A DNA stretch of 64,000 nt from Antedon mediterranea (taxonomy: Eukaryota; Animalia; Echinodermata): positions 38,490,388 through 38,554,387 of the forward strand of contig NC_092670.1 of assembly GCF_964355755.1 (NCBI RefSeq), read 5' to 3'. Positions within the stretch are counted from its first letter, which is position 1. Each line of letters begins with the position of its first letter. The notes below the pieces were generated by a model, which made no database searches, was not told where the DNA came from, and worked only from the letters and a program-made list of their open reading frames with translations. The position numbers and the translations under genes are program-made. Below, piece after piece: positions 1 to 64,000 of the stretch.

Positions 1-1274
1 TTAGTTCTGAAAAGGATTGAGGAAGATCAAAGCATATTGATCGAAACGTCGAGAAACAGTTCTTTTCAGAAGTAATATACGTGGTGTACCGCAAACTATA
101 TCAACATAGTATCACATGGTAATGTATTAATTGTTTTGTTTTGCAAATCGTCAGCGACATTACGATATAACATATTTGACCTACGGTACGTGTTCAAATG
201 ATGATAATATAACAGTACGATATATGTACGCGCGTGCTGACTGCATGTCTCATTATAATCTTACAACGATTTGTTATAAATTATTATTACATCGTTTGTT
301 CGGTCGGTTTTATTTCAATCGGACATTTTTGATTTGAGATATATACGGGAGAATTCCCTTCCAAATAATATCTTCTCGTTTAATTACAGACGAATGGGAA
401 ATCAAACACGATGTGTTTACATTCATGCTGAAGTGAAATATTCTCTCACTGTTGTCTTATTAGTTATTCTTAATATCCTGTCCTTAAAAGCAATATTCGA
501 CAAATTATTCTGCAATTTTGTTTCGAGATTGATCTGTATGTGCCAATGAAAAGCATCTATTACACAGCAGGCATAATTGAAATTTAAACATTTACAAACG
601 GTAATACTTTAGGCTTAGTTCTTACTAGGACGCAACACAAGGAAGTAAGGCAACGATTTGATCAATCACAAGCGATGGATTATTCGAACAGTCGCGTGTG
701 ATTGGTCAAATCGCTTGCGTTACGTCTCTATAGTGGGAACAGAGCTTTAGGTCGGTGCATCTTTTTTTTTCATACAATTTCACTGAATGTGCCAATAAAA
801 CCATCTATTGACGTTTAAACATTCTAAACAGTTAAATACTTTAATGCTTGGTTCCAACTAGGACGCAACGCAAGGACACAAAGCAAAGTGATTTGACCAA
901 TCATAAGCGATGGATTATTCAAACAGTCACGTGTGATTGCATTGCGTCGATAGTGGAAACCCAGCTTTAGGTCAGTCCATCTTTCGGCTCTGTATTTGTT
1001 ATATATAAAAATAACTAATGAGTTATAATAATTTAAATTTCTGTGAGTTATATAGCAATAACCCTTATTGCGTTATTGTACATTAGTTTACACGGATTAT
1101 TGGAAATTGTCGTTTACTTACTTTGCAATTCATATGCATCATCGGTATTAATTGTATGTAGTTAAGAAGATGCTAATTTGTAGCACCGTGTAAAAGGGAT
1201 TCGATATTCGTAATGATTATTTTTAATTTAGAAATGCTAGATTATATTTTGAGTAATGAACAACTAGAGGCAGG

Positions 1275-1630
1275 CTTTTTTTGCTCAAGTTTTTCACTGT
1301 GCTCTTTTTTCTCGACTTATTCACTCTAGCCTTTGCTCGAGTTTTTCACTCTGGCCTTTTGCTCGAGTTATTCAGTCTGGCCATTTGCTCGAGTTAATAT
1401 TCACTATTGCCTTTTGTTCGAGTTATTCACTCTGGCCTTTTTCTAGAGTTATTCACTCTGGCCTTTTTCTAGAGTTATTCATTCTGGCCTTTTTACTTGA
1501 GTTATTTACTCGTTTTTTTACTCGAGTTTTTCACTCAGACCTCTTGCTTGAGTTTTTAACTCTGGTCTTTTGCTCAATTTTTTTCAATATGGTCTTTTGC
1601 TCGAGTACTCTAATTTACTCGAGTATTTTG
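1275..1630. repeat. ~29-bp degenerate minisatellite
   Basis: Repeats of GCTCGAGTTATTCACTCTGGCCTTTT. Confidence 0.85.
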
Positions 1631-1714
1631 CTTGATATGCACATCGCATACATTCATAATCACAATGTTAAAAGACGTGCAGTGAGTCAGAATACAAACG
1701 AAGCCGTTACTTAC

Positions 1715-4700
1715 TCATCGTCACTGTGATAGCATCTTAAAAGCATTGCATAAAGAGCGGCTGTACATGTTAAGACACCTCCCTTTACAAGGTGATTGAG
1801 ATGAATAAAAACAGCACACAGTTGCATATCCAAAATACCAAATATGAAATAACACTGCCGGGAATGAAAGCAATGTAATTATTATGTAACATTGTTATCA
1901 GGCGATTATGATCATCACGTCATCGTCGTCGTCGTCCTCCCCCTCGTCATGATCACATCATCGTCATAATCATCATCCCCATCATCATTATCATCCTCAT
2001 TATCATCGTTGTCGTCGTCCTCATCATCCTCATCACCATCATCGTCACCATCATCATCACCATCATTATCATTGTCATCATCATCATCATCTTCATCATC
2101 ATCACTCCTTATATATTGTCATCATCATCACCCTTCATATATCATCATCATCATCCTCATCATCACCCCTTATATATTGTCATCATAATCATCATCATCA
2201 TTATCACCATCATAATCATCTTCATCGCCATCATCATCATCATCATCATAATCACCATGGTCATAATTATCATCCTCATTATCATCATCGTCATCATCAT
2301 ACTCATTATCACCATCATAATCCTCCTCCTCATCATCGTCATTATCATCATCCTCATTATCATCATCCTCACCCTCATTATCACCCTTAATATATCATCA
2401 TTATTTAGCATTATCATAATCCTATCATTATACTTCTTTATTCAAATCATTCTCCGTACGATGCTTACCTTAATGTGCTGTAAATTATTGTATTCACTCT
2501 CTTGGACGTCCCTCAATTCATCAATAACATGTGAGTTGTTCCTGTTGCTAGTGTTGTTCCAATCGATATCTTCATATGGATTCAAGTAACATGTGTTCAC
2601 ATTCTGAATTTAAAAAGTTTAGTCTTTTTTTAAAAAGTGGTCTTTATGAAAATATAAATTTTTTTTTAAAACCATAGACAAATTTTAAAATATAAAATTT
2701 CAGACAATACATTTATGCAATGAGTTCTCTTCAGACTGTACTGTGAATCGACTGTGCATAATAATAATAATAAATAATTTTAAACTATGGACCAATTCTG
2801 AAATATAAAATTTCAGACAATACATTTATGCAATGAGTTCTCTGCAGACTGTACAAATAACTGCATACATCCGGGTGTAAATTAAAAGTATTTTTTGTAT
2901 GCTAGTAGACAACCTTTCTGTTAATCAAATCTGGCGTAGTACTGTGAATCGACTGTGCATAATTATTGGAAATTCTAGCATGTACGTTATAAATAAAGTG
3001 TTCCCTAAGGAGAAATGATATGAAAAAAGGTTTAAACCTGATCATGGTTTGATTGTTAAGCTCTGTCGTACGTTATGTGACAAAAAACGTGATGCGTCCA
3101 TATATGGGCACGATTACGTCATATAACTACCATATTTGGACATATTACTACCATATTTGGGCACATCACACTTTTGGTCAAACTAGTTTGATAGTGTAGA
3201 GAGAGGTGTAAGCTAGGTATAGTGGCGGCTGCTGACTGCCGTCAGGACTAACTGAGTCGGTGACACAACACTACTAGGCATAGGCCTACTCAATTCATGA
3301 TGCTAGGGAGAAAAACGACGATTTCAGTGAATAAACTTGTAACTTGGGTTAATGAAGAATTGATAGAACGATGACAAAAAACTACATGCACTCTATGAGG
3401 GAATAGCAGTGACGTATCGGTAAAATAAAGAAAAGGAGGGGAATTTAGGAAGTGAACACACTGTTTGGCCATAAATAACATTCGACACAACGACAACGTT
3501 TGTAATGTTTCAAAGCCTTGTCCATAAAAATAGACTTAACATCTAGAATCTTAGATTTGAATGGTTATCCCGGACGTTGATATATTACTCATCCGGTTAC
3601 CGTAATTTAATGGCTACGTGTAATTATAATTATGCATCTTTCAATTGCAATCCTCCCAACGACTCTGTGTAAATCATGCCTTAATATGCTAAAGATTCGT
3701 ATAAACAAGCTCCGCTTTCCAACTTAGATATTTGCAACTATATTTTACGCATTGTATATAGCACGTGGTTTATGGTCCCCGTATAGAGTAACAGTATTAT
3801 TGCTTTGTTTATTCCAATCATCGGTCAATAAGTGGCACTAATGAACAACATAGAGAAAAAAATTGAATTATATTGATGAATTTGAGACAGTTAATGATTA
3901 TTTAACGGGCGATTGTTCTGATAAAAAAAATAAAGATTGTAAAATTCTGTCTACACTATCAAACCAGTTTGACAAAAACAATGTGATGTACCCAAATATC
4001 ACTGATCAAAACAACATTTATTCAACATAAACAGATAGTTTACATAGTTTATGGTCAAGACACACATAAGCCAAAGTGGCTTGTCTTTGTAGTACTCCTC
4101 CAATTTGGACCACCGTCGGGATTCAGAGATCTCGCTCCTGATGTCTACGGCTGACTTTGGCACCCAGCCGCAGCCGTCAGTGATATGGTATATGGTAGAG
4201 ATATACTTGAATATGGTAGAAATAAAAAAATTAATTAAAAAAATCATCATGTCCATATTTGGACACATCACACTTTTGTTGTCAAATTAGTCTGATAGTG
4301 TAGACAGAGGTTTAAGTTCATGGTGAAAACGGTAACCGGTGTTGATGAAGATTAGTTGAGAAGATTTAATTTTATTGACAATTACCGTGATGGAGATAAT
4401 CTATACGTACTAAAGTAATACTGGTAGTGAGAATAGCCAATGATACGTAGTAGATGACGAGAAGTGTACGAACGTGCCTGTTTTCGGCTATATACCCGGA
4501 AAGTCGTCGAATCCAGCTAGGTGACCGTAGAAAAGACTCCGCCAACGTAATGAATAATCCAAAACCAAACAACATTATTGAAAAGAAACCAATTAAACAG
4601 TTCTCAACATTTCTAAAAACAAAAATACAAAAATCTAAGTCATTAAGATTCACTACAAAATGTTAATAGCGCGTATATTTATTTTTATTATTTTATTTTG

Positions 4701-7700
4701 AAGGTTCAATGACTACCCTGGATAATGTTTAATGACTACCTTGGATAAAAGTCCAATGACTACCCTGGATAATGTTCAATGACTACCCTGGATTATGGAT
4801 AAAAGTCCAATGACTACCCTGGATAAAGGTACAATGACTACCTTGGATAAAGATACAGTGACTACCCTGGATAAAGATACAATGACTACCCTAGATAAAA
4901 ATACAATGAACCATGGATAAAGATACAATGACTACCCTGGATAAAAGTTCAATGACTACCCTGTATAAAGGTTCAATGACTACCCTGGATAAAGATACAA
5001 TGGCTAGCATGGATAATGTCCAATGACTACCCTGGATAAATGTTCAATGACTTACCCTGGATAAAGGTTCAATGACTACCCTGGATAAAGATACAATAAC
5101 TACCCTGGATAATGTCCAATGACTACCCTGGGTAAAGGTTTAATGACTACCATGGATAAAGATTTAATGACCTACCCTGGATATATTAAAAGGTCAATAG
5201 ATAACCTAGATAAACTGTTACAAGGTACAATTGCTACTCTGTATATTGTGTGTCAACGGCTACCGTACCCTGAATATGTTAAACATTCAATGGCTACCCT
5301 GGATTATGTGAAAGGTTCAATGAGAATAATAACCTGACTTACAACTTATATGATGTCAGCATGATGGAGACGATGAAGATTTGGTTGATAAATGCGCACA
5401 GTGTGTTTGACTTAAATGCATCATCTCGTAATGAAGAAAACTGAAATAGAATGTAAAACTCTGTCTACACTATCAAACTTTAGTGACAAAAAAATGTGAT
5501 GTGCCCATATATGGACATGATGATTTTTATTTAATTTCATACCACTACCATATTTGGGCATATCACACTCTATTTTTTTAAACTAGTTTAATGGTGTAGA
5601 CAGAGCTTTAAGATATTTGCAAATAAGCAATCCTTGTTCTAGTGTGAATGGTGCTTCTATCATAGTCATTTTTTTCATCATATATTATATTATTATACGA
5701 AATAGAAAAGGAAGTCAATGATGCTCATTCTAAATTTCTATACCTATGCTCCATTACGTAATTCTGTGATAATGTCTAAAATGCCACAAGCGATTCAAGT
5801 GTACACATCAAGAAAATGCAAATATTTATTCATATTCATATTATACGACGTACGTACCATATAGGTTATATGCAAAAATTCCTGGAAGCATAATACGGAA
5901 TACATATAACCGTTTACCACACACGTACTTTATGGAGAACATATAACAGTCATTTTAACTTAATGTTTAGGCTATTTTTAAAATGATTGCAAGTAAGAAA
6001 ATCATAATTATGAAATTACTTTTATGCAATGGTTTTATAAGCCTTAGGCAATGACAGTCGTTTGATCCCTATCACACTGTTTTTTAAACAAGGGACATTA
6101 CTTAATTTATCGAGCCAAATCGACTGGAAATATTTTGTAATTTGATATTCTATAAATATCGAATACAAAGAAAAACTGATGAATTCTTTGAATTTGCGTT
6201 TAATCCTGTTTTCACAAAATTGTCTAAAGTAGTAATGTGCTCATTAGGTTGTTTTCCTGCAAGGTATGTAAATATATGTGGTTATTGGGCTATCTATTTC
6301 ACATTAATTGTGTATATTAAGATATAACTGTACAATTTGCATTTGAAGCTTTCTCTAAAGCGTAGTTCCCACTAGAGATGCAACGCAATGACGTATTCGC
6401 AATGCAGGCGAGTTGACCAATGACAAGCGGTAGTTCGAATAACCCATTGTTTGTGATTGGTCAAATCGCGTACGGTCGCGCTCACATCATTGCGTTGTGT
6501 CTCCAGTGGGAACTAAGCACAAACGTCGAATTGTTTGAAAGAAAGCATGCTCGTACAGTAGTTAAAGCCTGGTTCCCATTAGGACACAAGGCATGGACAT
6601 AAGCGCAACGAGGGCGAAAGTATTAGGGAACTGTATCACGCGGAAGCTCATGTTTACTACGGCTGAAAATGGGTATTTGTAAACTCGGACTGGGCATGCG
6701 CAAACTCCAAGTCATGTCTGGGAGAAGAGTCTATGAGATGTATGCAGACAGTAGTCTCATTTCATGCTATATTTACGTTACACAAAATGTTTACTACTGA
6801 TTGTTAAAAAAATAATTGATAATGAATCATTATTTTCTAAATTTTCGAATAGAATATCAATAAAAAGCATCATTTAATAAAGAAAGAACGTGAAGTGTTA
6901 CGTCAACAAGTTGAGCGGCGTATTTTGTAAGAAATATTTCTTGTTATTTATCTTTACTCTCTACAAAGTAAAATGTATTATACCTTTCTTTCGTGACTTC
7001 TATCGTTAAAACAGAGTGTGACTCGATTGACGTGTTGTTTCGTGAGTGACACAGACGACTTCAGAGTCATTCCTTGAGCAATTACATGATTTATGTCAAT
7101 ATCTGATTTACGTCTTGACCTCTGACCGCTCAAACCCAGTAAACCCGTATGCATCTGATTGAGTGCACTGCATACCGAATATTTCTAATCAGGAAAAAAT
7201 CGTAACATTAATATTATGTAAAATTATGTAGTATAACTCACAAATATATGTTTTTTTAATTGAAAGTTGATGCAGCCTTTATATACGTATACTTGATATT
7301 GATCTATTTATTTGTTAATGTTTCCATTATTCCATTATAATTAAATCGCGCTTCTTTAATATATCCGGGACGGATAACAGGATGCTGATTTGAATTCTTT
7401 AATTACAAAATGCTTTAAACATTTTGATTATTTTACATAGATGACATAGATTTATTTTACGTAAAGCAGTCTACTAAATAAAGCTTGGTTCCCACTAGCG
7501 ACGAAATGTAACGCAACCTACGCAACGTAATAAAATGCCCTTCCGATAATTGTGTTTGCCCCCACCTGCGTGAAATCAAACCTGCGATGTTTGCAGCACT
7601 GTTGCGTCGTCGGTTCCCACTTGTAATTACGCAATACAGAACCTTGCGTTAATACGTCGCTGCGTTACGTTCTAGTGGGCCCAACGCTTAAGAATGAGCT

Positions 7701-10700
7701 GTTTTAAAATGTTTTTTTTAAAAGGGAATAGTTAACACTGTACTTTATGGCTACAAAGAGTGTATCATGTATCAGTGTTAAGATGTATAAAGTATGACGT
7801 ATTCCTAAAGCTTGGTTCCCATTGGGACGCAACGCAAGGAGGTAGACGCAACGCAAACGAGTTGATCAATGACAAGCGACAGTCGAATAAATCCATCGCT
7901 TGTGATTGGTCAAATCCATTACGTTGGGTTACGTCGTTGTGTTGCGTCTCTAGTGGTTTCCCATAAGAGGACGCAGCCCAAGGTCGTAAAGCGCTGCAAC
8001 GTAAAGCTTGGTTCCCACTAGAACGTAACGCAAGGACGTAAACGCAACGAAAGCGTTTTAACCAATGACAAGCGAAGTTATAGACAGTTAAGCTTGGTTC
8101 CCACTAGAACGTAACGCAAGGACGTAAACGCAACGCAAGCGTTTTAACCAATGACAAGCGAAGTTATAGACAGTTAGCAATCACAAGCGAATAAGCCATC
8201 GCTTGTGATTGGTCAATTCACTTGCATTGCGTTACGTCCTTGCGTTGCGTCGCTAGTGGGAACCACGCTTTAGCAATCACAAGCGAATAAGCCATCGCTT
8301 GTGATTGGTCAATTCACTTGTGTTGCGTTACGTCCTTGCGTTGCGTCGCTAGTGGGAACCACGCTTAAGTACTTTTGATCATTCACGACGCGCGCGATGG
8401 ATCTATTGCGTTGCGCTTACGTGCATTGCGTTGCATGCATCTTAAACTTGGTTCCCACTAGCGACGCAACGCAAGGACGTATCGCAACGTAATTACAAGC
8501 GATGTATCATTCGAAAAGTGGCTTGTCATTGGTCAACTCGCTTGCCTTTTGCGCGTACGTCAGTGGGAACCACATTTTACACGTGGGATATACCTTTTGT
8601 TGATGACCAAGGTGTGTGAACGGAAGCTCAGCACTCCACGACGTCATTGACACGGTTCCAATTGAATCCTTTCGCGTCAACTCAAGGGCTGGGACGGGCA
8701 GCATACTATCTTCATTGTGGACACAATTGTGTACCGTGTGACCGTTGTTGTTTGAAGCCACGCCGTTGTCTATTGCCGAAACGTCGTCGTCTTGATCATT
8801 TACAACGTCTGTATCACATACTGTGCCGTTGTCCTAAATTCGCAAACATACAATGTTTCATTCATTCATTCATCAGCGGAAAATTATTATTATTTCCATT
8901 TATTGTCATTTGCATATAAAATATACATAGAAATTATGGTTGCTCTGAGATATACAAAAACAGATAAATAAAAAAACTAACAAAAACAATTAGAATTCAA
9001 AGTGTCAACGTGACAAGCATTCAGTTCCCAAATGACAGCTGGATAAGCTGTGGTTGCGAAATAATCAATTTTCTTTTGAATAATATACCTAGATTTTTTA
9101 AATACTATTTTAATACATTCTGAAAACCGGGGATGGCATTCATATCAATCTTTTCAAGAATCAAGACTGTAGAGCAACAAAGTGAAAAACTGAGAGAGAA
9201 GATTTATTTATTTATTTTGTTTATTCCTTTAGCATCCATTCAACAATACATTTAAGATACGTAACAAAGAAAAAAAAAACAGTTGGAATATTAAAATTGA
9301 TTAAAACCAAAGTGAATGGATGCAAGGACGACCCATAAAATTATTTCCAATGGAATCCATTGCAAGAGAAATCGGAGATGTGAAAGTGAACAAGGATCAT
9401 AAGAAAAGCATATGGAAATGTGAAAGACATAATAAAAATCACATATAAAATGTTAAAAAGGTAATATAAAAAAGTACAATAAAAAAAATATATATATATA
9501 TATATATATATAAAATGAAGAGCACCAATATCATGAAACCGGAAGATATAAAATCAGATAGGAATATCAACGATGAGATACTTTCTTAATTTAATTTTTT
9601 TAATAGATTGATTATTGATGGATTTTAGAAGCTTAAGTGATTTTCAAAACTAATGCATCGTCTCATTTGGGCAAGCACAAGTGTGCCACAACTTTGGAAA
9701 GAAATTTTGTTCATAATGAGCTCTACTCAAAAACACTACAAGAACGTTTGAAGGAGAGGTTTTCTTCATCTCCACTTCAGACATTATAATGGGAATATTA
9801 CATCTAATTTTTCCACATAATATCATTTATTTAAAAAAGGAAAACTTTCGTTTTTATGCTTCTGTGATATTTTTGCTATGCAAGTAAAACGGTAGTCCGG
9901 TTTCCAGACGGAGTTTTAATATTAGTAAAAAGATAAATATTTTGGCATATATGGCGTTTCATACTTATACTACAAATATCGAAAAGCCTCGAAATAACTA
10001 CAGACTTGGTCAAGTCTAGTAAAACTGAAGCGAATATATAATCTGTCTACCTGTTGTTTAATTAGGTACGTCTTGACTTCTTTCGAACGCAGGTATGTAT
10101 CTCGGCTCGACCCATCGCCCTCTTCCACTTCATAGCTACCAGCAAGGTACCCTAGCGTCGTCTCCGATATGTGCACACGCCTTGAGTACAGAAGTCAGAT
10201 AAAATCGGTGTAATGTCATGCTCTAATCATTTATTTCATTTTCTTTAAAACGGCTCACTAAGGATCTACCTGAGTAAGTTCAACTTTACCCGGGTAAATA
10301 ACTAAACATGAACAGGCCTACAGACACTTACCCTGGTACTCCACCAGATTCCATATGGTTAGCAAGAGTGACGTCATCACTCCATACGTCAAACTGCCAT
10401 TTACGGAGACCCATCACGCCACATAACACTGCACCCGAGTGGATTCCAATGCGCATGTCCAAGTTAACCTCCGTTTTCTTATTTACAATTCTAAATAAAA
10501 CAATTGATCACGACTAAGAATGTCTGTGCAATAATGTAGACATAGGCCTAAGCTTTGTCTAAACTATCGAACTAGTTTGACAAAAAAAGTGATGTGCCCA
10601 AATATGGTAGTGATATGCCAAATATGGTAGTGATATGACATCATCATATCTATACATGAGCACATCACATTTTTTGTCACATAAAGTTTGATAGTGTAGA

Positions 10701-10757
10701 CAGAGCTTAATACAATTCGTCATGTTGAATTACATGTTATATGTTACTTATTTTATT

Positions 10758-10792
<35 letters not shown>

Positions 10793-13700
10793 GTCATATG
10801 ACGGTTACAAAATCCGTCTGGTTGATATTCAAATCTGTCCACACGCTAAATCTCCCGGATGCAAACCGTTCTATTGAATTATGGAAGTTTGAATGTGATT
10901 AAAGAAATTAAAGAAATAGGTTAAATTCTTGCATTTTTGAATTTTTAAGATACATTCCGAATAACGTAAAATGGCTTTCTACTCGATTCGAAAGCTGGAC
11001 GAAGAAAGAATTTTCCACCGTAATTACAGTATACCTCCCAAGTCGATAGCTCGAGTAGTTCACACTGTTGCGTTTTACCGGTACTTCAAAATACCTTACA
11101 AAAATAATTTGGTCCAAGAACAATCAACATTGTCTGCAGTGAGAACATTTCATAACGTCACTGACCAAGGACAATACATAGTACTGTAAAAGAGCGCGCG
11201 TGTATTCTTATTGATAAATTCTTGATGGAAAACCTTATTGCCCCTTTATGTTTTTCCAGAATGTATAACAACTCAATTGTCATAAATTATGCATTATATA
11301 CGAGTTAAGATGGCTAGTTAACTCCGACAAGGTACTTATACATTGTATTTACATATACAGTACTGTAGATAGGCGACCATCGTAATGGCTTAAAACGTGT
11401 GAAAACGTATACTCATACAGACCCTATACGCGAACTATATGTACATTCTACAAGATTTTGTCACCAAAATAAAGTCGCTATATCCAGATATTGAAAGCAC
11501 GAAAAAAGCGTTAGACTTTGTTTAGGTGTCAACATAAAAAACCCTAGGCCTAGGCCTATATTATCATCAGCATTTCACATTTTTAAAAGGAATCTTTATA
11601 CTATAAAGGCTTAGAGCAATATTACAGAAACATTGCTTTACTTTAAACTGTCTCGGATTGTATACATTAATTAAAGTGAAATGTATGTTGAACATATAAT
11701 TTTGACAATATTAAATGCATGACACGCCAACGCTGCACAAATTGCTAATATATGACTAATATCTTAGCATAAAATATCGAGATTTAGTTTGATTCCTAAT
11801 CCATAAAAGCCGTCACATAGCTCTTGGAAATACGTACGATTTTAAAGTAATTTATTTCATTCGCTGCTGATGTGTATTGGTTTTATTATATTGACATTTA
11901 TGGTAATTAATAATGTACCGTAATCATTTCTGACATATCACAGACATCATTCTATACAAAATACAATTAAATTATTAGTAATATTATAATTATTATCGAA
12001 TATTGCCTTAGAAATAATAACGCCAATCAATATAAATACATTCAAACAAACTATTATATAGCCTATTCATATATATTAAAGATTTCGCCCCAAAACACAA
12101 AAAATGAAAATTAATTAAATCAGACGTTGAATATGTTATTTTGTAGTTATATAATAGAATAACAGAAACTAAAGTAATATAAAATAAATACATGCACTAT
12201 GCAGTAACAGTAGTTATTAATCAATTTAATCACTTCAGTAGAAAAAAACCCCCCAAAAAAGTAATAAACCATTGGCTGGCAGCCAATTTGACTTATTTTT
12301 TTGCTTTAAACTACAGTTTTTCAGTTTTTCTAATTTTTGGTCAAAGTGCATAACTATTTATGTGACATTAAAATGGCATATTCAACAAAACAAATTTTAA
12401 GAAATTATTTTTTTTAGGCGGACAATACATCTTTAATAAATATCAAGTTTAATCAAGTCAAATACATTTACCAATTATTTTTATTTTTAATAAATATCAA
12501 AATAATTAATATAAATTGATATAAACTTACTTGATAGCTTTAATCATCGAAAGACCCATTTCGACTGCGTTCTGCGCATGCCTAGTGTCAGCGTTTGGTA
12601 AGCCAGATACGCAGTAGTAACAGTCTCCAAGAATCTTGATTCTTAAGCAGGAGTTTACCTAAAGTATAACAAGCATTTGAATATAATTACAATGTGACGT
12701 CGGTGAAATGGCATTCGGCGAAACGTCCGAGTACCAATTACAAAAATGTTACACATTTTTTACTGATTTTATATTTTACTCTTACTTTTTAAATGGAAAA
12801 AATGTTTATGTATCAGCTCTGTAATGGCTCTATGGATTCTCTAAAATTAAGATATGGTTCTTATGGACATTGTCGATGTTATTTTGTCGTGGTTTTCTAT
12901 GTATTCCAGTCTGTAAATGGCGGGCTTCCCGCTGCTGATTGCGAATTAAAATAACATAAATAAAATAAAAAAATCTTTCTGTAAATGCTGCTGATTGCAA
13001 ATTAAAATAAAATTAATTAATAAATTAGCAATCTTTCTATAACAGTTCACAGAAAATACGAATTGACGCGGACTCTATTGTGGCAAGAATGATGTGAATT
13101 TGATGATGGTGGTGGTACCAAGGCAATCTAGAGATTAGATTGCCTTAGTGGTTCTCATTTTGTGTACGCGCGCGTCAAAATGTTTGTCTTGGCATCGCCT
13201 TGGCATCGTTATGAAAAGGAGACATTTGAAAACGTGTTCTCTCATTTAAGAGATCGATTAATTAGGGTTGGAAGCTCTTGTCGAATCACGTTTTATCAAT
13301 AAAATATAATTTCAATTATTAAGTCTGTGGTGTATATTTTTACTACAAAGTTATTCTCTCCCGAGCATTTGTCCTGATTGAACTAATATAGTAATATAAA
13401 AATAGTCAATATGACATGATTTATCATAAGAGACATGGCATACTTCGGTCTGTTTATTTTCCATTAAAACCACAATCTAATCCATAGTATCAAACAATTT
13501 ATTTCAATAGAACTTCCATTCGCTATTATGTAAAATGATAAGATTAACACAAGGTAAATATCGGTAGTGATATTGCTTCTGGTAAAAATATATTATAACT
13601 TTCCTATCCTGGCATTTCTAAGTCGTCTTGTGTCTCGTTTAATAATATCAATTGACAGAAGGCTGACGCACAAATGTTGTAACTAATATTTTTATTTGTT

Positions 13701-16700
13701 GGATTAAAACATTAAAATGATGATAAGCAGTGATTTAAATTGTGTAACCTTCATATGAGATGAATATTTATTTTAGGCTCAACAACTCAACTAGGTTATA
13801 TCACTAAATTACACTCAGGAGAAAGATCACTTGCCAATTGAGAAAATACATATTTTGTTTGTGTTCGTTTTTACATTTATTATTTTGTAATATTAGAAAT
13901 GTTATGACTTCTTAGAACTGGTTACATCGTCTACAATGTTTAAGTAAACATAATATTGTGTGTCGTCCTAGATTTATCACGGCAGCATTTAAGTTAGAAT
14001 ATAGAAAGACTACGGAATAAAAAACTCACTATAACGCAACGCAGCGACGTATCGACTCAAAGTGCTGTATTGCGTAATCACAAGTAGGAACCGACTACAC
14101 AATAGTGCTGCAAACATCGTAGGTTTGATTTCACGCAGGCGGGGGAAAACACAGTGAGTGGAAGGGCATTTTCTAACGTTGCGTATGTTGCGTCGTTGCA
14201 CATACGTAGTTACGTTGCGTTCGTTGGGTCGCTAGTGAGAACCACGCTTAACTTAAAAGAGCGAACAATAATCTTACCTGTGCAATCCTATCGAACCTTC
14301 CAAAGAGTTCGTTTAAGGTTTTTACAAGTTCTTTTGCTGTCATGTTTGCCGCCATTTGCGTAAAACCTTTCACGTCAGCAAACAGTAAGCTATTATTTAA
14401 AAAAAATAACAGTACTTATAATCTCCATTTGATATTTTAAATTGGTTTCATATAATAATACAATTATAAAATGGAGCTATCTATTTCTTATTTGCATTGA
14501 TATGTATCAATTACCAAATTATTAGGCCTATTTCCAAACCAATTAAACATGATCTATGACATAATGACGTGACCTATGACATGATCTATGAAATATAATG
14601 ATGTGACCTATGACATGATTTATGACAAATAGCAGGAATCATTGTATATGAATAAATTATATCTTTAATCCTGACTTAAATCTCGCAAGACCTTTATGTG
14701 GATTTGTAAACATATTTATTTTTTATCTATAAGTGCATTTCCATTCAGCACATTAGCCCATTTAGCCGATATGTATGGCTATTGCTCTATTATGATACTA
14801 TCCTAATTTGGATAAATGAGTTAACAACCTCACCTAACGTTCTCGTATCTATGAATGTAAATCTTATGAAAACGGGTTGGTTGTTGAATGGGATTGCATT
14901 CAATTTCGTAAGCTAGATACTGCATCATTTCCTTAGCTACAAAAGATGGTAAAACCGATAGTAATAAACGTTCCTACAAGAAAGAAATCAATTAATAAAT
15001 ATTTGTTAATTTAGTAATAATTTAAAAGATTTATTTTTTACTTTAAAACAATTGTGTAACATAAGATTACTTTCATCATAGCGTAATCATAATGTCTGAA
15101 CATACAAGCGATAGATTATCCGAACTGTCGCTTGTCATTGGTCAACTAACTTGCGTAGCGTAGAGTATACGAAGTGGCGTTGCATCTCTATTGAGAACCA
15201 CACTTCGGGAAAAGGCGTAAAGTATATCAGTCTACCCAACAATTGGGAATGTAGCTTTCTTCAGTAATAAATCGTCATTTAAGTAGGTATATTTATTGGA
15301 AAATTGTTGGGTTCGGTTGGTTTCGGCATGAAATATGTACATGTTACGAAGTAAAGCTCTGTCTACACTACCAAACTATATTTAGACAAAAAAAGGTGTG
15401 ATGTGCCCAAATACGGTAGTGATATGCCCAAATATGATAGTGATATGACATCACCATGTCCATTATATGGGCACATCACATTTTTGTTGTCACATAAAGT
15501 TTGATGTAGACAGAGTTTCACACTATATGAAGAAAAAAACTACTAAATTGTGTATTTCAAGAAAATGGACCAACTGGGAAAAGGTCGCGTGACAAACAAG
15601 ATACTGATGCATTAGTTAAATTAAACTATTCTTTGAAAATGACGCAATTTTAGGGCAGATTGAAGTCAAAATAACCTTTTAGGCGGCAAGACATTCAGTG
15701 TATTACATGAATTCACTTTCCACTTTTTTGTAAACACACCGAGAAATGCATTATCGAGATTTCAACATGGTATTTTCAAGATCGACTGACTGTCATAAAA
15801 TTTAGATTAGCTATGAAAATTTGATCACGAAATCTAATAATATTCTTCAATTAAAAGATAACTGTCTGAGATTAGGGATTACCATATTTCATTCAATTGC
15901 CATTATAAATTGATAATAGTTAAATCTTCAGATTTCATGTGTTTTAAAAACTATATCTTGATGACTACTAACCTGTTTCTTGTTTTCTTTTATCATCTGG
16001 ATGCGCGTTTGGACACATTTGTGCGTTTCTAAGAAGGACTGGCGATGTATTCTGTCAGACAAGTAACATGTGTAAAAACCGGAGATGTTTGTAGAAATCA
16101 ACACAAGCAAACTAGACAGTAACTGAAAAAAAAAGAGAGAGAGAGACCTTGTTATCATTGCGCAATCTATAAACAACATTTAGACGCACGCGTAAATGTA
16201 TTTCTTGGTAATGTAAAGCTCTGTCTACATTATCAAACTTTATGTGACAAAAAAAATGTGATGTGGCCAAATATGGACATGATGATGTCATATCACTATC
16301 ATCTACCATACAAGTACAAGTATTTTATTTTAAATTAAGTTGATTACCATATTTATTATTTGTCTGATAAATGCTTACTAAATGTGTACTATCTGTATTT
16401 GATGTGTTAATTAAATAAAAGAAAGATTTAGGCATATCCCTACCCTATTTGGGAACACCATACTTTTTTTGTCAAATTAGTTTGATAGTGTAGGCTAGAC
16501 AAAGCTTAAAGGTTTTTGGTTAAAATTTTGTTTTTTAATAAAGTGAAGGAAATAATTATGTTTGTAATTGTTTGCCAAAGGCCTATTCAAAAGTGTATAC
16601 ATCTTTATCATATCATATTCTAGACTTGCCCCAAGTCTGTATTATCTTTTTTTTAAATTTATTTGTTTTTATTTCGACCGCAATTTGAGTATCCAAAATC

Positions 16701-19700
16701 AAGTAGTATACGTATGAAACGCCATATGTGCCAAAATATTTATCTTTTTACTAATATTAAGACAAAACTCCGCCTGGAACCCAGACTAATCATATTCCAC
16801 TAGCAACTAAATCCTATCAAACTCAAAATCTACTTTGTAAACCATTTTTTTTCCTTCTAAGCATTTACAAATTATTGTATATACACAATACACCAAGAAT
16901 TTACTAATGTAAAGGTTCATTTTTATGTGTGCCGCCGCGGCACGCTATTAATAAGATGAATTGGAAGAACACGATCGTCGTCGGTGTGCTCACTTTATAT
17001 TAGATAATAATTCATTGATGAATAGGATGGAATACATATTCAGAGAAGACACATTTAAAATTTAAAATCATATTAATGTATCTTAACAGATAGAAGAGTG
17101 TTTTTATTTAAAATGTCAGTGAGACGCCTTAAACAACACAACTTTCAGAAGAACAGGTTTGATAACGTTTTTAAGCTCTGTCTACACTAAAACTAGTTTG
17201 ACAGAAAATGTGCCCAAATATGGTAGATGCCCAAATGTGGTAGTGATATGACATCAGCATGTACATAATATAATTTGAGCACATCACATTTTGTTGTCAA
17301 ACTAGTTTGATAGTGTAGACAGGGCATTATAATCAAGTGTAGTGTTCATCATCATCGTATAAATACGGTAGTCTATAGTAAAATATCTTGTATGTAATAA
17401 AGGTTAAGCCTAATGTGTTAATAGCGGATGTGATACAATGCACGGAAAAACAATAGTTTGAACAAATACATTATGGCACACGGTGTTTACACAACACTGA
17501 CATATCGCCCACTGTAAGACGTAAGCAAAGTAATTCAAACACAATGTGTAAGAATCATACAGTTACATTTACGAGAACCAAAGTTTTGGGAACTTTCCCT
17601 CAAAAGCAATCGAGTATTAGTATTTTAATATCTTTGATGTATGGATACGGCGTATGTATCCGACTAGACTTTCCCCAAGTCTGTAGTTATTTCGAGGTAT
17701 TTCAATGTTTGTCTGGAAACAAAACTCCGTCTGGAATAATCCAGACTATTACCGTCTCTATTTTCATCACAAATAAAATTGCGCCACTGCCTCGGAATAA
17801 TTAAGATACCAGACAATCAATTTGTAATTCAGGGGATATAATTAGGCATATACGTAACTGTTTTAACTAACTGCCGAGTTAGTGGTTTACACACATTTTG
17901 TACGCGAAAGATTCATTAATGCGCGCGGACACGTTGATGATAGAGGCCTAGCTGCTCTCGTCAACTTTGTCTGTGTGTGTGCAGAGTATCACTGGGTGCT
18001 TTTAGAACCAACCACTGAGCGAAGAGCAATGATTGTTTTTTTGTTTACGTTTTAAATAAAGAGGCGGGTTGTAATGAATTTTGTCATTACATGGGATATC
18101 TAATTTAATAGATCATACTTACAGCCGAGATTAAATTACGTTGGAAAGAGGATTTCGAACACTGTGTCTGTGACATGATACTAAATGTAGTTACCATGTG
18201 TAACATAATACAAGTTAAGTAATATACACTCTACATAAAGAGCTAATACTCATAAATACGATATCCATAACATTAAAACGTCATCTGAAAGATACTATGA
18301 TGAATGTAAATACGAATAATGTGAGTTGATAGCTTCTTGATTTAACAAAATGTAGGACACGTTGTGTTGATTTGGATATGGATTATTGTTTACATAAATT
18401 AAATAAAGCAACAAAACAAATGTTAAGGTATAAGGTATAAGGTATAATTATTACCTTGAAAAAACAATTCTTTAAAATGGTTTTGTTGAATATGCTATTT
18501 TAATGTCACATAATAGTTATTCAGTTTGACCAAAAATTGGATATAAAAAATACACCTGAAAAAAACTGTAATTTAAAGAAAAAAAATAGTCAAATTGGTT
18601 TTTGGTTGAATTTAACCATTTATTTTGTCATTTTATAAGTGAAAACATTAAAGTGGGTAATTTGATTAAAACTACAAAATGACCTATTCAAAGTCTCATT
18701 TAATTAATCTTAATTTTTTCATGTTTTGGGGACAATACATCTTTAAGAAAATAAACTTCCCCAAAAAGAACATTGCATTATTGTTATTAAACAGTTTTAA
18801 AATAGTTAGATAATTATAATTTATAGTTCAACAAATTCCTCAGTTCTTACAATAAACCGTTGATGTTAATCATTCCCTAAAGCTCTGTCGCACTATCAAA
18901 CTAGTGTGATGTACCCAAATATGGTACTGATATGCACAAATATGGTAGTGATATGACATCATCAGGTCCATATATGGGCAAATCACATTTGTCACATAAA
19001 GTTTGATAGTGTAGACAGAGCTTTATATAGGTTAGCTGTTGTAAGTTATAATGTGCTAATTATTCAAAGATTTCAAACGCTGTGCTAACGACACAACGAA
19101 TAACAATGGGTAAATATAACGCAGATTTTTACTCTAAGCTTTTAAGCTCCGTAAATTTTATTTTTCTAATGTTTGACATTTCCTTTCTAAGACGCACACT
19201 AATTGGTTTGAAATCGATTGCGAATTAATTTTTCGATGCTTTCAGATTGTGCTCTGTAAAGCTCTGTCTCCACACAGCACAAACTAGATTCAAGATTCAA
19301 GAAATTTTATTTGTCCATAAAAATGGAAATTCACTTTGCTTGGTAGATTAAAACAACAATATTGCAACAATTTAAAACTAGTTTGACAAAAAGCGTGCCT
19401 AGATATGGTAGTGATATGACATCATGTATATGAGCACATCACATTTTTTTCACATAAAGTTTGATAGTGTAGACAGAGCTTAAGTTTGATAGTGTAGACA
19501 GAGCTTAAGTTTGATAGTGTAGACAGAGCTTAAGTTTGATAGTGTAGACAGAGCTTAAGTTTGATAGTGTAGACAGAGCTTAAGTTTGATAGTGTAGACA
19601 GAGCTTAAGTTTGATAGTGTAGACAGAGCTTAAGTTTGATAGTGTAGACAGAGCTTAAGTTTGATAGTGTAGACAGAGCTTAAGGGACCGTGTCAATTTG

Positions 19701-22581
19701 TTTTACTGCAATTGTGTATTTTCTTATTTTTAATTGTTTTTATATTTTCGTTGTCGGAGTTAGTTAGTTAAGTTAGTTCTACTGTAACAGTGTATTGATA
19801 AATATAAACAGAAAGAAAGCAAAAATGTTACATAATTAATTATATAATGTGTTTTATAAAAAAGAATCATCATGTAAATGTGAAATCATTTTATAGTAGG
19901 CAGGCAGAAGGCAAGCTAAGCACGTACGTATAGTAAGTATTCCGAAATAAAATATAGGCCTAACGCATTACTAAAATGAGACTCGGCGGTCTAATTGTAT
20001 CCGAGTTTGTCTCTTGTTGGTGCAACTTTTCGCTAATTTAATCTTTACGGGTTATACTTCAGAAAGTAACTTTGTATTGACTATAATTAAAATGTCTGTC
20101 TACACTAACAAACTTTATGTGACAAACAAATAGGATGTGCCCATATATGGACATGATATTTGGGGGAATTTTTTGATAGTGCAGACAGAGCTTAGTATAG
20201 TACAGTAAATATGGTAGTGATATGACATCATAGTGTAGACAGAGCTTTATTGATCTCATAGAGGGTATGTAGATATAATTATAAAATCGAATTATACCCG
20301 TGGTTCAATGTGTTTAATTGCCTATGACGAGATTCAGAATTGTAGAGCTATCTGAACAATACAAATTGATTACTAGAGATGATTAGTGTCAAACAAGAGC
20401 TCATCAACACAAAGACTTTATCAGCAACGCGTGTAGATCATCAACATCAAATTACGTAAAAGGTAAACCTTTTAAATAATACGTAATTTATATATTGTAT
20501 AGCCTAAGCATAGCATTCCTGTTTACAGACTATCAGTAATTGTTTAGTATTAGACATGGAACACGTAAATTATAAAAATAAAGAACCAAATATGGATATC
20601 ATTTACAACTAACCTACATAGTTTAGCTAAATACATTGCAACACTGATATGCGTGTTATTAATAGTAACTTCTATATGTAGGCCTAAATGCATAATGATA
20701 TTGGTCAATCTGTTGCTACTTCAGTTGTAGTATTGAAATGTAAACGTTGTCAGTTCGAAGGCAAGTTAAATACAATGAAGAGAATTACAAACGCGCGCCG
20801 ATGACTGTACATTATATTATAGTACTGACTAGTCTGGGTTCCAAACGGAGTTTTGACTTCATAGGCCTAATAGTAACTAGATAAATATATTGGCACATGT
20901 GGCATTTCATACATATACTACAGGAAAAGCCTCGAAATAACAGATTTGGGGAAAGTCTAAGTAGGGAGTTGTAACAGGGAGTAACTCCCTGGTCTAAGAA
21001 CAAACGTACGTAGTGAACATTCATCTGATACGACGTAATGCTTTACGTCACTTTACGTAATAGATCTATTATGTGGATTCATTTACATAGTAGGGGGGGG
21101 GGGGCACGCAAACGCATAAAGAGAATAAACTTACTATTGCGCCAATGGTGTATCATGCTTTTGCATACTAAATACACATAAATAAACGCGCAATAAGTGC
21201 GTACACACCCATTGGCGTAACAGCTATGAGCGCTCACTGGCTAAACCTCCAGGGGCCCATCAACAGTGCCAGGTGGAAAAAAACAGGCATTAAATATGTC
21301 GAGAAGGGCGTTTAAGGGCCACTTAAGGTTCCTAAACTAGGGGCCTCGGGCATCTGCCTTACGCTACTGTACACACCTCAAAATAAACAAGCCAGTACTA
21401 ACCTCACGTAAAGGATCACAAACTTCATCCTTGTGTGACGCTATAGTGAATCCACATTGTAATGTAAATCTCATAACAGAAATCAACGAAGTGATTGTCA
21501 GTAACGTCGGAACAGAAAAAGGGAGCATTGTGTAGCAAGAAAATATTATAAATATTACACACCATTCAAAATCTAAGAAAGAATTATACAAAAAGCACTG
21601 GTAGATGATGACGGACATGTTCATCTCAATCGCTAATAATATCCAGGTTAGAATACCAAGCAAGCGAAGTTTCTTCAGAGAAAGTTTTTGATATAGTAGA
21701 AGAAATACAAATACTACGAGATTACACATAGTCAACACTCCGGAGGCAAGGGAAAGTCCAAGGAATTTCTTGTTAAAGAAAACAACAATTAAAAGAGCTT
21801 TTGTTAGCATTTCAATTACGTGTAACACCATTAATGAACGCTGTCTCTGTTTCAAAAAGTAACGTTGGTAAAGATTCTCAAGATGACTTGATCTAAAATC
21901 ACATTTCATAGTCGGTAATATTATTCCTTTTGCCGACGTTCCGCACGACTTACACGCGTCCTCCAATCGACTGGACACTGACAGACCCGACGGTCGGTTC
22001 CGCAAAAAAGCCGCCATTGTATTTCCAACTGGATGGACTTTATTATCTCTTTTTCGAAGGGTGTTCACTTGGTGGTCTTTACACGACGAGGTATTCTCGT
22101 CCGTAAAACTTCGTCCGTTGTAAAACGAATTTTCGTTATTAAATCGTAATCTGTATAACGCTTCTTCCCAAAGCGAAGCGCCTCGTGAGCGCAGACGAAC
22201 ATCCAACAGACCCGGACTTGCCGCCGTACTTCCACATTTTATTTTATCTACAGGTGTCCTATCAACATCGTCCGTACTTTTCAACGTTAAAGTATCCGAT
22301 TTTTGTATCGTACGCTCAATTGCTTGATTGTTCTCGTTTGGGGTGCTTGGCGCGCGTTGGTTAAATCCGGTGGCTGTGGGATCGCTTGCGTTGTCGTCTG
22401 AATGTGACGACCTCTCATCTAATGACTCAGCTCCCGACGTTTTAGCTATAGCTACGCATTCGTTGTGACTATTCCCACTCAAAAATAAATCATCATCATT
22501 TGTTAGTGGACCACGTGACGACGCTTCACTTGTAAGTGTGATAATACACGTCTTCGGAACGACTCCATCGGGCGTTGTCAT
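1715..22581 (-). CDS. ADCY8: Membrane adenylate cyclase, type 8-like (multi-exon; 3' exons not identified and probably beyond window start)
   Basis: Phase-consistent GT/AG exons: 22581-21403, 16122-15973, 14973-14834, 14389-14278, 12658-12531, 10490-10332, 10180-10051, 8833-8594, 7184-6984, 5440-5343, 4612-4411, 2603-2469, 1854-1715. The translation gives [16 protein letters not shown], a hydrophobic M1 block, [95 protein letters not shown] and RDDAFKSN, then part of M2. These match the class III cyclase C1a domain and motifs I recall from vertebrate AC8. Orthology is by recognition, not by phylogeny. Confidence 0.9.
1905..2430. repeat. Degenerate (CAT)n microsatellite
   Basis: Long CAT/CGT/CCT triplet run; it explains the poly-Ile and poly-Met ORFs in the track. 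Confidence 0.95.
4702..5320. repeat. 24-bp minisatellite in an ADCY8-like intron
   Basis: (AATGACTACCCTGGATAAAGRTWC)n, about 20 good copies, then degenerate. Confidence 0.95.
8005..8365. mobile_element. PIF/Harbinger-like MITE family B, self-nested pair (inner copy 8091-8269)
   Basis: TIR AGCTTGGTTCCCACTAG. Outer copy flanked by TAA/TAA, inner copy by TTA/TTA. Other copies at approximately 612-750, 845-970, 6360-6520, 7482-7690, 7809-7960, 8446-8575, 14030-14250, 23143-23290, 26259-26490 and 52809-52970. Confidence 0.85.
16620..16790. mobile_element. Interspersed repeat family C (representative copy)
   Basis: TAGACTTGCCCCAAGTCTG...GAAACGCCATATGTGCCAAA...AAACTCCGTCTGGAAC...AGACTA. Related copies at approximately 9893-10020, 17660-17750, 20830-20960 and 45876-46035. 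Confidence 0.75.
18881..19022. mobile_element. MITE family A (representative copy; ~150 bp, more than 15 copies in the window)
   Basis: TIR AGCTCTGTCTACACTATCAAACT, internal ATATGGTAGTGATATG repeats and TWA-like flanks. Copies at approximately 3059, 3945, 5457, 10551, 15355, 16218, 17175, 19260, 20095, 23798, 24239, 24600, 26100, 50972, 53260, 57362 and 63351. Confidence 0.85.
19458..19682. repeat. Nine tandem copies of a 25-bp unit equal to the MITE-A right terminus
   Basis: (AAGTTTGATAGTGTAGACAGAGCTT)n with identical units. Confidence 0.95.
21403..22581 (-). CDS. ADCY8: First coding exon of the ADCY8-like gene (long N-terminus plus most of the first transmembrane cluster)
   Basis: 405-aa ORF in the track. 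Donor GAG|gttagt at 21403; likely acceptor ttgcag upstream at 22883, making 22582-22883 5' UTR. Confidence 0.9.
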
Positions 22582-24879
22582 TATGTATTATGATGACTTA
22601 GCGATAGATATGTTACAAAGTTGCCATGATAATGGAAAACGTATAGGTATCAGTAAAAAGGCACGAATGCATTCAGCTTTGAAAAAGTGATGGTAACTTC
22701 TCTACAATTAAATAAATGTCTCGCGTCGCTTTCAAAATTATAATTAATAATAGGCTGATTAACGCCTGTCTGGAATCTTCTTCCGTACTGGTATACTCCT
22801 AATGGCAACTCCAACAATGATTGAAATAATAATAAGGCTGTCTTAAAATATGTTTTCAACCTTTGGTTCTTCGGGTTTCGTATCTGCAATTAAAAACAAT
22901 TATTAGTAATTATCCTTTATGAATGAAAATGTATGGTTTCTTGCTGTTGCTAAGGTGTTAAAATTTGTCATGATTTACGTCACATGAAACAACAATCTAA
23001 GTATGAGGATTATTAATAATTCTTTCAAATTTATCAAAATGATATTTGGTTATAAGTAGTAGATCCATATTTCAAACGCATTGCTACCACCAGTATTTTG
23101 TAAAAACCATTTTTGCAATTTAAGCAGATGTTTGGAAGTTAAAGCTTGGTTCCCACTAGGATGCAACGCAAGGAACGCAAGCGTGTTGACCAATGACAAG
23201 TGACAGTTAGAATAATCCATCGCGTGGGATTGGTCAACTCACTTATGTTGCGTTACGTCCCTGTGTTCCGTCTCCAATGCGAACCAAACATTAGTGATCA
23301 AAAGGAAGAACCTTATTTAATATAATGTAATATGGTTTACACAAGGTTATCGGCCCTATTCCAAATTATCGTAAAGATAAATAATGATTGCGCTAAAAAC
23401 AAACGCGGGCGTCAACTTTTGCGTCAACTGTCGAGTTATTGACGCATTTTCAAAGCCCTAATGAAGTGCATTACCCGGATCTTAGTGTTATATTTTGGTA
23501 TGTTGCATATTTTATTGTTTTCTGAATGGCAACCATAATGAAAGTGAATAATTTATCAAAAAAATCATAATTTATTCATTAATAATGTATTAATTCAGAT
23601 ATTAACATTCAAATAAGTACATTAGAAATGTTTCATAAATACACAAGGTCGGCCATGATTTTCGAGTTTTATGTAGGATACTTTACTTATCTATGCTAAA
23701 TAAGAATGAGGTTTGAATGTGAGGGCGGTAGTTTGATTTTATGCGAATATTTTGGACGTTATTTTCCATTTTGTCTAAAATTGCGTTTGGTTCGAAAGCC
23801 CTGTCTACACTATCAAAATAGTTTGACAAAAAAGTGTGATGTGCACAAATATGGTAGTGATATGACATCACTCCATTATATGGGCACATCACATTTTTTT
23901 GTCACATAAAGTTTGATAGTTTAAATAAAGCTTTAGGACCGCGGCTATTACAATTAAGTTTGATCACCATAGGCCTAACTACAATATGTATACAAAATTG
24001 TCCATAGGCCTACTTTCTGTATGAAAAACTTTTCCGTCACGCAATTAATCAACCGATATTGTAGGCCTATTCTACGACTTCAGAGAAGCATGTTGCACAA
24101 GACGTTAATGCCGATGTAGGCCTAATTGCCGTTGTCAACATTCAGTGGCTTCTTCTTCATGTATTCTTTAATATTATGACCTTTATGACCTTTTATAAAA
24201 TCTAAATAGAATCTGAATGTTATATAACCCACATCTAAAGCTCTGTCTACACTATAACATTTTATGTGACAATTATGATGTGCCACTATATAGACATGAT
24301 GATGTCATATCACTACCATATTTGGGCACATCACACTCTATTGTCAAATTAGTTTGATAGTGTAGACAAAGCTTAATATTGTAATTTTAACAGCGCCACC
24401 AATATGAACTCCATGTTGGTTTATAAGCCTCATATGTTTTAATAATTGTGGTCTAAATTTTAACAGACTTGTATTTGTACAGTGAATAGTGTTTTGACAT
24501 CAATGCTGTAAAAAAAATCTACCTAGATGATTTGAACCGACATCACACACAACGTCGAATTAAGTTCAGTCTAACTAATGTGCACATAATATGATAATGT
24601 AATATCACTACCATATTTAAGCATATTACTACCGTATTTGGGCACATCACATTTTTTTGGTCAAACTAGTTTGATAGTGTAGACAGGGCTTTAGTCGATT
24701 TAAAATATAATAATTATTTACCTAATTGAAAACTTAACATCTCCCAATATAAAGAATCTCTGGATATTAATAGAATACATTCAAATCTAGGAGTTGTAAA
24801 CATATTCTATCGATGAATTAAGTAAGGCCTAACTGGAATCATACACTTCATACATCAAAAGAGATAAAAAAACACTTTT

Positions 24880-25560
24880 CCTGTTCGCAAGTTAGGCCTC
24901 TTGTGAGAATACTGTAGTTAATAAATGAGATAGGTATAGGCTATTTACCAAGCCAGGAACGAGTGAAACTTATAGCCTACTCTTATCTGGTCGTAAGTTA
25001 GGCCTCTTTTGAGAATACAGGTACCGGTAGTTAATTAATGAGATAGGTCTACTTACCAAGCCAGGAAAGAGTGAGCCTTTACCTAATCTTACCTGGTCGT
25101 AAGTTACTGTAGGCCCTTTTGAGAATATTTAATAAATGAGATAGGTGTAGGCTACTTACCAAGCCAGGAACGAGTGAAACTTATAGCCTACTCTTATCTG
25201 GTCGTAAGTTAGGCCTCTTTTGAGAATACAGGTACCGGTAGTTAATTAATGAGATAGGTCTACTTACCAAGCCAGGAAAGAGTGAGACTTGGCCTAATCT
25301 TACCTGGTCGTAAGTTAGGCCTCTTTTGAAAATAGTTAATAAATGAGATAGGTGTAGGCTACTTACCAAGCCAGGAAAGAGTGAGACTTTAGCTTACCTT
25401 TTCTGGTCGTAATTTAGGCCTCTTTGAGAATAGTTAATAAATAAGATAGGTGTAGGCTACTTACTAAGTCAGGAAAGAGTGAGACTTAGCCTACTCTTAT
25501 CTGGTTTCTTTTGAGAATACATGGTAGTTAAAAAATGAGATAGGTCTAGGCCTACTTACC
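24880..25560. repeat. ~100-110-bp tandem repeat (6-7 copies) upstream of the first ADCY8-like coding exon
   Basis: Units contain CTACTTACCAAGCCAGGAA.GAGTGAGAC...CTGGTCGTAAGTTAGGCCTCTTTTGAGAATA...ATGAGATAGGT. Confidence 0.9.
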
Positions 25561-27239
25561 AACTAAAGTGAGGTTGTATAGTTTCAGTGTCTTTACAAAA
25601 GTGTCTTGTTGCTCCTGACGGTTCAGTATCATTTGTGGAATTTTGCAATGCATTCTATAGCTTTAAAATAAGGATGTCTTTTTATCTCTTACAATCGATA
25701 ATAAAATCCTTACAAAACGCCTGATTTCAGCACCTGCTATTCGGCTGTGAAATCGCTGCCAGCAAAGTGGTATTAAGATCTATTCGGTTTGACTTTTACG
25801 ACGTAAACAGAGCCTACTTTGTAATTAGGTTCGAGTGTGTTTAATTGCCTTGGTTCGAGTTCCAATGCACTTACTAGTTCTAGCTGATTCCTAATAGTTT
25901 AGGTTCACATTTGCTGTTGCGAAGCCGTTGTTAATTAGAAACTCATTAGTGCGAATAACTAAGAGATAATGTGTCACGTTGGCACGAAAGATGAATAAAG
26001 TACAGCAGTTGTTGAAAATATAAATAGAAATTCATTGAATTACAATGCTATTTTAAAATATATATATTACTGAGATAGCCACAACCTAAAGAACACTAAA
26101 GCATTGTCTACACTATCAAACTTTACGTGACAAAAAAATGTTCCCATGATAATATGGACATGTCATAATCACTACCATATTTGGGTATATCACTAGCATA
26201 TTTGGGCACATCGCACTTTTTTTTGTCAAACTAGTTTGAGTTGCATTTTGGAACCTAAAGCTTGGTTCACACTAAAAGACGTTCACGTCAGGGTACACCT
26301 TGGTTCCCACTAGCGACGCAACGTAACGCAATCTACGCAACATAAGCAAATGCCCTTCTAATAATTGTGTTTCCCCCCGTCTGCGTGTGAAATCAAACCT
26401 GCGATGTTTGCAGCTTTATTGCGTCGTCGGTTCCTACTTGTGATTACGCAATACAGCACGTTGCGTTGCGTTCTAGTGGGAACCACGCTTTAGGAAAGAT
26501 GTGATACCAACTCTTACGAAGTAATTTATAGGCTGAATAGTCCTACTCAAATAATAAACACTAGTGTGGACTAATGGCGATCAAGGTATTACGTTTTCTA
26601 TAAATAGATTTGGCTACAAACACTCTTCCCTGATATAATTAATTTGTTTATTGTATTTGAAAAGATTACAATTTTCAAGAAAATTGTTTTTGCAAAAAAT
26701 AAAATGCGTTCTAATAACCTATACAGGTGAAGTTCATTGCTCTATCGGAAATTGATAGAGTAAAATACCGGATATGTTTTATTTTATAACAAAAGACTAT
26801 TTTTTATGTTTGTTTTATTTGCCATGGCAAACTAAATCTTGACCAACCAACCGACAAACCAGTGTCAGTACCGCAATTGGACATAACGTGCTGTTATATA
26901 CGCATGCGTTATTAAACGTAAAGTAGGCGTAATACATTTTGCAATTTTATTTTATATACATTATATATTAAATTTTATTATAAAATATTTCTTTAATAAT
27001 TTAATAGATCTTTTTTTTTTTTAAGAATGGCCTTCTTAGTTTTACAGAAGATATTCCCAACAACTGTTGTAACATAACCATATCATAATCATAATTTAAT
27101 AAGTTCCACTAGCTTCTCGTAAACAATATATCAGAACAAATAAAGATAACTATACGTTATCCAACACGTGCTCAGCGTAAAGTTACTATAAATCGGTAAC
27201 AACATACAGAGCAATTATAGACAATGTTGAGCAACTTAA

Positions 27240-27638
27240 GGCCCATTTACACTAGGACGATAACGATCGACGAGAATTATATAAGCATGCATTTTTTTTT
27301 ATACATAAAACAAAATAAATTAGAAAGGTTTTTGTTCTAGAACTATAGGATAATCATTTATGCTGTCTTTGATAAAATAATATTGTTTAAATTCCAATAA
27401 AATGACGTCATGATAAATAAAAACAATAAAATCGTTGTATTGTCACGATATTATTGCTCTTACTAATCATGATGTCATTTGATTGGAAGTGTTAAAATAT
27501 CATTTTCATCAAAGAAAGCATAGATGGTTATTCTGTAGTTCAGGAATGACAGTTTTTATATTTCTTTTGTTTTATGTATGAACAATGCATATTTGCCTAT
27601 TTATCATCGATCGTTATCGTCCTAGTGTAAATGTGCAT
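27240..27638. mobile_element. ~400-bp foldback MITE (family E)
   Basis: GGCCCATTTACACTAGGACGATAACGATCGA ... TCGATCGTTATCGTCCTAGTGTAAATGTGC with long internal inverted similarity. A partial copy lies at about 60650-60880. Confidence 0.8.
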
Positions 27639-27640
27639 TT

Positions 27641-28160
27641 AATTATTATTATTATTATTATTTTATTTATATAGCGCTTTTCCAAATTAGTATAAAATGA
27701 TCAAAGCGCTTTACATCAGCACACCTAACAATGAGTCACTTCTTAGGAAATAGATGTGTTTTAAGGGCTTTATTAAATTTTAAAACCGTGGTTTGTTCCC
27801 GGATCACAGACGGGAGTTCATTCCACATCACCGGTCCAAATTTTGAGAAAGTATTATTTCCAGAGGTCCGCTTTTCGAGACAATGATCCAATCTAGTGTG
27901 ATCTATCTCGGGCCTCAGGCCTCTCTTAGCACATCTATACACCCGTAAGAGATTGCTCAGATTACAGGGCGCATTATTATTTATACAATTGTAGACATGA
28001 AGTAACACTTTAAAAGTGATTCTACTTTCAACAGGTAGCCAATGCAATTCATAAAGCAGAGGTCTAGAACTAACAAACATAGGTACTTAGTAAATTAACC
28101 TGGCAGCCCGGTTCTGAAGCTTTTGTAATCTCGAAACGTTATGTTTGGACATTCCAACAA
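27641..28160 (-). mobile_element. 3' fragment of an L2/CR1-group LINE
   Basis: The ORF2 C-terminus reads LQNRAARL...ELHWLPVESRITFKVLL...WNELP...FNKALKTHLF, followed by a short 3' UTR with a GCGCTTT...AAAGCGC hairpin and an (AAT)n tail. Confidence 0.85.
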
Positions 28161-30084
28161 ATTTAATATGAAAGACTTTGATTGTTGATAAAAATTGAAT
28201 GTATAAAAATCCAAACTGAATATGACTAAAAATATAATATCAATACAAGAAAAAGATTGAAAAAGAATTTTATATAGCTTACATCCTACCAGTGGGACAG
28301 CCAGTCGACAAATCGTGTCAAATTTCGACTCGGAGAGGGCGCCCTACTTTTCTAATTTGGTTCAAAATTGCTAAATTTTAGGGTGTTGGAAAAACACAAT
28401 ATTTGTAATTTTAGCTGATTATCGGAAAAATATTGTTAGTGAAATAAATTCATAAATGGTTTTAATATATTGTCATGTAAAATTTAATGTATTTGAACAA
28501 AACGATAATCTGTAATTTAACGGCAAAATCAACCAATGTCTTTTTTCCGAAATTGTACCCTAGAAAATCGTTAAAATAAAATATTTAGAAAAATTGAACA
28601 GTCCTGAATTTAAAATCCCTGTTAGAAAAATTAATAATCTACAGTATACGATATTAAGATACAAAATTCGGTGGTTGGGATGCAGCTCCGACTATTCAAA
28701 CTAAAGGTACCACTATTTGTTCCATCGAAAACTAGCGAAACCGCCATTTTGTAAACACATCGTCATCGTGTTTATGAATTTATTTATAGAGCGAACGATA
28801 TACGCATGATATACGCGATGTTTATAATTGTCCGCGTATAAGAATTCATATAAATAATACATTCCAATACAACGTATAATATTATTACTTGTTTATTTAT
28901 CACAGTATACATTTTAGTTGAGGAATATTTTCATAACTATTATAATAGCTTTTATAAGAGTCCGAGGCCTAGCCCTATTAACGAGCGATTGTTCCAGGGG
29001 CGGAAAGTCACTTAGTGACGTTGTGATCGGGCGCGTAGGGCCTAGCTAATATTAAAAATATTACCTGAAATAAGCGGCTAACAAGAACTGTTATATACTT
29101 GCTTACAATTGTTTTGTTATTGATGAACAAACAAGCAATTAGATTGAATAACAAATTATTTATTCATTTTTTTGGGTAAAAACATGTACAAACTAGTAGT
29201 AGTACTGTATAATATAAATTAATAGTATATTAAACTAATACAGTATAAATAATAAAATATAAAATAGGCCTAACATACAATAAATATTCAATTTTTAAGG
29301 TCTATCACATGACAATAACATAATTTACAGAGTATAGTGTAGTAGGTTTGCATTCAACATAAATATTTATTCAACATTTTGTTTTAAATAATTAAATTAT
29401 AGTTTGGGTATTACAATGTCGGTAGGTACCGGTGTCATCTTTTTATCCACTTCACTCTCAGTTTGAAGTCACAAAGACAGAGAACTCTGCATCATCAACG
29501 ATTCCTGTAAGTGTCAGAAAAAATAATAAATATTATTTAAAAAAAAATGTTAATGTCTGGTTGTATATATAATTATAATATTATTATGATGACATAAAAG
29601 TAAGGCAAATAGAAGCTGTATTTTATTAATTAAATTACAGTATTTACTATTATTATTTATATAATCTAGGCCTACTAGTAGCCTAGCTAGGCATCTATTG
29701 AGCCTAATAAATCAAATAATAAATGAAAAATAAAATAATAATATTAATACTGATTGAAAAAAAGGATTTTTTGGGGCGGGGGATCAGATCACCAGGCTAG
29801 GCCGGTGTAAGATTGAAATGTGTCCATCATTCAAAAGTGTCCGGGTGGACACTTTTCAGCATTGGATAATGTCCAATTGCATGTTTCAACGGGTTCGCGG
29901 GCGTTTTCCAACAATTTAATGCTGTCCGGCGCGTTTAATAATGTCTGACCCTTGGATTGAATACCGTCCGTGGTTGAGATTTGAGATTCAGGTTTTGATC
30001 GTGATTGCGCATGCACTTGTCTTTTTTTAACGACCACTATTTGTTAATAATGCCAAACTAGTTTTTATTTTTCAAAGATAACTT

Positions 30085-33000
30085 GGCTTAAAACACCTCC
30101 AATTAGCGACCATTATATTATTTGGTATGAATAAAGACAAGAAGAATAAATAACAATATAATAATAATCATGTAATAAAAACAAGTAATTATACTGGTCC
30201 TCTTCCAATTAAAGAACACTTTAGTTTAGACACTTCCAATTAGCGACCATTTTTATTGTTTTGTATGAGTAAAGACAAGAGTAATAATAGTTTTTAATCA
30301 TGTGACAAAAAACAAGTAATTGTACTGGTCCTCTTCCAATTAAAGATCACTTAAAATTAAACACTTCCAATTAGCGACCGTTTTATTATTTTGTATGAGT
30401 AAAGACAAGAATAATAAATAGTTTATAATCATGTGATAAAAAACAAGTAATTGTACTGGTCCTCTTCCAATTAAAGATCACTTAAATTTAAACACTTCCA
30501 ATTAGCGACCGTTATTATTGTTTTGTATGAATAGAAACAAGAAGAATAAATAGATTTTAATCATGTGATAAAAAACAAGTAATTGTACTGGTCCTCTTCC
30601 AATTAAAGATCACTTTAATTTAAACACTTCCAATTAGCGACCGTTATATTATTTTGTATGAATAAAGGCAAGAATAATAAATAGATTTTAATCATATGAC
30701 AAAAAAACAAGTAATTGTACTGGTCCTCTTTCAATTAAAGATCACTTTACTTTAAGACACTTCCAATTAGCGACCGTTATATTGTTTTGTATGAGTACAG
30801 ACAAGAAGAATAAATAGATTTTAATCATGTGATAAAAAACAAGTAATTGTACTGGTCCTCTTCCAATTAAAGGTCACTTTACTGTAAGACACTTCCAATT
30901 AGCGACCGTTATATTATTTTGTATGAGTACAGACAAGAAGAATAAATAGATTTTAATCATGTGATAAAAAACAAGTAATTGTACTGGTCCTCTTCCAATG
31001 AAAGATAACTTTACTTTAAGACACTTCCAATTAGCGACCGTTATATTATTTTTTATGAATAAAAACATGAAGCATAAATAGTTTATAATCATGTGATATA
31101 AAATAAGTAATTGTACTGGTCTTCTTCCAATTAAAGATCACTTTACTTTAAGACACTTCCAATTAGCGACCGTTATATTATTTTGTATGAGTACAGACAA
31201 TTAGAAGAATAAATAGATTTTAATCATGTAATAAAAAACAAGTAATTGTACTGGTCCTCTTCCAATGAAAGATCACTTTACTTTAAGACACTTCCATTTA
31301 GCGACCGTTATATTATTTTGTATGAGTACAGACAAGAAGAATAAATAGATTTTAATCATGTGATAAAAAAACAAGTAATTGTACTGGTCCTCTTCCAATT
31401 AAAGATCACTTTACTTTAAGACACTTCCAATTAGCGACCGTTATATTATTTTGTATGAGTACAGACAAGAATAATAAATAGATTTTAATCATGTGATAAA
31501 AAATAAGTAATTGTACTGGTCCTCTTCCAATTAAAGGTCACTTTACTTCAAGAAACTTCCATTTAGCGACCGTTATATTATTTTGTATGAATAAAGACAA
31601 GAATAATAAATAGTTTATAATCATGTGATATAAAATAAGTAATTGTACGGGTACTCTTCCAATTAAAGGTCACTTTAATGTAAGACACTTCCAATTAGCG
31701 ACCGTTATATTATTTTGTATGAGTACAGACAAGAAGAATAAATAGATTTTAATCATGTGATAAAAAACAAGTAATTGTACTGGTCCTCTTCCAATGAAAG
31801 ATCACTTTACTTTAAGACACTTCCAATTAGCGACCGTTATATTATTTTTTATGAATAAAAACAAGAAGCATAAATAGTTTATAATCATGTGATATAAAAT
31901 AAGTAATTGTACTGGTCCTCTTCCAATTAAAGGTCACTTTACTGTAAGACACCTCCAATTAGCGACCGTTATATTATTTTGTATGAGTACAGACAATTAG
32001 AAGAATAAATAGATTTTAATCATGTGATAAAAAACAAGTAATTGTACTGGTCCTCTTCCAATGAAAGATCACTTTACTTTAAGACACTTCCATTTAGCGA
32101 CCGTTATATTATTTTGTATGAGTACAGACAAGAAGAATAAATAGATTTTAATCATGTGATAAAAAACAAGTAATTGTACTGGTCCTCTTCCAATTAAAGA
32201 TCACTTTACTTTAAGACACTTCCAATTAGCGACCGTTATATTATTTTGTATGAGTACAGACAAGAAGAATAAATAGATTTTAATCATGTGATAAAAAATA
32301 AGTAATTGTACTGGTCCTCTTCCAATTAAAGGTCACTTTACTGTAAGACACTTCCATTTAGCGACCGTTATATTATTTTGTATGAGTACAGACAAGAAGA
32401 ATAAATAGATTTTATTCATGTGATAAAAAACAAGTAATTGTACTGGTCCTCTTCCAATGAAAGATCACTTTACTTTAAAACACTTCCAATTAGCGACCGT
32501 TATATTATTTTTTATGAATAAAAACAAGAAGCATAAATAGTTTATAATCATGTGATATAAAATAAGTAATTGTACTGGTCCTCTTCCAATTAAAGGTCAC
32601 TTTACTGTAAGACACCTCCAATTAGCGACCGTTATATTATTTTGTATGAGTACAGACAATTAGAAGAATAAATAGATTTTAATCATGTGATAAAAAACAA
32701 GTAATTGTACTGGTCCTCTTCCAATGAAAGATCACTTTACTTTAAGACACTTCCATTTAGCGACCGTTATATTATTTTGTATGAGTACAGACAAGAAGAA
32801 TAAATAGATTTTAATCATGTGATAAAAAACAAGTAATTGTACTGGTCCTCTTCCAATTAAAGATCACTTTACTTTAAGACACTTCCAATTAGCGACCGTT
32901 ATATTATTTTGTATGAGTACAGACAAGAAGAATAAATAGATTTTAATCATGTGATAAAAAATAAGTAATTGTACTGGTCCTTTTCCAATTAAAGGTCACT

Positions 33001-33235
33001 TTACTTTAAGACACTTCCATTTAGCGACCGTTATATTATTTTGTATGAATAAAGACAAGAAGAATAAATACTAGTTAAGACAAAAAGAATAAATAGTTTA
33101 TAATCATGTGATAAAAAACAAGTAATTGTACGGGTCCTCTTCCAATTATAGATCACTTTAGTTTAAACACTTCCAATTAGCGACCGTTATATTATTTTGT
33201 ACGAGTAAAGACAAGAAGAATAAATAGTTTACTTG
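30085..33235. repeat. Tandem array of ~132-bp units (~24 copies) inside the Ginger element
   Basis: The unit GACACTTCCAATTAGCGACCGTTATATTATTTTGTATGAGTACAGACAAGAAGAAT...GTACTGGTCCTCTTCCAATTAAAGATCACTTT recurs; AGCGACC at 30901, 31033 and 31165 gives a period of 132. Confidence 0.97.
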
Positions 33236-33994
33236 TTTAATCCCCAATCAATTAAAAGTTGCACCTTTTTATAATCAACACGATATAGCTGATCTCTTGA
33301 AAAAACATAATCAGTTTTACTGAAGTATTATGTTAATTGGTACATTGATCGTCACATCGAGAATATGGTAGGGGTGTCACACTATGTGCGTCTAGGGTGA
33401 ATGCAAAGATAATGACATCGATATAGCGCCACATCAACACGTTTTTATGCACCTTTGGTGTAAGTATTTATTTTAGTATTTTGTCCTTAAATCAGAATTT
33501 ATATTCAAAGAAAAAATGACTTGTTATGTAAAAAAACAACAATTCGGTATCTGGAATCTTAAAATTAATGTATCTATAAAAATAATTAATATGGGATAGG
33601 CCTGAGACCTCATACATTTGTTAATAGGGCTACTTTATTGAACCTTCATTTTATCGGATGTTATAAGAACGCTTGCTTCAACCGATTCTTTTTTTGAACA
33701 GCATTTTGTTTAAAGGCGATTGTGTTATTTTCAATGTTTAATAAACTTCTGGAATTTCAGAGAAACCCATTTTAATAAACAAAAGCTTCTTATAAAATGT
33801 GCTTACTGGATAATGTTTCATACATGTTTGGCTGGTTCAAATTTACTTTACTTTTGCTTTTCCGCTACTCCCCTGTTATACTATATATTTGTTGTTATGT
33901 AGAAAGATTGAAAATAAATTCATTCATTCATTCTTCTTTTATTTCGAAAAAAAAAAATTCTCCATAGTTCAGTAACAAGTGTACATTATTGTAA

Positions 33995-34076
33995 ATATAA
34001 CAAATACATATACATATATATATATATATAATATATATGTATTTGTTATATTTACAATAATGTACACTTGTTACTG

Positions 34077-34120
<44 letters not shown>
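33995..34120. repeat. (TA)n microsatellite
   Basis: Pure and interrupted TA runs directly upstream of the tRNA-like tandem. Confidence 0.9.
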
Positions 34121-34121
<1 letters not shown>

Positions 34122-34195
34122 TGTGTTCCAACCGTACCACGCCGAGAATGTTAAAGGGTCGTTATCCGGTCGAGTTAAAGAACAATACCATGAAA

Positions 34196-34267
34196 GCCCC
34201 AGTGGTCTAATGGTTAGGGCAACTGCATATCAAGCCGACGGTCCGAGTTCGAGCCTCGGTTGGGGCG
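34196..34267 (+). tRNA. tRNA-like sequence copy 1 (degenerate anticodon stem; probably a SINE head or pseudo-tRNA)
   Basis: GCCCCAG/TTGGGGC acceptor stem, A box TGGTCTAATGG, B box GAGTTCGAGCC, followed by a T5 run. Confidence 0.55.
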
Positions 34268-34461
34268 ACTTTTTCTCATTCTCTCAGATTTCCTCATCTT
34301 TATCGTTTCAAAAATTAATTAAATCATTTTCAGTGTATCACCGGGCGGTTTGGAATTTATTTCTATGCCTGTTGTGTTTACAACTGAGGACTAGTGCTGT
34401 TCCGCCGTACCACGCCGAGAATGTTAAAGAGTCGCTATCCAATCGAGTTCGAACCGTGAAA

Positions 34462-34533
34462 GCCCCAGTGGTCTAACGGTTAGGACATCTGCATATCAAG
34501 CAGGCGGTCCGAGTTCGAGTCTCGGTTGGGGCG
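34462..34533 (+). tRNA. tRNA-like sequence copy 2, complete cloverleaf with anticodon ATC (Asp-type; likely tRNA-derived repeat)
   Basis: GCCCCAG TG GTCT AACGGTTA GGAC A TCTGC ATATCAA GCAGG CGGT CCGAG TTCGAGT CTCGG TTGGGGC G: all four stems pair over 72 nt, but position 32 is an atypical A. Confidence 0.6.
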
Positions 34534-35672
34534 ACTTTAACTCATTCTCACAGATTTCCTCATCTTTATCGTTTCAAATTAATTAATTAAATTTCAGTAT
34601 ATTACCGGGCGGTTTAGAATTAATGTTCTATGCTACATAGTCACGTGGTTAGAACAATAGTTTCATATATCTACTATGTAGATTGGATGAAGGAAAAGCA
34701 AATTCATGAATACATTACAAATAAATGTATGAATTGTGAATTACAAAAATATTAAATGTTGTTGTCTTGTCAGAATGAGTTGTAAATATGAACGAGTTTT
34801 GTAAACATAAATTATATATCATTGATCATTACTTATATTAACAGGATAAAATAATAATAGTGTAATAATAATGAACAATAGTTACAGAAAAATATTTATT
34901 TATTTATTTATTTATTGCTATTAAAACTTGTTTCAGTAAGTGTGTTTGTATTTATTTTACTTTGTTATTGATCATCATTGGTCTGGCTACCAATACATTG
35001 GAAGCACGCAAGCCTCGCTACCACGTCAAGGTTGATGATCATAGCGAGGGTAGGTTGCACGTTTGTATGTGCCCCTTTGACCAAAGAAAACATATTATAG
35101 AAGAAAATTGCATAACATTATGAAACAGAATCATATGAGTTGTAAATATGAAAAAGTTTTTTAAACATAAAAATACAATAAAAATAAACACTAGTTACAA
35201 TCTAATTCACGTACTTTTACCTTACCGGACCTTTAGTCGCGTTATTCTTTTATACAATCTGCTTTTTAATTAATTTTTTAATCCTTGTAGCGATCAAAGC
35301 AGGGCGCATGACACATCATTGCATGTTTACACTGGACACACTGTATTTGATCTGTTGTTACCTGCCATTAGACCCCTTGAGCCTTTGACGTACTTATGCT
35401 CAGATATTCGTCTTCCGTTGATTCAATGAAAGATGGTGACGCTTTAATTAGCCGCTGTGGTGAATCTATGTTCTTCTTTCTGGTCCGACAAATGCAATTG
35501 GTATTTCTTCGTCGATGAGTTTCAGACAAAGCCGACAATCTCCTCTTGACGGAAGCACCTGTAAAAAATCAAAGCATTAACGAAACTTACCTCTATAAGG
35601 TAAACAAATACCCTTTTCACCATTTAATGCTTCTGTGTATGTTGAGATTACCGGTCATAGGTAGGCCTACAG

Positions 35673-38600
35673 TTAAAGAGTGACGTTGTATGAATCAACA
35701 TATAATTGTCCAGGTACTTCATTGTTGCTCTGATGAATCCTTTCCGGGAAATGTTCCATGTCACAAAGCAAATTGAATATATTTGGATCGATATCATCTT
35801 TTAGATGGTTGACTGCTTCAATGTCATAATGTGTGTCCGTGAATTCAGATACGTATATAACGTCCATAATGCCTTCGGAACGCATTACCGCTTCATCTTC
35901 GTAATTATCTACCAGAGCAGCATTGAGGGTCACATCGGATACAATATCCCAGTATTTCCGTGCAAGGTGGTTTTTGATTGGTGCGTATGGTGTACGAGTG
36001 TATTTTAATTCAGCGTCATAAGTTTTCTTGTCTACATCCAGGACAGGCTCAAAGTGTGCACATAAGTTTGATAGGTAGATGTTTCTTTCAGATACTAAAT
36101 CACCAAACTGATTACTTATTGGTGCATATTTCAACCATTCATAATGTGGAAGCCCTTTCCTTCTTCCATATTTACTGTAAACATAAACATTCGTATTTGA
36201 CATGGTCGCAAATGCCATGATTTCGATGTCCGAACCCCATGTCCCATATTCCCCCATTCTCGTGTCTTCCACGTATCGTTCAAATGATCTGGATTCAATT
36301 TTTTCAAATAGGTTTTTGTTCATGGACATATAGTTTAGTATGTAATCCCGTACAACTACATGGTAGTTCTGGACACCAAAGAGAATATAACTCAAAGCCC
36401 TAAAAAGACAGTTGCCGTCCCCTCTCATATTAACAACTTTAGTAGGCCTGGCTGCCTTGTCCATTTCACATTTTAAGTGAGTTTTGTGAAAATTTTTGAC
36501 ATTGATACCAAATGGTGCTGCCTTTTCAAGCTGCCAATTGGCATCGACAGGAAAGAATAACTTTCTTGAAGTTTTCGTGTTGAGGTATACCACATCACTA
36601 TCAGATACAGGCCTACTGTTGTCATGGTCATCATCCGGTGTGACATTATCATTGTCTAATGTAGGTATGTTATCGTGATTATCCAGTGTGATATCATCGT
36701 TCTTGGATGTAGGTATGTTAATGTGATCATCCGGTGTGATATCATAATTCTTGGATGTAGGTCTGTTATCGTTATCATCAACATTCTTGGATGTAGGTAT
36801 GTTAATAATGTGATCATCCGGTGTGATATCACCATTCTTGGATGTAGGTATGTTATCATGGTGCGTTACTTCAGGTGGGATGTCTGGCGTTCGCTTTCGT
36901 TTCTTTGGAGGGAGATGCTTATCATTGGTATTACATTTCTGTTTAGTGCTTGATGATGGACAGTTCAAAGAGGTTGTTTTATCGGACTTGTAATGTCTGA
37001 TCTTGTTTCCGTTAACAATAGCCCTTCTTCCTTTTAGTCGATATGTATTGTGAGTGAGGACTTTTTCTATAATATATGGACCAGTCCATCGAGCATTAAG
37101 TTTGCCTCCCTTTCTTGACAAATTTCTGGAATTCTGCAAGAGCACTTGATCTCCTGCATAGTACGTGTTGCTTTTAACACCAGCATCATGATAATGTTTT
37201 TGCTTTTTCTGTGCTTTTTTGATATTTTCTGATGCCTTTCTCCTTGAATCTTTGAGTTTCAAAAAAGCGTCCACTCTTATTTTTAAAGGAACAGTTCCGG
37301 ATATGTCATCTTTATTAGACGAAACGATGGGAATACGTAATTCTACAGGCAACACAGCCTTTCTACCGTAAACTAATGAGAATGGGTCACATTTCGTAGA
37401 CTTGTGCTCGGATGTTCTGTAGGCAAACAACACGTATGGGAGTTGTATATCCCAGTCATTTTGGTCTGCGTTGGTCAACGTCATAAGCATTGTGCAAAGT
37501 GTTCTGTTAAAGCGCTCTGTTTGCCCGCCTGTTTGAGGATGGTATGGTGAGGCAACTCTGTGGTCTACCCCAATCAGCTTACAGAAGCTGTCATTCAGCT
37601 CATTACAAAACTCTCTACCCTGGTCTGTAATCAATATAGAAGGTGTTCCATGTCTGCAGACAAAATCAATAAAAGATCTCAGCACTGTTTTAGCAGATTT
37701 ATCTGGAATTGCATCAGCTTCCACCCATTTGGTAAGGTACTCCGTAAATACAAGTAAGTACCGATTACCTGAAACACAGCAAATAATAATATAATAAGCC
37801 GTAATAATAGTAGTGTCAAAATGTCATGATGAGATGTACAACACCCGAACTGTACGAATGAAATAACAATAATAATAACAATATTAATATCAATAAATAT
37901 AATAAGAACAAGAACAATAATAATATCGTGGATTTACATAGCGCCTAATGTTGTAAAACCTCTATGCGCTGAACAGTATTACCCCAGTCATGGTTTGGAT
38001 CAAATTAAAACAGGCAGAAATAAAGATTATTACAGTATAGCCATAATCGATGTAAATCCGGTGACAATAATAAGAGCATCTGATTCTTGGTAAATCTAGT
38101 TTTTGTTGACAGTGTAAAAAAGAGAACTGTCATAATTTTAGTTTAGTTAACAATTTCAAGAAACCTCACAGAAATTGCGCTTGTGCCTTTACAATAATAA
38201 ATTTAAGTTCAGCCCTATTACAATAAAGGCCGAACAGAACTAATTATTAACTGTAATTTTAGGCCCTGAAGAATGAATTACAAAGTTTTCTGAACGTATT
38301 TCATTCATGTCTTCTTGCTTTTTACTTTTACGTTTTGATTTAGCTTTTTTATCCAGTCACAGCATTTTTGTTTTTCAGTAATTTGTCATGAGATACCTTA
38401 CCATTTTCTGTCTTTACCAAAGGCCCAACAATATCCATACCGATCTGTCTGAAAGCAGTATCTGTTACGGGTATAGGTTGAAGTGGCACTTTTGCTTTTT
38501 TTAAAACTTCTTTCCGTTGGCACTGATCACAGGCGGCTATAAAATTACGAACACCATCAAATGACCCCTTCCAATAATACCTTTCGCGTATCTTTTTCCA

Positions 38601-41496
38601 ACTGTTAAAAAAAAAAAAAAATGTGTTTATTGTATTGATGATATTCAATCTCTTTGTAGGTTTACTATTGACCTTAAAACTGTATTATGGATTCTTTAAA
38701 TATTTTAATTTTATTTTGTTTTTTAATATTATTTATTATTTATTACCGCAGTTCACATCACCATTCTCATCAATGCATTATAATAACATTACAGTTTGGC
38801 GTTCCATATATTTTAACTTTTCGTTTAAGGCAAGCACTGGGCACAACTGATTAATTAACTTTTAATATTTATCTATGTTTCTAGTTTTTTTATTTGACAA
38901 TGATAAATGAATATTGAAAAGGGAAAAGATACCTTCTATGAAAAATGTCCATCAGTCCGTGATGATTCCGTGTCACATTGTACCAGGGAGATTTACATCT
39001 CCCTGATTGTACCGTGTTTACATTCTAAATACCCCCATATAAACTTCAAATTGAGTGCAGCCTCCCATACAAAATAACTACGCCCTCAATCTGGTAATAA
39101 TTCACTCAGGCAATAAAAAACTAACTTGAAAAGTATAAATAATTAATTGTCCTACTAGAATTATTGTGTACGCTTGGTGAATGTGCGACAGAGTAGATAT
39201 AAAAATCGCCACTTTTTTTTTAAAATAAACAAGGGGAAATATATACGTTTTAACACTACATACTGGTTAAATTTATTTATTTTTAAAATGTAGAGGACAC
39301 CCTATTAAGGAAACCGGGTACTTTTTAGTGAGCCACAATGGTAGATTGCGAGAGGTAGTGGTCCTTTAAAATAGGTGGTCACTTACGAAAGATGTGGTCG
39401 ATAAGGGAGGTGGTCGCTTACGATATGTGATCGATTATGAGAAGCGGTCTCCTAACAGAGAGGTCGTTTATTAGAAGTGGTCACTTAAGAGAGGTGATTT
39501 ATACAAGAGTTGGTATATTATGAGAAGCGGTCCATTTAGAGATATGGTGGTCTTCTAAAAGAGATCATCACTTACGAGAGGCGGTCGAAAATAAAAAGCG
39601 GTCGCTTACGAGAGTTGTGGTTGTTAAGAGAGGTGGTCGCTTACTACGAGAGGTGGTCGATTATGAGAAGCGGTCCATAATGAGAGGATGTGATCACTTA
39701 CAATAGTTGGTCGATTATGGGAAGCGATCCCTTAACAGAGACGATGGCCGTTTAATAGAGGTGGTCACCCAAAAAAGTTGTCGTTACGAGAGAGGAAGTC
39801 GATTATTTGAAACGGTCCCTTAAAAGAGTTGGTTGCTTACGATGTGTGGTCGTTTTAGAAAGTTGGTCGGTTACGAGACGTGGATAGATGGATAGCTAAG
39901 TAAACAGATGCATTTGCACATGATTTAGACATTTAGGTTTGTAAAATATATATTTTCTACATTAGCTGGCGATAGTCCTACATTAGCTGGGATGCAATTT
40001 TCGTTCCTACATTCGTTGTTGATCGTTCTACATGGTGTTAATTTTTTTCATTACATAAGCTGCAGGTGGTTTTACTCCATTACCGGGGGATTGGAAACTA
40101 GTTTTGTTATTGAAAATGCGTTTTTTTTAAAGAAGTATTCCCTAAAAAAAAATGTAATAATCCACTTTAAAGTTACATAATAAAAGTCTTCTTCCTTACC
40201 TTTTTTTTTGTCAAATTGTGTTTTCTTTCATAAGTATACATTTTAAACGAACGAAAGTTAATACTGATATGGCTTTTTGCATTATGAATGAGCAACTAAT
40301 ATTGAACATATTTATTATACCAAGACCTGAATAAGTTTTCATTCGGGAAGTATTTGTATCACTATTTAAAACTAAGATATCTCTCATGAGGGATATCTCT
40401 ATATTACTTACTTACCAAGATATTTAGAATGGAAGATTCTTGTCCCATTCGGAATATCACAAGTGGATTTTTTTCTGTGTTAGTTATGCAGTGGGCACGT
40501 GTAGAGTACCGTATATGAACTGTTATAAAACTAAAACATTACTATTATAGATAGAGCTAGTTGTACTGTATTCTTCTTGGTTTTTCGAGGTGTAATAAGC
40601 CTACAAAAAAATATCTATTAACATAGATATTTCTTTTAAAAAGTAAGACATCTTAGTTTTCAATTGAAATAATCTATCTTTATTAAAAGAGATATCTTAA
40701 TTTTGAACTAAAGATATATGCGTTGTGTAGCACTGTGTAAATTATATAATAATAATCTGTCAAATTATTGAAACAGTGCTCATATTCGGAACATTTTTGA
40801 TTAATTATTGAATGCCAATATATGTTTTGTATTTTTTACATGTGGTATTTTATGTTCAACTTCAATATATTTATACAATTAATTGCGATAATATATTGAG
40901 TAGAAATTATTATCGACTTAACATATTTTTCATTCATGGAGGTATAAAAATATGTTTGAATCTATATATAAAATACTAACTTCATAATGTACACGGTCAT
41001 TATACATTTTTCAATTGATAAGTATTAGTTATTATTCATTTAATTCATTCATTTAATCATTTGTTTCGAATTCTGTGGTCCACAGAAAGTAAAATTACGT
41101 ATAAAATCATTTAAAAACAATGCTGTACTAATTACTAATACTCATCTCAGGATGGCATTCCACCTGGCCAAACATATAAACAGTTTTAAAGTCACCCAGA
41201 AACTTATCGAAGCTTAAATATTATTTAATTGACAAACTTTAAACTTACGTTTTGTTGACACCCAAGTGACCACCATGTGCCTGCTTATGGATACTGTTTA
41301 ACACTTCGTTTTTTTCTTTCGGTAACAATACACGCAACAATCTACCAGAATGTTGTTTGTAATACAAGATATCACGAAGAATTGTAAAGTTCTTGGCTTT
41401 CCGTCGCAAACTTCGTTTTAATATTTCAGAATAATTTACAGGATAAACGTTGTTTTGTAGATAGTTTCTCAAGGCATCAAACTCATGATCGGCCAT
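35673..41496 (-). CDS. Ginger1/GIN-like transposase (Gypsy-type integrase) fused to an OTU cysteine protease domain; 3 exons, 847 aa
   Basis: Exons 41496-41249 (248 nt), 38601-38402 (200 nt) and 37768-35673 (2096 nt) total 2544 nt in frame. Junctions read GHLGVNKT/WKKIRERYYW and TENG/NRYLLVFTEYLTKWVEA. Motifs: YPYY-like N-terminus (YLQNNVYP...LYY), H-H-C-C, GMDIVGP / ITDQGREF / GQTERFN (D,D,E), WTGPY, then RGDGNCLFRALS...WGSDIEI...AHFEPV (OTU). Confidence 0.92.
39340..40095 (+). repeat. Single-arm copy of the same GAGAGGTGGTCG repeat family in transposase intron 1
   Basis: TTACGAGACGTGGATAGATGGATAGCTA and the following sequence are shared with 43801-43930. Confidence 0.75.
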
Positions 41497-41721
41497 AATG
41501 ATAATAAGTAAAAATAGAAAGAAGGCAGATTGTAACGAACAACACCGTGATTGGAACTTTGCAAGCAAAGTGAATGATTTTTTAAATGTAGGAGGTTTTG
41601 AACAAACATTGAGCCAATCAGCTTCTTGCTACATTTGTTTTAACCAATTGCCGATTAGAAGAAAGAGCAAACAGTTTTGTCAGGTGTAGGCCTATAATTT
41701 AAACTTTGTGCCTTAAGTGGA

Positions 41722-42151
41722 TGTCACGAACTCCTTTTACGTATGTTTCCGAGCGGTTGAAAATACTTTAGAAACTCCCTTGTGACATAAAAGTATACAC
41801 ACCAAATTCACAAAGTTGTAAAATAACTCAAAAACAAATCTTTAATTTCAATCAACTTCAACTTTCAACAACCCAGTAAGCATTTTAAACAACAGCTTCA
41901 CAATAACTTTTACAATCTAATATCCAACCTCTAATATCCAACAACATGACAATAGTTTTACATCCCTTTATATACAAGATGTTCCTATCCTTCTATATCA
42001 TTCTTTATACTTCTTATTCTATTTGATTACAGTTTCTATTAATAGCATACTGGAATGTTCCTGATTGTTATTATATTAATTATACATGATGTCTTAAATG
42101 TAAACATCTTATTCTAGAATGTTCATGGTTAGGGAATGGTAATTTATTACA
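41722..42151 (-). mobile_element. Probable solo LTR (430 bp)
   Basis: The minus strand reads TGTAATAA...GTGACA (TG...CA), with TATATAAAGGG near 41970 and a downstream ATTAAA. Flanks GTGGA / GTGGC form a 5-bp duplication with one mismatch. No adjacent PBS or internal region. Confidence 0.65.
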
Positions 42152-43029
42152 GTGGCAAGTACACAAAAAATGAGAGAAAAAAACTATTGGAGGGAAATGC
42201 CATTTATTAAATTAAATTTCGAAGATACTCTTATTGGTAAACGCTTCAGTCGTTCTATTACACAATAAATAGCACATTCAGATAGGAGTATAAAATATAA
42301 TCATATAGTTATTCTTTATTACATATTATAAGTTCATCTCAAATTATATTATAATATTAATTGAAATTGTATTTAAATTTGTATCCGTTTTTGTCGACAG
42401 GACCACAATGCAAAACAAGTATATTTCTACTTGATTGTGTATAATCCTATATAAATATGTTGTTAAATAAATAAAATAATATTAAATAGTAATCTACGTA
42501 AAATAATATTATAGTACATAAGTTCGTATTAAAACCGTTCAGGCTATGAGGCAACCCCCGCTCCCTGTATATTAAATAGAAACATTTTTTATAATACTTA
42601 TACTAGAATCATATACTAATTTATTTAGTTATTTTTTAAAATAAGAGAATTAAATTACGTAACATACTGTGGTATATAATTCTTGTAATGAAATCATATT
42701 CATGGTAAGCGTAATCTTAATTTGAGATATGGCAAGTTCGCACCCCTTCTCCTGACAAATAACAGATGACAGTTAACACGACTACCGGTAATTAATATCT
42801 CCCGAGAGCCGCTGTTTTGAGGTTGACCTGACAATTGTGGCCTGAGTTATGGGACATTACCCTTGCTGGACATCTGGTAAAAATAAATACTGATTATGCT
42901 GCCACTTTAGTACACAAAACAATAAATAAAAAAAAATAAAAAAACACAACTTGTGGCATTTCCTTTACACTAGTCCCTGTTCAAAACCGCTAGTGTAGAA
43001 AACGGCAGCAAATGTCGTCGAAACTGTCA

Positions 43030-44010
43030 AATCCACCCATGTAGTAAAACCTAGAACTAGCTAATGTAGAAACACCAACAGTTATTTATTAAATAAAAAT
43101 CAACATTAGCTAATATACAACTTAACAGGTAATGAAGTAACGAAAATTGCCTCACAGCTGATGTAGTTAATATCGCCAGCTAATAAAATAATAATTATAT
43201 ATTTTATAAACCTAAATGTCTAAATCATGTGCAAATGTATTTCTCTACTTAGTTTAGCTGTCAGTCTATCCACCTCTCGTAAGTGATCGGCTTTCAAAAC
43301 GTAGCACTCTGATCGTAAGCAACTACCCTTGTTAGCGACCACCTTTAATATTTAAAAGGGACTACCTCTGTTAAAGGACCGCTTCTCACAATGGACAACT
43401 TCCTGAAGGGGTAACCTCCTCTCATAAGGGACTGCTTTTCATAAACTACCACCGCTCGTAGACGACCACTTCTTTTACCGACTACACCTCCCGTAAGTGA
43501 CCACCTCAATAGAGGTGGTAATTTGCGAAAGGTGGTCGTTACGGATGGTAGTCGATTATGAGAAGTGGTCCCAGTGGAGAGGTGGACGTTTTTTTTTATA
43601 GAGAGGTCGACACTTTAGGCGTGGTCGTTAAGAGAGGTAGTCCGTCATGAGGTTGATTATGAGAAGCCGAGGTGGTGGTCCTTTAAAATAGCTCGTCCTT
43701 GACGAGTGGTGTGGTCGTTAAGAGATGGTGGGCGATTATCAGAGACGGTGGTCGTTCAATAGAGGTGGTTACTTACTAGAAGTGGTTGTTGGTTGGTCAC
43801 TTACGAGACGTGGATAGATGGATAGCTACCGGTAAGTAAAGAAATGCATTTTCACATGATGTAGACAGGTTTTTAAATTATACAATATTTTCAACATTAG
43901 CTGTGAGGCAATTTTCGTTACTACATTATCTGCTGACCGTTCTAAATTAGCTGGTGTTGATTTTAAAAATTGATACATAAGCTGTTGGTATTTCTGGTAT
44001 TAGCTGGTGG
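43030..44010. repeat. ~1-kb degenerate palindrome built from GAGAGGTGGTCG-type subrepeats (foldback/MITE-like)
   Basis: The CACCTC-rich left arm switches to a GAGGTG-rich right arm at CCACCTCAATAGAGGTGG (~43510). GAAAATTGCCTCACAGCT (43142) is inverted as AGCTGTGAGGCAATTTTC (~43900). Confidence 0.75.
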
Positions 44011-44554
44011 TTTCTATGTTTATATGTCCATATAAAACAAAAATACAACCGCGATTTTTTAAACTCAGCTGCATGTACAGACATTGTGGCAAAGACGTTT
44101 TAAACGCTTCATTTCAATATAAGCCATTATTCTATGAATTTGATGTATAACGGTATTGGACTGTTTGTATTGGGAACGAAATACCCTAATATTCGAAAAA
44201 AACAAAAAACCGAAATACCCTTGAGTGAACGAATAATTATGATGCGCAATTAAGGTGTTTATTTTGCCATATAAAATATAAAAAACAAATATTTTTTGGT
44301 AATATGCATCAACAATATTTTTCAAATGTATTTTAGATAAATAAATAAATAATGTAAAGTCTCTAGAAACAAAGCAAATATTGTGACTAACCAATTCAAT
44401 GTTTTATTAAATAAAAACAAAAATCAGGCATCTGTGAAAAAAATATAATGAAAAAGAACTGACTTTAACAATGACGAACTTACTTGTTTAAAGAACTTTT
44501 GTTATCAGTTGATATTATTAAATTAGTAGCAGTATTATGAATATTACAAAATAA

Positions 44555-44840
44555 TATTTTGAGAACTGAAAAATATTTTGAGGGAACGAATATATTTAGG
44601 GAGAACAAAATAAGATTTCAAGAACTGAATAATATAAAAAACGAATTACTACTTCGAGACAAGGAATGATGATGATGATGATGATGATGATCGAGAGAAC
44701 GAAATAATTTCGAGGGAAATTATTTCGTTCTCTCGCGAAGTAGTAATTCGAATTTCGAATGAAATAATATTTCGAGATAACGAAATAGGTAGGCCCTATG
44801 CCTATATGATTTAGTGATATTCATTCCCTCGAAATAATAA
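44555..44840. repeat. Degenerate short-unit repeat with inverted arrangement (GAGAACGAAATAATATTTC)
   Basis: Several direct copies followed by inverted copies (TATTTCGTTCTCTCG) near the right end of the Ginger element. Confidence 0.6.
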
Positions 44841-46512
44841 TACAGTAGGCTATATATTTTTCAAGTTGTCGATTTACTTCAAATTGACAACAGGTTGTAT
44901 ATACTCAATCAAAAACAAACAATTTAATTTGATTAGACTATATGTCTCCAGATATAATAATAGTAATATTTATTTCAATCCACTTGATATTTTGCGATTC
45001 AAGTTGGTATTCTAAGGAATTATAATTACCCTAACGGGAGTTGGTGAACGTCCAGTGCCCTAGTTTTTACGGGGTTAATATGATGTCGATGTCTCGATGG
45101 TCCTACTTTTTTATCGATGAAAGCTGCCCGGGTGGTTGCGGCCATTTTCAACAGCTAGTATTACAATATTCAATGCTGAAAATTGTCCAGTGGACACTTT
45201 CAAACACCGGACAGATTTAAATCTTACACCGGCCAGGACCAATGATACTCGTAATCAGTACAACTTAACGACTATCGGATCAGCATCAACACAGCACAAC
45301 ACACGTCTCGCTATATCGCCTATACTGACACACGTGTCTCGCGTTGCCGAAACCACGCTCACAGCTAGAAAATGTACCTACCTTTCGAGGCCTGAGAATA
45401 CACCAATAAATTTTGAACAGGATAGAAATATATCATACTCGATTAAACTAATATTATTCTTGATAAAACAATTGATTATAATTTGTTTAATTTGTTGGGA
45501 TGCACCTCCGACTATTCAGAAAATGGACAACAAAACAGTAGTCAAATCGTACCACATTTATAAATTTCACGAGTCCCGACTTCAGTCGCCGAATGTATTG
45601 TATTAGCTTCGGCTTCTTTGAAGGAAACCGATTGGTTATTCAATTATACTTATTAGGAAATGCTTTTACCATAATAGGTAATGTTGGGCGGTTCTTAAAT
45701 ATTCATGAGAGCTTAAAATAAAACAGCACTTATTTGCTAGGCGACGAAAAATCATGGTTTCAGTTTTCAACGATAGGTGGCGCTTCAAAATCGTCAATGC
45801 GGAAGTAAGTCGATTTTACACGATTTAACGGTCAAAACGCGAAGTGGCTTTCCCACTGCTACCACCCAATATGTATAGACTTACTTGCCCTAAGTCTGCA
45901 GTTATTTCGAGGTTTTTCGATGTTTCTGAAAAAGTTTACAAGCTCAAGTAGTATACGTATGAAACGCCATATGTGCCAAATATTTATCTTTTTACTAATA
46001 ATATTAAGTCAAACTCCGTCTGGAACCTAGACTGCCAATATTGGCTACGCTCCATTTCATTGCACATTGGCAAACTTGTTATTATAGTTTAATAGATCAA
46101 TATAAATTATAGTAAAGATTCAAAATTGCAAACAGCTTTCTTAAATGTCGTGTTTCTAACATTTCTGATGACAGTTAAGAACATCAGCCTCTAATTGCCA
46201 TAGACACGTGGTAATTGTAATAGACTACATATTTATGAATGATGATATTGTGCTAATGTAATATCCACTTACCGTATAAGATGAACTTGCGTTGTATTAA
46301 TGATGGATGGTTGCTATGTAAAATCTTATCTTTATCACGCGACATTTCTGCAAAAGTAAACCGAATGAAGAAGAATAAGTGATTAATATTTAAAGACGGG
46401 AACATCTTACGTAATATCATAAATAAACTAGAAAATTCGATTGCCATAATTCAATACTTACATGTGAGAAATGTTTAAAACAAGATATGGTAATTATGGA
46501 AGCAAACATTGA

Positions 46513-46822
46513 AGATGCATTGTCCCCAAAAAACATGAAAAATAAAGATTAATTAAATCAGACTTTGAATATGTTATTTTGTAGTTTTAATAAAGTTAAT
46601 CACTTCTGTAGAAAAAAAAACGAACATAATAATGTTTTCACTTATAAAATGACATAATAAATGGTTAAATTTAACCAAAAATCTATTCATTGGCTGCCAG
46701 CCAATTTGACAATTTTTCGCTTTAAATTACCGATTTTCATAATTACAGTATTATGGGACATTAAAATGGCATATTCAACAAAAACAATTTTAAAAATTAA
46801 TTTCCAGGGGGACAATACATCT
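46513..46822. mobile_element. MITE family D with AGATGTATTGTCCCC TIRs and TTAA-like flanks (possibly Kolobok-like)
   Basis: Ends AAGATGCATTGTCCCC ... GGGGACAATACATCTTTAA. Related copies at approximately 12080-12435, 18455-18745, 50205-50355, 58510-58828 and 61570-62083. Confidence 0.7.
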
Positions 46823-48261
46823 TTAATGTTAATGTTGTCACTGAAACGTAACAACAGCAGGGGCGATATTTAACTTTAAGAAATGGAAAATTCTATCGGT
46901 TCGATACTGCAAGCGTCATTAGATAGAACGTAACAGACTATTGCATGTCTAAGTAGATACATATCTAACTGTATTGAGTACTTTTAATACATGATACTGA
47001 TAGCAACATTTCTGAACACATTGTAACCTCAATGTAAACAAGAAATTTTTCTTACTGCTCGACTTTTTGACGTAACAGTCTTCTTCATTAAATAATGCTA
47101 AAAAGGCGCGAAAATGTATATTACAGACAATGATATAGACACTAACCAATATTTCGTTTGCTACTACCTCACTTGTATTTAAACTGATAATCATTTGAAT
47201 TATCCACCCATCCTTATTCTATTCAGATAAACATGGGGATTATAATACTGTTTTCACATTGCCTAGTAAAAGTTTACATCCGAGGCTTTTACACCGGCGT
47301 GTTTGCAACCCGGTGCGTGTGTGTATAGGAGTTTTGCTAGACGTTGTGAATGTGGTGTATATCTATAGAAGTGTGGAATATTTACATTTATTTACACCTA
47401 AATAAATAAGGCTATATTTCATCATTCACCTCGTGCCATTTGTTGTGACGTCTATAGTCTTTTGAGGGAAGACAACATGTGGGTTGGTTTGAATAGAAAA
47501 AGTATTTGTAACGAGGAATTCCGGGCAGGAGGTTGTGCACAACGAATGAATAAAGTGAACGGTACAGAGTAGAATATGCTGCGTATTTATTGTGTAAGCA
47601 TAACACATTTATTTGTGCCATTACACTCATAACCATTCATTATTTATATACTATTCTGTAGTAGGATGAGACGCAGGCACTGGTGAAGATTATAGTGTAT
47701 ATTGATGTTAAATTCTTAATATTAATTTATATTTATAAGGGAAATACTGATATGTCTCCGAATTTGTGCTTTTATGGAATTAACTCAATTGAAACAGTTA
47801 TGCTTCTTGATTATATTAACTACAATACATACAAAATATGCCCTCATATTTCCATTCAATTCTACAATTGATACAACAATAACAATAATGTTGACAAGAT
47901 AAGCACAGTTTATTATAATAAGCCTAATAAATAATATACGCATGATTGCAAAACGATTTATTGAAAAAAATATGTATGCTTTAATTGCGACTAGACTAGA
48001 CCTTTTTTTCAAATAATCACAGTATGACGTTTGGTATTGTAGGCATTCGGGCCTATTGCGTTTGTAGCGAACGGGTCTTTGTGAGGGATCCCTAACATTT
48101 GTCCCCATCAGTATAGGTCTAATTCATTAAACCATTGGAACCACGATCACAAAACTTGACAATACCATAGATATATTATATAAGATCTCTATGATAATAC
48201 ATAAGCGGACAGCTAACTGTAGTGTGAACTGGCATAAAAAGTATATTTACTACTTCTTAAT

Positions 48262-49496
48262 TTATAAACAGACGTCTAGCATTTGCTTAATGTCAAAGGT
48301 TAAATCAGCTTTTTCAATTTCAAACGATACATCGATTTCATCAATACTTTCATAGCGATTCGAGTGTAATGTCCTATTTGCTTTAGTCTTTCCCTTATGG
48401 TCTCCAAGATCGTGCATGTTGTTCCATTTACTATAGGTTATTGGCGACTCAAATTCGTCCATATTGGCGTCACTATCTTCCATTTTTAACTGGTGTATCG
48501 TTTTACGGATGTCCATCAATTGTGTTATAAGTTGTTGGTCCATAGCGCGCATATCAATCTGTAAAAGTGGAAAATATCATGATTATTATACATTTTGGAA
48601 AAATTCCGAACGTTTTACAATATGTTATTTATATCAGCTGCTGCTTTTACGGATTTTTTCGAGAGCTTTTCCAACTTTCGTAAGCCTAATATGTGTTTAG
48701 GGTGATGTCGTGAATAAATTAGCCGAACTTCCGACAGCATAATAAATAAATCATCATGATTATTGTTTAAAAACATATTACGGTAAGTAGTCAATGATAC
48801 TATATATTTTATAGGAATATCAATCATGAAAAATATCATGATTTTTGTTTTAAAAAAATGTTACGGTTTTGTAGTCAATTATACTACAGTACTGTATATA
48901 TTCTATAGGAATTACAAACAAAAACCCGGGCACTAATTAGTTAGTTAGCATTAGTGTTTAAATCCTCCCGGATATAATAAGATTATCCTGCCGAGGCCTA
49001 TCTGAATAAGAAATCATCAAGACATTTCGAAAAACACCCCTCGTTTGTCAGAAACTATTGTTTTGACAGACTAATACGTAACTTTAAATATTTTTCGACT
49101 TTTCATACCATGAGCAAAAAAACTAAATGAAAGTAATTATGAAATAAATCTGTCTGTATAACTTACCAATTCTTTTCTTAGCCAAGAAATGGAACCTTGC
49201 AATTTAGCTAAGCGTTCTTTTCTACTTAATAAAGAAGTGTCATGATTCTCGTCATTTTCTTCGGTTGAGCTCCATCTTAAATCCAATATCTTCTTTCTTC
49301 TAAGTTCTCCAGGGGAGATTACAGGTGCACCAGATGGCAGGTCAGAAGAGGATACGACATTTGTGGATTCCTGGGTCATCAACGGACTTTTCTCTGGTAC
49401 TACGTTTACAGCGTAATCGCTTGACTTTTTACGGCTTCTTCGCGTTATGCCATCTAGTCCTAATGGTTTCATAACTTTCTGGAAAAACACAGACAT
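48262..49496 (-). CDS. FAM167-like coiled-coil protein, 2 exons (49496-49167, 48558-48262), 208 aa
   Basis: The splice junction TTG|gtaagt...ttacag|ATT joins SISWLRKEL to IDMRAMDQQLITQLMDIRKTIHQLKME, which resembles the FAM167/DUF3259 signature (WLRxEL.EMR..DQQLARQL..LR..I..LK.E). Confidence 0.75.
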
Positions 49497-52400
49497 TTTA
49501 TGTTGTTGTATCTAGTCGAAGTATTGTTACCACCGGAGAAATACTATTGATATCTTTACTACTATTCGCCCAAACGGTAACCGACCACTTTTTTCTGGTT
49601 TCAACTTGAAATGTTCGTAAGACCAGTGAGTTTTTAAAGCCGTTCCAAAACAACAAAACTGTCAAATCACCTGTTCTGTACTATTCAATTAAAGTTATCG
49701 AAGTGTTGTTCACTGATTATATACACCGGCAAAACAGTAGTGCTAGCCTTCAAGTTAACCCAGCCGTGGACCACATATCCATTCAGGTGTGAAACTATTC
49801 ACCATTTGATACATAACAAATAGCCCGAATTACTAGCTACCAACCCTTTAAGATGGGTACGAGCTTTCAGCTTATTGTTAGATGTATTGTTCCAGATTCT
49901 ATTCTTCTAAATCCTATTGTAATACGTCACTGCGAACTAAAACTATGCAAAATAACAATGGGTTCAATATTCACATCTGTCTTTGACATATCTGAGGTCA
50001 ACCAAATTGTTTTTACTGATCATAAGTTCGAGGTAAGCAACAATGATTACTTATATGACAAATAAATAAGTACAATGAAAGTGTTGTAATGCCATGACGT
50101 CATAATTAAGCGTTGTGATAGAACATAAACAACATCTATATAATTTACATAATTTATTATATTGTATAATTTCTATTTTCATATAAAATATAGACAATTA
50201 AGACAATTGTATTGTCCCCAAAAAACATGAAAAATGAAGATTAATAAAAAAAAATGAATATGTTTTGGTCAAAGTAATAATAATAACCTTTATGTGGAAT
50301 TAATATGGCATATTCAACAACAAAAATTATTTCTTCAGGGGGATAATATATCTAATATTTAATTTTATAATATATAACTTTTGATAATTTTTTGATTTAA
50401 TTTCTGGATCGTGGATCGAGTCCTCACAGAGAACATTTTTTTTGTGCTTTTATACATAACAAAACTATAAAAATATTTTTTTTAAATTTTTATTTAAAAG
50501 TGTTCTGGAAACTGTAAGTAGATAGGCCTATGTTATGTTATGTAAATAGGCTTATTTTATTTCTATTTACAATTTTCTGAAAGTGGTGGCAGCATAATCA
50601 AATATCTAATACAAAATTCGTTGGTCTTAATGATCCCGTACCACAGGCTTCTACAAATTCCTTCCTGTCTAGTCTAGGATCTATAGTCTGTATACGTTCC
50701 TCTAGCCACACTGTATTCTGTAAAATTAATGGAAATAAATATCAGAAAACACTTTTCGGCAACATACTAATTTAAACATGGGTTAATTTGAAATCTGCCA
50801 AACTCTGTCGTAATTCATTACCATAATATATCATCTAGCGATTTTTCCTGGTAAATTATAGTATTTGAAAGAAATAACAGAACTTATCAGATAACTGAAT
50901 GGGCCATCATCTCATCTATCCCCTTCAGGCTCATTGGCCAATAAGGCTGTATGTGTAAATTCTTTCTAAAAACTCTACACTATCAAACTTTATGTGACAA
51001 AAAATGTGATGTGCCCATATATGGACATGATGATGTCATATCACTATCATAATTTGGGCATATCAGTACCATATTTGGCCACATCACACTTTTTTTTGTC
51101 AAACTGGTTTGATAGTGTAGACTTTAGCACATCTTCTGATCTTAACTTACTTAGGCCTATAGACGTATTCTTCTTAATTTACCTCAGTACTTTGGAGTAT
51201 CTATATATAAATTTACGTAAGGGCAAAAATCGGTAAATCGCGCGTTATTTCTAGAATGTTTACTCGATGGTATATAAAGTTGGTTCGTACTTTCGGTACT
51301 GATTTTAACCACCTGATGTAACCCTGTTTACTAATTAAATTGAGTTCGATTATTAGTTATTGACGATTAAAACGAATTTAGGTTCAACGATTTGCCCCAA
51401 ATAGGGGTGTTTTCCGATCGTGGTATACACTGTCTAATGGATGTCCGTGTTGAAAAATACCCGCACACAATAATACGAGGACACTTCGCATTTTCCTATC
51501 TCCTCCTACGATAATTGTTTTTAATAGCTGAAAACCGGTTGAACAGTTCGAGTACAGCATCATAATGTTGAAGACAGGCCGATTTTCTTTAAAAAATGCT
51601 ATTTTGATACATGTAATATACGTTTTCACAAATGTATTGATTTGTGATGAATGGAACATTCCAAATTATTTGGTTTAACCATAGAGGTATAGATTTAGAT
51701 TTATGGGCCCCCTTGGAGAATAAACATAAATAGTATTGCAATGCTGTACAATACTGTTAAGGTATTAACCACTTTTGATCGCAATTTGAATCACAAATTT
51801 CTTACTGTGAGTGTTGGTACTGTTAGATATAATATAAACAAATATACAAATAAACTTTATTACTGTGAGTGTGGGTAGGCCCTACTGTTAGATTATAAAC
51901 ATATAATATACAAATAAATAAACGTTATTACTGACAGTTGCTTCTCAACGTTTGTATTAATTAATAATTTAAAAATATATAAACGTACGTAGTGGTGTAT
52001 CGTTACATGTACTTTACTATTTCAATCGACTATGACAGTGAGAGTTTTAACAAAGTATTAAATCGTAAATGTTTTACTGTATTTAGTGGTATATTATTTA
52101 TAGGCCTATAAAACAATAAAAACAATATTTCGTTACTGAGTGGATAAGAATATATTTTAAAATGTTTCCTCTTTGTACCTATCTTCTTCCCCCATACCTC
52201 AACCCTTAATGTTACATACAAAACACAAATTGGGTTTGTTTAAATGAGTCCAAATAAAAAAATTTGACTCATTTTGTTTCTCTCTCGGAAGTAATTCCCA
52301 GGGTGCTAATTTTAGCTGACTACATAAATCATCGTGTATATTTATTCGTTTCTGTAAACGACATTGTATTATAGTCCTGCAGTACGTACATTTGAAATCT

Positions 52401-52542
52401 CCATTTTTTTCTCGCTGGAAAATACTGTGTATTCGAGAACCATCTGTGGGCACGACCTAGATGGTACGCGAGCGAAGCGAGCGTGCCATCTAGTTATATG
52501 AAATTTGACGAATGAATTATAAAAACATAATTTTAATCTTAC

Positions 52543-55500
52543 TTTATCAAGCTGTTCTGCAACCTGTATTCTATCGTGAATATATATACCAAAACTAGTT
52601 TTCATTAATTCTACCCTCTGCTCCTCAAAACGTTCCAATTCCTACGAAAAACAGATCAAACAAACTTAGACCAATACAAATTTAATAACAATATTAACAA
52701 GACATTTTTAGGAATTTGTTGATGATATTGATTAAAATAACTTTGTTATTATTGTAATAACTTTCTTTTAGAACATCACCTTAGCATCACTATCAACAGT
52801 GGCGTTAAACTTGGTTCCCACTAGCGACGCAACGCAAGTACGTAATACAACGTAAGTGATTTGACCAATCACAAGCGATGGATTATTCGAACAGTGGCTT
52901 GTCATTGGTCAACTCGTTTGCGTTCAACGCGTACGTCTTTGCGTTCCGTCGCTAGTGGGAACCACTCTTTAGGGGAAGAGAGAGGTGGGAAGAGAGTTTA
53001 GAAGAATAAACAAAATAAAGAGTTTTTATATTGACTATAGATATTATAGGACTCTATATGGAAAATGGAAATTCTAACCAATGATGACGTCACCATCTCT
53101 GCCATCCATGCGCGTTGAGCTTCGTTGTAACTCTTTATTGTTAACTTCAGTTCCTCCTCTGTAAAATGATTATATTTACTGCATTAGGCATATTTTTTCA
53201 CTGGCGAATTTATTCGAAAGTCTTGGCTAAATTTTAACTCCTTTTCTCTCTATATATATGGTAGTGATATGCCCGAATATTGCAGTGATATGACATCATC
53301 ATGTCCATATATGGGTATATTACATGTTTTTGTCACATAAGGTTTGATAGTGTAGACAGAGCTTTAACTTTTTAAAAGCTGTAGGAACCTTACCGCATTG
53401 ATCGAGTTCAGTTCTTGCTCGATGCTTTCCCGCCTGAAATGTGTATGAACATAATACATAATAAAGATAATGAACATTTACACGTGACTACTATTTTTTA
53501 TTTTATTTTATTTTTTATTTTTTATTTTATGTCTTTAGGCAATGTGGCCAAGGATTACCAATAGTGAATTAATCACTGTCCTATCAGATAGGTGGTAATC
53601 CCCCTGATACAGGGGCTATTGTGTGAACCAGTTCACCGGGATAACCCCCTACTCTTTTTCGAATAATGAACTGGGTTCTTTAAAGTACACACAGGTTATA
53701 ACTGTGTACACTGGACCTACGGTTTATAGTCCTTATCCGAGAAGACTTGTTCCACCACCAGAACTAGGAGCGAGTCGGCCTCGAACCCTTGCCGATGTTG
53801 GTGTTGGCTCTTTAGGTACGGTAAACGGCGCCCCTGCCTTAACCGCTCGGCCATATGACTCACTCATATGACTACTGGTCACTCAATACGTATAAATATC
53901 AACTCATCATGAAATGCAACATTATATGTTTTGTACTCGGGGACGTTTTGCCAATACCATTTCGTCGACAGACATTTTGCCGACAGGAATTGGCCGACAG
54001 GACATTTTGCCTACAGGACATTTAGCCGACAGGACATTTCGCCAACAGAAACCATATATTTATAGAAACTTTTAACAAACTTGTTCCATGAAATGGAACT
54101 TATTTTTTGTGTGTTAGCTATCATTGTATATTGGTCTATGATACTTGTTGTCAAATTGTCACAATTGAATGAAATGCTAGTTTACCACAGAAGTTAAAAA
54201 AAGTAACAAGTAAATAATTCAATACTTACATTTGTTCTACTAGATCCAAGTTTGTCTTCCTTATCTGCTACTTTCTTTATCGCCCTCTCGATTGCATTGT
54301 ATTTCCCTTGAAGTAGTTTTCTCTTTTTTGTTACCCGTTCAGTGGCCTAAGATAAAGAATAAGCCTTTAAATTGCGACTACCAGGACCTTACACACATTT
54401 TGTGTCGTGTCGTCGCATGGAAGCAAAATTTCCCTTCGTACATAACTTAGGGACCCCTCAAAACGTAAAAAATAACCATGAATATTCATTAACCATGAAT
54501 ATTCGTTATCCATAAGGTGTGACGTTAGAATTGACCCAACTATAATTCGCTAATGCAAACGCTTTTCGTTGAGCCGTCTGAGTAGTCGACTGGATTAGAC
54601 CTTGCATGTCGGCGTATGAGGTTCGAATCCCATGAGCAACTTCTTTTTACTTTATAGTAAGATTATTTAGGGGGTTAGGTTTAGATATAATTAGGAAGTA
54701 GTTCCCATATCCCAGTATAACACAATGAAACATGTGACGTAACTGTTATTACGATACGTTATTACGTCACAAACCAAACGCTCCTAATAAATACATCACA
54801 ACATGTAGTGCAGTAAAATGATAAACCTTTACAAAATATCAAATCGCCGGAAGCTGTTTGTCTTAACCTAATCTAAAATTGGCTATAAACAAATATTATT
54901 TTCGGTTTGCTTTCATTTTGTAAACTAATTTAATTTTAAAGTATTTTTTATTGGACCAATTCCTTCTGAAATTGAAACTTACCTCAACGTACAGTTTTGA
55001 TAGTATCCTAGTTTTGTTTGCTTTTTAACTAACCTTTCTTGTTCCGTCTCGGACTTTCTGTACGTAAGCCATCAGTTCTTTCCTTCCCTTCTCTACTAAG
55101 CTTATCGCCCACAAGCGATGCACCTCTGCCTCGTCTTCTATTGACCGTACGATATCCCTCCATACAGCACCCAATGTTCTAAAAGTAGGTAAAAAAACAA
55201 TGCTCGGTGGTCTAGAGGTATGAATGCCAGGGAGGTCGTGGGTTCGAGTCCCACCCGAGAATTACTTGCGTATTTTTTTAAGTATTCTCAATGTACTTAG
55301 TATAAAGTACAAATTACGTCAGAGTAGGGCAAAACATCTAACCAAAAGACTATGCTCATAAGGAAATAATTAACAATATATTATTATCATAAAACATAAC
55401 TACTAATGTGGTAAATAATATTATCTAGTAAATATTACAGTTCAAACATGAGTATTTGAACTGTTATACTGTACAAGTAATTTTATCTTTCAGTATTTCA

Positions 55501-57632
55501 TTTTACAATCAGATAGGCCTAATAACCGGTCATTGTTATTGCACAATTAATTCTATTAAAGCAGAGAAGCGGAATATTTGATTGATTGACGCTTTATTTC
55601 TTAATAAAAATTGCATATATACAACAAACAATACAAAACGGAAAATCACACTAAAATAGGATTTCTCCCATTTAGTGAGAAGATTTGAACAGTTCGTTAG
55701 TACGTACACATCATTTTCACTATTCAAAACTCTTATTCTATAACCATAGATGCACTTGCGGACATGCTCGTAGAAAGAGGCAATTCTGCTCGTAAAAAGA
55801 GGCAATTCTCCTCGTAGAAACATGTTACTAGCAGTACAGTGCTTAGGTACGTAAGAGCCTGCAACATTTCTCAATAAGTTGTTAATACTCTTTTCTGGGA
55901 ATAAAGAGATTATTTAATAAAAAAAATACAATTTACTTAACAAAATACTTTAGATATTCATCATCTACTCACCCAGGCTCGTCCATGCCAAGATTACTTT
56001 TAGAAATCCTCAACAGCGATTTGGCGTATGCGTCCTCAGCAGATGCTCTAAGGATGACACAATAATAGTAATTTTCTGGCAACTATTCAAACGTGAAAAA
56101 AAACTTGCCAATTACAGTATTGGAAACTACGTATTATAATGGAGAAATAAGCTTATTTCTCCATTGTATTCTTGCTTGGTGTATGATAATTTTGAGTGTA
56201 TATTATTAAAGTCATGGCGCATGTTTTTGCTCAGCCGTATATTTTAGCTATGGTAAGCCTATACATATTCACGTTCAACGTATATTTTTGCATATTCATG
56301 TTTTGTTGAGGCGCGCGTATTATTTCGGTCATGGTAAATGCTCAGTCTGGCGACTCCCAACCAGGATTTTAATCCATAATTGGCAAGTTTGCAACCGAAC
56401 TTTCTTCATGAAGTGTGATCAGTAAAAATCGACATGGATTATGAATGTGGTAAAGAAGGGGGTGGTGAAGATTTCTATTGCTTTAACTTACCTTTCCTTG
56501 ATTATCTTTGACATCTGTTGAAACAAATCACGACCACGCTGCTGTTTATCAAGAAGGACATCAAATCCGGTCTTACTTGTGTCCTTGTCGGACTAAAAAT
56601 AATAGTTTTTAATGTTGAGTTTAAATCAATTTCAGTATGTTAGTGTTTTTTTTCCATAGAAAGGTTCAAACAACAATTCACAGCAATGAACTATGCAATA
56701 GTGAATAGAGAGTATTTCTGAAAGTTATTAATTTCCAAAACTGTTTGAATACATCAGTAATGATTTTATGTTAATTACCCAAAAATGGTCACAGTAGCTG
56801 TAATCATCTATATCCCGCAACGTGTTTGCTTTATATCCTCTTTCTGCACGAGGGAATGTTACAAAGTTGATCTATTTAAGAAAGCGATTAATAAATAGTA
56901 GTAAAGAAATAGTAGTAAAGAAATAGTGCATGTAGCCATAGTCAGTAGATGCTATAGCACGTTTATAATGTTTGCAACGCAATTAGGTTTATCCAAATTA
57001 CAAGCGACTGTTCGGATGCGCTGCTCTCATATAAATCGCATCGTGTTTGGTCAAATTACTTTCGGTATGATTATAATACGTCAATTTTGTTGCATCCAAG
57101 TTTGAACAAACAGCTTTATTTTAACAATCAAGACTTACCAATTTATTATATGATTTTTCGTTGCGTGAATGTCTGTCATCCCTGCTCTCAGTACTTTTCA
57201 TTACCATGTAATTATATTCGTCATAAACTGTAAGTATAATACTATCTCATCATAATTAATTCATAAACATGCTCAACTTAAGTAACCTTTTAGTAAATTT
57301 AGGGCAGAACGGTTAGAGCAAGACATACATAAATAGAGGCTTGTGCATTAACATGTTGTTGTTCTGTCTGAACTATCAAACTTTATCTGACAAAAAGTGA
57401 TGTGCCCATATCACTACCATATTTAAGTATATTACTACCATATTTGGGCAGATCACACTTTTTTTGTCAAAGTACTTTGATTGTAGGGGTCCGGGACCGC
57501 GACAGAACGACAACGGATGGGGACCCTCCAAAGAAATTGCATTTTATTTGTCAGGAATGTGTATGATTTATTTCTTTTTTATTTTTAAATGCGCCTTGAG
57601 CACTCTGGAGTGGTATGTGCGCTATAAAAATC

Positions 57633-57664
<32 letters not shown>

Positions 57665-59905
57665 GTGCATACAGAGCTTTACGCTAAATCACGCGAAGAA
57701 TGCTTGTGTGTATGGTCGTTCTACTTACCAGGTGATGGGTCAACTAATCTTTGCTGACTGGAAGTAATTTCAACGTATGAAGATTCTGTAATATTTTAGA
57801 AAAGTGTTAATAATAGAATGCCTATATTGTTTTATTTAATATTTCTTTAAATGTATCTTTAATTGGACTTACCAGAATTATCGAAGTTGCCCTTAAAATA
57901 CAAAAATTAAAACTAAGTTAGAAAATATCAAAATGTTTGTGAAAGAGTACTGTATTTTGCATATTCCGGGGTAACATGCTTGGTTTAGTCAGTAGACTGT
58001 GGGCTATGCTAGGCTAGTACTGTAGCTTAGTAATTATATGTGTAATTACGGTATAGAACTTTATATGATTTTTAAAGTATTTACGAATGATAGTTATACA
58101 GTAGCCAAGACTAGATTATTGAATCATTGGCGTTCCATACTAGTCAAAAGATCCTATTCTACTTACTTGTGTTTGTAGTTGTTTGAGTGCGCCATCAAGA
58201 GCATCAGCATAGTCTGTCGCTGTTCTTGGCATTGCTATGGATGAGTCAACTAAACAGCAAAAATGGTTGCATATCAAGTTTGTTTAGAAAATCACATCTT
58301 TCAACTATTATGTCAAATTTACGTTTATGTCAAATTAAAAGTAGAGCGCGTATGCATGTTAACTATTGAGAAAAATTACCAAAAACACCCCAAATTCTCT
58401 TTAAATGATTCTATAAAATTACTTGATATAGGCCTATCATAAATATTTGATATGAATATTGACATTGTCAAAAACTAAAATAATCTTCAAAATAATTGGT
58501 AATGAATTAAAGATATATTGTCTCCTAAAAAACAACATTGGTTGTTGAATATGCCATTTTAATGTCACTTAATATAGTTATTTACTTTGACCAAAAATTA
58601 GATCGAAACAAAATTGTTTAGCTGAAAAAAACTGTAATTTAACGCAAAAAAAATAGTTAAATTGACTGGAAGTCCATGGGTTGTTGGTTTAATTTAACAG
58701 TTTTTTTTTTGTCTTTTTAAAAACATTAAAAAACATACGGAAGTGATTAACTTTATTAAAACTGCGAAATGGACTATTCAACGTCTTTTCTTCATTGTTT
58801 ATGTTTTTTTGGAGAAGAATACATCTTAATAATAAAAATAAAATAACTACCTGATATATCAGAAATGTTTGATATACGTGACAATGTAGAACCAGATCGA
58901 ACCAATGGCCGGGGTTCATGCACAGACTCGGTGGGAAGGTTCAACTTTGGTCTTGGTGTTCCCGTTGGCACCATGTAAACATCACCTTCGTTTAAAAACC
59001 GTCGGTTTCTAGGAGGCAAATTGGGCGTTTGCTGTACGAAAACATAATATTTGAAATGTGATATTGTGCACTAAAATGAAGTACATACATACATAGTTAT
59101 TTCATCGTGTTTGTAGTATACAAACTTATGATGGTTATCTATAAGCTATTAACTTAGCAGATAATTGAAATAATACACCAAACATCAATGGATCAATATA
59201 ATAAGATTGTATTTTTTTGCTGCGGTTCTTTCTTGATTCGTCAGATTTACCACTACACAATTAAACATCATGAAATAGTTTACCTATTTAATTAAACATA
59301 TCAAAGTATATTAAAAACATATTTCAAAGCTATAGGATTTTGGAAAATGGTTGATGTGCCTTGTGTTTTTATTTTCTGTTGAACCATTATTACTGTAAAA
59401 ATTTGTTTTCGAAATTCTTAAAGTTAGTGAAAATATTATCTAAGTTCGTTATTGCTATGTTCATGCTTGTATCACCTGTAGGCCTACTATTTGTTTGCCA
59501 TGTTGGACACCGTTATCCCTAGTTGTCAATAAAGGATAACAATATAGCCATCTTCCTATATACGGTATATAATCTATTCTTATGATTATCTGGCGCATTA
59601 ACTTAGACATAATAAACAAAGGTAATAACCGCTCAGCGGCCTTTAAGGAGGCCACTAGATTACTGACTTTTTCCTGAAAAAACGTGGGTGTAGCTTACCA
59701 CCAAATCCATTCTAGCAGCTTTTTCGGATGGAAACCACCCTCGCTTGTTGCCAATTTCCCCGTAAATCCAGTTCCCATCTTCTGAGATGTGGAGGCCTTC
59801 GATAAGCTGACCGGCTTCAAAGTGGAGTGCGTCCGCTTGGTTTGAGTCCAGATAGGAACAAGACGCTTTGTAACCCATGCCAGGGGAGAAACTATGGGAA
59901 GCCAT
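52543..59905 (-). CDS. GAS7: GAS7-like SH3 + F-BAR protein (terminal exon unresolved)
   Basis: Phase-consistent exons: 59905-59699 (SH3: ALHFEAGQ...GNWIYGEIGNKRGWFP), 59031-58851, 58249-58167, 57891-57873, 57785-57729, 57227-57139, 56871-56779 (INFVTFP...YSYCDHFW), 56592-56492 (GFDVLLDKQQRG), 56047-55973 (EDAYAKSL), 55178-55034 (DEAEVH), 54346-54230, 53433-53394, 53158-53079 (YNEAQRAWMAEMVTSSL), 52641-52543 (ELERFEEQRVE). The order and motifs follow vertebrate GAS7 as I recall it. Confidence 0.85.
53490..53862 (-). mobile_element. tRNA-derived SINE with a Deu/Nin-like central domain
   Basis: Minus strand: A box TGGCCGAGCGG, B box GGTTCGAGGCC, then CGGATAAGGACTATAAACCGTAGGTCC...TTAAAGAACCC...GAGTAGGGGGTTATCCCCGGTG and an (AAAAT)n tail. 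Confidence 0.7.
55200..55262 (+). pseudogene. Internally deleted tRNA-like head (SINE remnant)
   Basis: CTCGGTGGTCTAGAGG (A box) and GTGGGTTCGAGTCCCAC (T arm) with CTCGG/CCGAG stem; the anticodon arm is missing. Confidence 0.5.
55560..55874 (-). mobile_element. Degenerate 3' fragment of a non-LTR retrotransposon ORF2
   Basis: CTASNMF...SFYEHVRKCIYGYRIRVLNSEN resembles the C-terminal motif of CR1/L2-superclade RTs. It ends in AATAAA and (TCAA)n on the minus strand. Confidence 0.55.
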
Positions 59906-62900
59906 GTTAAGCTATGTAAATCATCAGTGTGATGATAAATGGAAGTTTTAGCATTGATATTAATAGTTGACTAATTAATGATAAGATAAACGATTCAGAT
60001 AAAATAATTCAAGATATTTCATTGGTCTGCATAACAAAACAAATACCAAAAAAAAAACAACCCCTGTGCTATTCAAAGTTCAAACATGAGTTTAGCAGGG
60101 AAGTTCAACAATTAGTGTAACATATCGATGCTTAGCATGATATTAGGTAAAACGTTTCACGGCCTTGATGAAAATAAAAAAAACACTTCATCTTTTTATC
60201 AATATATTTTAAAGTTCTGTTTAAGCAATTGCAATCACAAAACTATTTATTGCACTTAGGCCGAATCACCCCATGGCTTATTATTATCAATTAAACAGAG
60301 TAATGTTTGTCTGCGACCCCCGGTGGAATGGTTTTGTGATTATCACCCACTCTTTTGTAGAAATTAAAGGTTGGGCAATATTGTAATACTCTGTTCTATT
60401 TATTACCACAGTAGTAGGATTTTAGATTGAAGGACGCTTAAATCGTACTTAAATTATTGGCAATATTATCATGCGATTCAAAAGGTCACTAAAATATAGT
60501 TCACAAGAACATTGAAGTATGCCTATACAATCTGTATGTATGATGAGGAGGAACAGTTTTACTCTTTTCTTTTTTTACGTTTTAGCACATTTTGTGACGT
60601 CAGCATACAATAGTATTTCCCTACTACAGTATAACAAAAGAAATCTAAAACGAACTATAGGATAACCATCTATGCTCATGAAAATAATATTTTCACTCGT
60701 CCAAACAAATGATTAGTAAGAACAATACTATATTGATCATGACGTCATTTGATTGGATTTTTAGAAATAGTATTAAATGGTCATCCTATAGTTCTAGAAT
60801 GGAAACTGTTCAAATTGTTTTTGTTTTATGTATGAAAATGTATGTTTATCCATTTATCGTCGATCATTATCATCTTAAGTGGTAGCTTGGATTTGAACAA
60901 GGTACTTATGTTTGCATATAATAAAACAGCGGTATTCAAATCACATTTAAAACTTTAAAAATTCGTTGTAGCTTATCCTGACCTCCCGCGACACATTGAA
61001 CCCACATTGGCCACACAATGAACGCACATTGAACGCACATTGAAACGTGAGAAACAGGTATAAATCCAGGTTGATCTTGGCCGGCACACAGGAAAATAAA
61101 ATAGAGAACATTAGCGGATAATTAGAATTAGAACGAGTTCTTGAACTTCGTCTGGTCAATTGATTGCGGCCTTGGGCAAAGATCTTCCTATATATTGTCT
61201 TAAATTTCCCCTCAGAAAAAGAGAGTGCCAAATGCGATGCAGAACAAACAACGCCCCGGGGAGTCGAAGTATGTGGCAATTCAGTGTTTTACAATCGTGA
61301 ATGTAGTAATGATGTGATTTTAAACCAAAAGTCTTTTTAATCATCTCAATCATTATGATTGACATTACTATTATCATAATCAACGAACTCAAGGTCGGAA
61401 ACGAATATTTTGGGAAATCTGTAATTATCTTAACATGCTGAACTCGTTCCAGCATGGCCCTATATTGTAATACGAGTTTAGTAATACTGATTTGGCAACA
61501 AAACTGTAATGAAGTTAGTGCCATTCTATTTCCAAACAGATAATATGTTTTTTACCACCTTAAATTAAAGATGTAAAAATAATGTTTACAATTTTTTTGT
61601 TGTTGTTGAATATGCCATTATAATGTCACATAATAGTTATCCACTTTATTGGCTGCCATCCAATGGATTTTTGGTTGAATTTAACCATTTATCATGTTAT
61701 TTTACAAGTGAAAACATTATTTTTTCAGGTTTTTTTCTACGGAGGTGATTAACTTTTTTTTTGTCTTGTGTGGGTTCGTTCGTCCCACTTTTATTATCAT
61801 ACTCTGTTATAAATGTTATATTTTTTGAACATATTTTTTTCTCTCGTTTATATCTTACAATGTTAAAAGTAATTGTAATAAAAACATTGCATTCGTTATT
61901 TTACGTTTAAAAAAAGTAATTTAAATATATAAAATAATTAACAAAATGCCTAATAAAAGACAATAAAAATTGATTAAAAACGTACTTTTGACATTAACTT
62001 TATTAAAACTACAAAGTAACCTATTCAAAGTCTGATTTAATTAATCTTCAGTTTTCATGTTTTTTGGGGAAAATACATCTTTTAACAAAACAAATTGAAA
62101 CAATCATGAGTATGTATATAGCCCTAAAAAATGTAAATCATAAAAAATAATAAGATAATTATAATAATAACAACTTAATTGCCCATGTAATGAACAGAAA
62201 TAAAATGTATATTGTCGGTAATCGATAATAAACATAACAAGAATAGTGTCTAGACAGATAGCAACGGAGTATTAATTATGAGTTTAACACCTGAATTACG
62301 TATCGATCGAACTGTGAGAGTACGGTTAGTCCTTGTACTCAAATTTACCGTTAGATTGTACCTTGTATGTGCGGCGTTCCTAAAGGAAATTCGACATTGA
62401 TAAAGATGTCTATTTTGTAAACCTTGATTATCATTTAAGGTCGATTATTTCTTATTGTTGTTATAGGTATACTGCCATCTGATCAATATCCTGATCAATA
62501 TCTTGATCAATATCCTGATAAATATCTTGATCAATATCTTGATCATTATTTATGCAAAACAAAAGAGACAAATCTCTTTAAAATATCCTATACAAGACAA
62601 AAATGGCAAAAGGCTTCCTACTTTCTAGAAATTTTATCAGATAATCTATATTGTTTTGACAACAGTTACTACAGTGCCGATTTTCCCCCTAACGGTGTAT
62701 GTATTATGTGCATCTACATGCCATAGGCCTATTATAAAATAAATAATAAAATCATAAATTATTTAGGAAAAATAGATATTAACACATGATATTGCATTGA
62801 TTTTATAATCAATTTTAATTTCACATTAAAGCGTATGTATAACAAAAATGGAAAAGAGTTACCCAAAAAAACCCAGGTGGCGAAAGTACATTTTAATTTA

Positions 62901-64000
62901 ATAGTATATAACCTTGTACTTATATTCCCTGTGGAGCTAAGTATGTTTTTTTGGCAATCATGTGAAACGTTGTATTTGCCAATAAAGATAAGAATACCTA
63001 TTATTATGTTTGTTGAGAATATCAATTTTTAAACCGCAAGTTTATCGAGAGAGCCTTGACTGTGGTGTGCGGCTTAATCCTTCTGCTCAAGATGTCATGT
63101 TTTAGACTTTCCTTTATCCAAACAATGAGTGACAGACCGTCAGGTGTAATGAAAAATAGTACACATGGGATAATATCAACGGGTGGGAGATCATGTATTT
63201 TTCAGGTAAGTAAGCTTTTTCTAAGCCTGTGGGATAAAATTGGATTTTGAAATAATTAATGAAGGTTGAAAACCAAAACCTGATAATCACCACCCTTCTA
63301 AAACAACTGAATAACTAGGGGTCATTGTTTTATAATGTTAAAATACTTAAAGCTCTGTCTACACTATCAAACTGTGTGTTACAAAAAAATGTGATGTGAC
63401 ACGATGATGTCATATTACTACCATATTGTTTGATAATATTAAAATGCTTTAATTAAGATTGAAGAAAATATTGACTCAATCTATCGATTTAATTTGTTTT
63501 TAAAATGGAAACAATGAAAAGAAATAAAACCAGCAATTTATATATAAAATAAAAGCATGTCAATGAATAGAAGTGTAAAAAATATCTTCGATAATGTATT
63601 TCTAAAAAACTATAACTACACTGTTTAAAAAAAGTCCAGTATGATCACCACTTTTACGTACCATTGTATGATAAGCAAGAATCGAAAATTATAAAAAGTT
63701 TACAAATAAATTTTAATGTAGAAAGGATGTATAATAATGTAAGTAGGTGTATACAACAACAAAAACAAAAGAAAACAAAATTACCCTTAAAGTTTCAAAC
63801 ACCGAAAAGAGATTACTTTTTTTTGTGAGAAATATTCAAGGTCATGCAAGTACTCAGCAGTACGGGGATTAACCAACAACGAAGGGGATTACACTAATAT
63901 TTATTTTTACCTTTATAGATTTAATCAGGATAAAGCAATATTTATAATGGTAAAGCCATGGAGTCTAAATTTGTACAGGTGTACCTCCAATTCGAAATAT

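What the first reader, a model, noticed from the sequence alone, without database searches (positions are those of the whole stretch)
29806..45228. Very large (15.4 kb), cargo-laden Ginger1 transposon with both ends and a CCGG duplication intact
Seen: imperfect ~65-bp TIRs beginning TGTAAGATT and flanked by CCGG on both sides, enclosing an uninterrupted spliced integrase gene that occupies only 2.5 kb of coding sequence. Known: Ginger1 elements are cut-and-paste transposons with Gypsy-like integrases, TGT termini and 4-bp CCGG-type duplications, usually only a few kb long. Inference: this is an oversized family member that may move a satellite array, tRNA-like units, an LTR and a palindrome as cargo. 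The two TIRs differ at many positions while the ORF and TSD look undecayed, which suggests asymmetric ends rather than old age.
Basis: partly seen in the sequence, partly recalled or inferred. Interest (0 to 1): 0.85.

Follow-up and report, generated by a model that had tools for sequence, protein, structure and literature searches.

The report
Oversized satellite-carrying Ginger1 transposon family
This is an intact copy of a young, multi-copy Ginger1 'cut-and-paste' jumping gene, 15.4 kb long and about twice the longest in the family's original description, that likely moves as one piece with a satellite array and several hitch-hiking repeats inside it.

Summary
The element is real: 15,423 bp, imperfect 67-bp TIRs (53 of 67 identical), CCGG on both sides, and an intact spliced 847-aa H2C2–DDE–GPY–OTU transposase. 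The empty site with one CCGG exists in read contigs of two organisms. Five annotated proteins 2–4 residues from this one lie on four chromosome-size contigs. Near-identical contigs across most of the interior have about 9–18 times the depth of two flank contigs, and one contig joins the left TIR to the satellite at transposase depth. Left/right TIR differences are shared by the family. The 'cargo' is no captured gene: it is a family-borne 132-bp array plus nested host repeats (tRNA-type SINE-like units, an LTR-like piece, foldback repeats) in introns and flanks. No second copy was read end to end; array length elsewhere and 33.2–35.0 kb are untested, and shorter variants exist. It is larger than the 2.6–7.1 kb Ginger1 elements of Bao 2010 but below the 20-kb 'giant' bar, and satellite-bearing DNA transposons are known. 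Verdict: new size variant of a known kind, moderate interest.

The parts
29802..29805 (.). left target-site duplication CCGG
   Evidence: empty site with one CCGG in contigs
29806..29872 (+). left TIR, 67 nt, with TGTCC/GGACA motifs at positions 16, 33, 42
29873..30073 (.). left subterminal region
   Evidence: one contig spans 29846-30117 at depth 628 (X1) and 77 (X5)
30074..33227 (+). 132-bp satellite array, 24 units, 85-100% alike, with a recent five-unit duplication (units 14-16 = 19-21)
33970..34076 (.). AT-rich hairpin, 46-nt arms, 98% complementary, followed by (AT)n
   Evidence: sharing by other copies not tested
34124..34633 (+). two tandem ~270-bp units with tRNA-like heads (34196-34267, 34462-34533; ATC anticodon), likely SINE copies
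   Evidence: bin depth 193,889 in X1
35466..35558 (-). optional fourth exon, used by 4 of 5 annotated copies (863/865 aa)
   Evidence: not seen as a contig break in X5
35673..37768 (-). transposase exon 3: DDE core (D198, E234), GPY, OTU domain, conserved C-terminal block
38402..38601 (-). transposase exon 2: C2 half of zinc finger and first catalytic D139
39350..40062 (.). partial copy of the foldback repeat (GGTCG-type subrepeats) inside intron 1
41249..41496 (-). transposase exon 1: ATG, YPxxY (YPVNY) motif, H2 half of zinc finger
41722..41951 (.). LTR-like high-copy repeat (TGTCA...TGACA), no target duplication; right edge may reach 41965
   Evidence: depth 35,516 at 41772 in X1
43056..44008 (.). 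foldback (MITE-like) repeat, arms of about 230 nt, 73% complementary
45163..45228 (-). right TIR, 66 nt
45229..45232 (.). right target-site duplication CCGG
28290..45858 (.). outer host element: non-autonomous TIR repeat of 2,142 bp without the insert, CAGTGGGA ends, CTAC on both sides
   Evidence: bin depth 5,680 at 45280-45725 in X1

Best explanation
This is an intact copy of a young, multi-copy OTU-type Ginger1 DNA transposon whose copies likely move as a unit of about 15 kb, carrying a family-borne 132-bp satellite array and nested host repeats as passive passengers. Shown: the ends, the CCGG duplication, the empty site, the intact three-exon reading frame, other near-identical transposase copies, and multi-copy depth for most of the interior. 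Inferred from family knowledge (Bao 2010): the spliced mRNA gives a Gypsy-like integrase that binds the two ends, excises the element and inserts it at CCGG with a 4-bp stagger. Inferred from the anatomy: the enzyme reads the terminal TGTAAGATT and the three TGTCC/GGACA motifs kept at both ends, so the letters between them drift apart. Repeats landed in a founder copy only where they spared the frame (intron 1, upstream, downstream) and were then copied along. The array beside the left end grows and shrinks by unequal exchange. This copy jumped into a CCGG inside a 2.1-kb non-autonomous element.
For: Empty site: the X1 loose end before 45229 equals window 29779-29801; the X8 loose end behind 29805 equals 45233-45262. 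Other flanks at the left end, with the match reaching through CCGG: 3 contigs in X1, 3 in X5, 2 in X8. Five annotated proteins on contigs of 41.4 (two), 40.9, 31.7 and 28.6 Mb, differing from the window's reading by 2-4 residues outside the alternative C-terminus; the 218-aa end of exon 3 is on record on 7 contigs. X1 contigs at 35012-41750 have depth 406-718 with 0-2 other letters, against 40 and 47 for two flank contigs. Left TIR to satellite is bridged at 628 (X1) and 77 (X5), with 44 letters in the array. X5 contigs bridge exon 2 into the partial foldback (62.9), the LTR-like right edge (69.2) and the foldback to the right end (82.9). Listed contigs cover 8,762 of 10,217 bases of 35012-45228. 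Satellite depth of 14,372-17,818 is near 24 x 628 = 15,077. Of the 14 left/right TIR differences, only position 22 has a listed variant. X5 contigs break at the borders of introns 1 and 2 where X1 contigs run on, which hints at spliced RNA.
Against: No second copy was read from end to end; no genome was held. The tool says contig depth is no copy number, and the baseline is two contigs in X1 and one bin in X5. X1 may be the sample the window came from, and X5 may be partly RNA. Copies vary: a 524-nt deletion in exon 3 at depth 219 (X1 only), lower depth in intron 1 (406) and at 42331 (347), and a second end type at depth 1,263-1,343 that diverges after 29961. The other flanks may belong to that second type. 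The exon-1/LTR-like contig reaches only 29 letters into the repeat, under the 31-letter bar. No spliced joint was among the rows shown (374 hidden). Activity today is not shown.
Confidence: 0.72

Rival explanations
1. A mixed family: all copies share the ends, the transposase and a satellite stub, but this copy is an unusually long one, with its array expanded in place and the hairpin and tRNA-like units added after insertion. The moving unit would be about 10-12 kb.
For: The array has a recent internal duplication. The region 33228-35011 has no bridging contig. Deletion and depth variants exist. The second end type also adjoins the satellite (X5 record 12) and could account for part of the satellite depth.
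Against: Satellite depth fits about 24 units per window-type copy. The copy differs from the majority contigs at only 2 of 1,564 letters in exon 3, leaving little time for several later insertions.
Confidence: 0.2
2. The copies arose not by Ginger1 transposition but as passengers of the outer 2.1-kb element (a 17.6-kb composite) or by segmental duplication.
For: The outer element is itself high-copy; no contig listed gives the depth of the outer/Ginger join.
Against: Left ends with unrelated flanks and CCGG occur in all three runs laid, one at flank-like depth 47. The transposase copies keep open frames on four chromosome-size contigs. Empty outer copies exist.
Confidence: 0.05
3. Only the ends and the gene are mobile family sequence, and the interior repeats are private to this locus.
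For: Each nested repeat is high-copy in the genome on its own.
Against: Joins between family sequence and the repeats are at multi-copy depth in two samples.
Confidence: 0.03

Closest known systems
Ginger1 DNA transposons, OTU type (Ginger1-1/2/3/11_HM, Ginger1-1_AC; Bao, Kapitonov, Jurka 2010, PMC2836005, parts 1-2 of 5 read)
   Same: TGTNR ends, 40-270-bp TIRs, 4-bp CCGG duplication, one spliced transposase with YPYY, H2C2, DDE, GPY/F and OTU, 1-4 introns, low copy number
   Different: 15.4 kb against 2.6-7.1 kb (OTU types with a given length: 2.6-4.6 kb); 847 aa against about 500-800; 3.1-kb satellite array and nested repeats
L006, a compact Ginger1-like element found here
   Same: integrase plus OTU, CCGG on both sides, TGT ends that differ between left and right
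   Different: 3,296 bp; long TIRs built of short repeats; about 30% protein identity
GingerRoot (PMC6839031, passages read)
   Same: integrase-related TIR transposons of 3.9-12.9 kb with extra DNA inside
   Different: 6-bp duplication, mostly TA ends, no YPYY/HHCC/GPY, captures gene fragments
Satellite-bearing DNA elements: Tetris/TIR-220 (PMC4079207, abstract), miDNA4-MITE and CgHINE Helentrons (PMC9659126, PMC8268682, passages)
   Same: tandem array inside a mobile element that spreads it
   Different: those are non-autonomous or rolling-circle; this one codes its own intact DDE transposase
Enlarged En/Spm (CACTA) of Chondrus crispus, 16-20 kb (as cited in PMC6431247, section 5 read)
   Same: cut-and-paste elements of similar size
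   Different: enlarged by extra ORFs, not by repeats; different superfamily

Membership tests
Ginger1 | termini TGTNR, TIRs of 40-270 bp | tested here: met
   TGTAA at both ends; 67-column imperfect TIR
Ginger1 | 4-bp CCGG or CCGT/ACGG target-site duplication | tested here: met
   CCGG both sides; empty site has one copy
Ginger1 | YPYY motif upstream of the zinc finger | tested here: met
   YL...YPVNY at residues 12-23, by eye on the translation; aligns with YP in P0127; no profile run
Ginger1 | H2C2 zinc finger, DDE core, GPY/F motif | tested here: met
   PF17921, PF00665, PF24626 (weak); D139, D198, E234 and WTGPY; best solved relative Ty3 Gag-Pol, E 1.7e-26
Ginger1 | C-terminal OTU or Ulp1 domain | tested here: met
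   PF02338 E 1.2e-10; D600 and C603 invariant, H721 nearly so in 19 rows
Ginger1 | no gag, protease, RT or RNase H; introns allowed | tested here: met
   no other long ORF among 32 listed for 26000-50000; only 7 frames were run against Pfam; two GT-AG introns
Ginger1 | integrase groups with named Ginger1 references | tested here: inconclusive
   quick tree: 24 OTU-bearing integrases form one side of a branch (SH-aLRT 99) against 39 RT/RNase-H-linked ones, but no named Ginger1 sequence was in it
Ginger1 | length 2.6-7 kb (descriptive range, not a defining rule) | tested here: not met
   15,423 bp
Ginger2/Tdd | lacks GPY/F and YPYY; AT-rich RTATAY target | tested here: not met
   both motifs present; target is CCGG
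Gypsy LTR retrotransposon | direct LTRs with gag-pol | tested here: not met
   inverted ends, spliced integrase only
Polinton/Maverick | PolB, capsid, ATPase genes; 6-bp duplication | tested here: not met
   no such ORFs seen by eye; 4-bp duplication
solo LTR (inner piece 41722-41951) | TG...CA ends with a 4-6-bp duplication and a parent retroelement | tested here: inconclusive
   ends present, duplication absent; parent not searchable

The most novel reading that the evidence does not exclude
An autonomous Ginger1 that is still transposing at 15 kb and is the only home of its 132-bp satellite: every full copy delivers a ~3-kb array to a new chromosome, and a second, more numerous end type carries the same array. 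It would be the largest Ginger1 described and a natural model of a self-mobilising DDE transposon that seeds satellite DNA.
Probability: 0.4. Interest if true: 0.62.

Novelty: new variant of a known kind. Interest (0 to 1): 0.45.

Why it matters
It roughly doubles the published size range of Ginger1 and shows an integrase-type cut-and-paste element that likely moved more than 12 kb of non-coding DNA in nature, although efficiency is said to fall above 6 kb of cargo (PMC6431247, section 5). Most known satellite-spreading elements are non-autonomous or rolling-circle; here the enzyme and the array sit in one unit, in about ten near-identical copies that can be compared, so the birth and spread of a satellite can be followed locus by locus. 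It carries no captured genes and shows no new mechanism, which caps the interest.

Tried and rejected
No whole genome was held, so copies could not be aligned. The element has no blastn match in the rest of the window. A metagenome scan with the single protein found nothing. The alignment scan gave 79 loci, 5 with the integrase core: L006 is a complete 3.3-kb element; L029 is a Gypsy retroelement; L055 has integrase and OTU pieces around a hAT gene, with no ends found; L001 and L079 are short contigs with no CCGG-type ends. No locus matched the element's DNA. The idea that the satellite derives from the foldback's subrepeat failed (43 and 78 of 500 shuffles scored as high); the satellite is not like the TIR either. 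The Rfam miRNA hits on the AT hairpin are far below their gathering scores. Real tRNA genes were rejected as a reading of the two heads: ATC anticodon, tandem shared flanks, very high depth (that eukaryotic tRNA-Asp uses GTC is recalled). No RNA holder is listed. The careful tree did not finish; the quick tree was used, with 63 of 121 proteins (those I labelled OTU or RT/RNase H, with at least 130 aligned residues). Three look-ups of earlier findings returned nothing. Paper searches found no report of a large or satellite-bearing Ginger1, or of crinoid satellites; Repbase and subscription journals were not searchable, and no supplements were read, so larger Ginger1 entries may exist.
Full report
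Observation. The element runs from 29806 to 45228 (15,423 bp). Both ends start TGTAAGATT and are flanked by CCGG. The ends align over 67 columns with 53 identities; the score is 75 against at most 36 in 1,981 random pieces. The 14 differences fall outside the first nine letters and outside three TGTCC/GGACA motifs present at both ends; this is descriptive, since the motifs were picked for being shared. The gene is on the minus strand in three exons with GT-AG introns and gives 847 aa without a break. Pfam finds the H2C2 finger, the rve core and OTU; the DDE and OTU catalytic residues are present. Four of five annotated copies use a further small intron and end at 863-865 aa; homologues stop aligning before this point, so the difference is minor.

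Family. The features match Ginger1 as defined in PMC2836005 (parts 1-2 of 5 read): TGTNR ends, CCGG duplication, YPYY, H2C2, DDE, GPY, OTU, introns. In a quick tree, 24 OTU-bearing integrases including this one separate from 39 RT-linked ones (SH-aLRT 99); no named Ginger1 was included. The nearest other proteins have 50-57% identity in their best segment; named ones come from bivalves. The sources name the near-identical proteins Antedon mediterranea, a feather star.

Copies and empty site. Five annotated full-length proteins lie on four contigs of 28-41 Mb; none is letter-identical to the window's reading (2-4 differences outside the alternative end), and the 218-aa end of exon 3 is on record on 7 contigs. 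The element sits in a 2,142-bp non-autonomous TIR repeat (28290-45858, CTAC on both sides). Contigs of X1 and of X8 (organism B) read straight from the left flank through one CCGG into the right flank. This proves the duplication; whether the empty form is an allele or another copy of the outer repeat cannot be told. Left ends with other flanks occur in all three runs laid.

Is the interior shared? Of 11 runs listed I laid four on 34130-47500 and three on 29560-30200. In X1 the listed interior contigs have depth 406-718 with 0-2 other letters, against 40 and 47 for two flank contigs: about 9-18 fold. X5, another sample, gives 26-117 against 8.6 in one flank bin. The key contig runs from inside the left TIR 44 letters into the satellite, at 628 in X1 and 77 in X5, like the transposase (718, 104). 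X5 contigs also bridge into the partial foldback, out of the LTR-like piece and from the foldback to the right end. Together the listed contigs cover 8,762 of 10,217 bases between 35012 and 45228. Depth on the one satellite unit laid (14,372-17,818) is what 24 units in each window-type copy would give (15,077), so the array looks element-borne rather than a large genomic satellite that invaded. This is rough: only contigs at 90% or more were counted, and a second end type also adjoins the satellite. Against a uniform family: a 524-nt deletion (codons 642-817) at depth 219 in X1, lower depth at 39995-40786 and 42331, and a second end type about twice as deep. Depth is not a copy number by the tool's own caveat, X1 may be the source sample, and X5 may contain RNA.

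TIR asymmetry. In X1 the right-end contig at depth 1,263 (second end type) has all eight of its differences outside TIR positions 16-62. At the left end only position 22 of the 14 differing positions has a listed variant (2,102 of 3,291 in X1); places near contig ends may be unlisted. So the differences belong to the family and are not decay of this copy. They are not unusual: the compact relative L006 (3,296 bp, CCGG on both sides) also has mismatched ends.

Mechanism. Shown: ends, duplication, empty site, intact frame, copies, shared joins. Inferred: excision and insertion by the integrase-like enzyme at CCGG; binding to the repeated end motifs; accumulation of repeats in a founder copy at frame-neutral places; array turnover by unequal exchange (units 14-16 equal units 19-21). 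X5 contigs break at the borders of introns 1 and 2 where X1 contigs do not, a weak hint of spliced transcripts. The role of OTU is untested.

Comparison and verdict. Published Ginger1 elements are 2.6-7.1 kb, GingerRoot reaches 12.9 kb, enlarged CACTA elements 16-20 kb, and the review on giant elements sets its bar at 20 kb. Satellite arrays inside DNA elements are known from Tetris, miDNA4 and Helentrons, mostly non-autonomous. My seven paper searches found no Ginger1 of this size; Repbase could not be checked. The finding is a new size variant of a known kind, with one attractive feature: an autonomous element that seems to own and spread a satellite. Interest 0.45.

Noticed in passing
window 28290-45858: Outer non-autonomous TIR element, 2,142 bp when empty, CAGTGGGA ends, 4-bp CTAC duplication, high depth in both organisms laid; superfamily not assigned.
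   Followed up: partly
window 29847-29961 and 44700-45213: A second end type, about twice as deep as the window type in X1, diverges after 29961 and rejoins the satellite after 149 other letters (X5); possibly a non-autonomous partner family.
   Followed up: partly
window 35768-36291: A 524-nt deletion variant in X1 (depth 219) removes the end of the OTU domain and the C-terminal block but leaves the integrase.
   Followed up: partly
window 35673-35950 (minus strand): A conserved ~100-aa block after OTU (ending NIFNLLCD) is shared by one subgroup of relatives and absent from the other; no Pfam family.
   Followed up: no
window 48262-49511 (minus strand): Host gene with a weak FAM167 match (E 1.3e-4), about 2.5 kb beyond the outer element.
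   Followed up: no
window 27736-28086 (minus strand): Fragment that looks by eye like the 3' end of a LINE ORF2, just left of the outer element; no Pfam hit.
   Followed up: no
L006:11-3306: Complete 3,296-bp Ginger1-like element with CCGG duplication and TIRs built of short repeats.
   Followed up: yes
L055:6305-13381: Integrase and OTU pieces about 5 kb apart with a hAT-like gene between them; may be another large nested Ginger1; ends not found.
   Followed up: partly
X8 on window 29806-30152 and 41267-41466: Organism B has related left-end, satellite and exon-1 sequence (exon 1 about 92% alike), so the family is older than, or shared between, the two organisms.
   Followed up: no
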